Part shown: positions 1-64,000 of the stretch, piece after piece
Layout of the letters: every line of letters begins with the position of its first letter
How positions within the stretch are numbered: position 1 is the stretch's first letter
Virus record (IMG/VR): IMGVR_UViG_3300035698_016797
Location: 117,031-181,030 of that record
Reading direction: 5' to 3' (one strand)
From: a virus
Length of the DNA stretch: 64,000 bases
Notes under the pieces: generated by a model
What the model was told of the DNA's origin: nothing
The model's input: only the letters and a program-made list of their open reading frames with translations
Databases searched by the model: none
Program-made: the position numbers and the translations under genes

Positions 1-1615
1 CTGGATGTGTTGATGGTTCATATTCTTTGGCCGTAGTGTTCCATTCAAAGACATAATCAAATGGTGAAAGTTGTGAAACGCCGGAAGCTGCCGTTCCATC
101 ACTATCACGAGATTGTCCGAACCATTCGTCTTCTTTTCCTGCCCATCCAGAAGCAGATGCTACAGCACCAGTTCCTCCACAATGAGAACATGCTCCAGGC
201 CATGGCATCCAAGCCTCATATCTCAATCCTAAAATACTAGCATATTTTTTTTCTCTGGAATTCGCAAGAAACGGATCATATGGAAAGATGTCGTCCAGCT
301 TTGTGTATCCCTGTTTTTCAGATTCTCCTTTGTATGAATCTGTTGCTGTTGCTATCAGCTCTGCCATCCCTCCCCACTCTGTAGTGCTTGGATATGTCAT
401 TGTGTGTTTAATATTGACGGTTGCAGCATCGTAACCACTCGTAACGTCCCATCCTGGATACAGAGGGCAACCAACAATACAATATCTTCCACTAGCATTC
501 GCCAATGCATATGTAGGCATGGAGTATCTGTACCCATCCCAATTGTAGTTGTTTAAATAGTAAACACTACTGGCTGTTGGAGTCATTGTCATATCTTTAT
601 GGTCTGGATGTATGTATGAGTGTCCACTATACCATTCAATCGGAGATCCAAACAGGCGGAATACGGTTGCAAGCTCGCTTGTTTTTTTGACAGAGTTGTC
701 CTTAATTACATTGACTGACCCTGAATGTTCACCAGTAGTATCTAAGACCAAATCGTAAATGTAATCTTTGTTAGGATTGGCAGAGTCCGCCGTGGCATAG
801 TGTAAAGGTCTCAAATCTCCTTGATTAGAATTTGATAGTGAAACTTTTGTGATTACCAAACCGTCCATTCCTGGATCATACACAATTTTGTATGTTCCGG
901 CAGAAGATATTGTCTGATAAATAGCTTCGGCTACAGAGGTGTTTTCAAACCTTAGCATTTTTGGAACAAAGCTTGCCAAATCTGAGGTGTTAGAAAAGTC
1001 AATAGAGGAATATGTAAACCAAGTAAGAGGAGTATATTCGGCATCAAATTCGAAGATTTGCTTTGCTGCACTGGCAAAAATATCCTCAATAATTTCTGCA
1101 ACTGTCATGTTTTCCTCTTTTACGACCAAGTTCTTTTCGTCCCAGTTCATTTCTCTTGGATCATCATAAGATTCGTTATAAATTTTAGTTACAGTTTCAT
1201 CGTTAAGTCTTGATTTCATGCATTTACATGTAACTGTGTACTGAGAACCCTTCCCACCTTTTTGATGTGCAACATTAGATACAATCCCCTGAAAGATTAT
1301 GCTCATGTCAACATCTCCCCATGAGCTTGCGACGCCTCCGGCACTTGTGGCTTTTGCAACAACTTCTTGCCCAATACTTGGAACAGTAAGACTTCCTTTG
1401 GCTTCATACGTAGTAGTATTACTGTCTGTAATGGTAAATGTCATAGTTCCTGGGACTGCATCTGATGTGACCGTTATAGAACTAACGTTACAGTCTAATT
1501 CTTCTCCTCCAGCTGGGGAAGCTCCAAGAACAAGAGTTCCAGAGACAAAGCTTTGAACTCTAATCAAGTATGGTGTTAGCGGTGATTGTACTTCCGTATT
1601 TGCATCAACTGTCAT
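1..1615 (-). CDS. Baseplate hub / tail protein, 3'-truncated by the window edge (538+ aa, MTVDANTEVQSP...)
   Basis: Absent from the ORF track because it runs off the window. Read manually: ATG at 1615 with SD AGAGGAAAGG, open frame to position 1. IFQGIVSNV...YTVTC resembles gp27/GpD-type hub N-termini; third gene after the tape measure. Confidence 0.6.
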   Translation of the reverse strand, partial: MTVDANTEVQSPLTPYLIRVQSFVSGTLVLGASPAGGEELDCNVSSITVTSDAVPGTMTFTITDSNTTTYEAKGSLTVPSIGQEVVAKATSAGGVASSWGDVDMSIIFQGIVSNVAHQKGGKGSQYTVTCKCMKSRLNDETVTKIYNESYDDPREMNWDEKNLVVKEENMTVAEIIEDIFASAAKQIFEFDAEYTPLTWFTYSSIDFSNTSDLASFVPKMLRFENTSVAEAIYQTISSAGTYKIVYDPGMDGLVITKVSLSNSNQGDLRPLHYATADSANPNKDYIYDLVLDTTGEHSGSVNVIKDNSVKKTSELATVFRLFGSPIEWYSGHSYIHPDHKDMTMTPTASSVYYLNNYNWDGYRYSMPTYALANASGRYCIVGCPLYPGWDVTSGYDAATVNIKHTMTYPSTTEWGGMAELIATATDSYKGESEKQGYTKLDDIFPYDPFLANSREKKYASILGLRYEAWMPWPGACSHCGGTGAVASASGWAGKEDEWFGQSRDSDGTAASGVSQLSPFDYVFEWNTTAKEYEPSTHP

Positions 1616-1627
1616 AACCTTTTCCTC

Positions 1628-2527
1628 TTAATATTGGGCAGTAAACGATACTGCCGTTCCTTTTCCGTTTCTTCCGGGAGACACACCTACGCTCGATCCA
1701 TCAATGAACAGGTCTAAAAATAATTCATCCCCAGAATCTAAACTATCTACAACTTTTATATCAACCTTTCCGTCCGTAAATCCATTGGATATATCCACCA
1801 ATGCTGCGTTGCCCAAGCTCCCAGAGGGAGGAGATACACAACCCGCTCCTGGCCCAGCCGTTCCCTGTACGGCGAAACTTCTTCTGTTCCACCCTGAAAA
1901 GTAAAGCTCAGAACCATTTGCAAACGTATATGTTTGTTCTGCTATCCTTGGTATCTCTGCTGTGATTGTAACAACTCCTCCATCAAGAATGTAGTCATTT
2001 GCATTGCTGCTGATTTTAACCTTTTTAGATGGTACTTCTGCTTCTATTAAAGTTGCACTATACTTAATAAGATTAGGCCAAAGAGTCTCTTCTATTGTAA
2101 GAGATTGAGGTCTCGCATAAACTCTTCCGCCGCCATTATTCAATAAACCACTTGGAAGAGGAACACACCTGTTGTCCTCAAGGGTTCCCCAACTTGACAT
2201 TGCAGTGGGAGCTACACCTTCTGATGCTGTTGAAAGGGCACTATATAGGGCTTCATATGCAGATTTTAAAGAGTTGTATTTAGATTCATCTGTTCCAGTT
2301 CCTCCTGATGGAAGAATCTCAGCGTTGATTGTAAACGTTCCATTGATAGTATAGACAGCCTTAGATCTTCCAACATTGGCTTCGTTATAAACAAACCCAA
2401 CCTGCATACTTGCAAGATAATATCCCCACAATGGATCATAAACCTCGCTTCTCACATCTGGAGTAACAGGAGGCGTTGGGTTTATGTCCAGAGATCGTAT
2501 GTGTCCATAATGTATTGGTAAAGACAT
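1628..2527 (-). CDS. Putative tail/baseplate structural protein (299 aa)
   Basis: Long ORF with SD AAGGA; position downstream of the tape measure; beta-rich composition. Confidence 0.5.
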   Translation of the reverse strand: MSLPIHYGHIRSLDINPTPPVTPDVRSEVYDPLWGYYLASMQVGFVYNEANVGRSKAVYTINGTFTINAEILPSGGTGTDESKYNSLKSAYEALYSALSTASEGVAPTAMSSWGTLEDNRCVPLPSGLLNNGGGRVYARPQSLTIEETLWPNLIKYSATLIEAEVPSKKVKISSNANDYILDGGVVTITAEIPRIAEQTYTFANGSELYFSGWNRRSFAVQGTAGPGAGCVSPPSGSLGNAALVDISNGFTDGKVDIKVVDSLDSGDELFLDLFIDGSSVGVSPGRNGKGTAVSFTAQY

Positions 2528-2536
2528 GTTTTATCC

Positions 2537-3286
2537 TTATAGTATCTGTGGAGGTGCAATCATTTCCGCTGTCATGTGTGCAATTTTATTTTCAACATCC
2601 CATCTCACAGAACCTTTGGTTATCATACACTCGTGAATATCAGTTTCTGTAGGCTCCAAGGCTTCTGGTATTGCCTCTGAAAGGTCAAACGTTAAAGGAT
2701 ACCCAGAAGGAGATGTGGCGCTATCAGAAGAAAGTCTTTGTTCCAACGTTGAAACCAATCCACTAGGATAAGCATCATTACTATTGACCACATAGTCTCC
2801 TGTAACAGTAACCTTAAGCATGTCGTGTCCCAGTTGTTGCCTTTGCCATCCGTCTACGGAGAATGCCGCGTCTTGTGCCCTTCTGATTTTAGATGGAGTT
2901 ATAGAAATCTTTGGGTTCCACAGGGTGTATCCCCACCATCCTATTGATGCAGCTGTACTTCCCGAGTTGTCGTTGTCAAATTCGAGAGTTACTTTTCCCC
3001 AATCTCTCCACACACCTCCGTCATAAGAGATTCCCTTCAGGATCATATTGTTTAAAACTGCGTGTGGAAGAGTTAGGGTTCCGACTCCAACGTTTGATCC
3101 CTTCATCGCATCAAGATCTGCGGCGGTCATTTCTGACGTTTGTAGGGTTCCTGTTACAGAAATTGACATAGTATTTCTGGCGGAGCCAGAGCCTTCCCAT
3201 GCAAACTTGTGCTGTATGTAATACATGATACGAGACAACGTGCACGTACCACTATCATTTGTAAAGGACATGTTGCTAAGTGCCAT
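2537..3286 (-). CDS. Putative distal-tail/baseplate protein (249 aa)
   Basis: ORF directly after the tape measure with SD AAGGAA; function inferred from position only. Confidence 0.5.
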   Translation of the reverse strand: MALSNMSFTNDSGTCTLSRIMYYIQHKFAWEGSGSARNTMSISVTGTLQTSEMTAADLDAMKGSNVGVGTLTLPHAVLNNMILKGISYDGGVWRDWGKVTLEFDNDNSGSTAASIGWWGYTLWNPKISITPSKIRRAQDAAFSVDGWQRQQLGHDMLKVTVTGDYVVNSNDAYPSGLVSTLEQRLSSDSATSPSGYPLTFDLSEAIPEALEPTETDIHECMITKGSVRWDVENKIAHMTAEMIAPPQIL

Positions 3287-3296
3287 AACCTGTTCC

Positions 3297-6200
3297 TTAT
3301 CCTATAGACTGATCTTGTACAATCTGACCAGTCTGCAACTGATCCCTGGTGTCCTGAGCCTGAATGATCAACGCTCTTAGTTCCGTTAGCATCTCAGTGA
3401 CGCTGTCATCAATAGAAACCTCAACGTTTCCTTCGTGTTCAACATGAGCACTACTTATATTACCCTCAGAACCGCTTATTGTTTTCATATTTTCTACGGC
3501 AAGCTTAAATTCTTCTGCAACTTGCCTGAATTGATTTACTACTGGAGCAAATTGAGCATCATTTGCGCGAGCAAAATCACTAGTACTGACATTTCTACCA
3601 GAACCATTTGCAAACCCTGGGACACCCATCTTTTCAAAGGTGTCTACGTCTCCAGCAGACAAAACTCTTTCTTGCCCATGAAGTAGTGCCAGTTGTGCCA
3701 TATTTCTACTACCAGGAAGTCTTCCGCGACTACCATTTTTGAATTGTCTGCCACCAGCCATTTTTTTAGCTTCATCAACAGTTAATTCTCCACTTCTAAA
3801 CTTGGCTAAAACTCCAAGTCCTTCATTGCTTGGTCTGCCATGTAGAACATTTGGTTTTTTAGGTACTTTTGCATATGGGTCTGATTTTATTCCCGGATCA
3901 CCAATTTTAGACTTTTTAATTACTATATGATAACCTCTATCTCTTAAATCTTGAATATATTTAGCCTGATCTTTCCAAGACATGGCATCAAGCATTGCCT
4001 TTTCGACATGAACCTTGCGTTTAGGACGTATAACTTTAGCTTTTGACCCACTCATAACTTGAGGGTTGGCTATGTTTATTTCTCTCTGCTTTGGCCTTGT
4101 AGAGATCGCCATTAAAGATTTGCTACTAGAGGTAGTTTTTGAAGTTTCAAGTTCTGACTTTTCTTGCTTCAACAATTCTAGCTGTTTCTGCTTTTGAAGC
4201 TCTTCTTTTAGCCAAACATCTCCCTGCTTTCTATTTTTAGGGTCGCCATAACGTGCACGACTCTGCATGGTTTGAACAAATTCACCAGTGGCAATATTAT
4301 ACTCTCTTCCCTCTCCATCAGTCTTCAGAAGAATACTTCTATTTAACGCTTTAATTCTTTGTTCAAGAGAGGAAATTTTCTCTCCCCTATTAAGGTCTGA
4401 ATAGCGAGATTTTTCATACGACAGAAAGCTATTTCCCCCTTTGTGAAAGTCTTCAAGGGTTGCATCTGGATATGTTTTTTGGAAAGACTCCAACGTTCTA
4501 AGAGCACCAGACTTTTTCAGAGAGTCTTTCATCTCTTTAAGCTCTTTGATGCGGTTTTCAGATTGTCTGGCTTGTTTTGTAGGTCTGCCTCCTGGGCCAA
4601 CCTCTTGCGATCTGTTTTGATGGAACGCAGATGCTTCTTTGAGCCATTTTGCGACTTGAGTGGGAGCTTCATTGTAGAGTTGATTGTTGTAGAACTTGGT
4701 AAATCCTGGATCGGCCTTCATAGCCTTGAAAAGTTCTTCATTCTTGAATTCCAAGTCGCTCATTAGTTTGACGGCACGAGTAGGCTCACGCCTTTTGACA
4801 TGTTCTGCAATTTTATCTTTGATAGCCTGAACGTGATGACGCCAGTCTCCATAGACTCTTTTATTTCTGTCGTCGTCTCCTTCTAAATTTCCAACTGTTG
4901 TTGCCCTTTTGAGAGATAGGGGTTCAAGCTCTTTAAGTTTTTCTACAAACCTTTTCTTCTCATCAGGAAGAGGCATACTTCCAGTAACAAGACGACTCAT
5001 CCAACTTTCGTACATTGCAAAACGATCACCATCTGTATACTTTTCCGTATCCATAAGTTTGGAAATAAGAGAGCCTGCTGTTCCTTTTCTGGAAATCTTA
5101 GAAAGATGTTGTCCAACATTGGGCCAGTCAAATTGTGGATATATATCAGTGGCGGCAAATGCACTCTTATAGTTCGTAGGAATGGCGTTATTCCCCAATT
5201 GATTAGAGAGAAACTTGCTCATTCCAGAGTCATATCTTGTTTTTCTATTACCGGCTCCAAGCTTTCGTAACTCCTCTAAAAATTCAAAGACGTTTCCAGC
5301 GTTGGCGCTTGTGTCTGTTCCACGTTTTGTAAGGGTTGAGCTTGTAAGATTAGCCTTCATAAGTTGGCCAAGACGATGTCCATAATTAGCCCTCATGGAA
5401 TCTTTTGAATCTCCACGAGCTAAGCCTTCCCCAATACCAAAGTCAACACCGGCAGATCCAAAGATCGTCATACCGCCCCTGTTGAGAAATGAGCTGTTTC
5501 CGTCTTCGGCAGTAGCGGCAATCATTCTGTCGGCAGTTGAAATAGTTCCAACGGAATCTTCCTTGTCACTCTTAAATAGATTTCCAACACCACGCCCACT
5601 TTCTTTTAAAGTTTTTAGAGCTAGGGGAAGACCAAGATTGGCTACCGTGGTTCCAACACCTCTCATCAACTGTCCTGTTCCATGGGTTGCACCACGGGCG
5701 CTTAGAAGACTTGCGTTTCCACCTTTGTCTCCACCAGCAAGAGCTTCCATTCCAACTCCACCAACGTTAATAAGAGATCCAATTGCAGATGTTGTAAACG
5801 CTGTGGTTGCAGCAGCAGATCCAAGAGCCTTGCCTGCAAGTTTTCCGGCAGATCCAAGAACCTTTCCAGCTCCACGTCCTACGTTACCAGCATGTCTGCC
5901 CATTGTTGGCATTGCAGCCTTCCCATTAACGAGGGCGTTTCCTATTTGACCCTTGGCAGCTGTTAATGCCTTTCCAATTCCTCCACGAGCAGATCCAAGA
6001 GCATCACCGATTCCTTTCGCCATAGGGCCGACCTTGCCGGTTGAAGCTCTTAGGGTAGAGCCTGCAAGTTCGGTAGCCTTTTTGAAAGAGCCAGGATTAA
6101 GTTTGTTGAGAATGGAAGAGTCTAGTCCAAACATTCCAGATTCCCAAGCAGTAGATCTAAGTTTTCCAAAAGTGGATTTGTCGTCATCCATCCATGCTGC

Positions 6201-9200
6201 ACCAATATTACTAGCATGGTTGACAGCGGACATTCCTATTCCAGCCGTCCCAAGTCCTACACTGGAATTTTTGCCAATAACCTTTTTAAGACCACTAATT
6301 CCCATTGCTCCAGTAGAACCAATTCCACTTAGATTCCCAACCATTTGTGCGTATAGATTATTTTTGTCAAAACTTTCACCTTCTCTAAGGTTTTTTAAGT
6401 CCATTGCTGTACTAATGTTTTCATGAAGTTCGTATGCGTGTTTTCCAGCCTCAAATGCTCCTCCAACAGCAACTACTCCTCCAAGCCCAAACTTATTAGC
6501 ACCAATAGATTCGGCCATTCCTTCTGACAATTTGAACTTTTCTCTCCAGCCCACTCCAAACGGTATTTTGCTTCCAGTTTCAAATCCTGGAACACCAAGT
6601 CTTTCATAAGAGTCAACTTCGTTTGCTGAAAGAACTCTTTCCTGTCCATGTAATACAGACAGTAATGGTTGAGATCTTCCCAGTGGAATTCTTCCGTTAG
6701 TAGATTTGTAAGATCTTCCTGTCCCTCTTGCTTCATGAGGAAGTCCCATGTTTCCAACGTTTTGCCCCGTGATAACATCTCTTACAGTTCCCCTGTCTCC
6801 CATTGATGCACGAAGCATCATTGACATCATTTTGACAAGTTCTACCATTCCGCTTTTTTCATCATTTCCCGCACCGGCTATCTGTTTTTTGGTAAGCGCA
6901 TCCCATTGACGAAAGGAGTCTGGACTCATTCCTCCAGAGCCTCCTATACCAGCCGCAAGCTTTTGACCCAGAGCTTCAATTTCTGAAATCTCTACAGGTG
7001 CAGCTTTTGCTCTCGCTGCAACCAACATTGTAGTTGCTGCTGCAAAGATGATTTCAGCGGCATTCATTTGTAGCTTACTTGCCTCTGCAAGAGCAATGCT
7101 TTCCTCATTTCTTGCCATTTTGTCTACGAGAGCACCTATCAGAGTACTTGTCTTGGCAAGTTGCTTTAGTCCTGGATCTGAAAAGATTCCCTCAAGAGAT
7201 TTTCCAGAAGACTTAAGTGCTTGAATGTAACCATATGCTGCCTTTTCTTGACCGGACGCCATTGCGAAATTCTTTCGCATTGCAGGATCACTTTCTCTAT
7301 TAACATTCTTAATTGCCTTTCCAGCCTGTGCTATTGCACCTCTCATGGTTGCAGTGACAGCTTCTGGCAGACGTCCTTCAAATTGATTCATCACCTGAGC
7401 TGCAACAACCGCGATTTCTTTCATTTCACCAGTCACAGTCTTAGTCATATTTACTTGTGCCTGAAAAACTCCTGAACCAAGCATTTTTGCTGCACTGTAT
7501 TCTGCACGAGAACGCTTCTGTAGCTGTACCTGTTTAGCCATTGCACTAAGCATTTTCAATTGAGCATTAGCTTTTTGCTCTGCGAGCTTGGCAAGTTCTG
7601 CTTCAAACTTTGCTCCCATTTGAGAAAGTTTGTTTACTTCAGCCTGTGCGGCTGAGATGTTTTCGTGAAGTTGATATCTGTCTCTTAAAGCCTTTAGGTC
7701 TCCCTCTTGCTTTCTAATACTTGCAAGTTGATTGGCAACTGTACTGATTGTGATGTTCAGCGCCCTCATATTTGAGATTTCGCTAGAGGCAACACCCTTG
7801 ATTATCTTTTGATAACTGTTTAGGTATTGGGTAAATTCCTTATAGTTTTTGAAGAAGTTATCAAGCTCAACTCTTGATGCAATGATGCTGTCCTTATATC
7901 TTTCTTGGGCATCTGCACTCTGTACAAGAACCTGTCTCATATTAGAGAATTCTTTGATGGATTTATTCAACGCATTAAGCTGAGTTCTTGCAGCCTTAAT
8001 CTTCTGTTCAAGATTTCCCATCTCATCTTTTGCACCATCAGACTTGTTGGCCATATTTCTATATTCTGTAATAGACTTTGTAAGACCTTGAATTTCTTCT
8101 TTCAGTTCTTGGGCATTTCTTTTCCTTCTCTGGATTTGTCTCAACAGAGATGTTGCAACGGCATCCATGGGTGCCTGAAGAGCATTGAGTTGCTGACGAG
8201 TATTACTGAACAGAGAGTTTACTTCAGAATTTATGCGACGAGCAGCATCTGTTGTTAACTGGAAATCTTTAACAAGAGCTTTTCCAACTTGGATACGAGA
8301 AAGCTTCCCAGCTTGACCATGAACCTTCTTAAGCCCTTCACTGGCCTTTACAGAGAGATCAGTTACTTCTTTAATGCTCGATCTAAGCTGTGTGTACGCC
8401 TGCTTCTCAAGTATTGATTGTGCAAGCAGTAATGCCTCTGTTAATTTGTTGCTACCAAGCCTTGCTCTTTCCTGTGCGTCTGATACGTCATTAAATTCGG
8501 CAACCAATTTCTCCGTAGAGTAGTCGAGGTTTGCCATTTGGAAAATCTGATTCATCCAGTCTGCATACGACTGGAATGTTTTTAGTGCGCCATCTGCACC
8601 CTCTCCCATGTCATAAAATCCCTTTGCTGTTTGTTTCGCGCTTTGAGATACTGCGCGAGCATACAGAGTGGGAAGTTCAAGGATCAATTGACGTTGCTTT
8701 TCGTTCATTGCCATACTGGCCATTCCAGCAGAGAACATGTCCGAAATGCTTCCTTCTGGTTTCTGTGCCATTTTTCCCATCATGGCAATTGTACTACCAA
8801 GGCTTTCAACGTTTAGTTTTGCATTTTCAATATTATTGATTGCAGTCTGAAACTCTGGACCAATAGCACCAATCAATTTTGGCAGACTTTCCATACTTTT
8901 TGATGTTAACTGAATCTGACGACGCAACTCTGGAAGCGTGTCTGTTTGAAAAAGTGTGAACTGTTGAAGTTTAAGAGGGTGCTCCATCTGCATCTTCATT
9001 ATGCTGTAATTGTCTATTATACTTTGGAACAAAGTCTTCGATGTTGTCCCGAATCTTTTCAGAGCTTTAAGAGGTGTTCTGAGAAGTCCAGAACCAAGCG
9101 TATCTAGGGATATAATCACATCTTCATACTTTTTGAGGTCAATATCTGGTGCTTGAACCGACAAGGCTTTCAACGCACCTTTTCTAACCGTAGTAGTATC

Positions 9201-12200
9201 GCTATCCTTGTTTACCTCGAAGTTAATATTGCTAGTATCTCCAGCACCTTCTCCTGTAAACTTTCCATTTTTACCAAGGAATTTTGTTCTCTGTACAGTA
9301 AATGCTCTCATTCCTTCAGAAGCTTTGCGAGTCATATCTTCAAACAGGATGAATTGTTCAGCTCTTTCCTCAAGAACCTTTTTCACACCAGGAGACATCC
9401 TAAAGGATAATCCCTTGAAAGATTGTGATATTTTCTTTCTAGCCAATTCGCTAACAACTTGCTGTTCACTAGAGTGTTTGGCAAGCGTGCTGAGGGCAAT
9501 CTTCTCTTCTTTAGTAAGGGTGTTCATCATGGTACTGGCAGATTTAATACCTCTCATTGCCATATAAACAGCAGTTCCCTGGTCTTCTATTGCCCTATAA
9601 ACGTGTTCTGATTGTTTGTCTACCTGGGTTCTAATTGTAGATTGAGCATCGCTCATCTTGATGATGCTTTGGTCTATGCGTGCACGCTTCTCTAACAAAC
9701 TTCTTCCCATACCAAGGGGTCCATCTTTAAGAGCTTTCTCGGGACCAACCTTCGCAATCTTTGCATCAATACTGCGTCTTTCCAATTCAAGCTTGTCAAG
9801 TCCCTTGTTGTATCCTTTCATTTGCCCAACAAGACTGTCGAATAGGGTTCCTCCAAACATTCCTGTGCTCTGGAAGAATGCAGACGTAGAGGCTTTTGAT
9901 CTCAATTGCTTGCGAGTTTTATCCCTTTTCTCACTGTTCCCAAATGCAGATTCTGCTGCATCTGCATTGATTCCATTATACAGTGCTGGGGCACCAATCT
10001 TTCTTGCACCGGGAAGAAGTCTACTTAGAGCATCTTCTGCATCCTTAAAATTTTGCATATCAATTGGAGTGATAGGCTGAGAATTTTTCATCAAATCGCT
10101 AATGCGCATATATACACTTAATGATGCATCAAGAGTTTTAAGACGTTCCTGTTCTAGTCCAATAATCCTACGGGTAAGAGCTTCGCTGCCAGTGATTCTT
10201 TTCCCAATATCACCAATAGCTCTTCTTGAAAGAGTTAACGTTGCCAAGATTGCCAAACCGGCGGCAACCCATCCTTGCTTGAACTGGAAGGCTGTTTTGG
10301 TTGATTTTACAAGCATCTTATTGATGCCACCAATTGCACTTCCAACTTTTTCGCTACTGCCCACCATGTTTCCTACCATGGTTCCAAAAATAGCTTGATT
10401 CATTACAATAGAACCTGTCGCGTTAGCAACATCTCCCATCATGGTTCTTCCACTTGGGCTAAACATATCCTTTTGCGTTTGAGCAAACGTTTTCATCGCT
10501 ATACCGGTCATCGTTAATTGTAAACGATACCTATTGAAAAACATGTGTGTCTGTTCTCCAACTTCTGCAATCTTGTTCTTTTGTTTGTCCCAGGCTTTGC
10601 CCATTCCAGAGAAGTAAATCTGTTCTTTTTCGAGTCTAGCTTTGGCTGTTTCTCCAGCACCTCTTTTAAGTTCTTGCTCTTGTTCTGGTGATGTACCTTC
10701 TCCTCTTGCAGATCTTGCGGCAAGTCTGGCTTGAAGAATATCATTGGTCATCGTTTCGCTAGTCTCGTTTTGGCCGAGAAACTTTCCAAACCCCGTACCT
10801 TTACCTCCAAAACCTGTTCTTGCAAAACCTGTAATTCCTTGCTCTTTTCTCCACTTAGACATTCGGCTATTCATAGCCTTATTTACACCCTGTCTTTCTC
10901 CTCCATGTGCAACAAATTGATCTAGGCCAGAAAATCTAAATGCTCTAGCTCCAACTGCTCCAATACCTCCAAGAACACCTGCTGTTGCGAATAATGACTT
11001 GCCAGGCATTTTTTCAAAAATACCAGTAACATCCTTAGTGAGAGATGCTATTGATTTCAAAATGCTTAAAGCGCCAGAGTCTCCAATCTGAGCATATAGA
11101 CTTTGAAACCCTGCTCTCATGGATGCTAACTGTTTCTCCGTAGTATCCATAACCTTCTGATTCTCTCGGAAGGTTGAACCTTGAGAATCAAGACTGAGTT
11201 TTGTAGATTTGATTACGTCGTCCCACTTATCCATAAGAACAAGGATACTGTTATAACGACGAGTTCCCGCAATCGTAATCGCAGCATTCTGTCTTTGGAC
11301 GTTGGTAAGAGTTTTCCATCTTCCGCCAAGTTGTTGTAGAATACTAAATGCATCCCTGAATTGACCGTCAGCGTTATATACTGCAATACCAAGGTTCTGT
11401 AGGGCTTCTACTGCCTCGTCCGTTCTTAAGTGGGATAGAATGTATCTAAAAGACCTACCTAGCTGATTACCAGTCTGTCTGGTTGAAGATCCTACGGCAG
11501 CTACAAAACCATTCAACTCATCAAAAGTGATACCGGCAATACGAGCTGCTGTACCAGACTGTTTTACAGCCTGAGCAAGGGTTGCAGATGTAACGGCTGT
11601 TCTGTTCTCAACTTCATTCCATGCATCAAGAATTCTAATCGAATCTTTGTCTTCGATATTAAACTGTCTAATTGCGGCAGTAAGAGATTCTGTTGCCTCT
11701 GCTGCCTTCAGTACGGTAGTGTTTGATGCTATCATAGCTGTCTCTGCAAGCTGGGTTGCTGCGGCAGCACTTTTGCCCTGTTGTGCAAAGATTGTCATGG
11801 CGTTTGCAGTTTCTACAATTGAAGTACCAAATTCTTTAGCCATTCTTTGGGAAGATTGTGAAACCTGTTCGATGTTTACGAACAAAGGGTTCATTACCTT
11901 AGTAACGTTGACAACGGCAGATTCAAATTGAGTCATCGTTTGAACTGCATTGCGAAGCCTGTGGATTACTCCGTATAGAGCAAAAGACATTCCTCCGTAT
12001 AGAACAACTCTATTGGCAACACCCTTTACCAGCTTGTTTACGGAATACTCTGCCGCGAGAGTTTCTCTAGCTGTTTTCCCAACCTGTTTTTCGTGTCTTG
12101 CAAGTGCAGATGGGTCCGCTGTCTGTAGGGTGCTGGCTTTTCCTTCTCCGGCACTTGCCATGTGAGACAGACGACTTCTCAATCCTTCTTGTAGACCTTG

Positions 12201-15200
12201 GGCAGTCTTTGGAGACATGTTGGCACGCATTTCAGAAAGAGTGACCTTCTTATTCTTGGCCAATCCTTCAAGTTTTCTATATTCCCTAAGTGTTTCTTGT
12301 ATTGCTTTTGTGCGAAGCTTTTCGAATGCTACTGATTCTTTTGTGACGTCCGAAACTTTTGTAGCGTTGTTAAGAAGGGTTAACATTCTGTGAGTATATG
12401 CTACTGGTTGTTCTCCGTCAAAAGCTTCTACTCCAGCTCCTGTAAGCTTAGAAACGGAAGCATCCGAACTCAGGCTTGAATAAGGAACATCTACTGTCGA
12501 GGCACCCTGCATTAGGTCTGCAATTTGAGCTTTTCCCTTTTTTGTATTCCCTTTTATGCCCTTTAAACGCTCTACCAACTCTCCTCCGGTTACAAGATCT
12601 CCAGGAACCCTTTCTCCCTTTGCTTCGGTATTTTCTTTGGTAAGTTGGATAAATCCTGCACTCATCATGCTCTTAGGAGTCATGTGAGACAGTCCTTTTG
12701 AGAGAAGTTGGAGTTTCTTCTGTGTTTCTGCAACTTCTTTTGCGGGTTCACCAGAAAGAATTTGCTGACGATATTTGGCTATGTCGCTTTCCAATACTCC
12801 CAAAATCTTCATGTTTACACCACGCAAGTGCTCAGTAAGAGAATCGTTAATGGTGCGTAGACCCTTAACCATATTCATTGCTTCTTTTTTGGTGGTGATT
12901 TCTTTAGCTTCTTGTTCGTCTACTTTTCCACCTATGGCAGCAATTGAGTCTACAACATGTCTCTCTTGTTTTATCTTAGCTTTTCCCTTTGCCTTCTTTT
13001 TGTCTTTTTTGACAGCTTCAGATGCTTCTTCTGCGGTAATTAGGTGATTTGGATCTATTCCCTGTTCCTTTTGAAGCTTTTTAGTTTGTGCTCTCAATCC
13101 TTCTGCCCCAGCAGCAGCAACCGGTATGGTTGAAGGCTTGGCAGCCAACATTGCGGCTGTCAGCTTAGAGAGTCCCTGAATAACAATAGACATTTCATCT
13201 TTAAGGGCACTAGTGGAAGTAATTCCAGAAAGAACTGTCCCATTAAGTATGTCTATCCCTTTTAATAAGAGAACAAATCCAAGAGGAACCCCTTTTCCTC
13301 CACCTGTGCCATCGCCTCCTGGCCCTTCTGGTGCAGCCGGTACGTCTGGAGGTGTTGTTGGTGGAACATTTCCGCCATCACCTGATCCAGCCTTTCCCCT
13401 AGATCCTCTGAGTTTTTTAGGTTTTTCAGAGTCTACAGATTTGGGAAGTTCCTCTGTTAAAACAGGCTTATCTTGTGTATCCTTTACAGACTTTGCCGCC
13501 TTAACACTGGGTTTTGTAAGAGGCTTGTATGTAGAATCTAATCCAGGAAGAATTGCACGATCTATTAATCCTGACAACATCCCCATTGGGGGCATTCCAA
13601 GAGATTCTTTCATTCGAGATTCTGTCATTCCCGGTATTTGAGCTTTAAATTCTGTTCCGCCAGGTCCAATCATGTGAGTTTGTTTTTCAGTTCTTGGAGT
13701 TGAAGAGACGTTGGTACTCACTTGTGAGTCTGTCATTCCGAAATATTTACCAAGACCCTCTACTTTGCCAATCCTCTTTTTGTCTATTTGATAGCCATGC
13801 TCTCCCATAGATCCTGAAGCTCTGATGTTGGACATCATTTCAGCAATAAGTCTATTAAACTCAACGAATGTTCCCCTTAATCTACCCATGTCTTCATCGG
13901 AACCTTTAACCTTGATTCCCTTTTTTCCAGAAGTATAAGAGGGTCCAGTCTTTGCATCTTCTTTAAACCCAGCTATACCAAGAGAGCGTTTATAGAAGTC
14001 TGCCAACTGACTTTCTGGCAAATCTTTTTCAAATGTTCTTCCAAGACCACTTGCAGCCCCACTTTTTACTGTTCTTCCAGCTTGATATGCAAGGTCGTAC
14101 GACCCATCTTTATTAGCTTTGACTGGAGTAATATTTTGCAATGCAGCAGCGTCCATTGAAACTTTTCCGCCACCGTGGAACTTTCTAGCAATTTCTACTC
14201 TTCCCTTAGATTGGAACTGTTCTGCTTCAAGAGATTTTGCGGAGGAAATTCTCTGTTTTTCAGAATCTATTTTGCTGATGGCCGTTTGAATGCCGGTAAA
14301 CAGTTTGTTTAGATTTTTTCTTGGAGCGTCTGAACTAATTCTATACTGTCCGTCTCTTCCCATTGCATATTCTGCACCTGAAAGTTTTCCTTTTCCCTTT
14401 GTAAATCCAGCACTTTCAAGCTGCTCTTTTGACATATCTTTAAAACCTGCAATACTATCTTTTAGATTTCTAGGTGCTCCACCCTTAAACAGTTCGATTG
14501 CATCTTTAAGACCTCTCATGGCAGAACTTATCTGGGCTGCAACTTTAGCCTGCTCTTCTGCCTGTAGGCGTGCGGAGTGTAAAAACCTTTTACTATCTTC
14601 TGAAATCTTAACCGACTCTGGATCACCTAATATTTTATCAACAGACTTGCTTTCTTTACCTGTCAACTCTTTTGATCTTAGCATTTTGATTCCGCCAAGA
14701 CGTGATCTTGCAACATCCAATAGACCACTATGATCTTCCCCACCCTTAGTACGAGTTTCAAGATCTGAAATCATTTCTTTCAGGAGTTTTGTAGATCCTC
14801 CAGCTGTGATTGGATCAAATACATTCACACGTTTACCACCTGATCTCATTTCTTGTAAACGTGCGATGCCTTCTTCTGTTGCTCTTCCAACAAGTTTTGC
14901 CTTTTCAGGATCTTCAGATTCAGAGATTCCTCTTTTGACTGCCAAATCTTTAACACCTGCAAACGTAAACATCTTAGACGCGGCTGCTAATGGCTTTTGA
15001 AGAGCCTCTGCAAGCTGTGGAGTCATTGCATCTCTTTCATGTGGTGCAGAATCGTATTGTTTGTCACTTGCAATTCCCATCATTCTTGATGCTTCGTCCA
15101 TTTTTTGAACACGAAAGTTCAAAGCCCTTGCCTCTTCAGAGTTTTGTTCCTTATTTGACATGCTTCCAAGTCTTGAAACCAGTCCACTTCTTGCCTCTCC

Positions 15201-18200
15201 AACATGTTTCATTGTACCGGCAAGACTATATCCCTTCTGACCCCCTGTCCTCTCTTGCAAAGAAAGTTTATTGTTAGCAACCTGAGTGTATGTTGCAATT
15301 GCAATTCTTCTCAAAGAGTCTTTGACTGCATTTGCAAATTCTCTCGAATCTGATGTGACGTTTTTACTTTCTTTATATGCAGCAACGGTTTCATCAACCT
15401 TTGAAACTCTTCTTCTGTCTTTAACTTCTTCTGGTGTCAGGTCTTTTTCTTGTAGTGCAAAACGCTCCATGCGAAGTTTCAACGATTGTCCATACTCAGA
15501 TTCTCGCCCTTCTGGTGAAGCCTGTATAAAACTATTAGTCTTACTTCTAAATGTAGTTGCGTCATAATCTCCAGCATTATAGGCCGATCTTGCAGCATTA
15601 AATCCCTGGGTCAGCTCTGGAGAGTTGATACTGGCAACTCCCTTACTCATTTCAAGAACATCCGGCTTAAAGGTTTTGTGCGCAGTCTGCAATCTTTTGC
15701 GTGCACCTCTTGATTTTCCAATCATTGCAGATTTTTCTTCTTGGATTTGAGCCTCTACTGCCATTGTCTGTTTAGATATCTGCCCTGTTTCAATTGGAGC
15801 CATGAGATTTGCAGTGCCAGAACTGCGCATGGCAGATTCCCAACGGTCTTTCAACATTTCTGAAAGTGCTTCTCCATCAGCCTTAACTCCACCAGGGTCC
15901 ATTGCTCCAAACATTGCACCAGCAAATTGACTAGTAGATCCAGCATGTGTTGCAGATATGCCGGTTTGATTTGCCCAAGTGTCAGACATCCCCTTAATTC
16001 TGGACGCTGTGCCGGAATACCCCACTGGCTTTCTCTTCAAAGTTTTTCCAGGCATGTCCTTGTAAAAATCTTCCTCTTTGGTAGAGAACGGAATATGTGA
16101 TAGTCTTGTGTCAAACAATCCAATTCTTGCAGCTTCTGCCGCCTGAGCCTCTCCCCTTCTGTCCTTTTTTACATCTCCATATTTTGACCAAGCTTGTTTA
16201 AGATTTACCCCTGTCTGAGCAGAAACATCAGCCATTGGAACGCGCCTTCCTTCATCATCCTTAGCTTCTCTGTATATCTTTAACGCGTCAACCACAGAGT
16301 CCATCTCTTTACCTGTGCGAATCAGTGCAGCCTTTTCTTCTGTCCTATTTGTTCCTTCGGCCTTAGAATAAGCCTTAGAACTTTCCCCAGAATAGTGCTG
16401 AATAACCTCGTCTGTGTCAAAATCTTTAATCCCCCTAGAGCCGGACCTTCCGATAATTTGTCCTTGCTCATAAATCTGTGATTTTGTTCCCCTTTGAGCT
16501 TTTCTTCCAGCCATCTTTTCAACTTCAGCGATATATCGAGATCCTTCAATAACAAAGTCTCTTATTTCTTTTGTTGCGGCAATTGCCATTGCAGCGTCTG
16601 GTCTTCCACTCAACTCTGGAATGCGTGCTTCAAGTTCTTTGGCAATAGATCCCTGACTCTGCTTCATTCCAACTCCAGCTTTACCACCAACCGTTCCTGT
16701 TAAAGCTCCCATATTATTGAGAATCATATCCTGAACTTCTCTCAATCCTGTTCCAGATCCTTCAAACTGAGAACCTTTCATTTTCCTAACATTTTTATAC
16801 GAACGAATTGTTCTAAAGAACGATTCGTGCATCCCCATTTGATCTTCGGGAACACCTGTTGCAGTCAGCTGTTTGTCTCTAAATTTTTCGGTTGCTTTAT
16901 CAAGAGACATGTTTGGATAAGCCCTTGAGTATGCGGTCTTGGCTGTTGATGTTGCAACATCTCCACCATACAGAGAGGACAGTGTAGCTGGATCTTTAGG
17001 GTTTCTAAGTAACGCTCCAAGACCGCCTTCGATTCCACCCATCTCTCTAAGCTGTCTTGTCTTGGAAGTTTCAAACCCTGGCATTCTGGCGTATCCCTTT
17101 TTGGCACCATTCTGCCTATAGTAGTCAAGAAAATGTCCGGCATCCTGAGTGGAAAGAGGAGCTTCTGTCGTGTCTCTTAATTGTTTTCCAGAATTTTTTA
17201 CTAAATTGCCTGCCAACGAAGCTCTGTCAACCTTTTGCCCTTTTGGAAGTTCTTCTAGCATATTACTAACGGACTGTAGTAAAATGTCTCTCCCAACTGG
17301 CCCACCAAGACGTTCTATTAAATTCCCTCTTTGTCCACCCCTATCGACAACATTTTGTTTAATTCTTTCTCCACCAGCTGCTGTTGCCTTTGCATATCCT
17401 CCGCTTCCAAGGCCAATTAGTTCACCTTGTGCAGCTTCAAGTAAATCTTTTCCATGACTGGATTTAGACTCAAAAACGCGACCTCTTACTGCGTCAGTAA
17501 GTTTGCCTTGCTTTTTAAGTTGATCTGCTGTTACACCTAGACTTCTGGTTGCACCGTTGGATGCAGTTTCAATAGTCTCAAGAGCCTTTGCAACCTCTAA
17601 CAGTTTAGCAGCTTTTCCAATTTGTCTTTGTTGACTTTCTGTTGGTTTTGGGAATGCTTCTTTAAGAGTATTTAAAGCACTGGTCATTTCCGAAATAGAA
17701 GCGGTTTCATACGCTCCAGTAGTTCTTTTTACAGAGCTTTCACCCTCCGAAAACTCGTCAAACATCGTTCCAATTTCACTACGGTTCCATTCATTAGAAG
17801 ATGTACTTTTTGACGTGTTGCCAGATGTAAGAGTGGATTCCACAATATTAGAGAATTCATTTCTAGTATTCATTCCAGCAAGACCCATCGCAGCCTTTCT
17901 ATAGTCAACAAGTTTTTCACTATCAATTGCTGGAGTTTTAGTTGCAACTTTTTCCGCACGTCTTTGTGAAGATGCCCCTCCAGTCTTTGCTAATACAGCA
18001 GAACTTGAGCTGGTAATAGCCGTAAACGTGTCTTTAAGTAAACTCTTAAACTCTTTGCCTGATGTGTCTGCCATTCCTTCTGGGAATGTTTTTTCTACTC
18101 TATCTCCTATTTCACTTCCAATCCCTCCACGACGATAAAGTCTTTTCTTTCCTTCCTCCACTCTTCCAAACTCTTGAGAAGCACTCATTACCGCATAACT

Positions 18201-19817
18201 CATGGCGCTGGAAGCGCCCTCTTTTTCGTTTATGCCATAGTGTTTTAGTTGACGACCGCCAAGACCCATGTTTGCTTGAACGGTTGCTTTGCGTAAAAGT
18301 TCATTTACAATGGAGACATGTCCTCCAGAAATAACTTCCCCTCTGCCTCTTTTTGCCTCTGCTGTTTGGGCTAAATTGGCACGTTCGTTTTGCATTCCTC
18401 CAATACGACTTCCAGATCTACCTATAATTTCATTTTTTAGGTTGCCCAAAGCTTGAGAAACTGACACATCTTTACCTTTTGAGGGTACAACTTTTCCTCC
18501 ATGTCCTCCATTCTCTGTGCTCGTAATATAATCGGTGAGAGCCTTTTCTTTGGCCCTGATCATTTTTTGAATGCCTTCTCCGAGTCCCTTTGTTTGGGTT
18601 GCAGACTGAAGACTATCAATCAAGCCGTCCATTCCACCTCCACCTTTTTTGACATGGGATATGAGCTTTTTGGCAAAGTTTTGAGACACGTTCATTTCAC
18701 TTTTGCCCACAGCGGAAGCTAGATCCTTTGGATTCATTCCACTTTGAGCGGCAACTCCAACTCCCATCATGTCTGCAAGAATTTCATTAGTGGCTGCTCT
18801 GCGAACTGTGTGTTTTTTTACACTACTTCCCTTTTTTCTGGTGGCAATTTCATAATCTCTGGTTCCGGCCTGAAGATTTCCAATACTGTTTTTCTTTGCA
18901 GCGGCTCCAACAGCATGAACCATTTCGTGAGCAGCTCTTGTTGCATCCATGACACCGCTTTGCTTACCGCGCATAGTTATATCGTATTTGCCTTTGCCTC
19001 CTTGGGCAATATAGGCTCCGGTGTCAGGATTGTTTGCGAAGGTTGGAGAGGTACTATTTGAACGTCTTTGGAATTTAACACCAAAGTTTCTGTCGAAGGA
19101 TTTGCCTAGAGCATCTATCTGTCTAAGCATGTTGGAGAAGGTGGAACGGGAAGATGAGTCAACGTCACGAAGGTCTTTTGCAACCCTAGAAAACGCATCA
19201 TCTTTATCTGCTCCCCCAGTACGTCTAGTTGAACTTTCTCTTTTGTGGGAACTTGCAGAAGCGGCAGTTGCCCCAGGAGACTGTTGAGCCTTTTTCTTAA
19301 CGGTGCTTACGGTGTTGCCAACAGCAGCTATTTGTTGCTGTGTTGATTGAACACTTGCATCCATCTTTTGTAAAATTGCTCTCATTGCGGCAGCGTTTTC
19401 TCCGCCACCACTTGAAGTTCCACCACTACTTGATCCTCCACTACTTGGAGAAGTTCCACCACCACCTGATTCGCTTACTCTCTTGACTGCTGCTGTTGCA
19501 GCTTGGTCGATTTTGGAAATTGCAGCATTTGCTATAGTCCCAAGCGTAGATCTATAGTCATCTTTCATTTTTTTCATTGTCCCACTTCTGCGTCTAGTGG
19601 TTGCAGTAATAGATGTATCTAGTTTTTTAAGATCTTTCACTATAGACTTAAGAGGTTCTATATTGTCCTTTACACCCTTCAGGCTTTCTGTTGCAGTATT
19701 CATTGCATTAACATACGACTGAAGATTCTCGGCATTTTTTCCAATTGCCGCAGTATCTTTATCATCAAGGTTGAAACGAACGTTGACGCCCCATTGTTCT
19801 GTCATACTCTCTGCCAT
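3297..19817 (-). CDS. Giant tape measure protein (5506 aa) with long N-terminal extension
   Basis: SD AGGAGG. TP901-type core around 11950-11000 (FESAVVNVTKV...MAKEFGTSIVETANAMTIFAQQG...LDSQGSTFRENQKVMDT). A/G/K/S-rich helical composition; follows tail tube and chaperone genes. Confidence 0.9.
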   Translation of the reverse strand: MAESMTEQWGVNVRFNLDDKDTAAIGKNAENLQSYVNAMNTATESLKGVKDNIEPLKSIVKDLKKLDTSITATTRRRSGTMKKMKDDYRSTLGTIANAAISKIDQAATAAVKRVSESGGGGTSPSSGGSSSGGTSSGGGENAAAMRAILQKMDASVQSTQQQIAAVGNTVSTVKKKAQQSPGATAASASSHKRESSTRRTGGADKDDAFSRVAKDLRDVDSSSRSTFSNMLRQIDALGKSFDRNFGVKFQRRSNSTSPTFANNPDTGAYIAQGGKGKYDITMRGKQSGVMDATRAAHEMVHAVGAAAKKNSIGNLQAGTRDYEIATRKKGSSVKKHTVRRAATNEILADMMGVGVAAQSGMNPKDLASAVGKSEMNVSQNFAKKLISHVKKGGGGMDGLIDSLQSATQTKGLGEGIQKMIRAKEKALTDYITSTENGGHGGKVVPSKGKDVSVSQALGNLKNEIIGRSGSRIGGMQNERANLAQTAEAKRGRGEVISGGHVSIVNELLRKATVQANMGLGGRQLKHYGINEKEGASSAMSYAVMSASQEFGRVEEGKKRLYRRGGIGSEIGDRVEKTFPEGMADTSGKEFKSLLKDTFTAITSSSSAVLAKTGGASSQRRAEKVATKTPAIDSEKLVDYRKAAMGLAGMNTRNEFSNIVESTLTSGNTSKSTSSNEWNRSEIGTMFDEFSEGESSVKRTTGAYETASISEMTSALNTLKEAFPKPTESQQRQIGKAAKLLEVAKALETIETASNGATRSLGVTADQLKKQGKLTDAVRGRVFESKSSHGKDLLEAAQGELIGLGSGGYAKATAAGGERIKQNVVDRGGQRGNLIERLGGPVGRDILLQSVSNMLEELPKGQKVDRASLAGNLVKNSGKQLRDTTEAPLSTQDAGHFLDYYRQNGAKKGYARMPGFETSKTRQLREMGGIEGGLGALLRNPKDPATLSSLYGGDVATSTAKTAYSRAYPNMSLDKATEKFRDKQLTATGVPEDQMGMHESFFRTIRSYKNVRKMKGSQFEGSGTGLREVQDMILNNMGALTGTVGGKAGVGMKQSQGSIAKELEARIPELSGRPDAAMAIAATKEIRDFVIEGSRYIAEVEKMAGRKAQRGTKSQIYEQGQIIGRSGSRGIKDFDTDEVIQHYSGESSKAYSKAEGTNRTEEKAALIRTGKEMDSVVDALKIYREAKDDEGRRVPMADVSAQTGVNLKQAWSKYGDVKKDRRGEAQAAEAARIGLFDTRLSHIPFSTKEEDFYKDMPGKTLKRKPVGYSGTASRIKGMSDTWANQTGISATHAGSTSQFAGAMFGAMDPGGVKADGEALSEMLKDRWESAMRSSGTANLMAPIETGQISKQTMAVEAQIQEEKSAMIGKSRGARKRLQTAHKTFKPDVLEMSKGVASINSPELTQGFNAARSAYNAGDYDATTFRSKTNSFIQASPEGRESEYGQSLKLRMERFALQEKDLTPEEVKDRRRVSKVDETVAAYKESKNVTSDSREFANAVKDSLRRIAIATYTQVANNKLSLQERTGGQKGYSLAGTMKHVGEARSGLVSRLGSMSNKEQNSEEARALNFRVQKMDEASRMMGIASDKQYDSAPHERDAMTPQLAEALQKPLAAASKMFTFAGVKDLAVKRGISESEDPEKAKLVGRATEEGIARLQEMRSGGKRVNVFDPITAGGSTKLLKEMISDLETRTKGGEDHSGLLDVARSRLGGIKMLRSKELTGKESKSVDKILGDPESVKISEDSKRFLHSARLQAEEQAKVAAQISSAMRGLKDAIELFKGGAPRNLKDSIAGFKDMSKEQLESAGFTKGKGKLSGAEYAMGRDGQYRISSDAPRKNLNKLFTGIQTAISKIDSEKQRISSAKSLEAEQFQSKGRVEIARKFHGGGKVSMDAAALQNITPVKANKDGSYDLAYQAGRTVKSGAASGLGRTFEKDLPESQLADFYKRSLGIAGFKEDAKTGPSYTSGKKGIKVKGSDEDMGRLRGTFVEFNRLIAEMMSNIRASGSMGEHGYQIDKKRIGKVEGLGKYFGMTDSQVSTNVSSTPRTEKQTHMIGPGGTEFKAQIPGMTESRMKESLGMPPMGMLSGLIDRAILPGLDSTYKPLTKPSVKAAKSVKDTQDKPVLTEELPKSVDSEKPKKLRGSRGKAGSGDGGNVPPTTPPDVPAAPEGPGGDGTGGGKGVPLGFVLLLKGIDILNGTVLSGITSTSALKDEMSIVIQGLSKLTAAMLAAKPSTIPVAAAGAEGLRAQTKKLQKEQGIDPNHLITAEEASEAVKKDKKKAKGKAKIKQERHVVDSIAAIGGKVDEQEAKEITTKKEAMNMVKGLRTINDSLTEHLRGVNMKILGVLESDIAKYRQQILSGEPAKEVAETQKKLQLLSKGLSHMTPKSMMSAGFIQLTKENTEAKGERVPGDLVTGGELVERLKGIKGNTKKGKAQIADLMQGASTVDVPYSSLSSDASVSKLTGAGVEAFDGEQPVAYTHRMLTLLNNATKVSDVTKESVAFEKLRTKAIQETLREYRKLEGLAKNKKVTLSEMRANMSPKTAQGLQEGLRSRLSHMASAGEGKASTLQTADPSALARHEKQVGKTARETLAAEYSVNKLVKGVANRVVLYGGMSFALYGVIHRLRNAVQTMTQFESAVVNVTKVMNPLFVNIEQVSQSSQRMAKEFGTSIVETANAMTIFAQQGKSAAAATQLAETAMIASNTTVLKAAEATESLTAAIRQFNIEDKDSIRILDAWNEVENRTAVTSATLAQAVKQSGTAARIAGITFDELNGFVAAVGSSTRQTGNQLGRSFRYILSHLRTDEAVEALQNLGIAVYNADGQFRDAFSILQQLGGRWKTLTNVQRQNAAITIAGTRRYNSILVLMDKWDDVIKSTKLSLDSQGSTFRENQKVMDTTEKQLASMRAGFQSLYAQIGDSGALSILKSIASLTKDVTGIFEKMPGKSLFATAGVLGGIGAVGARAFRFSGLDQFVAHGGERQGVNKAMNSRMSKWRKEQGITGFARTGFGGKGTGFGKFLGQNETSETMTNDILQARLAARSARGEGTSPEQEQELKRGAGETAKARLEKEQIYFSGMGKAWDKQKNKIAEVGEQTHMFFNRYRLQLTMTGIAMKTFAQTQKDMFSPSGRTMMGDVANATGSIVMNQAIFGTMVGNMVGSSEKVGSAIGGINKMLVKSTKTAFQFKQGWVAAGLAILATLTLSRRAIGDIGKRITGSEALTRRIIGLEQERLKTLDASLSVYMRISDLMKNSQPITPIDMQNFKDAEDALSRLLPGARKIGAPALYNGINADAAESAFGNSEKRDKTRKQLRSKASTSAFFQSTGMFGGTLFDSLVGQMKGYNKGLDKLELERRSIDAKIAKVGPEKALKDGPLGMGRSLLEKRARIDQSIIKMSDAQSTIRTQVDKQSEHVYRAIEDQGTAVYMAMRGIKSASTMMNTLTKEEKIALSTLAKHSSEQQVVSELARKKISQSFKGLSFRMSPGVKKVLEERAEQFILFEDMTRKASEGMRAFTVQRTKFLGKNGKFTGEGAGDTSNINFEVNKDSDTTTVRKGALKALSVQAPDIDLKKYEDVIISLDTLGSGLLRTPLKALKRFGTTSKTLFQSIIDNYSIMKMQMEHPLKLQQFTLFQTDTLPELRRQIQLTSKSMESLPKLIGAIGPEFQTAINNIENAKLNVESLGSTIAMMGKMAQKPEGSISDMFSAGMASMAMNEKQRQLILELPTLYARAVSQSAKQTAKGFYDMGEGADGALKTFQSYADWMNQIFQMANLDYSTEKLVAEFNDVSDAQERARLGSNKLTEALLLAQSILEKQAYTQLRSSIKEVTDLSVKASEGLKKVHGQAGKLSRIQVGKALVKDFQLTTDAARRINSEVNSLFSNTRQQLNALQAPMDAVATSLLRQIQRRKRNAQELKEEIQGLTKSITEYRNMANKSDGAKDEMGNLEQKIKAARTQLNALNKSIKEFSNMRQVLVQSADAQERYKDSIIASRVELDNFFKNYKEFTQYLNSYQKIIKGVASSEISNMRALNITISTVANQLASIRKQEGDLKALRDRYQLHENISAAQAEVNKLSQMGAKFEAELAKLAEQKANAQLKMLSAMAKQVQLQKRSRAEYSAAKMLGSGVFQAQVNMTKTVTGEMKEIAVVAAQVMNQFEGRLPEAVTATMRGAIAQAGKAIKNVNRESDPAMRKNFAMASGQEKAAYGYIQALKSSGKSLEGIFSDPGLKQLAKTSTLIGALVDKMARNEESIALAEASKLQMNAAEIIFAAATTMLVAARAKAAPVEISEIEALGQKLAAGIGGSGGMSPDSFRQWDALTKKQIAGAGNDEKSGMVELVKMMSMMLRASMGDRGTVRDVITGQNVGNMGLPHEARGTGRSYKSTNGRIPLGRSQPLLSVLHGQERVLSANEVDSYERLGVPGFETGSKIPFGVGWREKFKLSEGMAESIGANKFGLGGVVAVGGAFEAGKHAYELHENISTAMDLKNLREGESFDKNNLYAQMVGNLSGIGSTGAMGISGLKKVIGKNSSVGLGTAGIGMSAVNHASNIGAAWMDDDKSTFGKLRSTAWESGMFGLDSSILNKLNPGSFKKATELAGSTLRASTGKVGPMAKGIGDALGSARGGIGKALTAAKGQIGNALVNGKAAMPTMGRHAGNVGRGAGKVLGSAGKLAGKALGSAAATTAFTTSAIGSLINVGGVGMEALAGGDKGGNASLLSARGATHGTGQLMRGVGTTVANLGLPLALKTLKESGRGVGNLFKSDKEDSVGTISTADRMIAATAEDGNSSFLNRGGMTIFGSAGVDFGIGEGLARGDSKDSMRANYGHRLGQLMKANLTSSTLTKRGTDTSANAGNVFEFLEELRKLGAGNRKTRYDSGMSKFLSNQLGNNAIPTNYKSAFAATDIYPQFDWPNVGQHLSKISRKGTAGSLISKLMDTEKYTDGDRFAMYESWMSRLVTGSMPLPDEKKRFVEKLKELEPLSLKRATTVGNLEGDDDRNKRVYGDWRHHVQAIKDKIAEHVKRREPTRAVKLMSDLEFKNEELFKAMKADPGFTKFYNNQLYNEAPTQVAKWLKEASAFHQNRSQEVGPGGRPTKQARQSENRIKELKEMKDSLKKSGALRTLESFQKTYPDATLEDFHKGGNSFLSYEKSRYSDLNRGEKISSLEQRIKALNRSILLKTDGEGREYNIATGEFVQTMQSRARYGDPKNRKQGDVWLKEELQKQKQLELLKQEKSELETSKTTSSSKSLMAISTRPKQREINIANPQVMSGSKAKVIRPKRKVHVEKAMLDAMSWKDQAKYIQDLRDRGYHIVIKKSKIGDPGIKSDPYAKVPKKPNVLHGRPSNEGLGVLAKFRSGELTVDEAKKMAGGRQFKNGSRGRLPGSRNMAQLALLHGQERVLSAGDVDTFEKMGVPGFANGSGRNVSTSDFARANDAQFAPVVNQFRQVAEEFKLAVENMKTISGSEGNISSAHVEHEGNVEVSIDDSVTEMLTELRALIIQAQDTRDQLQTGQIVQDQSIG

Positions 19818-19836
19818 TGTGTCTTCCTCCTAAAAC

Positions 19837-20751
19837 CTAAAGTGAATCAAACGATGTTCTAACTTTGTAAGGTTGATCAACCTTATAGCTTTTACCGTTT
19901 GCCGGTGTGTCACCACCTTTCTTGTTTCTCTTGTTCATTTGTTGAATCCAATCAAAAAGACTTTCATCATCTTCTATAATTTCTGCTGATGGAGCTTGTG
20001 GGTATGCATAGATGTCGTCATAAAAATCACTCCAATAACAAATAGCAACCTTATTTTTATCCCACGATGCACTTGCTCCTTCGAAAACTGACGCTCCAGT
20101 TTGTTTTGAAGCCTTCCATCTTTGTCTCCACTCTAACGTGCGTGCTAAGGCTCTTATTACAGAAGGGTCAATTCCAATCATCATTATGATGAAGTTTTGC
20201 TTTGCCATCATTACAAATCTCTTGTCGTGAGATTTCTCAAAGTCCTTATACGTTGTCCAGTATTGTGTATCAAGCTCTTCTCCGTGCATTGTGCAGCAGG
20301 ATAACAGATACATCATGCGTACCTCTTCTGCTTTTAATTCGATAGTGTTCTCTAAGATACTATCCTCTATAATCTCAAGTTGTCTCAACTCTCTTCTTAA
20401 ATCTTCAGACTTCTTTTGTAGCTCTCCAACCTGTATGTCTGAATTTGTTATTTCTTTTGCCCTATCAAATGATTCAAGCTGCTTTTTTATGCGTTCTGTT
20501 TTGTGATAAAAGTCTGTAGGTAAAAGACCATGCTTTTTGATTATTTGTTTCATATCTTCTATGGTAGGGAGTCCTGCCTGTTGTAATTTTTTACAGGTCT
20601 TTGCATAAGTTAGTCTAGCTCTGTCCCTGTTTGATATTGTTGGAAATTTTACAGCATAAATTTCTCCATCAAGGCCAATAAACATCTTTTTGCCGGTAAT
20701 GATTTCTACCAACAACTCTTCTATCTCTTGTTTGTTTAGATCAATTTTCAT
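19837..20751 (-). CDS. Tail assembly chaperone-like protein 2 (start probably ATG 20751, MKIDL...)
   Basis: Immediately upstream of the tape measure. The track start at 20793 lies across a terminator hairpin. Visibly similar to 20814-21524. Confidence 0.6.
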   Translation of the reverse strand: MKIDLNKQEIEELLVEIITGKKMFIGLDGEIYAVKFPTISNRDRARLTYAKTCKKLQQAGLPTIEDMKQIIKKHGLLPTDFYHKTERIKKQLESFDRAKEITNSDIQVGELQKKSEDLRRELRQLEIIEDSILENTIELKAEEVRMMYLLSCCTMHGEELDTQYWTTYKDFEKSHDKRFVMMAKQNFIIMMIGIDPSVIRALARTLEWRQRWKASKQTGASVFEGASASWDKNKVAICYWSDFYDDIYAYPQAPSAEIIEDDESLFDWIQQMNKRNKKGGDTPANGKSYKVDQPYKVRTSFDSL

Positions 20752-20754
20752 GGT

Positions 20755-20790
20755 AAAAAAAATGACAAGGGAGTATTCCTCCCTTGTCAT
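20755..20790 (-). terminator. Intrinsic terminator between the two chaperone-like genes
   Basis: Perfect 12-bp inverted repeat ATGACAAGGGAG (20762-20773) / CTCCCTTGTCAT (20779-20790), 5-nt loop, followed on the minus strand by 8 U. Confidence 0.7.
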
Positions 20791-20813
20791 CATATCTTTT
20801 TGTGAGTTTTGAT

Positions 20814-21524
20814 TTATACCGCAGTGACATCGGGAGAAGCTTCTTCTGCAACAGGATCTTCCTCTATGACGACAGGAGCTTCTGTTACCAAAGCTTCCGT
20901 TTCCTCGTCTGTGATAATCTGTTCTGTTGCATCGGATGCAGTTTGGTTCTCTGGTAGCTGTTCAATGAAGTTGGCGTCAAGGCCGCTTTCAAATGTCATG
21001 TACTCATAAGTAGCCCTAAAGAGAAGGTTGTTATCCTGCTCTTTTCTGTACGTCTCGAATGTAAGCCAAACTGGCGCTCCACTCTTCTCATACTCGGTTA
21101 CCCTAGATACCACAAAATCTCTCTGTGCCTGCTCTGCCTTCGCTTCTGCGGAGTGAGCAAACAGTTCACTACGAGCCTGTCTCTGTCCAAAGAGTTCTTG
21201 TCTCGCAGCTCCAAGAGTTTCTGCAACGCTTACTTTTTCCGATCCCTCAGTTTCACTCAAAGCCTCTTCCAACCCTACAACTTTGACCCTCTGGTCTTCA
21301 ATGGCTTGGTCTTTTGTTTCGTCCCAAATACCATTCTTCATCAACTCTGCCAAAAGTCTGGCTTCTGGAAGAATTCCGTTAATGATTGCGTTGTTGAACG
21401 ACTTTGAGAATTCAAACTCACCATCTTGTAATTCCTCGTTGGTTGGGAATCGTGTAGTTAAATTAGTCTCTTCTCCAGAGACTAGTTCAACGGTAAATTT
21501 TCTTCTATTGGTTAGTTCTGCCAT
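20814..21524 (-). CDS. Tail assembly chaperone-like protein 1 (236 aa)
   Basis: SD AGGAG; lies between tail tube and tape measure; acidic and helical. Confidence 0.6.
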   Translation of the reverse strand: MAELTNRRKFTVELVSGEETNLTTRFPTNEELQDGEFEFSKSFNNAIINGILPEARLLAELMKNGIWDETKDQAIEDQRVKVVGLEEALSETEGSEKVSVAETLGAARQELFGQRQARSELFAHSAEAKAEQAQRDFVVSRVTEYEKSGAPVWLTFETYRKEQDNNLLFRATYEYMTFESGLDANFIEQLPENQTASDATEQIITDEETEALVTEAPVVIEEDPVAEEASPDVTAV

Positions 21525-21526
21525 TA

Positions 21527-21850
21527 TTATTCTCCTTGTCCAGTAGGCATAACGTATGGTGTTGCCACCAACGTGCGCTCTACTACGGTATCCATAATCC
21601 TTGTGACGTTAAACTCCGAAATTAGTTCTGGCAATTGACGAATTTTGTTATTGCCTGATCTCAACACCTTTGCTCTTAGACCTTGAAATTCCTTTTCGTT
21701 GTCACTTCCGTCACCCTTCAGGTGTGCAAAGCGAGAAGAAAGAGTGTCAAGAACTTCTGCAAAATGGGAGTTAAAAAGACGAATGATGATGTCGCAAAAA
21801 ACGACACCATCATCCGTAGGTTTTGCCGGTACTACTATTGAATTCTCCAT
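21527..21850 (-). CDS. Hypothetical protein (107 aa)
   Basis: SD AAGGATAAAGGA; tiles between its neighbours. Confidence 0.6.
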   Translation of the reverse strand: MENSIVVPAKPTDDGVVFCDIIIRLFNSHFAEVLDTLSSRFAHLKGDGSDNEKEFQGLRAKVLRSGNNKIRQLPELISEFNVTRIMDTVVERTLVATPYVMPTGQGE

Positions 21851-21905
21851 ATCCTTTATCCTTTATGTTTCCGTTCGAACCTTTACCAGTAGCTTATAGA
21901 GTCTC

Positions 21906-22820
21906 TTACGACTCTAATGGAATGGCTATGTCTGCTGCAAGATAGTTAAACGTGTAAGTCAAGAATCCGCCAACATTGACAGTCTCTGACTCGTCTACTT
22001 TAACTAGCCCAGTTGCAAGCACATAATTTGAAGTTGAAGTTGCGAAATCTCCTCCACCCGCAGATGGGGAAGTGTAATTGGTTCTATCTGCATGATTAGA
22101 CAATCCTGCACCTATGACGCCCAATGAAGTCAACGAACCAGCACTTGCTGCACCCTCTTCTGTGTCGAGAACTTCGACATCAACAGTAAGGTCCAGCGGA
22201 TAAGTTGTAACAAACTTAATCGGCTGAGCAACACGCACATCTAATACGTTGTCTTTATTAATGGTACATCCAAAGGTTAGAGACTGACATCCAGAAGGTA
22301 CAACACCACCAGCGGTGGCTACCCAAGAACCAGTTCCATTTTCTACCAACTCAATTCCAGATCCATCGTCACCCATGACAACTGCATAATAAGACTCTTC
22401 TCCGTCTACCAAGACTGAAGGAGAAGCCATTGTTGTCAAAGAGCTGCCTGCCCCAGCTGTAATATAGCCGTACGAAACTGTCGCAGGTGCGCCAGCAGTA
22501 AAGGTCATATTACATGAGGTTAGGACGTACACTTCACTACCTAGGACGATATTCTGATCGGCATAGGTATAGATAGAGGAGTCACCTACTACCGCAGAGC
22601 TTGACTGTTCCGTAAGGATACAATCAAGCGTAACGTCAGTAGTTTGGACTCCCGTTGTGTAGTCAACAACTCCTCTCAAGCCAATTGCCTGTTGAGGGTC
22701 ACGAGGGTAGTGTTTTGCAACTGTTACGGTCTGCAAAGCGTTTCCACCCCACAGTACGCCAGAAGCGGCCATTACACCAGCAGCTGTATTGATGTTGTAA
22801 TGTGAATAAATATCTGCCAT
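21906..22820 (-). CDS. Major tail tube protein (304 aa)
   Basis: SD AGAGG; beta-rich, S/T/G-rich; positioned after the tail terminator and before the chaperones. Confidence 0.7.
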   Translation of the reverse strand: MADIYSHYNINTAAGVMAASGVLWGGNALQTVTVAKHYPRDPQQAIGLRGVVDYTTGVQTTDVTLDCILTEQSSSAVVGDSSIYTYADQNIVLGSEVYVLTSCNMTFTAGAPATVSYGYITAGAGSSLTTMASPSVLVDGEESYYAVVMGDDGSGIELVENGTGSWVATAGGVVPSGCQSLTFGCTINKDNVLDVRVAQPIKFVTTYPLDLTVDVEVLDTEEGAASAGSLTSLGVIGAGLSNHADRTNYTSPSAGGGDFATSTSNYVLATGLVKVDESETVNVGGFLTYTFNYLAADIAIPLES

Positions 22821-22942
22821 AATTACTACCTCTTTTTTTTGTTTTCTTTTGCTTACGACTGAGAACTTGTATCATGCGGCTGGAACATTTAAAGTTCTCA
22901 ACTCACTATATAATATCCTAACTTACATTTCCTAATCACAAA

Positions 22943-23677
22943 TTATGAGATAAAAGTTAGAATTCCCGTAATTGAAGACCTATATTTCTCTTTTGGAGAT
23001 ATTTCACCAAGGTTAAGAAATTTAGCCCTTGTCTTTGTTGGGAGCTTTAGCGTTGCCTCTGTCTGATCAGCCAGATTAAAATCGGTATTCATGGTGCCGT
23101 CGTAATTGAGTGGCATCGCTAAACCAAAATCAACATATAGCATGGCATATCTCATTCCCTTCTGAATATAGTCAGTAAGGTCATATCTCATACCATCATT
23201 TGGGGCAAACACATCTATAAAAAAGCCAACACTCCAAAAGGATGATGAAACGCCAATTGCGTATGGACTGTCTTCTTGTGAATCCAAGTCTATCACCACC
23301 AACGGTAAGTCGGCATTCTCGAAATCTTCTCCTTCTGGAAACGCATCAAGAACGGTAACGGGCCAAAAATTATAGTCAGCAGTAACCGCCCCAGAAGGAG
23401 TTGTATCAAGGGTTACAATGTTTGTGACATAATTGACAGTAAAAACAGAATTACTCAGGGCCACACCGTCATCATAAATTGTAACTCCAGACGGGGCAAG
23501 ATACCCAGAGGCATCGGCATATGCAATATTGTTATTTGCAAAAGTGTACACCGTACCAGAAGACTCTGTCAAAATCTCTCCTGCAACAGCCTCAATATAT
23601 CCAAAATATGGCAAAATGTGAGTTTTGATTTCATGGAACATTGACAATTTTACGTTACGCATTTTTAGGAAAGACAT
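22943..23677 (-). CDS. Tail terminator/completion protein with inserted beta domain (244 aa)
   Basis: LPLVVIDL...FFIDVFAPNDGMRYDLTDYI is the pattern of tail terminator proteins; position upstream of the tube gene. Confidence 0.6.
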   Translation of the reverse strand: MSFLKMRNVKLSMFHEIKTHILPYFGYIEAVAGEILTESSGTVYTFANNNIAYADASGYLAPSGVTIYDDGVALSNSVFTVNYVTNIVTLDTTPSGAVTADYNFWPVTVLDAFPEGEDFENADLPLVVIDLDSQEDSPYAIGVSSSFWSVGFFIDVFAPNDGMRYDLTDYIQKGMRYAMLYVDFGLAMPLNYDGTMNTDFNLADQTEATLKLPTKTRAKFLNLGEISPKEKYRSSITGILTFIS

Positions 23678-23686
23678 ATTACACTC

Positions 23687-24379
23687 CTATCTTAGCGAAG
23701 ATGCTACTTCGTCCATTACAGACTTGATATTCATCCTTGACTGTATGAAATATCCCATGCTGTTCTGTAAGCTTCCCAGAATCCTCAGCGGAGGGGCACC
23801 TGCCGAATCGTTTGTGTTCGGTTTCAGCTTCATTCTTTTTGCAAGTTCAGTGTTCATGGAAATGAGCATACCCTCTCCATGCCTTCCACTGTGATCTTCA
23901 TCTTCTCCAAAAATAGCATCCAATGTTTCCTTTTTTACAAACGCATAGTCTGAATGCTGTCCTATTCTTTTGCTTGGAGATCCAATCTCGTGATATCTCC
24001 ACCACCCTCCACCTACAGACTGTGCCCTATTGCTCAATGGCGTCACATTGTCCATAAATGCAATGTCAAAAATTTTAATACCAACACCGGTAGGGCTTTC
24101 TACGATCTGACTTCTACTCATGGCTTCAGAATAAGCATCTTCTAAATGCATTTGTTTTGCGGCAACTCCCCAGCCGCTATCAACTAGCTTTCTGCGACGA
24201 AGTTTTGTTCCGAACGATGTTCTAATGTCTTGATTGGCATTTTTAATTGCCCTGTTGGTTAAATCTTTAGCAGCTCTTGTGATAACTCTTTTTGCAATCA
24301 CCCCTATGTTTGCCAATTTCCTCGGGCTGATATTAGAGTATACTCTACCACCTCTTGTTAGGTCAAACGTTATATGCAT
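23687..24379 (-). CDS. Neck/tail completion protein (start probably ATG 24379)
   Basis: WWRYHEIGS resembles the virion morphogenesis/HK97 gp10-like Y-h-E-x-G motif; position in the neck cluster. Confidence 0.5.
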   Translation of the reverse strand: MHITFDLTRGGRVYSNISPRKLANIGVIAKRVITRAAKDLTNRAIKNANQDIRTSFGTKLRRRKLVDSGWGVAAKQMHLEDAYSEAMSRSQIVESPTGVGIKIFDIAFMDNVTPLSNRAQSVGGGWWRYHEIGSPSKRIGQHSDYAFVKKETLDAIFGEDEDHSGRHGEGMLISMNTELAKRMKLKPNTNDSAGAPPLRILGSLQNSMGYFIQSRMNIKSVMDEVASSLR

Positions 24380-24380
24380 A

Positions 24381-24872
24381 CTAATCGTCCCTCTTGCAAA
24401 TGGCAACACAAACAACGTTGTCCTTCAAACCTCTCTTGATAACATTTACCAGCATTGTTCTCACCCCTTGGATTTCTATCCATTCGGCATTTTTCAAATC
24501 ATCATAGTATCTGATATATGTTTTCATTTTGAAGAATCCACCCTCTACAGATCCTCCTGGAGATGACACGAAAGTATCATTCTCATTCATGCTTCCCCAG
24601 TTGACGGTACAGTCTATTGCTTTTGTTGAGGATGTTGACAACTCTCCATCTCCATTACAGACGGGACAAATGCCTCCGGTGAACGGAGTTGGACCAGTAT
24701 CGTTATACTTTCCAGAGCTACACTTGTGAACGATGTCGTATACACAATTTGTACATTGGACCTGGGAAGATTTGTTGTGCAAGACAACATCTCCACTTTC
24801 GCTCAAGTCTGCAATGAGCTGTTCCGTATATCTCTTATATAGAGCAAGATGTTTTGCTTTAACTAGTGCCAT
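24381..24872 (-). CDS. Head closure (stopper) protein with CxxC motifs (163 aa)
   Basis: CTNC...CPVCNGDG; position between adaptor and neck genes. Confidence 0.55.
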   Translation of the reverse strand: MALVKAKHLALYKRYTEQLIADLSESGDVVLHNKSSQVQCTNCVYDIVHKCSSGKYNDTGPTPFTGGICPVCNGDGELSTSSTKAIDCTVNWGSMNENDTFVSSPGGSVEGGFFKMKTYIRYYDDLKNAEWIEIQGVRTMLVNVIKRGLKDNVVCVAICKRDD

Positions 24873-25516
24873 TATACTTGTATTACTCCATGAAATCTAT
24901 TGATTCTAACAATCTTCAGAAGGTCTTCATATCTCTGAGCGATCGGTCCATAGCCACGAGTTTTTTCTCGACTGGAAGCCGCCGTATCAATTGTAGTATC
25001 TCCATCCTTAATGAAAATTGCATCTCCTCCAGCTTCTACTACTTCTGCTCCTAAAATTTGGATAGCAGTACCATATACAAACAACGCTCTCAAATCTTTG
25101 TCCACGGTTTCATATGTGATTGTAGGATTGGCTGCATCAAGGTCTCCGTCTGCATTATATCCAAAAAGAAAGTCTGTATTAAAGATTGGACCAATAACAT
25201 TGTCTACGGAATCTCCAATATTGTCTGAGACATTATCATCCGTATAGGATACGTATGAGTACTCTACAACAATTGCTGAGCCTGCCGGGACTAACGTATC
25301 CATCTTGATAATGCTTCCAGTGACAGTGTAGGAGTCATCAGACTGTGCCACGTTATCAATTAACACTCCACTTGCAACGGGGGTTGCATAACCGTCCTGA
25401 GTCAGCTGAATATAATAGCTCGCACTATCCGTGGATGCTATAGTATCAATTGTGGACGATGAAGTGTCACTGATAAGACGTCTTACGTCCGGTATTAGTG
25501 TGGAATAGTCAAACAT
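24872..25516 (-). CDS. Head-tail adaptor protein (214 aa)
   Basis: LIPDVRRLISD N-terminus and IKDGDTTID...RYEDLLK C-terminus resemble gp6/gp15-type adaptors; position after the capsid cluster. Confidence 0.6.
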   Translation of the reverse strand: MFDYSTLIPDVRRLISDTSSSTIDTIASTDSASYYIQLTQDGYATPVASGVLIDNVAQSDDSYTVTGSIIKMDTLVPAGSAIVVEYSYVSYTDDNVSDNIGDSVDNVIGPIFNTDFLFGYNADGDLDAANPTITYETVDKDLRALFVYGTAIQILGAEVVEAGGDAIFIKDGDTTIDTAASSREKTRGYGPIAQRYEDLLKIVRINRFHGVIQV

Positions 25517-25530
25517 GTTTTATCTCCATC

Positions 25531-26010
25531 TTACAGATTGTTAACGTTTAGACCTGTGGTTGACCCAAGAATATCGGGATTGTTATCAGTGTTGACGGTC
25601 AAATGAGCTTCTATAGTTTTTGTCATAATGCCGAGTCTTTCATCTGTTCTGTGTTGATTCATTTGAGTGAGACCGAGGCTACACATGGCTACAAGAACGG
25701 TGCAAACCGCAGACGCTATTGCAATTTTAACTTTCGTTCCTAATCTTTTACGTTCTTTTACATCTTCTTCAACCGTAGCTACAAATTTGTTAATTGCTTC
25801 TGTGCGTTGTACACAGGTTGTTTCCATGGTCGCCAATCTCACAGATACTGACTTCTCCCCATTTCCTTCTATTAAAATTTTACGTAGATGACAAACATCG
25901 TCTTTAACGTCTCCAATGGATGTTGTCAGGCCATTGACTGCTTGTGTCAACGAAGCTGTAGCTTTTATCATTTCCAAAAACTGTGCTTCTTCTGCTTGAT
26001 TTAGGGCCAT
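25531..26010 (-). CDS. Coiled-coil protein with one transmembrane helix, possibly holin-like (start ATG 26010)
   Basis: SD AAAGGAG before MALNQ; hydrophobic VKIAIASAVCTVLVAMCSLGL after a coiled coil. Confidence 0.45.
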   Translation of the reverse strand: MALNQAEEAQFLEMIKATASLTQAVNGLTTSIGDVKDDVCHLRKILIEGNGEKSVSVRLATMETTCVQRTEAINKFVATVEEDVKERKRLGTKVKIAIASAVCTVLVAMCSLGLTQMNQHRTDERLGIMTKTIEAHLTVNTDNNPDILGSTTGLNVNNL

Positions 26011-26031
26011 TTTTTTTTGACTCCTTTTTTT

Positions 26032-26066
26032 AAGAAAGAAGGGAACCGACATAAATGCCGATTCCC
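26032..26066 (-). terminator. Intrinsic terminator ending the capsid transcript
   Basis: Minus strand GGGAATCGGCA-TTTA-TGTCGGTTCCC followed by TTCTTTCTT. Confidence 0.7.
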
Positions 26067-26089
26067 TATCGTAAAAACCCAGAGAGTTA

Positions 26090-26728
26090 CTAAGAAATAG
26101 CTGTATTGATATTTCTCACTTGCAACTCTCGGATGGCCATAACCCTTTTGGGTGCTGTCATCCTATCGAACCTCATCTGAGTAAACTTTTGCAGTTCATC
26201 TGCATCTGTCTTTTTTAGAGCTTGTTCGAATCCACCAATAGGAAATCTCATAAGACGAGATGCGTCCATAACGCCCTCGTGTGATTTTTTAGTGTCGTTA
26301 TTTAACGAGTGGGCAACGCTTATTGCAGCCTCTCTGGCGGCAGCAAGCTTCTTTCCCATTTCTACGTTCTCAGGTGTCATCCTGTCTTCGACAGTGATCT
26401 GTACGTCTTTAATCAACTCAAAGCCGTTTTCTTCTGAACACTCTGTTTTACTAGATTTCCAATGTCGATCAAGATTGCCTCTTCGTTTGTATTCAGTCTT
26501 GCAACCTAGACAAACAAACTTGTTAGGTGCACTCTTTGTTTTTTCAGCAAATCTATTGCTAAGCATTTCGGAGTGAGCTACAGTTTTTTTGAAGCCTTCT
26601 TGCAACTGGGTTAAAGTGTCAGAAGAAGCGACGGCATCCTTTGACAGGATACCGCCACTTCCTGCTGACGGGTTCTCATCTTCTTTCGTCATACGGTCTA
26701 GTAGTTCTTTAACGCTACCGCTTTCCAT
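26090..26728 (-). CDS. Hypothetical protein with a C2H2/C2HC-like zinc finger (212 aa)
   Basis: SD AGGAG; motif CLGCKTEYKRRGNLDRHWKSSKTEC. Confidence 0.55.
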   Translation of the reverse strand: MESGSVKELLDRMTKEDENPSAGSGGILSKDAVASSDTLTQLQEGFKKTVAHSEMLSNRFAEKTKSAPNKFVCLGCKTEYKRRGNLDRHWKSSKTECSEENGFELIKDVQITVEDRMTPENVEMGKKLAAAREAAISVAHSLNNDTKKSHEGVMDASRLMRFPIGGFEQALKKTDADELQKFTQMRFDRMTAPKRVMAIRELQVRNINTAIS

Positions 26729-26783
26729 GATAAAACTCCTTTTCCTTTACTTACCTTTTCCGATTGAGGTAAGGACGTCAGCC

Positions 26784-27665
26784 TTAGCTGAATGTCACTT
26801 TAATCAATCCCTTTTCATCAAGAATACCGAATCCGATCAACTCTCTTGCCATGATACCAATCTTCCATTCCATTAGGGCAATTGGATTGTCAAAAGTCTG
26901 AAGTTCTTTCCTAATCGGCATAACACCGTAGGTGAACCCCTGTCTGCGACCAAAGGCATACCCAGCACTGTCTGCGACGAGTTCTGAGTTATATACTTTG
27001 TGCATGTTGACTTCCCAGATGTTGTTAAGTCCACCGCTACTGAAGGAAGCATCTTTCATCTTCTCAGAATACGCGACGGTCTGAACCCATCCTCTCATGT
27101 CTGCAAAACGTGTTGGTGAGATGTACATATCAGTAATCTGTCTACGCAAAACATCACCAGCGGTAACGATATCGTTAAACGCTGTAACGTTAAGCCCAGA
27201 AGCAGAAACCTGCTGTCCAGCGGCCACCACGGCTGCATGAGCTTTAATCAGAGACCAGCCTGCCAACTCTTCCTGCTCAATAACTTTGTTCTTAAGCAGT
27301 TCTGTTGCAAGCTCGCCTACTCGGAAACGGCCTTGCTCTGCCACGTCCATTTGATACTGGACAGCGGCGTCAAGCCCGAATGTGGTTACGTAGATCTCTG
27401 TACCTTCAACCTGGATCTGTGGAATACCACCGATCTGCGGCATTGTCCATGCACAGGAGATGTCGTCAAACGGAATGTCATAACGAGCCTCTCCTCCTGG
27501 TGGAATCTGTTCTGGTACAAAAATTGCACGAATTGTTGACTGTTCATCAATCAACGGCAAAATTACCCTCGCCCTGGACTTCGCATACTCTGCACGAGCT
27601 TTAGGTGAGGATGCCGTAGCCTTGAACAGCTTGACTTTTTGGTTAAATTTCAATTCATTAGCCAT
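26784..27665 (-). CDS. Major capsid protein, HK97-like (293 aa)
   Basis: SD GAGGAG; follows protease, scaffold and decoration genes. ITDMYISP and C-terminal KIGIMARELIGFGILD fit HK97-fold capsid patterns. Confidence 0.8.
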   Translation of the reverse strand: MANELKFNQKVKLFKATASSPKARAEYAKSRARVILPLIDEQSTIRAIFVPEQIPPGGEARYDIPFDDISCAWTMPQIGGIPQIQVEGTEIYVTTFGLDAAVQYQMDVAEQGRFRVGELATELLKNKVIEQEELAGWSLIKAHAAVVAAGQQVSASGLNVTAFNDIVTAGDVLRRQITDMYISPTRFADMRGWVQTVAYSEKMKDASFSSGGLNNIWEVNMHKVYNSELVADSAGYAFGRRQGFTYGVMPIRKELQTFDNPIALMEWKIGIMARELIGFGILDEKGLIKVTFS

Positions 27666-27679
27666 TGTTCATCTCCTCA

Positions 27680-28177
27680 TTATATGATGCGGAAGTCCAC
27701 ACGTACGCGAATTAGGGTAGCTCCGTCTGTTCCAGCTGTCTCAGCGATTGCAATAGCAGGGTCTGTGCCTGTCTGTGTAATCGAAAGTTTGCCAGAAGCA
27801 GCAGGATAAAGACTTGCACCAATAGTAGCTGCACCGACGTAGTTGTTTGTAAGCAACCAACCTTGTCCGGTAACAACACCAACGGTATCGTCAATCCTTG
27901 CCTTCGTGTTATTGTGGAATTCATAGTTTCTAAGTTCACCGAGCGCACTTGCGTCATAGACTTGTTGCGCCAGTAACCCGATAACTGTACCCGATGGAGC
28001 CGAACCTGCTGTAACAAGTTCTACTTCATCACCGGTTCCAGATACGAATTGTACCGGAGCGCCTTCTGGTGCCACTGCACCCATTTTGTAAAATGGGGCT
28101 ACTTGACAACCAAAATGAACGACAAGACCTTTGGCTTTACGCGCTGGTAGTACTAGAGGAATATTTGGTGATGCCAT
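27680..28177 (-). CDS. Capsid decoration/cement protein (165 aa)
   Basis: Between scaffold and capsid genes; small, beta-rich, G/A/T-rich (VTGQGW...GASLYPAASGKL). Confidence 0.7.
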   Translation of the reverse strand: MASPNIPLVLPARKAKGLVVHFGCQVAPFYKMGAVAPEGAPVQFVSGTGDEVELVTAGSAPSGTVIGLLAQQVYDASALGELRNYEFHNNTKARIDDTVGVVTGQGWLLTNNYVGAATIGASLYPAASGKLSITQTGTDPAIAIAETAGTDGATLIRVRVDFRII

Positions 28178-28197
28178 AATGCTTTTCTCCTCTTTGC

Positions 28198-29292
28198 TTA
28201 CATCTGTGAGTAGACAGCGACCTGATCATCGTCCGGTTTCACATCCTGCGTAAGGGCCGCAATGGACCTACGGAATGTATCACCTTCACTCAAATCAGCT
28301 TGTTCGATGTCGTCTTCTACGGATGATTGCGCTTTGTTTTTAGTTCCATCTTCACCTTCGCCAGTGTCTTCCTCGGATGCGTTTGCCTTATCGGCAGCGC
28401 CCTCTTCGGCGTCCTCTTCCTCGTCGGTTTTGGACTTTCCAGCTTGTGCTTTAATGGTCTCTGCGAATGCAGTCATTTCTGCCTTATAACTCTCAAAGTC
28501 TTCGTCAGACATAGCACTGGCCTTAGCGACCTGTGCGTCTCTTGCTTCGCCTTCCGGCAAAATTAGACTAGTTTCTGTGAGAGTCTTTGTACGGGCAGCA
28601 ATAGTCTGCGCTTCGCGCAACTTGTTCAGCTCAGTTTCTAGGCGAGTTGCGGTAGCTGATAGCTCCTCCTTCTCTTTCTCAAGATCTTGAACCTTCGTAT
28701 CCTTTTCCGAAGTTGCCGTAGCAGCCTCAGTCTTGGATTCTTCTAGTTCTTGAGAGAGCTTGGCTACACACACCCCTTTTTCATTGAGCTGCTCGGCAAG
28801 ATCACTCTTCTCCTGTTCCAAACCCGCAATTCTGGCTTCCACCTTCTGTTGCGCGTCCTTCTCAGCAAGAATAACTTCTACCTCTTGCTTAATGGCTTTT
28901 TTGTCAATTACATCTGCCATATCATTTGCTCCTTGTGTTGTGCCATTCTGCTCTGAGGAGGTTTCTGTACTATCAGTACCAGCCATACTGTGTCGTTCAG
29001 ACTCTCCATCTTCAGAGCCATGCTCACCTTGTTGTGACAATGCAGCAACTGCCAAGTTAGGCACGGATTGCTGCAATTCTTCAGGGAGTGTCTGATCTAA
29101 AGGATCAACACTTTCCCCACTCTTCTCGTCACGGTTCTTCCACATACTGTAACATGTAGCTGTAGCTTGCTTTTTGGCGTCGCCATCGCTAATGCCATCG
29201 GTCTTTAAGACCTCAGAAAGACACGCGTCAAGAAATTCTTGTTTTGTTTTATAGTCTTTAGGATTCAGCATCTTAAGCTTCCTCCATTTCAT
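28198..29292 (-). CDS. Capsid scaffolding protein (364 aa)
   Basis: Acidic coiled coil (E/K/A-rich) directly after the protease; a possible internal start MADVIDKK has SD GGAG. Confidence 0.7.
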   Translation of the reverse strand: MKWRKLKMLNPKDYKTKQEFLDACLSEVLKTDGISDGDAKKQATATCYSMWKNRDEKSGESVDPLDQTLPEELQQSVPNLAVAALSQQGEHGSEDGESERHSMAGTDSTETSSEQNGTTQGANDMADVIDKKAIKQEVEVILAEKDAQQKVEARIAGLEQEKSDLAEQLNEKGVCVAKLSQELEESKTEAATATSEKDTKVQDLEKEKEELSATATRLETELNKLREAQTIAARTKTLTETSLILPEGEARDAQVAKASAMSDEDFESYKAEMTAFAETIKAQAGKSKTDEEEDAEEGAADKANASEEDTGEGEDGTKNKAQSSVEDDIEQADLSEGDTFRRSIAALTQDVKPDDDQVAVYSQM

Positions 29293-30178
29293 ACTTCATA
29301 CATGCGATTGATAGTGTAACTTCACGATGTTCATCTTGGATATCGTCATTTGGTTCTGCCTCAAAAAGAACGTGAAGCTCATGATGTCGTTTCTCAAGTG
29401 TAGATAACTCTTTTTCCATACTGGCTGTGAGAAATACGGATGTTTTATTAGCTGGTTTTGCAGTTGCTGCAACCCCACCAAACAAAAGACCACGCAATAC
29501 GCGTGATACTCTTCTTCCTGCAACAACCTTTGAATGGTGCCAATCATCCATCAGATATGCCGTAGCTTCTGTTTTTTTAACAATCTCATCTCCAACTAAA
29601 AAGTCAAAGCCAGTAAACCACGTTTCCATGCTCACAAACATTTCTCCCTTTTCAGCTGACTCCTCAATGTCGGCAACTGTTTTGGGGAAGCACATCTTGT
29701 AAAGAACGGCAGATGCAACGATGTCTATTTTTTGATCTACAGGTCTTAAAGGATCGTCATTGTGATCCAAATCTGCAATCGCTTGTTCGTTCAAAATCTT
29801 CCCATCACACACAACTGCTGTCTCAACCATATGTCCTATGATTGTATTTTCATTGTGATTAAGGATTGGCTCTTCAATGTAGCTGGCGTTTTCTTCAAGC
29901 TGATGTTCTACATTAAAAGGTTTGTGTCTGGGTGTTTGCCAAGCTCTGGCCATTTCACTTCGTGCAAAATAGTCAGCATTACCGTTCTCATGCTCAGACA
30001 CAAGCAGGAACTTTACATATGTCAAATCAGCCATACATAAGTCACTTGGTGGCTCAAGAGCTGCTACAGCCTTCATGATTCCAGGTTCAACCCCCGTGGG
30101 TTTGTCTGGAAGAATCATTCTGGCCTTTACCAGTGTACGTTGATATTTGTCGAAAGGTGAATTTGATTTTTCTGCCAT
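29273..30178 (-). CDS. Prohead maturation protease (301 aa)
   Basis: ENGNADYF...KPFNVEH...IIGH...VSMET...FGGVA...PA pattern of phage prohead serine proteases; between portal and scaffold. Confidence 0.7.
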   Translation of the reverse strand: MAEKSNSPFDKYQRTLVKARMILPDKPTGVEPGIMKAVAALEPPSDLCMADLTYVKFLLVSEHENGNADYFARSEMARAWQTPRHKPFNVEHQLEENASYIEEPILNHNENTIIGHMVETAVVCDGKILNEQAIADLDHNDDPLRPVDQKIDIVASAVLYKMCFPKTVADIEESAEKGEMFVSMETWFTGFDFLVGDEIVKKTEATAYLMDDWHHSKVVAGRRVSRVLRGLLFGGVAATAKPANKTSVFLTASMEKELSTLEKRHHELHVLFEAEPNDDIQDEHREVTLSIACMKYEMEEA

Positions 30179-30268
30179 ATCCGCAACTCCGAGGGTTAAC
30201 GTGATAACTCAATATCACTAATATTACACTAATGCATCGTAGGATAACACAAAATTGTAGAAAAAAAA

Positions 30269-30541
30269 TTACATTTGTTCGAACTGTGAAGGTTCTATAA
30301 CTTCATTTTCATCAACTTCAATATGACTTGCAGCCAAAGTAGCTAGACAAGGATCGTAAGTATAGGTTGTATAAATCCTAACACCCTGATCCTTCTTTTT
30401 TGCCTCCGTGCTGTAAGAAAATTCTACATGATCATTCCATTGAGATAGAAATAAAGCAGCACTTTTTGGCTTAACATCTTTGCCGTTTACAGTAAAGCTT
30501 GTGCCTTCTTTTGTTCCGTCAGATTTGATAACGATATCCAT
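30269..30541 (-). CDS. Hypothetical protein (90 aa)
   Basis: SD AGGGAG within the end of the portal gene; tiles in the operon. Confidence 0.55.
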   Translation of the reverse strand: MDIVIKSDGTKEGTSFTVNGKDVKPKSAALFLSQWNDHVEFSYSTEAKKKDQGVRIYTTYTYDPCLATLAASHIEVDENEVIEPSQFEQM

Positions 30542-30543
30542 TT

Positions 30544-32658
30544 TTAATCTCCCTGATTTTCTTCTAATTCTGCTGCGATTTCACAGCCTAGGACAGTAGG
30601 AACTACCTCGTTGAGTTCTTGATCTTCCTGTCTAATTGTTGATGCTTTTGCAACTACGTAATAAAGGAATTCTTCTGGGTCATCATCTATATGATACTTT
30701 TCCAAAAGAGATTTTGAAACACTAAGCCAACACTTAGAATATGTCTCATCCTTTTTTCTCTTGGTCATTCTTTTACCTTCACTTCTCGCCACACCTTCTG
30801 CTTGTGCAAATGCAGCTTCAAACATTTCTGATGCCACACCTTTTATCTCTTCGTATTTAGGCAAGTTAGCAACTAGCTTCAATCCGTTTGGAGATCTAGG
30901 TTTACCCTGCCTCTTTGGCCTGCCAGGCTCCTTTTTACCAGGAGGTCTACCGGGAGTACCACTTTTAGGAGTCGAGCTTTCTCTGTCTTCCTTCTTCTCT
31001 GCAACCTGAGGAATCAAAATTTTGAACTTATCCCTAAGACTCTGTTCTGATTTAAGTCTCTTGACTTCTCGTGGGAATTGGTATCCAATTGTTTCCATTG
31101 CAGTCTCGTAAGAAATGATTTGCTTTTCAACCAATTGTGCAACAACTCTCATAAACTCATTTTCGTCTTTCATATTGAGTCTTGCAAATGAACCTTCTGG
31201 CATTTCTTCAATATCTAAAGCTTTGCAGATCTGCTTAACTTCTTTATTAAACCATTCTATGAACGAATCTTGTGCGTCACACAGGATCTCAACCAAACCT
31301 TTTAAGTTCAAAACATTGTTACCAATACTTTCTCCACTGCTACCTGTAAGAATCTTGGCGATACCAAAACATGTTCTAATGTCCTCATTTACAGGTTCGA
31401 ACTTATCGTTGTTGAGGGATTCAAGTTCTGGCTCAACAAATTCCATCTGTAGTGTGTGGTTCCAAAAAATGGTAAGTGTTCTACTGGGCTTGTTGAATTC
31501 TGCTGCAAGTTTAGCTATTTCGGTAGGGTCAAAAACTGGAAACTCATCATTACCAACGGTAACCTTAAGAATCCTATTACGAACACTTCTTACGGTTGCT
31601 CTGTCCATTTGAATAAGTTCGTATTTGTAATCAAGAGCCTCAAAACCGTGTGCCGTAATTGGATCTGCCCACTTTTCATAAGGCTGTTTACTTCTGGTGC
31701 ACATTGACGCCAACTCTTCCGGTAGAAGGATTTCGGTTTTACCATCAAGTATCTGAGAGAGTATCTCTCTTGGAATTGCGTCTATCAATGGTTTTGTTTC
31801 TGCATTTGGTCTTTCTACTAAATTCTTGAAGTCGTCTTGAACCTGAAGATACATCTGTCTTCCCCACGGAAAGGTTGATGGCCCCTTGATGGTTATGCTC
31901 AGAGGATTAAGTACGGTATATGCCCCAGGAATTGAACGCTTACTCCATCTGTACTTGCGTTCTGCATAAACCTTTTCCACCTCTTTCACGGTTTTCTTAT
32001 CTATGTCTCCGGCGGCAAACTTTTTCCTTGCCCCATGTAGAAATCTCCACGCTTCCATATATTCGTTCCGAGCCTTAATGCTTTCAGATGCAAGTCTTCC
32101 AGATTTTACACTGCCGGTTGTTTGTCCAAGTTTTCCATGAAGTTTAGGTCTGTACGGTACAAGGGTTTTGAAAATTGGAACATTACCAGATCTGAAGTAT
32201 TCTAAAAAATACCATCTTTGAAACTCTGTTCCTGCAACATCTTTCCACCAAGCCTTAAAGAAATCCTCAACCTTCTTGTTCTCTGCGTTGATTCTAAACG
32301 TATCGTTTGAAAGAGCTGACAAAAGATCTACAGACTTGCTTACCACTGGATCTTTGTTGTAGTACTTCATAGCCTTCTGTATTCGACTCTTTGGGTCTGT
32401 AGCATACGATGGGTCTCCCCAGTCTGATTCATTTTCCCACACAGGTGAAACGAAATCATTTCTACGAACGATTGCTCCTGTAGCAAGGTTTGGATAAAAC
32501 GTTTCACTACCATCCTTATTGTGCTTGGAATAGAATTCCCCGCCTTCTGTTGGTTCTACGGGAGCATCTGACGTGCCAGCTTGAGCCAAAATCATTTGCT
32601 CAGCTTCTTCCTTATTACCTGCTGCCATTTCTTTTGGTGTGCCAGTTTCCATTGACAA
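30544..32658 (-). CDS. Portal protein (704 aa)
   Basis: Directly after the terminase. YYNKDPVVSKSVD, YFRSGNVPIF and DIRTCFGI are portal-like; basic Pro-rich linker plus a C-terminal extension. Confidence 0.8.
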   Translation of the reverse strand: MSMETGTPKEMAAGNKEEAEQMILAQAGTSDAPVEPTEGGEFYSKHNKDGSETFYPNLATGAIVRRNDFVSPVWENESDWGDPSYATDPKSRIQKAMKYYNKDPVVSKSVDLLSALSNDTFRINAENKKVEDFFKAWWKDVAGTEFQRWYFLEYFRSGNVPIFKTLVPYRPKLHGKLGQTTGSVKSGRLASESIKARNEYMEAWRFLHGARKKFAAGDIDKKTVKEVEKVYAERKYRWSKRSIPGAYTVLNPLSITIKGPSTFPWGRQMYLQVQDDFKNLVERPNAETKPLIDAIPREILSQILDGKTEILLPEELASMCTRSKQPYEKWADPITAHGFEALDYKYELIQMDRATVRSVRNRILKVTVGNDEFPVFDPTEIAKLAAEFNKPSRTLTIFWNHTLQMEFVEPELESLNNDKFEPVNEDIRTCFGIAKILTGSSGESIGNNVLNLKGLVEILCDAQDSFIEWFNKEVKQICKALDIEEMPEGSFARLNMKDENEFMRVVAQLVEKQIISYETAMETIGYQFPREVKRLKSEQSLRDKFKILIPQVAEKKEDRESSTPKSGTPGRPPGKKEPGRPKRQGKPRSPNGLKLVANLPKYEEIKGVASEMFEAAFAQAEGVARSEGKRMTKRKKDETYSKCWLSVSKSLLEKYHIDDDPEEFLYYVVAKASTIRQEDQELNEVVPTVLGCEIAAELEENQGD

Positions 32659-32664
32659 TCTCCT

Positions 32665-34389
32665 TTAGCTCCAAAAACCAGACGCTAATTGTGTCGGTTT
32701 TTCTGTTGCACGAATGTAATCTCTGCCCATTGCGTGTGCGATAAGGGCTGCACTGTATCTGTCTTTTCTTTGATGTTTCATTGGAGTGTCCCAGTGCATT
32801 CTTCCGTGCCCAGTAACGGACACCACGATATTTTGAACTTCTTCAAGTGTTTTAAGTACTTGTTCATCTGCGTCTTCTTTTGCCGGAGTACATGTTTCGC
32901 CGTCACAAGGTGGTGTAGATGCTATTTTAAATGTTCCGTGTTGTAATCCAGAAAGCATGTCGTGATTAGCATCGTGCAACCATTCGTATTTACTAAACTC
33001 TATCAGTTCTAGTATTCTACTCCCTTTCATGCCAACATGTTCATCAAAACCTCTTTGTAAAATTAATTGTTGTCCTTGTGGGCACAAATCTTTGTTTGCC
33101 AAAAGGTCTCTAATTGTTGTTCCACCACCACCACTATCCATTCCTATCTCTGCTATGTTGTATATTTCCATAAGCTTTCTGATTTCACTATGCATCAGTG
33201 GAAAGCTTTTCTTGTGATATGTCAACATTCTTACTAGCTGGACCTCTTTCGCACTTAAGTCAACTTTAACAATTGCTATTGCAAAATTGTCTCCACTACG
33301 AGCAGGGTCTACTCCTGCTATGTATATTGTATCTTCCTCCGCTTTCAAATGACACGAAAAGTTGCGATGTTCCCTCGCTTTGTCTAGTAAAGATCTTGGA
33401 TAAAAACCCTCAGAATCAGGAGGAAAGAAACAGCAGTATTCCATTTTGAACATATAGTCAGACATCTCTCTTCGGGCCTCATCAATACTGCTTTGATTCA
33501 TAAAGCCTTCTGGAGGGTCTTCATAGTTAAACAAAACAAGTGCGCGTTCGTTATCCATCATTATTCTATGTGGGACTTGTCCATGATTTGGACTTGGACC
33601 ACGACACTCAACCGCAACATCTTCTGGTATTGGTTTTCCAGCATCCTTTAGGAGTTGACACTTCTTTTTCTTTTCAAGAAGTATCTCTATAAATTTCGCA
33701 ACACGTTCCCATAGATGATTATATTGAAAGTATGAGGTTGATGCAAAAACAATCTTGTTTTGTGCAGCCTGTTGAATGCTATCAATTTCTCCAGCTTCCA
33801 ACAACTTCCTTTGCTCCTGAAGACGTCTTACATTCTCCATTGGATCTTTTGTAGTAGCCATCATACCGCGAATAACAATATCAAGAATGTCTCTTGGAAT
33901 CTGAGCAACCTCATCGCAAATGATAGTAAAGAAACGTGCTCCACGAATTTTTCCACCATCTCCAAGAGGAAGGGCTTCGATTGAAGATCCCATTCTGTTC
34001 TCAGATCCGCTCAATCTAAGATAGCAACTCTCTGGACCACGAACAGGAGGCTTAATGCACGCCTCTCTAAAGTCTGGTGAGATTTCATATATCTTTTCAA
34101 CCTCTGCAAATACAAACTTACTCTGCCTGTATGTCGGTGCCAAAATACCTACTTTCTCTCCGGGAAAAAGCAGTGCTCTTAGAACTGCAAATAGTGCAAG
34201 CATGAACGTTTTTCCACCACCACGAGTTAGGCAGATTATGGAATAGTTTGATTCCCACATCGCCTTCATTGTTAATCTTTGATGTGGTGCAAGATCAATG
34301 CCTAAAATATCGCTAGAAGCAATGCACGGATTTTCTCTGTAATACTGAATAAGCTCTAGTTTGTTTCTTGCTGTTTCTTTTTCTGCCAT
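32665..34389 (-). CDS. terL: Terminase large subunit (574 aa)
   Basis: Walker A TRGGGKT, Walker B IICDE, nuclease motifs IAGVDPARSGDNFA and KDRYSA. Confidence 0.92.
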   Translation of the reverse strand: MAEKETARNKLELIQYYRENPCIASSDILGIDLAPHQRLTMKAMWESNYSIICLTRGGGKTFMLALFAVLRALLFPGEKVGILAPTYRQSKFVFAEVEKIYEISPDFREACIKPPVRGPESCYLRLSGSENRMGSSIEALPLGDGGKIRGARFFTIICDEVAQIPRDILDIVIRGMMATTKDPMENVRRLQEQRKLLEAGEIDSIQQAAQNKIVFASTSYFQYNHLWERVAKFIEILLEKKKKCQLLKDAGKPIPEDVAVECRGPSPNHGQVPHRIMMDNERALVLFNYEDPPEGFMNQSSIDEARREMSDYMFKMEYCCFFPPDSEGFYPRSLLDKAREHRNFSCHLKAEEDTIYIAGVDPARSGDNFAIAIVKVDLSAKEVQLVRMLTYHKKSFPLMHSEIRKLMEIYNIAEIGMDSGGGGTTIRDLLANKDLCPQGQQLILQRGFDEHVGMKGSRILELIEFSKYEWLHDANHDMLSGLQHGTFKIASTPPCDGETCTPAKEDADEQVLKTLEEVQNIVVSVTGHGRMHWDTPMKHQRKDRYSAALIAHAMGRDYIRATEKPTQLASGFWS

Positions 34390-34390
34390 A

Positions 34391-37147
34391 TTAATACCTA
34401 TATACTGTTAAGTCCGATGGAACACCAGGAGGTGTGTTTACAACAAACTGACCAACCGGACTCCATCCGGCAGAATCCTGATGCCCATCATTCGCCTTTA
34501 TTCTCCAATAGTACTGATTGGAACTCAACACTTGTCCACCAAGCATTGTATAGTAGTAGGTTGGAATGTCCTCAATCGTTTGTACTATTGTCGGATTTCC
34601 CTGTTCGTCAGCGGAAAAATCATACTGAGTACCTACTTCCATAGTATACTCAATTACATCTAAAGTGTCACCATCTAATGATTGTCCCCATTCAAAGTTA
34701 ATGTTTGACAAAGATCCCACCATTGGGTTTGTAATCTGAGAATTCACACCATTGACATCCATTGGCCCAGTAGCATTTACAGGTATATGATTATATCTAA
34801 CTTCAAAATGAGTTGTTGGTCCAAAGTTGCCTATGGTATTTCTGGCCGCAATATGGAAGTAGTATGTTCCTGCTCCTTCATATATCTCAAGATCATATCC
34901 TGTTATAGTTTGGGTTGTTCTTTGGAAAGAGTCAGATGCTTCTGTTCCTGAATTTTGATCTAAAAATATAAAGTATCCGTCGGTTGGATAGTATCCAGGT
35001 GTTGGAGCATTCCATGTAAATTCGATATCGTTTTCCTCTTGCCACGTTGCCTCTGCTACGTTGCAGGATACAACAACCTCTCCTGGAGCATCCTCTATGA
35101 CTGTAATTTTACCGTATAGATTCTTTGCCCAATATCTCGTAACCGTAATTTTTGCAGAGAAATCGTCATTAAACTCATCTATCCATCCATAGCTTTCTGG
35201 AGTATAAACCGCCATTGTTGCCCCAAGATCTTCTATTGCAATGATATATATCATAGCACCAAGGTCTCGGTTTACTTTGTACCCTACATTAATAATACAC
35301 CCAAGCTCTGAATCGCCATATGTATTCAACTCAATCTTTGCTCCAACATCTGAGTATCCAAAAACATCAAATACATTTATGTATGCACGCAAATCTTCAT
35401 ATGGAGAAATAGAAATTCTTGCACCAATATCTGCCCTTGAAAAGATTGTAAGCTTTGCGCTTATTTCTACATCGTGTGGTTTTGAAACTGTTATTGTTCC
35501 GCCAAGTTCTGAGACTAATTCTTTGTATACATTTAGAGATGCCCACAGATCAGAGTATGGTTTTATTGTAACCTTACCGCCAAAGTTTGATAGAGAAGGC
35601 TTTACAACGCTCATTTTTGCAGAGAAGTCTACACTGATTGGAGTAACTTCCATTTCATTCCAAGACGACCATCCTCCATACTGTTTGGAATCCCAGGCTC
35701 TCACTCTCCATGCAAATGTGCCGGACAGTAAGTCTGAATCAATCTTATAACTTGTTGTCAGTCCAAGGTCTGCTCCAGGTATATCGTAAAAGTTCACCTC
35801 AGAAGAGTATACATTTGGACTTAGTCCAGACGGAACAACTTGTAGGTGATACAATAATACATCAAGTTGATCTTCGTCTTCCGCATTTCCCCATGTAAAT
35901 GTTGGACGACTTGTATATGCTAATCCAGATGGATTTGGTAGCGTCTCGATATAGAACGGAGTGGTAGGGTCTGACGGTAGCGTGTTTATCTTTACGTTGT
36001 ATGTTGAAGTTGAGCCTATCCATCCATATGAGTTCCTGGCCGCAACATGGAAAAACATACTTCCTGCATCGTACCATGTTTTGCCAATATAGTGAAATTG
36101 AGAATATTGATCAGATTGTGAAAGTGTATAGTCCTCGGTGTCATTCCATGCAACCATATACCCGTTGCCAGTTGCCAAATATCCCCAATCAGAAGGCTCA
36201 TCCCATGTGAAGATAAACTCTTCTTCTTGTTGCCATGTGCCGGATGGCACTATTGAAGTTCCAGACGGAGGTAAACAATATCCACTAGGATCTAACCATC
36301 CACTTGGCATTGGAGGATATCCACTTGGCATTGGATAGGCAATTAGATCATAAACACCACTTGGTCTATTTGCTATAGGAGAAATGGAACTGCCAAGATT
36401 GCTAACGTCTTTACCATTAACTGTGATTAAGCCAGACAGTTGCTGATGGTCTACTGTAACCGTACATTTACCACCAAGAGATGTGTACGAAGATTTGATA
36501 ACCTTGATTTTTCCACCAAGCAACTGGTCTGTGACATCAACGGTAATTTTTGCATCAAGAGGGCTTGATCCTGATATAGTAATCTTGGCACCAAGGTATT
36601 GGCCTCCAAGCGTAACTGTTATAGATGCTTCAAATTCCTTTATTCCCCTAAGGACATTTATTTGTGCACCAAGATCCTCGTTCGTTGGAATAGAAAGCTT
36701 TGCTCCGAGATTTTTAGTCTCGGTTTGCATAACGGTAATTTTTGCATCAAAATCATCTTTTGGATAGACAAAAATCTTACCTTTTATACCACGATAAACA
36801 GTACACCTTGCAAGAAGATTTTTCTTTGGCTTAATAGTAAGCTTTGCTGGCAAATTTTTGTATGGAATAACATAAATGCTTGCCAACATATTCGTATACA
36901 GATATTCAACAATTTTTATGCGTGAATCTAAGTCTGTGTTGCTGAATATAGAAATTTTTGCTGACAGATTTGCTCCACCAGCGCCGGAGATAATAATACG
37001 AGCATCAAGACCTGACTCTGGTTTCTCGACATCAATTCGAGCACCAAGAGTAGAGTGGTAAGAAGGAAGCAGCGTGTCAATACCATCCCATGTGGTATTA
37101 GTCTGATCCCATGTTTGATTTAGTAGATCCCAAGTCTGATTAGCCAT
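34391..37147 (-). CDS. Virion surface protein: two blocks of short beta-repeats, each followed by FN3-like domains (918 aa)
   Basis: L-x-A-K-I-T-V-type repeats about every 12-13 aa; duplicated WQxExx(F/I)xFTW and FHxAARN segments; W...WR(V/I)xAxD FN3-like strands. Confidence 0.6.
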   Translation of the reverse strand: MANQTWDLLNQTWDQTNTTWDGIDTLLPSYHSTLGARIDVEKPESGLDARIIISGAGGANLSAKISIFSNTDLDSRIKIVEYLYTNMLASIYVIPYKNLPAKLTIKPKKNLLARCTVYRGIKGKIFVYPKDDFDAKITVMQTETKNLGAKLSIPTNEDLGAQINVLRGIKEFEASITVTLGGQYLGAKITISGSSPLDAKITVDVTDQLLGGKIKVIKSSYTSLGGKCTVTVDHQQLSGLITVNGKDVSNLGSSISPIANRPSGVYDLIAYPMPSGYPPMPSGWLDPSGYCLPPSGTSIVPSGTWQQEEEFIFTWDEPSDWGYLATGNGYMVAWNDTEDYTLSQSDQYSQFHYIGKTWYDAGSMFFHVAARNSYGWIGSTSTYNVKINTLPSDPTTPFYIETLPNPSGLAYTSRPTFTWGNAEDEDQLDVLLYHLQVVPSGLSPNVYSSEVNFYDIPGADLGLTTSYKIDSDLLSGTFAWRVRAWDSKQYGGWSSWNEMEVTPISVDFSAKMSVVKPSLSNFGGKVTIKPYSDLWASLNVYKELVSELGGTITVSKPHDVEISAKLTIFSRADIGARISISPYEDLRAYINVFDVFGYSDVGAKIELNTYGDSELGCIINVGYKVNRDLGAMIYIIAIEDLGATMAVYTPESYGWIDEFNDDFSAKITVTRYWAKNLYGKITVIEDAPGEVVVSCNVAEATWQEENDIEFTWNAPTPGYYPTDGYFIFLDQNSGTEASDSFQRTTQTITGYDLEIYEGAGTYYFHIAARNTIGNFGPTTHFEVRYNHIPVNATGPMDVNGVNSQITNPMVGSLSNINFEWGQSLDGDTLDVIEYTMEVGTQYDFSADEQGNPTIVQTIEDIPTYYYTMLGGQVLSSNQYYWRIKANDGHQDSAGWSPVGQFVVNTPPGVPSDLTVYRY

Positions 37148-37195
37148 TTTGCCACATCCATTGTATTGGCTCCTTTACCATTGTATTGGTTGAGG

Positions 37196-38311
37196 CTATG
37201 ATCTTTTTGATTCTGCAATCGTGTTAAGCTTCTGTTCTATTTTAGTATGTTCTGCTAGTGATATATCAAAAGTTTCTGCAACTTTTTCAACATCTTTCAT
37301 TCTTTGAATGGTATGTTTTGCAAATTCTTCTGTATATCCTTCCCCAAAAATGTTATACTCTCCCACTCCATTAATTTCCATGTTTGAACCGAAAACTGGA
37401 GAAAAATGCACACTTGAAATGTTAACCTCTTTTGCAAAGTGCAACACTTTTTCAAGATGTGGTAATGTTTTTTTTGTAACCACACAGATAAGTGTTCTTA
37501 TTTTGTGATGTGGATGTGCGTTTGCTATTTGTCTAATATTTTCCACAACATTATCAACCTTTACTCCACGGTTGAATAGATATGATTCTGGGTCAACTGA
37601 ATCTATTGATATGTCAACCATAGAAATTGGACCCTCGTGAACCCACTTGTTATATCTCTCCAACGTTAATCTTTGTCCGTTAGTAGTAAGACAAAAGGGC
37701 TTGCTAGATTCAGAATTTTTGAGTGGCAAAAGCAGCTTTGATAACTCTTCGTCTGTCAGTACCAGACATTCTCCGCCAACTATTCTAAATGCCGAAGCGT
37801 CCTTGGCCCATTTTCCAATGTGAGAATATGCCTCACTAGAATTTGGAGGGTGCATTATCCTATCCTTAGTACTGAATTGAATACAAAACGTACATTTTGC
37901 ATCACAAACGAGAGTGATTATAACTTGAGCGTTCAACGGAGTGCATTCAACGACAACTTCGTTGTTGTCAACAAGGTTCAAAAAATATTCCAATTGTTCA
38001 TCGGGAATACACTTTTTCATTGGACCAAGCCTCTCTTCTGGGGTTTCTGACTTGAGAAGTTCTGGACACGAAGTGCCTTTGCAACATTTGTACATTCCGT
38101 CTTTAAGCATATCTCCTCTCATCTCTTTGAAAAAATCTCCATTCCACCATTCAAAATCTCCAACATACGGTCCCTTCCAATCTTCATACAGGGCACCGCA
38201 GCGTCCCATTTGACAGCAACATGTAGCTCCGTTGTAGCTTGCAATTGCAGAAATCCAAGGCTTCATACAAATATCTTTTCTATCTCTATTTTTCATTATC
38301 TTTTCCCACAT
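37196..38311 (-). CDS. Radical SAM protein with N-terminal SPASM/twitch-like Cys domain (371 aa)
   Basis: CDAKCTFC, GGEC, TNG and ISIDS radical SAM motifs; N-terminal CMKPW...CCC...CCKGTSCP. Confidence 0.8.
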   Translation of the reverse strand: MWEKIMKNRDRKDICMKPWISAIASYNGATCCCQMGRCGALYEDWKGPYVGDFEWWNGDFFKEMRGDMLKDGMYKCCKGTSCPELLKSETPEERLGPMKKCIPDEQLEYFLNLVDNNEVVVECTPLNAQVIITLVCDAKCTFCIQFSTKDRIMHPPNSSEAYSHIGKWAKDASAFRIVGGECLVLTDEELSKLLLPLKNSESSKPFCLTTNGQRLTLERYNKWVHEGPISMVDISIDSVDPESYLFNRGVKVDNVVENIRQIANAHPHHKIRTLICVVTKKTLPHLEKVLHFAKEVNISSVHFSPVFGSNMEINGVGEYNIFGEGYTEEFAKHTIQRMKDVEKVAETFDISLAEHTKIEQKLNTIAESKRS

Positions 38312-40995
38312 AAATGTTCACACCTAACTCCGCCATGCAATAGAATTTTAAGGTTGCTGTCTCTAATGTCTCTACACATATTTGAATCCCAACCGTCAAG
38401 CCTGCCTTCTCTAAGCTTGGCTTTGAATGGCATACACTTTTTCAGTGCAAAGTTTTCCCATACGGTTAAACCTCCTCCAACAAACCCAACTTCAATAATT
38501 TCTTCTTTCAAATCTTCAAAGAGAATAGTTTTGTGCCAATAGTCATACGCAGCTGCTGCTGTAACTGCCTTAGGATTGCCAGCGGAGGGGTATACTGCTG
38601 CACATGCACCTATTCTGCCCCAAGGCTTGAATGGCTTCATTAGATCCCATATAGCACCCTTATATGGTATTACATCATCCTCACACGTAACTATTAAATC
38701 GTCAGTCAAACTCATAATTGCATGATTGTACAATTTGGCAACATGCAGATGTCTTATAAGCTCCATTTCGTGTGTTCCGGGAACAACCGTACATGGTTTA
38801 GATATTCTTGAAATTGTAAGCCTTTCAAACCTGTCTGCAACCTTGTTTTTGCGACACCAATCTGAAATCATATTGTGATACTCTTCTGAGTTTGAGTTGT
38901 CAACTAGCATCAATGAACATTTTGGAGGAATGTTTTCAGTCATTAGCCAATTTGACCATCGTTCGAAAGGTTCCATTCTTCCAGCCAGAAGTGTAACAAT
39001 ACAAAAGGTTTTAGCGTTCCACATTGCAATTCTTTCTTTGTCTCCAATTTTTCCAGAAAGACATCTGCCTTCCTCGTGTCTGCGATATAGATATGCTGGA
39101 CCGTGAAGCTTTTGACCCTTCCATCCAGCCCTGGTAAGTCTTAGAACAAGATTGTAGTCATCAAGAGTTGGGGATTCGTCGTCCCATCCGTCTATTTCTT
39201 CAAGGGCAGATTTTCTAAAAATGGCAAACGTATCAACATAATTTCCCTTTCTCAATTTCCAAAAGTCATACTCTGGAACCTTCCAAAGTTGAGTATGTTT
39301 CATTTGAGAATCACAATATTGTATGTTGGAATATAGAAACGAAACATTTCCTTCAACGTGAAATAGCATACTCTTTACGTGTGCACAATATCCTTCTGGC
39401 ATCAAGTTGTCAGCATCCATGTATAAAATCCATGGTGTTTGAGCCTTCTTTATAGCAAGATTTCTTTGTGGATTAGGCTTTCCCCACTTGCCACCAATTA
39501 CGGTCCAGTCGGCACGCCTACATAGCCAGTCTGGAACTTCGCAATCATCGAGTGTAATTATTTTTTGCTCAAACTCATAATCTTGTGAGTCTACACTATC
39601 AATAGCATCTTCAAGATAACATAAGTATTTTTCATGACATGTCATCATTAGTGTAATTGGGAGATATTTGCTATTTGCAAATTGTTCTGCCGGAGAAAGG
39701 TATTCATCCCTAAGTTTACCAGCTCTTTTGAAACTGAGAGAACGTATCAATCCTTTGACCTGAACCCTAATTTCATCTACCACTCCATCTCCACTCTTCA
39801 GGTTTTTAAGCAGAGCGACAGCAGCCTTTCTATCATATATTACTTCAGCATCATCAGATTCTGATATTGACGATTCAAGATCTTGGATAAGACGATGTTT
39901 CAGAACGTCTTTTAGTTTCAAGTGTGGATGGATGGAAGAACACCATTTAGACAGCTGTATGTTGTCAGATATTGCCGATATGTTTTCACTGTATGACAAG
40001 TGATGTCTTTGAACGGCACATAATAAACCAATAACTCTACCTTGGTCCATTTTGTGATTAATCAACGTGTCTAATGGAATCCTTTGTTCAATTACAGTGT
40101 TAGAATCTGAAAAGATTCCTCTTTTAGTAGAGAGTATTGGAGTTCCAGTATATAGACCGAACATTACTCCATCTGCACCGTTGGTTAAAATTGCAGAGCT
40201 GTTAATAGTTAATTCTGCAAGGTCTGCATCCTCGTATTTCACAAATTGCCATCCCAAAGAATCAAATTGTGCCTTGTATTTTTTGCCGGTTTTATTCCAC
40301 CACAATTCGCTGTTAAAATCTGGAACAACAACGACTGGAACGTTGTTGGAATTAATGTCAATTGCTGTATTTATAAGAGGCTGAATATTATCTTTGGTCA
40401 CAACCATTAATATATGACCATCTGGATCATAAGAGTTGAAACTCAGACCATGCTTTTTCATATCAGAATGTAGGTTTTCAATCTCATCTTTAGATGGTTT
40501 GATTGAATATTCTGAATTTACAACAACGGATGATTCTTCGCGAAATCCACACACATCGACAGAAAACGAAAAACGATTGCCGAGAAATCCGTCTCTAATA
40601 AAAAGAATGTTGCTTCCAAGCTTATTATACTCTTTTGCAGAACGTCCAACATCGTACACAATTAAATTATCTGTGCCTTTTGCGAGCTTTGGTAAAGCTC
40701 TCACGTTGCGTCCAATAACTCCATATTTGGACATGTTAACATTTAACGTATCTAGTGCGTTTTCTATTGTTTCCCATGTTTTGGATTCAAAAATTCCAGA
40801 AGTTAACATAGCAAACGCATACTGTGGTTTGTCTGGAGCTAGTAGATATATTCCTCTGTCTGTTACCATAAAGCGCGAGTCGCTTCTTAGCAGTTCAACT
40901 AGAGAGTCAATATCTTGATTTTCTCCAATACAATTCCTTATACCTTTGTCGTTGAGTTGAAAAACTCTATGATCTACAAAAAAATCCTTTTGCAT
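38296..40995 (-). CDS. Multi-domain glycosyltransferase (899 aa)
   Basis: GT2 domain (MMTCHEKYLCYLEDAIDSV...YMDADN...DYNLVLR); second GT-A-like domain (LVDNS...TCEDDV); N-terminal degenerate capsule-polysaccharide (KpsC/S)-like segment. Confidence 0.7.
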   Translation of the reverse strand: MQKDFFVDHRVFQLNDKGIRNCIGENQDIDSLVELLRSDSRFMVTDRGIYLLAPDKPQYAFAMLTSGIFESKTWETIENALDTLNVNMSKYGVIGRNVRALPKLAKGTDNLIVYDVGRSAKEYNKLGSNILFIRDGFLGNRFSFSVDVCGFREESSVVVNSEYSIKPSKDEIENLHSDMKKHGLSFNSYDPDGHILMVVTKDNIQPLINTAIDINSNNVPVVVVPDFNSELWWNKTGKKYKAQFDSLGWQFVKYEDADLAELTINSSAILTNGADGVMFGLYTGTPILSTKRGIFSDSNTVIEQRIPLDTLINHKMDQGRVIGLLCAVQRHHLSYSENISAISDNIQLSKWCSSIHPHLKLKDVLKHRLIQDLESSISESDDAEVIYDRKAAVALLKNLKSGDGVVDEIRVQVKGLIRSLSFKRAGKLRDEYLSPAEQFANSKYLPITLMMTCHEKYLCYLEDAIDSVDSQDYEFEQKIITLDDCEVPDWLCRRADWTVIGGKWGKPNPQRNLAIKKAQTPWILYMDADNLMPEGYCAHVKSMLFHVEGNVSFLYSNIQYCDSQMKHTQLWKVPEYDFWKLRKGNYVDTFAIFRKSALEEIDGWDDESPTLDDYNLVLRLTRAGWKGQKLHGPAYLYRRHEEGRCLSGKIGDKERIAMWNAKTFCIVTLLAGRMEPFERWSNWLMTENIPPKCSLMLVDNSNSEEYHNMISDWCRKNKVADRFERLTISRISKPCTVVPGTHEMELIRHLHVAKLYNHAIMSLTDDLIVTCEDDVIPYKGAIWDLMKPFKPWGRIGACAAVYPSAGNPKAVTAAAAYDYWHKTILFEDLKEEIIEVGFVGGGLTVWENFALKKCMPFKAKLREGRLDGWDSNMCRDIRDSNLKILLHGGVRCEHLCGKR

Positions 40996-41010
40996 CCTTA
41001 AACCTTTCTT

Positions 41011-43539
41011 TTATATCGCAACTGTTCCGCTAAAGCTCCCCGTTGTTCCCGATATGTACGTTCTTGTAGAGCTTGAGTGCCATTGACTTGGCAATTGTCG
41101 TCCATCTTCATATGAACAAGGGATGTTATTTAATATATACAATCCTGGTTTTCCTCCCCACGTAATGAGTGTAAATGTATTACTATGTCTACGCATACCA
41201 CAAATTCCATGATCATTTACTCCTTCAAGATTTCTCCATTGAGAAGAAAAGAAATGAGTAAAAGATATTCCAAGATCGGTCTTTCTAAGAATTTCTATAT
41301 CCCAATTGAATGTTGACACCCCTGCCTCTGGCGTTCCAGAAATGAAAACGTAGTCTCCTGGTGGGGCATATACACATCTAGGAACCCAAGTTCCCAATGT
41401 TACCTCTTTTAAAATGGTCATGTCGGATAGTCTGACTTTAAACAGTTTAGCAGGACTTCCTTTGCAGACAAAGTATGCGTGTTCGTTTTCAGAATCAATA
41501 GAAAGGCTTGTGATTGGCAAGTTTAACAACTCTCCTTGAAGTGCTGCTGAGGTTATAAAGTTGTGAGCATCGTAATATAAAGAGTTTTGATATAAGCGCC
41601 CTTCATTAACAAAGAAGTATCCCACAGAGCTGCTGCCACACAATCCTAAATTGAATTCTGAATCATTTCCAACCGGCACACTGTAGGATAGACCACCAAA
41701 ACTTGTTCCCAAGGTGTCGGTCATTCTCAAACCGTTTTGATCATAAGACTTGAAAAGCCAAAAGGATGGAGTAAAACTGTGAGACAGTGCCTCATATTCT
41801 AAATTTTTCCAGTCAGTGGTTATTGCAGGAGGAGGCGGTGGAGGAAGAATTGCAACATTACCACCTCCATATATACAACCAGAAGCTAATGCACGAATAC
41901 CGCTTGGTGAAACCTTGTCTTTGAAAATATAAAGCTCGTCCAAATCTCCTTCAAGTGGATGAGAATACGTTGCAAGAAAAAGATCTACGTCATATGGTGC
42001 AGCTACTCCAACCCCAAAATTATCACCATTCAAAACTAGAAGGCTGCCTTTATCTTGCCAATTTACTAAGGACTCTCCAAATTTTTGACCATTAATGTAG
42101 AATTCGACAGGTTGGCCATCTTGCCATCCAACATAGTAATGAGTCCACCCACTTGGAACGGCTATCTCGGGAGATGAACATATCACGTCCACATCGAGGT
42201 AAGATCTATTAAACAAATTTATAACTCCATCTTTAAATGCCAGTCCATATATTGCTATTTCTCCAGCACTCGATCCTGCAAACCACTCTTGATGTCCACC
42301 AAAAATACCCTCATCTGGACTTCTTGCCCAAAATGAACAAGATCCTATATCCATGGGAAACGAACCATAAGTTCCTGCATATCCCACAATGCTATCGGCA
42401 AGTATGGACCATGAAGGAGTTCCAACATAATATCCGTCAGCATTTCCGGTAAAACATGAATCTCTAAAACTAACCGTAGACTCTCTAATTCCAGAAGCTG
42501 CAACCGCAATACTGCCACGAGGTGAAAAATCTTGATGAGTAACCCACTCGTGTTCTGGACCATACTCATCTGTTCCGTCATCAGAAGCTGCAAAGAAAAA
42601 AGCTGTCCACATATTTTCAAAGTCAAATGTTGGTACAATTGGAATTGGCCATTCGTTTTCGTTTCCGCTTGCAGGTGGTGGAGTATATGGTTTTAAGTCA
42701 ATCGTTGCACTATTTGTCCCAAGCTTACCATCAATTTCATCTACTACGACTGCACCTTCTGAGTTTAGTACAAAATGTTGAGATCCAAATCCTGTCCACG
42801 TAATGGTAAACTCCACTTCTCCAACCTGAACTGCTAACTGCTCTCCGTAGGTGGTGAATGTGTGTTCGCTATCCCCTCCTACATCAAAAACAAAATATCC
42901 CCCAACCGTTCCTACTGTAAAGGATTCTCCAGCAATAACCACGGTTGCGGTCTCACCTTCTTCTCCAATAAACTTTAATAGAGCTGGATCTTCAGTCCCA
43001 GACAAATATAGGGTGCTGTTTTCGTCAAATGCATATTCAGAATAAACAGTGTCAAAATGAATCCTCATGCGAATCATAGTGTCTCCGTCTGTTCCAGATT
43101 CTTCCGCAACAGCAACTGGTTGATCTATTCCCGTTTGTACGGTTGTGTAGTACCCACTAGGCCCAGGAAATAACTCATCTCCAGGAGAAACTGTTCCAAT
43201 ATAGTTGTCTGAAAGAATCCACCCCTGTCCAGTTATAACACCAACCGTGTCTTCTGCACGAGCCTTCGTATCGTTGTGCATTTCATATCCAGCTATACCT
43301 CCAAATGGAATTGTGCTATACGTGTCCTGTGCTAAGATTCCGAAAATCATCTTGTATGGACCTGTTCCAGGCTCAACAGTCTCAACCCTATCTCCGCTAT
43401 ATTGCAAAAGTTTTACTGGAGTTCCACATCTTGCAGCTTCCATCATTTTATACAAATGAACTACCTGACACCCACTGTGGACAACCGCTCCTTTTCTGTT
43501 CCTTGCCGGTATTTCTGTAGATACGTTTGGATCTGCCAT
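41011..43539 (-). CDS. Decoration-protein paralog fused to LamG/ConA-like and beta-propeller-like domains (842 aa)
   Basis: First ~165 aa align by eye with 27680-28177; WTHYYVGW...FYING...GDLDELYIF is LamG-like. Confidence 0.7.
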   Translation of the reverse strand: MADPNVSTEIPARNRKGAVVHSGCQVVHLYKMMEAARCGTPVKLLQYSGDRVETVEPGTGPYKMIFGILAQDTYSTIPFGGIAGYEMHNDTKARAEDTVGVITGQGWILSDNYIGTVSPGDELFPGPSGYYTTVQTGIDQPVAVAEESGTDGDTMIRMRIHFDTVYSEYAFDENSTLYLSGTEDPALLKFIGEEGETATVVIAGESFTVGTVGGYFVFDVGGDSEHTFTTYGEQLAVQVGEVEFTITWTGFGSQHFVLNSEGAVVVDEIDGKLGTNSATIDLKPYTPPPASGNENEWPIPIVPTFDFENMWTAFFFAASDDGTDEYGPEHEWVTHQDFSPRGSIAVAASGIRESTVSFRDSCFTGNADGYYVGTPSWSILADSIVGYAGTYGSFPMDIGSCSFWARSPDEGIFGGHQEWFAGSSAGEIAIYGLAFKDGVINLFNRSYLDVDVICSSPEIAVPSGWTHYYVGWQDGQPVEFYINGQKFGESLVNWQDKGSLLVLNGDNFGVGVAAPYDVDLFLATYSHPLEGDLDELYIFKDKVSPSGIRALASGCIYGGGNVAILPPPPPPAITTDWKNLEYEALSHSFTPSFWLFKSYDQNGLRMTDTLGTSFGGLSYSVPVGNDSEFNLGLCGSSSVGYFFVNEGRLYQNSLYYDAHNFITSAALQGELLNLPITSLSIDSENEHAYFVCKGSPAKLFKVRLSDMTILKEVTLGTWVPRCVYAPPGDYVFISGTPEAGVSTFNWDIEILRKTDLGISFTHFFSSQWRNLEGVNDHGICGMRRHSNTFTLITWGGKPGLYILNNIPCSYEDGRQLPSQWHSSSTRTYISGTTGSFSGTVAI

Positions 43540-43551
43540 TTCTAATTCTCC

Positions 43552-46500
43552 TTAGTACGGTGTTCCTGTAGTGTCAAGCAGCCAAATCACATACCAATAT
43601 TGGTCTGTAGAGCTTGCTTGCCACGCAGCGCCTTCGTCGTCGTTCAAAACTGCATATGTGCCAAACGCACTGAGTGCAGTGTTTTCAACCAAATCGGAGG
43701 CATCAACAGTGTCTCTGTAAACATATACATCATTTCCATTATCTCCAACGTTCCTAATGAACAATATCCTGTTTGGATTATTGGTTATTGATGGAAGATA
43801 GATGTTTTTATCTCCGTCTGATGTATTTACCAAAACAGTGTAGTCATCATCTGCTACAACATAGTTACTAGATACTATACGCAAACTTCTATTCTGTAAA
43901 TCACTAATCTTTACTGTGGATGGTACATATTTTTGAGTACCCGGTTGATACAGTAGAGAAATGGGAGCTGTTGTGGGAGTTACAAAGTCGTGATAGGTGC
44001 TTTCTGCGATCACCTGTGAACCATAACGCGCTCTTCCTTTGTGGATGCGAATCTCATCGACATACATTGCAGTTTGGTTTGGAGTCCCATCTCCCTTCGC
44101 ACCTATGTTCAAATTGTATGACCCATATGACAAATCTACAGTTCTATCTTGAGTGTGTACATCTACTGCATTGTCACCATCTACTGCCACAAAACAGTCC
44201 GCAATGGTTGATCCTCCATCTCCACTGGAATCATAAACGTAAGAAGATCTTTCAAACGCAATGTGTGACCATTCGTCGCTAGAGATTTGACTATCACTCA
44301 TTGTTAAAATTTTACTTCCACCACCATTCCAAAATTCCAATGATGGAATTGCTGAAACTGATCCTGTTGCCAGTGACCATCCTGGATAGTTTCCACTGTC
44401 TAACGTTCCTCCATGAGAAATTAGTGTCAAATCCTTCGCATCTCCAACGGGCTTTACCATCATTTCAATAGTGAAAGCTCCAGTTCCAAAATCCCAATCT
44501 GGACTGTCTGGAATTGAAAGATAGCATCCACTAGGAATTAGTATTGCACCTGTATTGTTGACTTTTTCAGCACTTGTTAAGTACGCTCCGCTTGGAGTTA
44601 TTGTGTGGACGTTAAGATCGTCAACAAATGTTTGAGATCCACCCTCTCCATTAGTGTTAATAATCAGTTTTGAAGTTGAATCTATCATTTGATACTTTTC
44701 GGCAAAGAACGTTTCCATTGCACGAATTTCTGAATATTCCATGTCTCCTTCTATAATTACAAGCTCTGACAAGTCTCCATCGAAAGGGTTTGTACCGTTC
44801 CATAAGGCTCCAATTCTAAGAGGATTGTCTGGTGCTCCAGAATCAAAAGTCGTATCTTGAACTTCACATCTGGCTTGACATTGTCCATCTACATATGTAT
44901 TGCAATGTAGTCCGTCAAAATTCACCGTAACCATGTGCCACTCTCCAACTGGACAGCCGCTAGGGGGAGTTTCGGAATCAATATGTGCAGAATTCTGTTT
45001 GTAGAACTTCGTACTAATTGCCTCGTTGTTTGTATAAGACATAACAAAGCCGCTTTCGGGTTGTGATGCGTCAGCGTATGAGACAGTAGATAAAAGAACA
45101 CCACTTGCGTCTGGAACGTCATCTGGATTGAACAGTGTCATAATTGTCCATGGACTACCGTCGTGTAAAAAACTCCAATCGTTTGGAGTTGTGCTATCAA
45201 ATGTTGTCCCAGTGTGATGTATCTCTACTGAGTTAAGGCCACCGAAATCAGACTTTTTATATGGGGCATTATGCAGTACTCCAGATGGTTGAGCGAATAT
45301 ATGCCCAGGTGTTATCCCGGCAGATGTTGGAATAATACTTCTCCAATGTCCAACACCATTTACGCTTGCAAGAGGGCCATTCTTAAAAGATATTTCACCC
45401 TGGGAAGACAGGTGTGCGGTTCCTACGCTGTCGAGTCTGTCTCCAACAGTTTCTGTTGAGGCACCGCCACTTTCTCCAATCCAAACTCCTCTATAAAATT
45501 CTCCATTACCATCATTCCATAAAAGTTCGTAGAATAATTCTTCAAGTGTTTCTGGAATGTTATTAGTTGTGGACCAAAATCCAATTTCATCTATTTCTCC
45601 GATCCAGTAGTCATCATTTCCACCAACTTCAAGAGCGTTGGCGGTGACATCAATTGTTCCATCATACGAATCTCCTTCTGCTTCAACTCCATCAACAGAA
45701 ATGGAAATGTTCACTCCGTCTGCTGTCGTAACAACATGATGCCAAGCTCCAGTAGAGGATGTTGACCCCATATATGCAGACTTTACAGTCGTATCGCTTT
45801 GAGTAATATCTAACGTGAATCCGTTGACAGGGTCATGGTACAGCTCATAAGAACCAACCTTCAGAAAGATGCTGCTTTTAGCAGAAAGATCTGAAGACTT
45901 TACCCAACACGAAAGTGCTATAGTATGGGTAGGAGAAATGCTTGAATTACTAGGCATTGATAAACACCTATTAGGCAAGCCCAATAGGCTTATTGCACTA
46001 TCATAGATTCCGGTTGTATAACTAGCACCGCCGTTTGTAAGATGATTTGAACCCTTAATATCATGCCCTAGATCTGAAATATTTGACATAGGCCAATAGC
46101 CAACCATATAGTCATCAAACGAGGAAATGTCCCTCTCTTCATATCCTGACTCTCCACCGTGTTCTTCAAGATTCACATAGGCTACCAGTTGATCTACAAG
46201 ATCTGTTGGCAAAAACTCGTAACTGTAACCTTTTCCACTATTATACCAAGATATAAGTTCAGAATCTAGTAATTTGTGATTCCACACTCCTATCCTGCAA
46301 ACAGATCCTTCTAAAAGGCCAGAAGGAGATGAGCGAACAGCTCCAACTCTAAAATTTGCACTCGTTGCAGCTGGAACACCAGTCAATGCCGCCGTTACAG
46401 AGGTTGAATTGTTCACTTGAATACCAATTTCAGAGAGTTCAGGACTATACCATGATTTAATACAATACCATTCTCCTAAGGATACTCCAGACGCAGCAAT

Positions 46501-47043
46501 AACCTCTGAAACTCCATTTGTAATGTCACCATTGGTAACAACTCCAAAAACAAAAGCGTCATCACTGTTTGAGTACTTCAAATAGTATTCTGCACTTGCG
46601 TCAGTGTCATATTTGGACAATATGTATTCATCTTCAGTCGGATTGATGACCTGTGCCCAACAGCCAATGGTAAAATCTTGATTACCAGACTGATAAGATG
46701 TACTATCTGAGTAGAAATAGTGTCCACTTGCTTTAATCATATATGGAACGTGAACAAAGTGATAAGGTTTTGTCATAGGCATAGAAGCTTCTACAAAAAC
46801 ATCATCAGAGGCAGTGAGCCAAAGGGCTGCACCAGTAACACCACTAGGAGATAGTTGATCAGTATCAACGGCCACAATCTTTCCATCATCAGACGTTGTT
46901 AGAGAATTTACATTTGGAGTTATTCTTCTTCCTTCAGTATCGTTTGCAAACTCTGCCAATAAACCAAAGTTGGCATTTATATCCTGCCTACTTGTTGTCT
47001 TTAGATTATGAGTTCCATGTACATGTGTTGGTGTTACTGCCAT
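43552..47043 (-). CDS. Multi-LamG (concanavalin A-like) fibre/spike protein (1163 aa)
   Basis: Four LamG-like units (GEWYCI..., GAWHHVVTT...GEIDEIGFW, GEWHMVTV...GDLSELVI, DEWSHIAF...YVDEIRI); C-terminal DDYTVLVNTSDGDKNIYLP fibre-tip-like segment. Confidence 0.7.
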   Translation of the reverse strand: MAVTPTHVHGTHNLKTTSRQDINANFGLLAEFANDTEGRRITPNVNSLTTSDDGKIVAVDTDQLSPSGVTGAALWLTASDDVFVEASMPMTKPYHFVHVPYMIKASGHYFYSDSTSYQSGNQDFTIGCWAQVINPTEDEYILSKYDTDASAEYYLKYSNSDDAFVFGVVTNGDITNGVSEVIAASGVSLGEWYCIKSWYSPELSEIGIQVNNSTSVTAALTGVPAATSANFRVGAVRSSPSGLLEGSVCRIGVWNHKLLDSELISWYNSGKGYSYEFLPTDLVDQLVAYVNLEEHGGESGYEERDISSFDDYMVGYWPMSNISDLGHDIKGSNHLTNGGASYTTGIYDSAISLLGLPNRCLSMPSNSSISPTHTIALSCWVKSSDLSAKSSIFLKVGSYELYHDPVNGFTLDITQSDTTVKSAYMGSTSSTGAWHHVVTTADGVNISISVDGVEAEGDSYDGTIDVTANALEVGGNDDYWIGEIDEIGFWSTTNNIPETLEELFYELLWNDGNGEFYRGVWIGESGGASTETVGDRLDSVGTAHLSSQGEISFKNGPLASVNGVGHWRSIIPTSAGITPGHIFAQPSGVLHNAPYKKSDFGGLNSVEIHHTGTTFDSTTPNDWSFLHDGSPWTIMTLFNPDDVPDASGVLLSTVSYADASQPESGFVMSYTNNEAISTKFYKQNSAHIDSETPPSGCPVGEWHMVTVNFDGLHCNTYVDGQCQARCEVQDTTFDSGAPDNPLRIGALWNGTNPFDGDLSELVIIEGDMEYSEIRAMETFFAEKYQMIDSTSKLIINTNGEGGSQTFVDDLNVHTITPSGAYLTSAEKVNNTGAILIPSGCYLSIPDSPDWDFGTGAFTIEMMVKPVGDAKDLTLISHGGTLDSGNYPGWSLATGSVSAIPSLEFWNGGGSKILTMSDSQISSDEWSHIAFERSSYVYDSSGDGGSTIADCFVAVDGDNAVDVHTQDRTVDLSYGSYNLNIGAKGDGTPNQTAMYVDEIRIHKGRARYGSQVIAESTYHDFVTPTTAPISLLYQPGTQKYVPSTVKISDLQNRSLRIVSSNYVVADDDYTVLVNTSDGDKNIYLPSITNNPNRILFIRNVGDNGNDVYVYRDTVDASDLVENTALSAFGTYAVLNDDEGAAWQASSTDQYWYVIWLLDTTGTPY

Positions 47044-47053
47044 ATCTTTCCCT

Positions 47054-47593
47054 CTAAGCCTTTATCTGTTTAGTCTTCCCATCTGGATATGTATACTTAA
47101 TAGTACATCCAGTTGTAAAAACAGGTTTCAGAGTATCTGCATTGATCGACAAAATGCATTCAATGTTGCAAACCTCCATAACGTAATCTGATCCAGGAAT
47201 AACAATAGTGTTCTTTGGGATCGCAGCTTTGTATCCAGCATTAAATGTGGAAGGGACAACCTGCTGTCCAGAATTTCCTACAGTCAAAGGTTTTGAACAT
47301 TTGAACTGAATAATGCCATCGCCATACTCTATTGGCAGATTACAAAAAGAATAAGTTCTGCCGTTAAACTGTTTTCCGGGTTCAACTGCCAACTTATTAA
47401 GGATAAATTCTCCCGTTTTCATATCAATAGAATACGTTATATTGTTAGCTCTATCAATAAGGGCAAAGAATGTTATACGATCCTTTCTTCCAAGAACTCG
47501 TTCGTCTGTAAATATGGTTTCATTGTTATCACCATCAAATTCAAAAATCTTACTGCCGTCATCAAATTGTGCGGCCCAAATAATTGGTTGCAT
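47054..47593 (-). CDS. Hypothetical protein (179 aa)
   Basis: SD AGGAG; tiles in the late operon. Confidence 0.55.
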   Translation of the reverse strand: MQPIIWAAQFDDGSKIFEFDGDNNETIFTDERVLGRKDRITFFALIDRANNITYSIDMKTGEFILNKLAVEPGKQFNGRTYSFCNLPIEYGDGIIQFKCSKPLTVGNSGQQVVPSTFNAGYKAAIPKNTIVIPGSDYVMEVCNIECILSINADTLKPVFTTGCTIKYTYPDGKTKQIKA

Positions 47594-47614
47594 TGTATTG
47601 CTCCTATAGATTGT

Positions 47615-48115
47615 TTACGGATATAAAAAGCTAAGACGATAACCCCAGTTTTCTGTGACTCCATCTCCAGCGTCAGACGGAGGCTGAACCGCAAGGAAAA
47701 TATAGTCTGTGTCGTCTGGGTCGGTAACCGTTGTAGTATTATCTGTAAAGTTACTGCTACCCGGCTCTGCTTCTGGAAGTGTTGCCGTACTGCGACCTGT
47801 ACGATACTCTGCCGTACCGGCCTTGTTTGCGTCTGTGAATGTTGTTGGATCTGTCCATGTTGAATCACATGCATATTTGTGAACCCAACCGGCAGATGCG
47901 GCTATATTAGTATTTCCACCAGTTGAGGCCATGTCGTTAAGCCAATATTTGAGAGTGTTGCATGTATTACCAGAAAACGTGGCAACAACACACTTACAGT
48001 CAGACCAATAACCGGCCTGTACATTCCCAAAATCTAATACAGTAATAAGGCTGCCTTTTGAAGGGCTTCCTGTACTGTCTGTAACCGGATACCACGTTAC
48101 TGAAGGTGCTGCCAT
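47615..48115 (-). CDS. Hypothetical virion-type protein (166 aa)
   Basis: SD AGGAG; beta-rich, T/S/D-rich; ends in YRLSFLYP. Confidence 0.55.
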   Translation of the reverse strand: MAAPSVTWYPVTDSTGSPSKGSLITVLDFGNVQAGYWSDCKCVVATFSGNTCNTLKYWLNDMASTGGNTNIAASAGWVHKYACDSTWTDPTTFTDANKAGTAEYRTGRSTATLPEAEPGSSNFTDNTTTVTDPDDTDYIFLAVQPPSDAGDGVTENWGYRLSFLYP

Positions 48116-48126
48116 GTTAATTTCTC

Positions 48127-48816
48127 CTATTCTGAAATCTTGAACAGTTGATCTTCTTCTTCTATTAACAACTGATCTTTTGCTATCAATGGTTTCAGGC
48201 CATCCTCGTCCAAACGAGCCGCGATAACGGCAATATTTGTCTGATTAACAACCGTTCCTTTGCCAGAAATTCTATCAGCTCTCCTTGCAGCCAAGTTTTG
48301 TCTGAAGGCTTGCTGGCGATATATACTTGAGTTGTAATCCTTTTCAATGTCAGCTCTGGGCTGACGTCTCTTCTTTAACAATAGTCTGAATTGGATCACT
48401 TTTTCAATTGCAATACTGTGCACGTCATCAAGGTCTTCTTTCATTGTCCAATCGGGATGTGATATAATCCAAGACTGTACTTCGGCTGAATATATCTTCA
48501 ATTCATCTCCGTCTAGTACCGCCTTAATAGTTGGAGAGATAGCTCCGCTTGCACCAATACATGACGCAGGAACCATAGCTTTGGTCCCATCTGGCAAATC
48601 TATCTCAATCATTCCATCCTTAACCTCTCCATCAGGAAGAAGAGAATCTTCCTTTTTGACAGGCTTTTTCTTGTCAGAATACTGAACAAGATTCTGCATT
48701 CTTTTCTGCACACCATCAGAATGCTTTTCATCAATTTTTACTTTTTTACTCTTAGTTGCTGTTGGACTCATAAATACACCTCTCTTATCATAACCATGTT
48801 CACAAAATTTAGTCAC
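48127..48816 (-). CDS. Hypothetical protein, possibly terminase small subunit (229 aa)
   Basis: Helical C-terminal half with AARRADR; position upstream of the packaging genes only. Confidence 0.35.
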   Translation of the reverse strand: MTKFCEHGYDKRGVFMSPTATKSKKVKIDEKHSDGVQKRMQNLVQYSDKKKPVKKEDSLLPDGEVKDGMIEIDLPDGTKAMVPASCIGASGAISPTIKAVLDGDELKIYSAEVQSWIISHPDWTMKEDLDDVHSIAIEKVIQFRLLLKKRRQPRADIEKDYNSSIYRQQAFRQNLAARRADRISGKGTVVNQTNIAVIAARLDEDGLKPLIAKDQLLIEEEDQLFKISE

Positions 48817-49355
48817 TAATTATCGAAAAGATTCATCCTACGAATTTTGATCCTCAACCTTTTGAGAAGCATACTTACAGATGATGGATGTCTGTACCCA
48901 ATCTTGGCAGCAATATCCCTCTGCGTCATAGAGGGATTCTCCCTAAGAATCGTAAGAACTTCTATCTCTCTGGGTTTGAGCTGACTGGCTTTGTCACCAA
49001 TCAATGCATCAACATGCGCAAGCTGTTGGCCTAAGGCTCCGTCGTTGCTAATGTACTCCTGAAAGGAAAAGGTTGAGTGCATTTCGTCGGTAAGATGATT
49101 TTTACGCGCATTTGTATACAACTTCTTATTAATGAAGTTGACTACGCATCTATATGCAAAGCTTGAAAACTTAACTCCTCGATCTTCGTCAAACCGTGGA
49201 ATTACCTTTTGCCATAAATGAATCATGGCTTCAGATTTCAGATCGCTTTTATCTTGTGCGGGGATGTTATATCCAGTAAGAATAGACCAAATCATTGGCT
49301 CTATACTACGTAACATCTCCTCCGGGTCTTTTATCTTCTTCTGCTGTTCGCTCAT
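48816..49355 (-). CDS. Phage RNA polymerase sigma70-family factor (likely start ATG 49355)
   Basis: Region 2-like FDEDRGVKFSSFAYRCVVNFI and region 4 HTH LKPREIEVL...TQRDIAAKIGYRHPSSVSMLLKRLR. Confidence 0.8.
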   Translation of the reverse strand: MSEQQKKIKDPEEMLRSIEPMIWSILTGYNIPAQDKSDLKSEAMIHLWQKVIPRFDEDRGVKFSSFAYRCVVNFINKKLYTNARKNHLTDEMHSTFSFQEYISNDGALGQQLAHVDALIGDKASQLKPREIEVLTILRENPSMTQRDIAAKIGYRHPSSVSMLLKRLRIKIRRMNLFDN

Positions 49356-49521
49356 GTGTGGGTTCTCCGTCACTTAGTGTTACTTTAAGTTCAATGACAG
49401 AAAGTGTACCGGTAGGGGTTTCTCGTGAACAAACAGCGCCATCATATTCAAAAGGAAGTCCACTTTCTTTAATTTTACTGAGGATTAGAAGGATTTGATC
49501 GTAGGACATTAGAGGTTTCAT
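49306..49521 (-). CDS. Hypothetical protein (71 aa)
   Basis: Starts directly after the SEC-C gene; overlaps the sigma gene start region. Confidence 0.4.
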   Translation of the reverse strand: MKPLMSYDQILLILSKIKESGLPFEYDGAVCSRETPTGTLSVIELKVTLSDGEPTHERTAEEDKRPGGDVT

Positions 49522-49522
49522 G

Positions 49523-49855
49523 TTATTTCACCATGCAACATTGTTTATATTTGAGACTACTGCCACAAGAACATTTGGTGTTGCGACCAATCTTTGGATT
49601 CTTTCTGCGAATTGGAATAAACTTGCCATCGCTATCTTTCTCCTGCTCCTGCCTTCTGACAAGTGCTCCACTATTCATTCTAACCCCATCTACAGATGCG
49701 GCATTTTTCAACAAACATTCGGCACAAATCTTTTTGATCGTTCTTGGGTTTAATGTACAGGTTGGCTTGATCTTTCTGTCAAGCATACAGGAAACACCAC
49801 TTTCGCTCTTAAACCTATACGTCACCTTAATTGCAGTCTTGTCTTTTTTTATCAT
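49523..49855 (-). CDS. SEC-C motif protein (110 aa)
   Basis: C-terminal KIGRNTKCSCGSSLKYKQCC. Confidence 0.8.
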   Translation of the reverse strand: MIKKDKTAIKVTYRFKSESGVSCMLDRKIKPTCTLNPRTIKKICAECLLKNAASVDGVRMNSGALVRRQEQEKDSDGKFIPIRRKNPKIGRNTKCSCGSSLKYKQCCMVK

Positions 49856-49857
49856 AA

Positions 49858-50526
49858 CTATTTCCTTCCTGATCCAATAACTTCTTTTACCAACTGTGCA
49901 ATATGTGGAGGTACTTGCCTTGAAGAGAAGTAGTCTGCCAAATGCACTATCGTCGCTACCTTACGCAATACGTCATCTTCCTTGTTTTCTGGAATGTGTT
50001 CCACATATCCAGCATCTTTACACGTCCATCTACCCATGTGTCCAGCTATTCCAGCTAGAATACATTTGTATTGATATGTTAACGGATGTTCTTTGCTACC
50101 CTTGAAGAGATCGTTGTACAGCTTCATTGCAAAATCAACGCCGTGCTTTTCGGTGTTGTTAGGAATTATACTTTGCCTTGAACCGTTAAACTTTGTTCCG
50201 TGTTTGTACCCATCGTGCAACATACATGCAGATCTTATTACGTCTTCAAAGGTTGCGTCTCCAAATCCACACAGACGTCTGTCGGACTCGGTTAATGGCA
50301 TAGCTCTAGTAAGCTCTACTCCAAGCCAGCTTGTAACCTTGATGTGTCTTACAATTCCACCATTGCCCTGATTCCATGGGGGATGATATTTTCCAGTCGT
50401 TGAACAAGCTGCTCTCCAGAAGTATTCTGGAACCTCGTTGTCAAGGACATGTATTGTAAACGTTTTAATATCGTCATTTGTAAACTGACTTAACTCCTCA
50501 TTAAAATAATGTTCTGATTTAGACAT
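49858..50526 (-). CDS. HD-domain phosphohydrolase (222 aa; true start ATG 50526)
   Basis: STTGKYHP...GGIVRH...MLHDGYK...HMG...VHLADY. Confidence 0.75.
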   Translation of the reverse strand: MSKSEHYFNEELSQFTNDDIKTFTIHVLDNEVPEYFWRAACSTTGKYHPPWNQGNGGIVRHIKVTSWLGVELTRAMPLTESDRRLCGFGDATFEDVIRSACMLHDGYKHGTKFNGSRQSIIPNNTEKHGVDFAMKLYNDLFKGSKEHPLTYQYKCILAGIAGHMGRWTCKDAGYVEHIPENKEDDVLRKVATIVHLADYFSSRQVPPHIAQLVKEVIGSGRK

Positions 50527-50914
50527 TCGTAATCCTTTCTGTTGTTCCAATCTCCCATCTTCCTCCACCATGATATTGAAAACTAACCATATTTGCTGCT
50601 GTCTCCGGTGTTGATGGTCCTGTAGTTGTTGTTGTTGTTGTTGTTGTTGTGTTTGTAGTGATGTTTGCAAATTCTCCTGCATCATAATATGTAGGATCAA
50701 GATTAGGAGTGATAGCCTCAATAGTATAATCCGCTGGATCAAGAAGAGTTGGTGGCCTAAAGCCACTTGCTGGTATAAGCCCTCCTGGAAAAGTTTGATC
50801 TTGAGCACTACTTAAAATGCGTTGCCAATACTCAGCTTGAGATTCTTCACATTCTACTGCTGGCATTTCACACTCTTCATCAGAAAACATATGTGGATCA
50901 AAAATGACAAACAT
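50519..50914 (-). CDS. Small acidic protein with poly-Thr tract (131 aa; start ATG 50914)
   Basis: SD GAAAGGG before MFVIFDPH; contains NTTTTTTTTTTGPST. Confidence 0.55.
   Translation of the reverse strand: MFVIFDPHMFSDEECEMPAVECEESQAEYWQRILSSAQDQTFPGGLIPASGFRPPTLLDPADYTIEAITPNLDPTYYDAGEFANITTNTTTTTTTTTTGPSTPETAANMVSFQYHGGGRWEIGTTERITNV
50625..50650. repeat. (GTT)8 trinucleotide microsatellite encoding poly-Thr on the minus strand
   Basis: gttgttgttgttgttgttgttgttgt read directly. Confidence 0.9.
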
Positions 50915-50915
50915 A

Positions 50916-51092
50916 TTAATCCCTTTCTGGCAACTTCGCGGTTGTTTGTTTGTATGGTCCAGCGGAAGCTTTGCAAGCTGGACATTTAACAGAATCAGAA
51001 GCTGCCTGTGCAGGTGTAACGCTAAACACTCTACCGCAAGATTTGCACTTTGCATTTGTCGTGTCGTATACCTTACCAGTGGTTTTTTGCAT
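50916..51092 (-). CDS. Zinc-ribbon protein (58 aa, below the ORF-track cutoff)
   Basis: Read manually: MQKTTGKVYDTTNAKCKSCGRVFSVTPAQAASDSVKCPACKASAGPYKQTTAKLPERD; SD AAGGA. Confidence 0.65.
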   Translation of the reverse strand: MQKTTGKVYDTTNAKCKSCGRVFSVTPAQAASDSVKCPACKASAGPYKQTTAKLPERD

Positions 51093-51103
51093 TGTAATTT
51101 TCC

Positions 51104-51346
51104 TTATAGTTCAAATTCGTCATTCAAGAAGCGTAATACCTTTTGCATCTCTTCTATTTTGACTCTTAAAATAATTGATTGATCCCTACTGGGCGTGGGC
51201 ATGGCTATATCAACCATTCCTTTGTCTTCTGGATTTTCTGTAATATCTTCTGATTTAGCCAGTGTGATATTGACATTTTCTCCAGTTGAACCTCCTGTGG
51301 CGGAGTCAATATGAATCACATGAGCTTTGGTTACTAAGCGTGCCAT
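51104..51346 (-). CDS. Hypothetical protein (80 aa)
   Basis: SD GAGGAG; tiles in the operon. Confidence 0.55.
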   Translation of the reverse strand: MARLVTKAHVIHIDSATGGSTGENVNITLAKSEDITENPEDKGMVDIAMPTPSRDQSIILRVKIEEMQKVLRFLNDEFEL

Positions 51347-51802
51347 TTATTTACTCTCCTCTGCGCTTGCGGTTTCTTGTGACAATTTTTCCATTGATTC
51401 AATTAAAACCTCGTATTCTTTTTTGATGGTTTCTAGGGCTTTTCCGAAATCTGGCCTGTCGTCATCTCCAACACCACGCTTTGCGTATGCTTGAAGCATT
51501 TTCAAATTACAGTCTGCATGATCCAAATGATGAAGGCCACTTTCGCTATCAAAATCTTCTCCCATGAACCAATATAGCATATGTCTAAGCATGGCTGCAA
51601 ACGGCCTTGTCCAACGCATTCCTTTTTCCCAGTTGCGAGCACTATATTTTACGGCTCCATATGTGAAAACCATTGCAGTTCCAATTAGAGCGTCCCACGG
51701 CATCAAATCTAACCTTGGCTTGCCATTGTCAAATTTGGCGGCAGTTTTACCTCCAATTTTATATGAGTCTCCGTCAACTTTTATTGCTTTTTCTTTTACC
51801 AT
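51347..51802 (-). CDS. dATP/dGTP diphosphohydrolase domain protein, DUF5664-like (start ATG 51802)
   Basis: KFDNGKPRLDLMP...FTYGAVKYSARNWEKG...RH...GEDFDSESGLHHLDHA. Confidence 0.85.
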   Translation of the reverse strand: MVKEKAIKVDGDSYKIGGKTAAKFDNGKPRLDLMPWDALIGTAMVFTYGAVKYSARNWEKGMRWTRPFAAMLRHMLYWFMGEDFDSESGLHHLDHADCNLKMLQAYAKRGVGDDDRPDFGKALETIKKEYEVLIESMEKLSQETASAEESK

Positions 51803-51823
51803 CGTCACTTCCTTTCTAATCAT

Positions 51824-51851
51824 ATAATAGCACCTATTTATATAAATGCAA
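51824..51851 (-). promoter_or_regulatory. Leftward sigma70-type promoter
   Basis: Minus strand TTGCAT-N16-TATTAT with TG one base upstream of the -10 box (extended -10). Confidence 0.55.
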
Positions 51852-51869
51852 CTTTTTTCTGAACAAAAT

Positions 51870-51898
51870 TTGACTTTTCTCAACATATGCAGTATACT
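51870..51898 (+). promoter_or_regulatory. Rightward sigma70-type promoter for tRNA block 1
   Basis: TTGACT (51870-51875)-N17-TATACT (51893-51898). Confidence 0.8.
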
Positions 51899-51919
51899 AT
51901 GCGTAAAGGAGATCGTCAG

Positions 51920-52000
51920 ATGAAAAACTTATATATCAACTTATCCTCACTCAGTTTGTACTGCCTGTATTTTTCGGGCAGTCGTAAGGAGGACTTGTAG
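51920..52000 (+). CDS. Leader peptide 1 (26 aa, MKNLYINLSSLSLYCLYFSGSRKEDL), putative attenuator
   Basis: SD AAAGGAG; lies between a promoter and a terminator; 12 consecutive Leu/Ser/Tyr/Cys/Phe codons. Confidence 0.8.
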   Translation: MKNLYINLSSLSLYCLYFSGSRKEDL

Positions 52001-52030
52001 GCATATAATAATGTCGATCAGAAGAAAGTC

Positions 52031-52061
52031 AAACCCCTCCTTAACTGGATGGGGTTTTTTT
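52031..52061 (+). terminator. Intrinsic terminator/attenuator 1
   Basis: AAACCCCTCC-TTAACT-GGATGGGG followed by 7 T; its 5' arm can instead pair with TAAGGAGG (51985-51992). Confidence 0.8.
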
Positions 52062-52068
52062 ATGTATT

Positions 52069-52163
52069 GGAAAGGTGGCTGAGTCTGGATTAAGGCGGTG
52101 CTCTTGAAAAGCATTGAGCGGCGGTAACGTCCTCCGTGGGTTCAAATCCCACCCTTTCCGCCA
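52069..52163 (+). tRNA. trnS: tRNA-Ser(TGA)
   Basis: Cloverleaf, loop CTTGAAA, long variable arm, G73, encoded CCA. Confidence 0.92.
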
Positions 52164-52168
52164 ACAAT

Positions 52169-52301
52169 GGATTGGTAAGTAATTGGCAGCTGTCCTGTGG
52201 GTAGTACTGAAAGCTGAAGGCTAATGGGTGATTGAAGGCCGCACCCCAGCAGAAGAACAATACAAGCCTTAGACGTTCGGGTTCGAATCCCGACCAATCC
52301 T
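52169..52301 (+). ncRNA. tRNA-like structured RNA (133 nt) with no canonical anticodon arm
   Basis: Acceptor GGATTGG/CCAATCC, D-arm AGT-AATTGGCA-GCT, T-arm TCGGG-TTCGAAT-CCCGA; about 85 nt between the D and T arms; no encoded CCA. Confidence 0.65.
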
Positions 52302-52308
52302 ACAATGA

Positions 52309-52393
52309 GGGTGTGTTGGACAGGTGGTGAGTCCAGTAGACTGTAAATCTACCGCAATAAGCTTTGGAGGTTCGATTCCTTCCATGCCCACCA
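52309..52393 (+). tRNA. trnY: tRNA-Tyr(GTA)
   Basis: Loop CTGTAAA, long variable arm, CCA. Confidence 0.92.
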
Positions 52394-52405
52394 AAAAAAA
52401 TGTTT

Positions 52406-52425
52406 AGCTCATTGAAAATTGAAAA
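52406..52425 (+). promoter_or_regulatory. boxA-like antitermination element, copy 1
   Basis: AGCTCATTGAAAATTGAAAA; 17/20 identical to 56530-56549; resembles rrn boxA TGCTCTTTAACAATT. Confidence 0.55.
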
Positions 52426-52449
52426 GTGTCTGATATAGTTAGAACAGAT

Positions 52450-52536
52450 GGCCGTGTGGCGGAATTGGCAGACGCGCTAGACTCAAAATCTGGTGTTCGC
52501 AAGGGCGTGTGGGTTCGAGTCCCACCATGGCTACCA
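52450..52536 (+). tRNA. trnL: tRNA-Leu(CAA)
   Basis: Loop CTCAAAA, long variable arm, CCA. Confidence 0.92.
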
Positions 52537-52583
52537 ATCAACGTAATAATTCTGTGATAAATAGTAAAAAGGAGGATTTTATA

Positions 52584-52820
52584 ATGTTAAAGGCCACACA
52601 TTATTCTGGCGACGGAAAAGTGATAAGTGTATATAAAAATGTATTCACATATCTTACAGGGGTTGCGAGTGAAATCACTCTTCTTATAGACAATGATAAG
52701 ACAAGAAGAATGAGAAAAAAATATGAGTCTGGTAAAGGTATGATTGTACCAGAAGTTGAGTATTCAAAATATACTTCTATAACGATTTTTGGTAATGTGG
52801 TGGTTGAAAAAGATAATTAG
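52584..52820 (+). CDS. Hypothetical protein (78 aa; start ATG 52584)
   Basis: SD AAGGAGG; the longer track ORF extends into tRNA-Leu. Confidence 0.6.
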   Translation: MLKATHYSGDGKVISVYKNVFTYLTGVASEITLLIDNDKTRRMRKKYESGKGMIVPEVEYSKYTSITIFGNVVVEKDN

Positions 52821-52827
52821 AAGAGGA

Positions 52828-52903
52828 TGAGCAATAGCCAACGTGGTCAAGGCGCTGGTCTGAAAAACCAGAGACCTCAGTTCGATTCTGAGTTGCTCAA
52901 CCA
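52828..52903 (+). tRNA. trnF: tRNA-Phe(GAA)
   Basis: Loop CTGAAAA, 76 nt, CCA. Confidence 0.88.
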
Positions 52904-52962
52904 TTTGACAATAGAAGAAATTGTACGATATTATTACTAGTGCGTATAAAGAACTAAATGAT

Positions 52963-53050
52963 GGTCGAGTGGCGGAATTGGCATACGCACTTGGTTGAGG
53001 GCCAAGGACACAGTAGTGTATTGAGAGTTCGAGTCTCTCCTCGACTACCA
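52963..53050 (+). tRNA. trnL: tRNA-Leu(GAG)
   Basis: Loop TTGAGGG, long variable arm, CCA. Confidence 0.9.
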
Positions 53051-53070
53051 AATTTGAGAATGTAAGTAAT

Positions 53071-53155
53071 GCCCCGGTGGCGGAATTGGCAGACGCGCCA
53101 GATTTAGGATCTGGTGTCGAAAGGCGTGCAGGTTCGAGACCTGTCTGGGGCACCA
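53071..53155 (+). tRNA. trnL: tRNA-Leu(TAG)
   Basis: Loop TTTAGGA, long variable arm, CCA. Confidence 0.92.
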
Positions 53156-53175
53156 ACAATAGAAAGGGACAGATT

Positions 53176-53457
53176 ATGGCTAGAGTAAAAATCAACATGC
53201 CTGGTAACGACCCTGGTGCAAGAAGCATCATCGTTAATGACACTGATCTCACTGGATGTGTAGTGAGTATGGATCTTTCGATTGATCCAACTCAACATCC
53301 AGAAGTTGGACTGAAACTATTTGCAACAGACGTAAAGTTTGAAGGAGATGCAAATATCGTTATCAATGGAATAGAAATACCACAAGAATTGTGTGAAAAA
53401 ATCGCAGATGCTTTGCGCTATGCTTCTGCAAGTGAGCAGCAGAAAGATTCAACATAA
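53176..53457 (+). CDS. Hypothetical protein (93 aa; start ATG 53176)
   Basis: SD GAAAGGG; MARVKINMPG... Confidence 0.55.
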   Translation: MARVKINMPGNDPGARSIIVNDTDLTGCVVSMDLSIDPTQHPEVGLKLFATDVKFEGDANIVINGIEIPQELCEKIADALRYASASEQQKDST

Positions 53458-53466
53458 GGAAAGTGC

Positions 53467-53557
53467 GGAGGGTTGCCAGAGCGGCCTATTGGTCCTGCTT
53501 GGAAAGCAGTGAGTCCCTCTGTGGGACACGAGAGTTCGAATCTCTCACCCTCCGCCA
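53467..53557 (+). tRNA. trnS: tRNA-Ser(GGA)
   Basis: Loop TTGGAAA, long variable arm, G73, CCA. Confidence 0.9.
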
Positions 53558-53563
53558 CTACAC

Positions 53564-53884
53564 ATGTCAACACCAACATTTGACGCCCATGGACTGAAAC
53601 ATATGGAAGTAGCTCCGAAGCTTGAAGATTTTTTTCTTAAGCACGGAGCACCAATCAGAGTTATCACTGGAAAATCTCACATGATGAGGTTGATTTTAAT
53701 AGAACTGATGGCAAATTATGACCTAGAAGGATATCATCCAAACTTCAATAATACTGGAGAGGTTGTTGTAATTGAAAGGAATCGTAATGGTAATAAAAGT
53801 ACAAAAGCTAACGGACGTCCACTTGGCACAAAGAGCTTGCGCAATGACAACTTCAGGACGAAGGTCAGGAATAGACCTAGATAA
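53564..53884 (+). CDS. Stand-alone Smr-domain-like protein
   Basis: FDAHGLKHMEVAPKLEDFF...IRVITGKS...NTGEVVV matches the Smr pattern LDLHG...EA...L..F...IIHGKG...G...V; the last ~33 codons overlap the next gene. Confidence 0.6.
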   Translation: MSTPTFDAHGLKHMEVAPKLEDFFLKHGAPIRVITGKSHMMRLILIELMANYDLEGYHPNFNNTGEVVVIERNRNGNKSTKANGRPLGTKSLRNDNFRTKVRNRPR

Positions 53885-54302
53885 ACTATACCAGTGTGAA
53901 CACTCTCCTGTTAGAACTCAAATATTTTGGATAGAGATGTTAAACATTCCAACGTTTGTTTCCGTCCACTTTGTAAGACACAAGATAGGCGTTGAACACT
54001 TCGCAACAAGTAATAGGCCAGATAGGGGAACTGGAGAAGCCGACAGAATGACGCCAATTAACCACGGTATGCTCATTAATGCACAAGCACTAATAAACAT
54101 GGCAAAGAAGAGGTTGTGTTATCATGCGTCAAAAGAAACAAGGGAAACTATGATTGCAATCCTTAAGCAAATCAAAGTCGTTGATTCAGGTCTTTCTAAA
54201 CGAATGGTTCCAGAGTGTGTATATAGAGGAAAGATTTGTCACGAATTGAAACAGTGTGATTTTATGAAGGGAGCAATAGATCACTGTACGGATAGACGTT
54301 GA
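53787..54302 (+). CDS. thyX: Short ThyX/Thy1-like flavin-dependent thymidylate synthase
   Basis: SD GAAAGGA before ATG 53787; EHSP, HFVRHK...SNRPDR, INAQALINMAKKRLC...VPEC motifs. Confidence 0.7.
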   Translation: MVIKVQKLTDVHLAQRACAMTTSGRRSGIDLDKLYQCEHSPVRTQIFWIEMLNIPTFVSVHFVRHKIGVEHFATSNRPDRGTGEADRMTPINHGMLINAQALINMAKKRLCYHASKETRETMIAILKQIKVVDSGLSKRMVPECVYRGKICHELKQCDFMKGAIDHCTDRR

Positions 54303-54310
54303 CGACTAAT

Positions 54311-54397
54311 GGCCGGATGGCGGAATTGGCAGACGCAACGGACTTAAAATCCGTTATCCAAAAGGGTGTGGGGGTTCGATTCCCCCTTCGGCCACCA
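54311..54397 (+). tRNA. trnL: tRNA-Leu(TAA)
   Basis: Loop CTTAAAA, long variable arm, CCA. Confidence 0.92.
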
Positions 54398-54432
54398 ATA
54401 ATAAATATAGAATACAGACCGTAGGAGAAAAC

Positions 54433-55545
54433 ATGAATTTATCAGAACCAAGCAATATATGTATTAAACCATGGTATGATCAAACCATAGATATGTCTGG
54501 GTGCTGGAGTTGTTGTGGAAACGTCAAAGACAGTGGAGCTATATTTTACGATGAGGATTGGAAAGGTCCATATGTTGGAGATGTTGATCACTGGAATAGT
54601 CCAGAAATGCAGAAATTTAGGAAGGATATGCTAGAAGGAGGAGCCAGCATTGCCTGCGGTATGGCAAAGTGTCCACAAAGATATCGTTCTGCATCAATAG
54701 GAGATAGAATTTTAGAGTTGAAACAAGGTTATAACATCAAAGATGAAAAGTCAAAATCTCAAATAGCAGAAGCCATAGAGAACAATAGACTTATTCTCGA
54801 TTACTCTGCTAAAAAAATTACATACATAGTTACAATGGCTTGTAATTCAAAATGTGCATATTGTTTTCAGATAAGCAAAAGAAAAGATGGTAGTCTAAAT
54901 CCTCCAGAAGGGTATGAAGATCATATTATACCAATTTTGACGAGTGCTAAAGCGGTAAGACTTGCTGGAGGAGAGGTGTTCGTACTTTCAGATAAAAAGT
55001 TGGATAAGTTTTTTGGACACAAAGATTGGGAAAATGTAGAACATGTGTGTGTTGTTACAAATGGAACACTATTGACGCCTGAAAGATATGAAAAATATGC
55101 AGCTAATGGCCCACTTAGCAACATTGAAATTAGTCTAAACACAATGAGCGCAGAAGAGATGTTGAATGAAACAGAAGATATGCTGTTCAAATGCGAAGAT
55201 AACATGAGGGGAATATATGAAAAATATCCAGACCACTGTGTTACAACGTTGAACGTTGCCATGTCTATAAATATCATAGACAGAATTGACGAAGTATTAG
55301 AGTTTGTAAAAAAGTATGGAATAAAAGAGATATTGATTCATCATATAAATGGAACAGTAATGGAATTGAGCGGTGTTGGACATCTTAATCCATACTGTAA
55401 AGAAGGCTATTCAGAAGAAGTTCACGAAAGACTTTTAAAGGTGGTTGATGTTGCGAAACAATTTACAAAAGAGAATGGAATCGGCCTAAGATATAGTACC
55501 ATTCCAATGTCCCTGGGAGAAATGAAGAAAGAGATGGCACAGTAG
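54433..55545 (+). CDS. Radical SAM protein with N-terminal SPASM-like domain (370 aa), paralog of 37196-38311
   Basis: CNSKCAYC, AGGEV, TNG, ISLNT; N-terminal CIKPW...CC...WKGPYVGD shared with the first copy. Confidence 0.8.
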   Translation: MNLSEPSNICIKPWYDQTIDMSGCWSCCGNVKDSGAIFYDEDWKGPYVGDVDHWNSPEMQKFRKDMLEGGASIACGMAKCPQRYRSASIGDRILELKQGYNIKDEKSKSQIAEAIENNRLILDYSAKKITYIVTMACNSKCAYCFQISKRKDGSLNPPEGYEDHIIPILTSAKAVRLAGGEVFVLSDKKLDKFFGHKDWENVEHVCVVTNGTLLTPERYEKYAANGPLSNIEISLNTMSAEEMLNETEDMLFKCEDNMRGIYEKYPDHCVTTLNVAMSINIIDRIDEVLEFVKKYGIKEILIHHINGTVMELSGVGHLNPYCKEGYSEEVHERLLKVVDVAKQFTKENGIGLRYSTIPMSLGEMKKEMAQ

Positions 55546-55609
55546 TCAAGTGGTAAGACGCTGGTCTGCAAAACCAGTTACGTGGGTTCGATTCCCACCT
55601 GTGTCTCCA
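55536..55609 (+). tRNA. trnC: tRNA-Cys(GCA)
   Basis: Loop CTGCAAA, U73, CCA; its first 10 nt overlap the radical SAM stop. Confidence 0.92.
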
Positions 55610-55623
55610 CAGAAAGGCTTACA

Positions 55624-56058
55624 ATGAAAATTAAGAACTTTTCAGGGCACTACGGATTCCTAAGCAATTTCTATGTTGAAAAAAATGGAAAGACGGCAGA
55701 GCATTATTTTCAAGCTTCCAAAACTCATGATAGAAAGTGGCAAGATCTCGTTAAGCTTCAGCATTCTCCAGAGGCTGCAAAAAAGTTTGGTAGATCGTTG
55801 CCTCTAAGAAAAGATTGGCAAAGTGTAAAAGTTGAGATAATGAGAATCGTTTTGGAACGTAAGTTTTCAGATCCAGAACTAAAACAAAAGCTTTTGGAAA
55901 CTGGAAATAGAGAATTAGTAGAAGGAAATACATGGCATGATAATTTCTGGGGAGATTGCAAATGTCACAAGTGCAGACATATTAAGGGTCGAAACGTATT
56001 AGGTATCTTGCTCATGAAAGTAAGGGATATGTTGAGATCTTTCGAAGAAGCAGAGTAG
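55624..56058 (+). CDS. NADAR (YbiA-like) family protein (start ATG 55624)
   Basis: FLSNFY...AEHYFQASK...AKKFGR...MRIVLERKF...LLETGNRELVEGNTWHDNFWG...GRNVLGILLMKVR. Confidence 0.9.
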   Translation: MKIKNFSGHYGFLSNFYVEKNGKTAEHYFQASKTHDRKWQDLVKLQHSPEAAKKFGRSLPLRKDWQSVKVEIMRIVLERKFSDPELKQKLLETGNRELVEGNTWHDNFWGDCKCHKCRHIKGRNVLGILLMKVRDMLRSFEEAE

Positions 56059-56150
56059 GAGAGGTGCCAGAGTGGTTTATCGGGACAGTTTGCTAAACTG
56101 TTGGATCATGAGATGTGGTTCCCAGGGTTCGAATCCCTGTCTCTCCGCCA
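56058..56150 (+). tRNA. trnS: tRNA-Ser(GCT)
   Basis: Loop TTGCTAA, long variable arm, G73, CCA. Confidence 0.9.
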
Positions 56151-56177
56151 ACAAACGTAAAAAAAGTTTCAAAAAGC

Positions 56178-56207
56178 TTGACATAGTTCTTAATACAGGT
56201 ATAGTAT
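56178..56207 (+). promoter_or_regulatory. Sigma70-type promoter for tRNA-fMet and block 2
   Basis: TTGACA (56178-56183)-N16-TATAGT, or N18-TAGTAT; A-tracts upstream. Confidence 0.75.
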
Positions 56208-56221
56208 AGGTAGATTTAGAT

Positions 56222-56300
56222 TGCGGAATGGAGAAGTCCGGCTTAACTCGCTTCGCTCATAACGAAGAGACCGTGGGTTCAAATCCCACTTCCGCTACCA
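56222..56300 (+). tRNA. trnM: tRNA-Met(CAT), initiator-like
   Basis: Loop CTCATAA; U1.U72 mismatch and A11-U24 pair as in fMet tRNAs; lacks the three G-C anticodon-stem pairs. Confidence 0.8.
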
Positions 56301-56316
56301 TTAAGGAAAACAGCAA

Positions 56317-56391
56317 ATGATTAGTTCAATTAGAAAATGGCGCAATAACGGTACAGGAAAAACGGGGGACTACTGCGCCTTGACCCCCTAG
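56317..56391 (+). CDS. Leader peptide 2 (24 aa, MISSIRKWRNNGTGKTGDYCALTP), putative attenuator
   Basis: SD AAGGA; lies ahead of a strong terminator; 13 consecutive Ile/Arg/Lys/Trp/Asn/Gly/Thr codons. Confidence 0.8.
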   Translation: MISSIRKWRNNGTGKTGDYCALTP

Positions 56392-56415
56392 TTGATCATT
56401 CATTTGATTATATAC

Positions 56416-56448
56416 AAGACGAGGCGCTTAGGTGCCTCGTCTTTTTTT
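56416..56448 (+). terminator. Intrinsic terminator/attenuator 2
   Basis: AAGACGAGGCGC-TTAG-GTGCCTCGTCTT plus T-tract; its 5' arm can instead pair with GCGCCTTG (56375-56382). Confidence 0.85.
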
Positions 56449-56450
56449 AT

Positions 56451-56524
56451 GCGACTGTAGCATAGTGGTAATGCGCTGGACTTCCACTCCAGTCAGGAGG
56501 GTTCGATTCCCTCTAGTCGCTCCA
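56451..56524 (+). tRNA. trnG: tRNA-Gly(TCC)
   Basis: Loop CTTCCAC, U73, CCA. Confidence 0.92.
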
Positions 56525-56529
56525 GAAAA

Positions 56530-56549
56530 AGCTCCTTGACAATTGAATA
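56530..56549 (+). promoter_or_regulatory. boxA-like antitermination element, copy 2
   Basis: AGCTCCTTGACAATTGAATA; GCTCCTTGACAATT matches E. coli rrn boxA GCTCTTTAACAATT at 12/14. Confidence 0.6.
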
Positions 56550-56563
56550 AGATGGTGTAGAGT

Positions 56564-56641
56564 AGGTGAGTAGCTCAATTAGGCTAGAGCAGCGGTCTCC
56601 AAAACCGCAGGTTGCAGGTTCGATTCCTGTCTCACCTGCCA
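56564..56641 (+). tRNA. trnW: tRNA-Trp(CCA)
   Basis: Loop CTCCAAA, G73, CCA. Confidence 0.92.
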
Positions 56642-56656
56642 AACAAGGGTAACAAA

Positions 56657-56908
56657 ATGAATAAAGCAGCAATATTAGCAGCATACGACGATGATCAAGC
56701 AGAAATTTTAGCAGCATATGTCAACGTAGCATTAAGAGCAGATGAAGTGATAGAGTTCATAAAAAGAAAATATGGCGTTACTAGCGAAGATGGTTTTACA
56801 TGTATGTATATACTGAGACTGTCACAGGCACTAGATAGGCTGAAGGCAACAACAGGAGGACTTAACGATGGACAAGCCGATGAAGATGTATATTCTAGTG
56901 AAGAATGA
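56657..56908 (+). CDS. Hypothetical protein (83 aa; start ATG 56657)
   Basis: SD AAGGG; MNKAAILAAY... Confidence 0.5.
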   Translation: MNKAAILAAYDDDQAEILAAYVNVALRADEVIEFIKRKYGVTSEDGFTCMYILRLSQALDRLKATTGGLNDGQADEDVYSSEE

Positions 56909-57197
56909 TGTTGACTTAGGACATGCAATGTTGGCAGTTGCACATGGTGTGGCAGCTTGTATGAGACAATACAAGGATGATGAAGATTTGAATGAATGGC
57001 TTCTCGACTCCTTTAGGAAGGTTGTTTGCAAGGTTAACCAAAAAGAGTTTGATGCCGCAAAAACCCTTCTTGAAAAAAGAGTTATCATGACAGAGTGTGC
57101 GTTAGACAATCAGGAAACTGCCATTGTCTTTTGTCCGCGCAAAGAGTGGCCAAAACCGTTTAGTTGGTATAAGCTATATAGAACACAGAAAGATTAA
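56868..57197 (+). CDS. Peptidyl-tRNA hydrolase, Pth2 family
   Basis: KMYILVKNDVDLGHAMLAVAH...W...RKVVCKV...ETAIVFCP. Confidence 0.8.
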   Translation: MDKPMKMYILVKNDVDLGHAMLAVAHGVAACMRQYKDDEDLNEWLLDSFRKVVCKVNQKEFDAAKTLLEKRVIMTECALDNQETAIVFCPRKEWPKPFSWYKLYRTQKD

Positions 57198-57200
57198 ACA

Positions 57201-57488
57201 ATGAAAAAACTAAAATTGCCAGATATTATTGAATATTTAAACGACAAAATTGACGCATTGTGTGAGAGGAAAAATGCTAGAAAACCAGCAAAGGCTGGAA
57301 AGATTTTTGGAGATTCTGTTGTTAAAGAATCTGAAAGACAAGAATTAGAACAGCAAATATCTACAATCTATTCTGTAATAGATATTTTAGATCCAAACGG
57401 TAAATACCTTGAAAAGTACACAGATATTCATCTTGGATGTCAAAATTGGCCAAATTGTGATTCTGTCGGGTGTGGAAATGGAAAATGA
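57201..57488 (+). CDS. Hypothetical protein (95 aa)
   Basis: ORF track; C-terminal GCQNWPNCD. Confidence 0.5.
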   Translation: MKKLKLPDIIEYLNDKIDALCERKNARKPAKAGKIFGDSVVKESERQELEQQISTIYSVIDILDPNGKYLEKYTDIHLGCQNWPNCDSVGCGNGK

Positions 57489-57494
57489 AAATGT

Positions 57495-57568
57495 GCGGGT
57501 GTAGCATAGTGGTAATGCACCAGCTTGCCAAGTTGGCTAGGAGAGTTCGATTCTCTCTATCCGCTCCA
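57495..57568 (+). tRNA. trnG: tRNA-Gly(GCC)
   Basis: Loop TTGCCAA, U73, CCA. Confidence 0.92.
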
Positions 57569-57582
57569 AAAGGAGAAACAAA

Positions 57583-57900
57583 ATGGTACAAACTATACCG
57601 TGTGAATGTGGTGAGACATTGATAGGACTTGATGGAATGTGTGTCGGGTGTTCAAAAGACAGACGCCCTCCGGTTTGTCCAAGCTGTCACTTTAGACATT
57701 TTGAAACGGAAAGATGTAACTTTGAAATGTTAAATGCAGAAGATACACGAACGATGATGCTGTTGGAACTTGCAGAGCATAAGCTAAATGAGGCACATGA
57801 AATAACCTCAGATGGTGAAGTTCACAAGTCGATTGATGAAGCTATGATCATAATGACGATGATCAAAGGTACTTTGTCCGACAGAATAAACGAAAGGTAG
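57583..57900 (+). CDS. Hypothetical Cys-rich protein (105 aa)
   Basis: SD AAGGAG; CECG, CVGC and CPSC motifs. Confidence 0.6.
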   Translation: MVQTIPCECGETLIGLDGMCVGCSKDRRPPVCPSCHFRHFETERCNFEMLNAEDTRTMMLLELAEHKLNEAHEITSDGEVHKSIDEAMIIMTMIKGTLSDRINER

Positions 57901-57904
57901 TGGA

Positions 57905-58135
57905 ATGACAATTGAAGATGCAATAGATCACTGTTATGAGGTTGCAGAAGAGGCTGAGAAGTTTCAATGCTCACCATGCACTAATGATCATTTGCAATTG
58001 GCAAAATGGTTGATAGAGTTAAAGAAGAGACGTGAAGAATGTATGTGCCAGCTTAGCTCAGCGGTAGAGCCGCTGTTTTGTAAACAGCAGGTCGTCGGTT
58101 CGATTCCGACAGCTGGCTCCAAACTAAGAAAGTAA
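57905..58135 (+). CDS. Hypothetical protein whose frame runs through all of tRNA-Thr
   Basis: SD AAGG; MTIEDAIDHC...LAKWLIELK; no stop before 58133. Confidence 0.45.
   Translation: MTIEDAIDHCYEVAEEAEKFQCSPCTNDHLQLAKWLIELKKRREECMCQLSSAVEPLFCKQQVVGSIPTAGSKLRK
58047..58121 (+). tRNA. trnT: tRNA-Thr(TGT)
   Basis: Loop TTTGTAA, CCA. Confidence 0.92.
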
Positions 58136-58139
58136 AAAC

Positions 58140-58559
58140 ATGGATAATGATACAACCACAAACGAAGAGTTTGAGATTTTCAAGAAAGAATGTCTGTATT
58201 GGATAAATGAGTTCTGCCTTCATGATTGGGACGTAGAATTTTGGCACGAAGATATGTCTGAGGCGAAAGCCAGAACAGACTGGACTTGTGAAGGTAAGCT
58301 TGCCAGAATTACTTTTTCAAAAGACTGGAGTCATGTACACAAGACTGATGTTGCAATAAAAGCTTCCGCATTTCACGAGGCTACTGAACTATTACTTGCA
58401 GAGCTGAGCGCAATTTCAAACTGTGTTGTTGTTGATCACAAAAGAACTGACAGGGCAGTACATAGCGTTATACACAGACTTCAGCACATGTTGATTGATA
58501 GAGAGCGTGATGAAATCCAAATTGATATTGTTCAAAGTTTAAAAACAGAAGAGGTTTAA
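58140..58559 (+). CDS. Hypothetical protein with degenerate zincin-like motif (139 aa)
   Basis: LHDWDV...ARITFSKDW...AFHEATELLL. Confidence 0.5.
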   Translation: MDNDTTTNEEFEIFKKECLYWINEFCLHDWDVEFWHEDMSEAKARTDWTCEGKLARITFSKDWSHVHKTDVAIKASAFHEATELLLAELSAISNCVVVDHKRTDRAVHSVIHRLQHMLIDRERDEIQIDIVQSLKTEEV

Positions 58560-58560
58560 T

Positions 58561-59286
58561 ATGCCTAGTGCAATGGTCCCATTTAGCAAGCTTCCAAAAC
58601 CAGAGTCTATAACGGTGGCAAAGGACAGGGGTACAGCATATGGGTACGACGTAATCCTTACAGAAGAATGTATGGAATTTTGTCATAGATACGCTACTAA
58701 GATGCACGAGGTATCAGGTTGTGTAAATATCAATCATGCCATGAGTGGAAAAAAGGGCGAATTTGTAACGTGTGCAGTCTTTATGCATTTAGCAGAAAAG
58801 CTCAAAAGTATGAAGATGAAAGTTATTCATCATGGATTCAGAAGCGAATATTCGTACGACGAAGAACATTTCAAGGATGATATGATGATGGTAATGGGGA
58901 AAAGAGAACATGTACAGTTTGAAATAAAAACATCTGCATGTAATGATCTGGAAAATAGAAGGCCGGGCGGCTTAAGCTGTTCTTTTGATTCTATTCTGAT
59001 AAAGATGGTATACATTTTTTGTCTAGCACCAAAAGAAAATCCTAACCATGTAAGAATTATAGGATGTGCAACACCAAATCATTTAAGAAGGCATTGCATT
59101 ATAAGACACAGGGGAGATATAATGAGCAATAAGGGTGGAGTCATAAAGGAAAGACGTCTGACGGATTGGTCTATCAGATGTAGAAATATGATACCTTTAA
59201 CAGAGGGAACAGTAGAAGATTTGAAATTTCGAAGATATAAGAAAATGGACATTAAATACAACGATATCGGTGGTAAAGTTAGATAG
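58561..59286 (+). CDS. Possible PD-(D/E)xK nuclease-fold protein (241 aa)
   Basis: GKKGE...DD...FEIKT pattern; SD GAGG. Confidence 0.4.
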   Translation: MPSAMVPFSKLPKPESITVAKDRGTAYGYDVILTEECMEFCHRYATKMHEVSGCVNINHAMSGKKGEFVTCAVFMHLAEKLKSMKMKVIHHGFRSEYSYDEEHFKDDMMMVMGKREHVQFEIKTSACNDLENRRPGGLSCSFDSILIKMVYIFCLAPKENPNHVRIIGCATPNHLRRHCIIRHRGDIMSNKGGVIKERRLTDWSIRCRNMIPLTEGTVEDLKFRRYKKMDIKYNDIGGKVR

Positions 59287-59292
59287 ATATGA

Positions 59293-59367
59293 TCGCCAGT
59301 AGCTCAATGGTAGAGTATCCGGCTGTTAACCGGAAGGTTGAAGGTTCGAACCCTTCTTGGCGAGCCA
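59293..59367 (+). tRNA. trnN: tRNA-Asn(GTT)
   Basis: Loop CTGTTAA, T1-A72, G73, CCA. Confidence 0.92.
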
Positions 59368-59386
59368 AATTAAGAAAGGTACAACA

Positions 59387-59686
59387 ATGTCATCAGGTCA
59401 ATATGGATTCTATGGGAAAACAGGCGTATTTAACAATGATGGATTCTTTAACGAAGGACAAAGGGTTCCTATTAAACCGTGTTCGTGCGGTGGCAATGTA
59501 CAAATATATTGTGAGTACGAAGAAATGATAGGGTGGAAAGGAACAGATTTTCAAATTGTTTGCCGCAACTGTAAGAGGCAGACTAAAATTGGAATAGATT
59601 TTGCACTGTTAATAGACAATTGGAACGACGACGATGTTTTGCCAAAAGAAAAACATCACGCATGGTCCTTACCTAATAGCCCTTGA
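59387..59686 (+). CDS. Lar-like zinc-binding protein (start ATG 59387)
   Basis: KPCSCGG...IVCRNC...LIDNWN resembles the Lar restriction-alleviation family. Confidence 0.55.
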   Translation: MSSGQYGFYGKTGVFNNDGFFNEGQRVPIKPCSCGGNVQIYCEYEEMIGWKGTDFQIVCRNCKRQTKIGIDFALLIDNWNDDDVLPKEKHHAWSLPNSP

Positions 59687-59710
59687 CAAAGTGAACACAC
59701 GGTATATATT
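59683..59710 (+). promoter_or_regulatory. Possible internal sigma70-type promoter
   Basis: TTGACA (59683-59688)-N16-TATATT (59705-59710). Confidence 0.5.
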
Positions 59711-59736
59711 GTAAGAAGTTAAAAGAAAGGAATACA

Positions 59737-60024
59737 ATGATAGCAGATATTATAAACGCATCCTTTGAATTACTTGCAGGATTGTTCATAGCTAACAATT
59801 GCAGGTGTATTGTGAGGGATAAGGAAATCAAAGGTGTAAGTGCAATTTCAATATTGTTCTTTACGTTCTGGGGCTACTGGAACCTCTACTACTATCCAAG
59901 CTTAGGACAGATATGGAGTTTCATAGGTGGTATCGTTGTGGTAAGCGCAAATACGGCCTGGATAGGATTAATTGCATACTATAGGATTAAAACAAGGAGT
60001 TTGGAAAATGGACAAACCAGCTAG
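59737..60024 (+). CDS. Small 3-TM membrane protein, PQ-loop/SemiSWEET-like (95 aa)
   Basis: Three hydrophobic segments; RDKEIKGVS...WGYWNLYYY. Confidence 0.5.
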   Translation: MIADIINASFELLAGLFIANNCRCIVRDKEIKGVSAISILFFTFWGYWNLYYYPSLGQIWSFIGGIVVVSANTAWIGLIAYYRIKTRSLENGQTS

Positions 60025-60544
60025 AGACGATGTTAACTGGATAGAAACCACAAACGGAAGATTGGCATATCCACTCAATCCAAAACCTGAAGACATGTTC
60101 ATTGACGATATTGCACACTCTTTGTCGTTGCAATGCAGGTTTACGGGTCACTGTTCTAAGTTCTACAGCGTAGCAGAGCACTGTGTGCTTGGTTCGAGAC
60201 TCTGCGACAGTCCAAGGTGGATGTTACTACACGACGCATCGGAGGCATATCTTACAGACATAGCAAGGCCAGTAAAGAGACTGTTACCAAAAGTTAAGGA
60301 AATTGAAAACGATTTACTGTGGTGTGTGGCCGCAAGGTTTAACCTTATATGGCCAATGCCGGAATGTGTCAAAATAACAGATGATAGAATGCTCATTACT
60401 GAAAGAAATCAAATTATGCCAAAAAGTCAACACGTTTGGGGAATAGATAAGATTGGTTTGGAACCGTACGATATTAAGATTGAATATTGGACTCCAGAGG
60501 TTGCAGAGGCAGAATTCTTCAAAAGATTTTACGAACTGAGTTAG
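60008..60544 (+). CDS. HD-family 5'-deoxynucleotidase, YfbR/YfdR-like (start ATG 60008)
   Basis: IDDIAHSLSLQCRFTGH...YSVAEHC...LLHDASEAYLTDI..PVK...KITDDRML. Confidence 0.8.
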   Translation: MDKPARDDVNWIETTNGRLAYPLNPKPEDMFIDDIAHSLSLQCRFTGHCSKFYSVAEHCVLGSRLCDSPRWMLLHDASEAYLTDIARPVKRLLPKVKEIENDLLWCVAARFNLIWPMPECVKITDDRMLITERNQIMPKSQHVWGIDKIGLEPYDIKIEYWTPEVAEAEFFKRFYELS

Positions 60545-60554
60545 GAGTAAAACA

Positions 60555-60776
60555 ATGCTTACTGTTGAATGTAAAATTAACGGTTATCCGATTACAACTA
60601 CGCTTATACGCAATGTTACAAAGGAGCAGAATTGGGACAAAGCAATACACACGTATGAAGTTAAACACTCAAGCAATAACGGTAAGCTTATAGAGTTCTT
60701 GATAGAACACATTAGAAACCAGGGGTCAGAAAAGCTTGTAGAAATAGTAATGAAGGAAATTTACGGGCGCTTGTAG
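60555..60776 (+). CDS. Hypothetical protein (73 aa)
   Basis: SD AGGAG; its stop TAG is U8-A9-G10 of tRNA-Lys. Confidence 0.6.
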   Translation: MLTVECKINGYPITTTLIRNVTKEQNWDKAIHTYEVKHSSNNGKLIEFLIEHIRNQGSEKLVEIVMKEIYGRL

Positions 60777-60845
60777 CTCAGCCAGGTTTAGAGCATCGGA
60801 CTTTTAATCCGAGGGTCCAGGGTTCGAATCCCTGCGGGCGCACCA
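60767..60845 (+). tRNA. trnK: tRNA-Lys(TTT)
   Basis: Loop CTTTTAA, CCA. Confidence 0.92.
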
Positions 60846-60861
60846 AAATCAGGAGATAACA

Positions 60862-61065
60862 ATGGATAGTAAAGATGGAACACTTTGTCCCAGGTGGGAA
60901 GATCCTGTCCAAAGAAATATCATTCCAGGACAGGATATGCAAAGAGCGGGACATGTTGACATCATTTTCGTTGGCGAAGAAGAGGAGACTGCTCATTCGT
61001 CATATCTCGAAGAAGATTTTTCAAACGACGAATTAATAGGAGCGAGTGGGCGATTAGCTCAATAG
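60862..61065 (+). CDS. Hypothetical acidic protein (67 aa)
   Basis: SD AGGAG; its stop lies inside the tRNA-Arg(ACG) D-loop. Confidence 0.5.
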   Translation: MDSKDGTLCPRWEDPVQRNIIPGQDMQRAGHVDIIFVGEEEETAHSSYLEEDFSNDELIGASGRLAQ

Positions 61066-61124
61066 AATAGAGCACCTGGCTACGAACCAGGAGGTTGGGG
61101 GTTTGAATCCCTCATCGCTCGCCA
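61048..61124 (+). tRNA. trnR: tRNA-Arg(ACG)
   Basis: Loop CTACGAA, A20, CCA; variant T-loop TTTGAAT. Confidence 0.88.
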
Positions 61125-61131
61125 CATTTTT

Positions 61132-61668
61132 ATGGAATATCTAAGATCGGAAAAAGAATACATCTATTTGAATTACGTATGTGAAAGAGTAGAGTCCTAT
61201 TTTCCAGAAGCACAAACAATGCTTGATGTAGGTAGTAATACCGGCCTTTATCTGAAAAGGTTCGAATGGATTCCAAGTGTGACAGCTATAGATATCTTAA
61301 CAGTACCAAGCTTTGATTTTGTCAACGGAATCAAGGCAAACTTTCTTGAGCATGACTTTGAAGGTCAGTCTTTTGAAGTAGTAACGTGTCTGCAAATGCT
61401 TGAACACGTAAAAAATCCAAGAGACTTTTTTGTTAAGATGGTTGAGTTGACAAAAGGAGTTTTGATAGTATCTTTACCATACAAGTGGAGTGCAGACAGT
61501 ATTGCAGACCACATTCACGATCCAATTGACGACAAGAAGATGATGGATTGGTTTGGAGCTTTCCCCACACACTGTTGTACCATTACGGAGCCGGAAAATA
61601 GAGGTATTAGAGTGATATGCCTATTCAGATTCTACGACGAAAAGCAGAAAGAGAGATATTATGGCTAA
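61132..61668 (+). CDS. Class I SAM-dependent methyltransferase (178 aa)
   Basis: MLDVGSNTG...AID...FEVVTCLQMLEHV. Confidence 0.8.
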   Translation: MEYLRSEKEYIYLNYVCERVESYFPEAQTMLDVGSNTGLYLKRFEWIPSVTAIDILTVPSFDFVNGIKANFLEHDFEGQSFEVVTCLQMLEHVKNPRDFFVKMVELTKGVLIVSLPYKWSADSIADHIHDPIDDKKMMDWFGAFPTHCCTITEPENRGIRVICLFRFYDEKQKERYYG

Positions 61669-61960
61669 TGCAATTGTGATCAGCAGGTTTGGAAAACTTC
61701 TGGGAGTTTTTACTCAAAAACAAAAGGCATGGCAATCTATACAGGAATGTGAAGAGGAAGAAGACTTGGAGAAGATTCTTGTGATGGTTGATTCCAGACC
61801 AACAGCAAGAGAGGAAGTTGTTCCATTAACATATGCAAAGCTATGCAAGCAGTTGTCTGAAATGGGTCGTGCAGACATAAGGTCTGTTACAAAGCTTGAA
61901 CCGGCTCAAATTAGATATGGACTATGGCAAGTTGAAATTAATGTCCCAGTAGCTCAGTAG
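61661..61960 (+). CDS. Hypothetical protein (99 aa)
   Basis: Overlaps the upstream stop; its own stop lies in the tRNA-Arg(TCT) D-loop. Confidence 0.55.
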   Translation: MANAIVISRFGKLLGVFTQKQKAWQSIQECEEEEDLEKILVMVDSRPTAREEVVPLTYAKLCKQLSEMGRADIRSVTKLEPAQIRYGLWQVEINVPVAQ

Positions 61961-61976
61961 ATAGAGCAACTGACTT

Positions 61977-62582
61977 TAACTAAAAAGGAGCGTTCTATGT
62001 GGAAGATTGAGAAGATTGTTAGCAAGGGCGATTACGATTACGCTGTTGTTTTCAAACATCCCACAGCAACCAAACACGGGTATGTATTGGAACATCGGAT
62101 AGTAATAGAGAATAGTCTGGGTAGGCTTCTCAATCCAAATGAAGTTGTTCATCATAAAAACGGTGATCGAAAAGACAATCGCTTAGAAAATCTTAAAGTA
62201 ATGAAACGTAAAGAACATTGTTCTAAACATGGATTGAAACAAGGCAGGTTATGGGTAGTATTAAAATGCCCTGAATGCGCTAAGATTTTCGAGAAACCAA
62301 AGAATAAATCCTTTCTTCAACAGGGCACGAGTTACACAACTTGTTCACCACAATGTAGAGGAAGATTTTCTAGAAAGATGCAACTTCAAGGAATAACCAT
62401 AGAACTGGAGAGGGCTATATCGGGGAATCTCGTAAGTAAGTATAGGAAATACTCCACGACAATCCCGAGCAAACCATTAACAATGGGATGCGTAGAGGCC
62501 ATACGCCCTCAGTCTGGAATGGCTAAGAGATGGTCCAGCCAGCAAGCTTGAAAAAGTGGTTATGGAAACATGATGCTGGAAG
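61977..62582 (+). mobile_element. Group I intron (606 nt) inserted after U34
   Basis: 5' exon ends in U and the intron ends in G. P1 CUU/GAG; P3 GAGGGC (62410-62415)/GCCCTC (62505-62510); P7 GGCCAT/ATGGTC; Q-like AATCCCGAGC; R-like AGAGGCCATAC; S-like AAGAGATGGTCC. Confidence 0.85.
61997..62551 (+). CDS. Intron-encoded HNH homing endonuclease (184 aa)
   Basis: LEHRIVIE..LGRLL...EVVHHKNGDRKDNRLENL, then CPEC...CSPQC; the 3' part reads through the intron core. Confidence 0.9.
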   Translation: MWKIEKIVSKGDYDYAVVFKHPTATKHGYVLEHRIVIENSLGRLLNPNEVVHHKNGDRKDNRLENLKVMKRKEHCSKHGLKQGRLWVVLKCPECAKIFEKPKNKSFLQQGTSYTTCSPQCRGRFSRKMQLQGITIELERAISGNLVSKYRKYSTTIPSKPLTMGCVEAIRPQSGMAKRWSSQQA

Positions 62583-62639
62583 CTAATCAGTAGGTCGTAG
62601 GTGCAAATCCTACCTGGGACACCAACTAGAAAGAACAAT

Positions 62640-63230
62640 ATGACACATTCAGATTTTGGACAAGACGTATATATCAGAGACAGATTCTTCCGTGGATCAA
62701 AGTCTGGGTGCTGTTTGGAGGCTGGTGCTCAAGATGGAGAATCCCACAGCAACACTCTTTTGTTTGAAGAGGAGCATGAGTGGGATAGAATTTTGATAGA
62801 GCCAGATCCAAAACACATGCAAGTTTTGAAGACAAGAAAGAATGGTAGAAAGTATTGTGCACCCCTGTGGGATGTAACCGGCGATACTGTGGTAATGAAC
62901 GACATCAATAAGAACGGATGGACCCACATAGATAAATATGGTCCTAAGAATGTAGAGATTGTCCACCAGTGGAATGCTGTCACAATCGGGATTAACGATG
63001 TGTTGCCACAATATACAGACTTGGTATCGCTGGACACAGAAGGATCAGAGCATGTAATTGTTGGAGCAATAGACTTTAGTAGATTCAAAATTGCAGTGTT
63101 CCTCATTGAAGCAAAGGAGTCAAGAGAATATATTGGTAAAATCCTCAAAAGAGAAGGGTATATATTCTACAATACAATCAAGCATGACGTAATCTATTAT
63201 GATCCAAAACTGATACAGCCGAAAGGATAG
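62640..63230 (+). CDS. FkbM-family methyltransferase (start ATG 62640)
   Basis: GQDVYI...LEAGAQDGESHSNT...ILIEP...VSLDTEGSE. Confidence 0.8.
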   Translation: MTHSDFGQDVYIRDRFFRGSKSGCCLEAGAQDGESHSNTLLFEEEHEWDRILIEPDPKHMQVLKTRKNGRKYCAPLWDVTGDTVVMNDINKNGWTHIDKYGPKNVEIVHQWNAVTIGINDVLPQYTDLVSLDTEGSEHVIVGAIDFSRFKIAVFLIEAKESREYIGKILKREGYIFYNTIKHDVIYYDPKLIQPKG

Positions 63231-63234
63231 TTAA

Positions 63235-63612
63235 ATGCTATTAGCAGTGCCAGAAGAAGAGAGAAAGCGTAAAAAAACGCTTCCAAAATATGTAGACGCC
63301 AACAACGTTGAACACATGAAGGCTATGCAAATCTTCTTTGAAACAGGAGGATTTCCAAGAGAGTTCGTAGAAGGTGTTCCAAAGGATATGGAATTTACAC
63401 AATTTTGGTTTGTACAACTTCTTGAAAAGTTGGCAAAGAAATGGGTACAATATAAATTGTCAGAGATTAAACCGGAGTCTACCGAGCCAGCAGATGCTGC
63501 TCCACCTCCAACTGTTGCAAAGGATGACTCCGGTCCTTCAGTGAAAAAGAGAGTTCGTAAACGTAAGCCAAAGACTAAAGAGGATACTAAAAGTGAAAAA
63601 ACGCAAAAGTAA
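63235..63612 (+). CDS. Hypothetical protein (125 aa)
   Basis: SD AAGGA; basic low-complexity C-terminus. Confidence 0.55.
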   Translation: MLLAVPEEERKRKKTLPKYVDANNVEHMKAMQIFFETGGFPREFVEGVPKDMEFTQFWFVQLLEKLAKKWVQYKLSEIKPESTEPADAAPPPTVAKDDSGPSVKKRVRKRKPKTKEDTKSEKTQK

Positions 63613-63632
63613 ATCTCGAATATGTCCCATGT

Positions 63633-63710
63633 TGGGGCATAGCTTAGTCTGGTTAAAGCATCCGTCTTATAAACGGAAGACCATGAGTTCAAATCTCATT
63701 GTCCCTACCA
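63633..63710 (+). tRNA. trnI: tRNA-Ile(TAT)
   Basis: Loop CTTATAA, A73, CCA; U1.U72 mismatch. Confidence 0.8.
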
Positions 63711-63714
63711 CATC

Positions 63715-64000
63715 ATGAACATGGTGAAAGAATACGTCGATGGCATCTCGCTTGTGGTCCCAGAGCAGTTCCCTACACTGCTTAAGGATCAGTACGACGA
63801 CATATGTAATGGTATAGGCGCAGCATGGATGCCGTTCAAGCTAAATCGAATCTGGGGCTTGAACTGCAAGGTGATAGGAGATATTCACGATTGTGGATAT
63901 GAATACGCAGAACCCACATGGTCTGCTAAACAGATTCAAGATTGGTTTTTTAAGGACAATTTGACAACATGGATCATTGCCAAGTCAAAATATAAGTGGC
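63715..64000 (+). CDS. Partial ORF running off the window; phospholipase A2-like/DUF1353-like motif
   Basis: Read manually: CNGIG...W...IHDCGY...K...D..F..NL. Confidence 0.4.
   Translation, partial: MNMVKEYVDGISLVVPEQFPTLLKDQYDDICNGIGAAWMPFKLNRIWGLNCKVIGDIHDCGYEYAEPTWSAKQIQDWFFKDNLTTWIIAKSKYKW

Follow-up and report, generated by a model that had tools for sequence, protein, structure and literature searches.

Several enterobacterial attenuators are multivalent: the ilvGMEDA leader covers Ile, Leu and Val, and the thr leader covers Thr and Ile. Genes of the translation apparatus can also be controlled by tRNA charging, as in the attenuation of pheST through its pheM leader and in T-box riboswitches. 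Why phages carry tRNA genes, and at what point they use them, has long been debated; proposed reasons include that the genes compensate for codon usage, replace a host pool that has been degraded or allow escape from defences that cleave tRNAs. The enterobacterial amino-acid operons that have leader-peptide attenuators have been listed (PMC1183508). In mycobacteria, the attenuator of the whiB7 uORF is activated by knock-down of a tRNA or a tRNA synthetase, and the uORF's coding sequence decides which starvation is sensed (PMC10274678).

Here we describe a locus, leader 2, that precedes an array of tRNA genes in a phage. We think it likely, judging from the sequence, that leader 2 is a functional, codon-matched and multivalent leader-peptide transcription attenuator that controls the entry of polymerase into the tRNA genes behind it. 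The parts of this device, their geometry, the match between codons and tRNAs and the co-variation of the two in related phages can be read directly from the genomes. The mechanism class is known; what is new is the tRNA array as target, the sampling of each tRNA by about one codon, and the direct feedback.

The predicted attenuator resembles ilvGMEDA and thr in its short translated leader with codons for several amino acids, its alternative 1:2, 2:3 and 3:4 pairings and its intrinsic terminator directly before the genes. The targets here, however, are tRNAs on a phage rather than biosynthetic enzymes. Leader 2 covers seven amino acids and eight tRNAs, mostly with one or two codons each, whereas the enterobacterial leaders contain tandem repeats of codons for one to three amino acids. 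Moreover, the quantity sensed and the product would belong to the same class of molecule, making the feedback direct. With the trp and his attenuators (trpL, hisL), leader 2 shares the architecture, the need for a kinetic race between ribosome and polymerase, and comparable energies (here approximately -13 to -19 kcal/mol for 2:3 and -21 kcal/mol for 3:4). Those leaders sense one amino acid each, though, and leader 2 has neither sequence homology to them nor an Rfam leader match. Like pheM and the T-boxes, the locus would couple the supply of translation machinery to tRNA charging, but pheM senses a single amino acid and controls a synthetase, and each T-box binds one uncharged tRNA directly without a ribosome. 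The predicted likeness to whiB7 lies in a uORF of mixed composition where stalling leads to antitermination, in a response to depletion of tRNA, synthetase or amino acid (PMC10274678). The whiB7 system differs in being chromosomal and Ala-enriched and in having as its output a transcription factor for a stress and resistance regulon, where the output here would be phage tRNAs. A full-text literature search turned up no account of tRNA genes, in phages or bacteria, under the control of a leader peptide.

A phage contig with tRNA genes in three blocks

The window that we analysed comprises the final 64 kb of a virus contig of 181,030 bp (IMG/VR record IMGVR_UViG_3300035698_016797), whose ends overlap by 127 bp. 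ARAGORN identified 34 tRNA-like genes on the contig, two of which are doubtful; the remaining 32, together with one intron-split gene, form a single region that spans the contig junction. The intron-split gene for tRNA-Arg(TCT), proposed earlier from the sequence, was confirmed by ARAGORN at 61943-62624, with an intron of 606 nt. The TerL protein is just 26-28% identical to its homologues in cultured Bacillus and Clostridium phages from GenBank, so this phage has no close cultured relative. Beyond those TerL matches, the search of GenBank phages yielded matches to tRNA-Trp alone. Searches of IMG/VR with single proteins (NADAR, radical SAM and TerL) gave loci for NADAR only, all of them in unrelated phages, and neither the radical SAM nor the MazZ-like protein had relatives on long contigs in a set of 5.8 billion proteins.

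The tRNA genes are arranged in three blocks that, together with a tRNA-Met, cover all 20 amino acids. Block 1 contains Ser, Leu, Tyr, Phe and Cys tRNAs. Inside the window, block 2 comprises Gly-TCC, Trp-CCA, Gly-GCC, Thr-TGT, Asn-GTT, Lys-TTT, Arg-ACG, Arg-TCT and Ile-TAT, and it extends beyond the window end with Lys-CTT and Arg-CCT (genome positions 262-426). Block 3 lies outside the window on the minus strand, from genome position 6476 to 2334, and consists of Ala, Pro, Gln, Ile-GAT, Glu, Glu, His, Val, Asp, Val and Gln. An Ile-GAT gene, which the original prediction had suggested seeking past the window, thus exists, although it sits in minus-strand block 3 and not in block 2. The start of block 2 is organised as follows.

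56178-56205, plus strand: putative promoter-like site P2, TTGACA-16 nt-TATAGT, 11 of 12 positions matching
56222-56300, plus strand: tRNA-Met(CAT), found by ARAGORN and by the Rfam tRNA model (58.5 bits)
56305-56309, plus strand: Shine-Dalgarno core AAGGA, read from the sequence, with an aligned spacing of approximately 7 nt to the ATG
56317-56391, plus strand: leader ORF 2, ATG to TAG, 24 sense codons and a stop
56332-56367, plus strand: predicted regulatory run, codons 6-17, 12 of 12 codons decoded by block 2, sampling eight different tRNAs
56451-56524, plus strand: tRNA-Gly(TCC), predicted to be the first gated gene, beginning 1 nt past the T run of the terminator
56564-64000, plus strand: remainder of block 2 (Trp, Gly-GCC, Thr, Asn, Lys-TTT, Arg-ACG, intron-split Arg-TCT and Ile-TAT), with ORFs scattered among the tRNA genes, continuing to Lys-CTT and Arg-CCT

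Codons of leader ORF 2 match the tRNAs of block 2

Leader ORF 2 lies between tRNA-Met and tRNA-Gly(TCC). The locus has the order of elements expected of a leader, namely a promoter-like site (the P2-like site at 56178) followed by a ribosome-binding site (AAGGA at 56305), a start codon (ATG at 56317) and a short ORF. The Shine-Dalgarno sequence of leader 2 is a core of five nucleotides and therefore weaker than the AAGGAG of leader 1, the leader ahead of block 1.

To match codons with tRNAs, we allowed Watson-Crick pairing and G:U or inosine wobble, the latter for Arg-ACG. Under this rule, codons 6-17 (AGA to GGG) are read by Arg-TCT, Lys-TTT, Trp, Arg-ACG, Asn, Gly-GCC, Thr-TGT and Gly-TCC. 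The original prediction was of a matched run of 13 codons. Codons 5-17 indeed read exactly as quoted there, while the strict run has 12 codons; codon 5 is an ATT, which Ile-TAT does not decode, and the earlier statement that Ile is matched at the amino-acid level only was correct. Likewise, the claim that eight of the nine downstream tRNAs are matched holds for the genes inside the window, and for the whole block, with Lys-CTT and Arg-CCT added, the count becomes eight of 11. Leader 2 lacks cognate codons for Ile-TAT, for Lys-CTT (AAG) and for Arg-CCT (AGG), and both of its ATT codons are decoded by a block-3 tRNA. Each sampled tRNA is represented by just one or two codons.

We compared this run with all six frames of the genome (~362,000 codons). 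It is the longest run of codons decoded by block 2, and no other run of 12 or more codons samples eight tRNAs. In 15-codon windows across the genome, leader 2 ranks in the top 0.2% by diversity of block tRNAs. The ORF thus carries a cluster of candidate regulatory codons that is tied to the function of the genes behind it.

Two sister cassettes in the same genome

A cassette with the same order of elements precedes block 1.

51870-52063, plus strand: sister cassette 1, with a promoter-like site, a Shine-Dalgarno sequence, a 26-codon leader (51920-52000) and a terminator, ahead of the Ser/Leu/Tyr/Phe/Cys block

No other locus in the genome equals leader 1 in sampling ten of the ten block-1 tRNAs within 15 codons. 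If these leaders are attenuators, then the third block should own a cassette as well, and such a cassette was found directly upstream of minus-strand block 3. It contains a TTGACA-type promoter-like site, a Shine-Dalgarno sequence, an ORF of 30 codons and, ending immediately ahead of tRNA-Ala, a hairpin with its T run. Leader 3 holds codons for Gln, His, Asp, Val, Glu, Ala, Ile and Pro, the complete set of eight block-3 amino acids, and it samples ten of the 11 block-3 tRNAs, as one of two loci in the genome that reach this number. In a matrix of leader codons against blocks, 16/25, 12/23 and 14/29 codons fell on the diagonal, compared to three to seven off the diagonal.

Leaders 1 and 2 had been described as unrelated in sequence, and local alignment between them scored no better than alignment of shuffled sequences. 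The same comparison detected no mutual similarity among any of the three leaders, indicating that the same logic was built three times from different sequence. The proposal that this logic appears twice in the genome was therefore borne out and extended by a third cassette outside the window.

Leaders and tRNA blocks co-vary in related phages

A search of a large protein collection identified relatives with TerL proteins that are 45-69% identical, on contigs of 140-200 kb. The closest relative is JGI contig Ga0451564_000210 (TerL 69%). Two further relatives, G001 (TerL 58%) and G002 (TerL 53%), came from a search of IMG/VR with a TerL alignment, and the Rfam tRNA model served to locate their arrays. 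All three phages contain three cassettes apiece, with the tRNAs sorted differently among them. In two more distant relatives, an automated scan alone revealed no clear cassettes, which is not evidence of their absence.

The array of the closest relative contains 30 tRNAs in an identical three-block layout. Its leader 2 is also located between tRNA-Met and tRNA-Gly and encodes quite a different peptide; only the 3' arm of the terminator aligns between this orthologous pair. The run of the relative's leader 2 consists of Gly, Thr, Ile, Arg, Asn and Trp codons, exactly the tRNAs of its block. One difference concerns Lys, whose two tRNAs are in block 2 here and in block 3 of the closest relative. 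Leader 2 has two Lys codons here versus none in the relative, and leader 3 has one versus two. Both AAA and AAG lie inside the run of the relative's leader 3, whereas the run of leader 3 here has no Lys codon. Similar changes are seen for other tRNAs. Block 1 of the closest relative includes a tRNA for Met, and an ATG is found inside the corresponding leader 1. The Tyr tRNA found here is absent from the relative, and there are three Tyr codons here versus one there. The relative also has a Thr-GGT tRNA that is missing here, along with two ACC codons in the run of its leader 2. Its leader 3 has GAG codons though the block lacks Glu-CTC. As read from these sequences, the tracking is looser at the anticodon level than at the amino-acid level. 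In the IMG/VR relatives, one block contains Gly, Ser, Leu, His and Tyr tRNAs, and the run of its leader consists of codons for the same five amino acids.

We quantified this correspondence over the 12 leader-block pairs of the four phages. Among the amino acids of the blocks, 82 of 84 were present in the block's own leader (odds ratio 47, p ~6e-18, with shared ancestry ignored). The true assignment of leaders to blocks was the single best of 1,296 within-genome assignments at both the amino-acid and the codon level, again with shared ancestry ignored. As the leaders cannot be aligned while their composition tracks the tRNAs, what is conserved is the composition and the architecture, not the peptide. 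The protein genes scattered in the arrays differ completely among the relatives. The conserved unit is therefore the leader with its tRNAs rather than the cargo genes.

Promoter-like sites and the reach of the predicted attenuator

Promoter-like sites are enriched approximately 12-fold on the coding strand of the tRNA region. P2 precedes tRNA-Met, which is thus predicted to be made ahead of the attenuator and to be outside its gating. No promoter-like site was found between P2 and tRNA-Gly(TCC), nor between the terminator and tRNA-Gly. The predicted target gene therefore follows directly without an intervening promoter, which applies to the first gene only, as promoter-like sites occur further along the block. 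The first tRNAs behind the terminators of cassettes 1 and 3 have the same placement as tRNA-Gly(TCC). A promoterless tRNA gene directly behind a terminator of -21 kcal/mol makes sense only if termination there is leaky or under regulation. Strong signals that combine a hairpin with a T run are limited, on the coding strands of the arrays, to the three attenuator terminators. A further strong terminator is present at genome position 434 on the minus strand, between the ends of blocks 2 and 3.

Two internal sites in block 2 could drive part of the block independently of the gate.

56530-56563, plus strand: promoter-like or boxA-like element, TTGACA-16 nt-TAGAGT, whose -10 box abuts the 5' end of tRNA-Trp
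59683-59710, plus strand: candidate internal promoter-like site, TTGACA-16 nt-TATATT

The sequence at 56530-56549 and a site at 52406 are two copies of one shared 18-nt degenerate consensus, which also resembles the rrn boxA, a site bound by NusB/NusE; these bases can also be read as a -35/-10 promoter. The -10 box of the promoter reading (the site at 56536) touches the first base of tRNA-Trp, so that transcription would start within the tRNA. This geometry argues against a role as tRNA-Trp promoter.

These sites raise the question of how far the control would reach. The attenuator might be real and yet local, gating tRNA-Gly(TCC) and at most the next few genes, with most of block 2 driven constitutively by internal promoters at 56536, 59683 and possibly elsewhere. 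Consistent with this, the sites at 56536 and 59683 match 10-11 of 12 promoter positions and share in the coding-strand enrichment, and an analogous site (52412) follows the first tRNAs of block 1. However, initiation from 56536 would land inside tRNA-Trp, and no strong intrinsic terminator interrupts block 2. Furthermore, leader 2 samples tRNAs that are encoded up to 6 kb downstream (Lys, Arg-ACG and Arg-TCT) and that co-vary with the leader in relatives, which would be pointless if these genes were ungated. We consider a purely local attenuator unlikely and favour control of block 2 as a whole, although the internal promoter-like sites may limit its degree in the distal part of the block.

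Alternative RNA structures in leader 2

The original prediction included classical 1:2, 2:3 and 3:4 pairings, and all three are present in leader 2.

56339-56344, plus strand: region 1, GGCGCA, core of a leader hairpin at 56314-56406
56374-56382, plus strand: region 2, with two alternative pairing partners, region 1 and the terminator's 5' arm
56416-56427, plus strand: region 3, 5' arm of the terminator, of which 56420-56427 pair with region 2 as the predicted antiterminator
56432-56450, plus strand: region 4, 3' arm of the terminator, with the T run; 12-bp stem, -21.1 kcal/mol

The 1:2 pairing joins GGCGCA to TGCGCC over 6 bp (duplex energy -10.0 kcal/mol) within the larger leader hairpin (-21.4 kcal/mol). 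The 2:3 pairing joins GCGCCTTG to CGAGGCGC over 8 bp, including one G:U pair (-13.2 kcal/mol; local fold -19.2 kcal/mol). The three pairings are mutually exclusive, with 3:4 forming an intrinsic terminator, and the leader 2 RNA as a whole is more stable than shuffled sequences (z = -3.7). The stop codon is placed just after region 2, as had been pointed out before, at a distance of 7 nt. A T-box riboswitch was considered for this region and rejected: at the Rfam gathering threshold, positions 51000-64000 gave tRNAs only and no leader family, T-box or other family.

Similar structures recur in the relatives. A canonical hairpin with a T run is found at the end of all 12 cassettes in the four phages. 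In 9/12 cassettes, the 3' portion of the ORF contains a region 2 that pairs with the terminator's 5' arm (-8.7 to -17.1 kcal/mol), and in most cassettes region 2 starts within approximately four codons of the end of the matched run, on either side.

We then modelled how a ribosome on the leader would affect these pairings. When the complete leader was folded at equilibrium with the ribosome imposed as a constraint, the terminator formed at every ribosome position. In the trp attenuator, the terminator likewise wins at equilibrium and the switch is kinetic. Since the terminator is always dominant at equilibrium, switching by leader 2 rests on the kinetic model. Folding in which base pairs were allowed across the ribosome gave blurred boundaries. 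For the kinetic model, we therefore walked a ribosome along a transcript that was cut before region 4, masking a footprint from -17 to +11 around the A site and folding only the RNA 3' of the ribosome. In this model, the antiterminator 2:3 formed as long as the A site was at codons 2-19 (leader 1), 2-16 or 17 (leader 2) or 2-20 (leader 3), and was lost beyond these positions. The matched runs end at codons 19, 17 and 21, respectively. Varying the footprint edge from +9 to +15 moved the boundary of the antiterminator by one codon at most. In all three cassettes, the matched run is thus modelled to end, within one codon, where a stalled ribosome would begin to cover region 2. The stop codon of each leader is positioned such that, according to the model, a ribosome finishing the ORF covers region 2. 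For leader 2, the folding model therefore has both states of the switch, with region 2 freed by a stall in the run and covered by a ribosome at the ORF end.

The insensitivity of the terminator to ribosome position at equilibrium would also fit a leader that senses decoding through an output other than intrinsic termination, such as protection from Rho or RNase, or processing of the tRNA precursor. As tRNA transcripts are mostly untranslated, they would be exposed to Rho, and a boxA-like motif follows each attenuator. However, a hairpin plus T run closes every one of the 12 cassettes, most have an ORF region 2 complementary to the 5' arm near the end of the run, and this geometry is specific to a terminator/antiterminator model. 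We regard such an alternative output as very unlikely. More improbable still is that the hairpin is a plain terminator of the P2-tRNA-Met unit and the small ORF a chance frame. A terminator behind a tRNA gene is ordinary, and short ORFs are abundant (243 of at least 20 amino acids in 13 kb); nevertheless, tRNA-Gly starts 1 nt past the T run without a promoter of its own, the codon run is a genome-wide extreme, and the match recurs in two further cassettes and co-varies in three relatives. Finally, we give almost no credence to the ORF encoding a small functional peptide whose composition is incidental to the tRNAs, as phages do carry many micropeptides but here the orthologous leaders cannot be aligned, the three leaders of this genome are mutually unrelated in sequence, and amino-acid composition alone follows the tRNA set.

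Proposed mechanism

Our preferred reading remains that leader 2 attenuates transcription into block 2 in response to translation. Each of the sequence-level predictions of this reading that could be checked was borne out. The attenuator probably senses decoding capacity, such that the tRNA set is made only when ribosomes read the codons of the block slowly. From the arrangement of the parts, we infer that the leader is translated, that ribosomes stall on it and that readthrough is regulated, as well as the physiological signal. Transcription from P2 would produce tRNA-Met first and the leader next, and a ribosome would translate the 24-codon ORF as polymerase nears the terminator. If reading is fast, the ribosome would reach the end of the ORF and cover region 2, 3:4 would form, and transcription would stop 1 nt before tRNA-Gly. 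If a charged tRNA is scarce, the ribosome would wait at any of codons 6-17, covering region 1 and leaving region 2 free. Regions 2 and 3 could then pair, no terminator would form, and polymerase would enter the very tRNA genes that decode those codons. Once the phage tRNAs have accumulated, the leader would again be read fast and the gate would shut, resulting in a demand-driven negative feedback.

In leader 2, almost all codons of the control region would be regulatory, but for different tRNAs. When one tRNA runs mildly short, the Elf-Ehrenberg model predicts that sensitivity is low (PMC1183508). We therefore expect the device to suit a joint slowdown of the block tRNAs or the severe loss of one of them, rather than a mild single shortage. 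If the host is Bacillus-like, coupling between transcription and translation may be poor.

If the attenuator works as proposed, the phage would gauge decoding speed codon by codon and supply the matching tRNAs on demand. This would account for the sorting of the arrays by amino acid, for the strong terminators right before promoterless tRNA genes and for the high sequence variability of the small ORFs in the arrays. Textbook leader-peptide attenuation would gain a new class of target genes, and one could read from the leader sequence which tRNAs a phage handles as one regulatory unit.

The same design in other phages

Comparable arrangements occur in phages outside the lineage described here. 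An unrelated IMG/VR contig of 265 kb, reached via a NADAR homologue, has an ORF with a run of Leu and Tyr codons at 7181-7255. This leader ORF is followed by a terminator, a tRNA-Tyr and four tRNA-Leu genes, and it contains a separate Leu codon for each of the four Leu tRNAs. The cultured Caulobacter phage phiCbK contains an ORF at 49540-49677 that is rich in Ser, Leu, Ala, Pro and Lys (also Thr), followed by a terminator and then by Pro, Lys, Leu, Ala and Ser tRNAs. At 51341-51439, phiCbK has a second such ORF, which contains a run of Gln, Phe, Val and Ile codons and precedes a terminator with Phe, Val, Ile and Gln tRNAs. The phiCbK genome paper is silent on leaders and attenuation (PMC3556154).

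We put forward tentatively a broader interpretation, which we consider possible rather than probable. The three cassettes may be a phage-borne surveillance of the host's decoding capacity, with each leader serving as a test strip of one codon per tRNA. When the host or a defence, for example an anticodon nuclease, removes a single tRNA, the ribosome would stall and the block with the replacement tRNA would be switched on. The sorting of the tRNA genes into amino-acid-exclusive blocks would then be a consequence, and the device might be widespread in large phages, cultured ones included. As the same design is found in phiCbK, a direct test is possible in a cultured phage. In addition to its two leaders, phiCbK has a small ORF ahead of tRNA-Glu and tRNA-Asp, whose codons match these tRNAs weakly.

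Leader cassettes elsewhere in the contig and in other phages

A third cassette, on the minus strand of the virus contig but outside the window (locus L017), belongs to the same system as the two cassettes in the window. Directly downstream of its terminator are tRNA-Ala and ten further minus-strand tRNAs. Leader-like ORFs ahead of tRNA groups were also found in an unrelated phage with a 265-kb contig (IMGVR_UViG_3300050821_009835, locus L016) and in the tRNA array of Caulobacter phage phiCbK (JX100813, locus L045).

Cassettes and leader-like ORFs outside the window
L017, contig about 6480-6720, minus: TTGACA-type promoter-like site, SD, 30-codon leader and terminator
L016 7181-7319: Leu/Tyr leader and terminator ahead of Tyr and four Leu tRNAs
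L016 11088-11266: second ORF, which spells Pro in three different codons and has several Met codons, ahead of three Pro, two Met and one Phe tRNA
L045 2541-2790 (record 49540-49790): leader plus terminator
L045 4342-4560 (record 51341-51560): leader plus terminator

In phiCbK, a cultured phage, the codons of both cassettes match the tRNA groups downstream, and neither cassette is annotated. Separately, phiCbK stretches such as L045 2951-3140 look tRNA-like, yet were not called by ARAGORN.

A repeated motif and a phage sigma-like protein

Behind each attenuator in the window, past its first tRNA or tRNAs, lies one copy of an 18-nt motif (52406-52425 and 56530-56549), both copies fitting the degenerate consensus AGCTC.TTGA.AATTGAA. 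Judged by its sequence, the motif may be read both as a promoter -35 box and as an rrn boxA-like site; the -10 box of the second copy directly adjoins tRNA-Trp. A protein encoded by the phage combines sigma-70 region 2 with an HTH (48816-49373, minus strand), and its counterpart is kept in the closest relative, with a 69% identical TerL (L020 4697-5191). As a candidate phage sigma factor, this protein could alter the choice among the promoter-like sites of the array.

Gene content of the tRNA arrays

The protein genes between the tRNAs differ wholly between the window phage and this relative.

Protein genes among the tRNAs
Window 53564-63612: Thy1-like protein, radical SAM, NADAR, Pth2 and three methyltransferase-like proteins
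Relative's locus L021: trypsin-like peptidase, HNH, CHASE-domain protein and dUTPase

The tRNA arrays behave as cargo hot-spots. ARAGORN confirmed the intron-split tRNA-Arg(TCT) (61943-62624, plus strand). Its 606-nt intron, inserted after anticodon-loop position 34/35, contains an ORF (61997-62551) and had no group I intron match in Rfam at the gathering threshold. Outside the window and at a distance from the array, ARAGORN made two isolated calls, one with a four-base anticodon 'aaac' (genome 31355-31431) and one Ile-AAT (genome 55138-55211); both are likely to be false positives, or else tRNA-like elements.

Two further minus-strand features lie in the window. A dATP/dGTP diphosphohydrolase N-terminal domain (51347-51886; PF18909, E 1e-28) belongs to the MazZ type, which has been described in phages whose genomes contain 2-aminoadenine (Z). 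A single ORF of 5,506 residues (3297-19817) presumably encodes a giant structural or tail-fibre-like protein.
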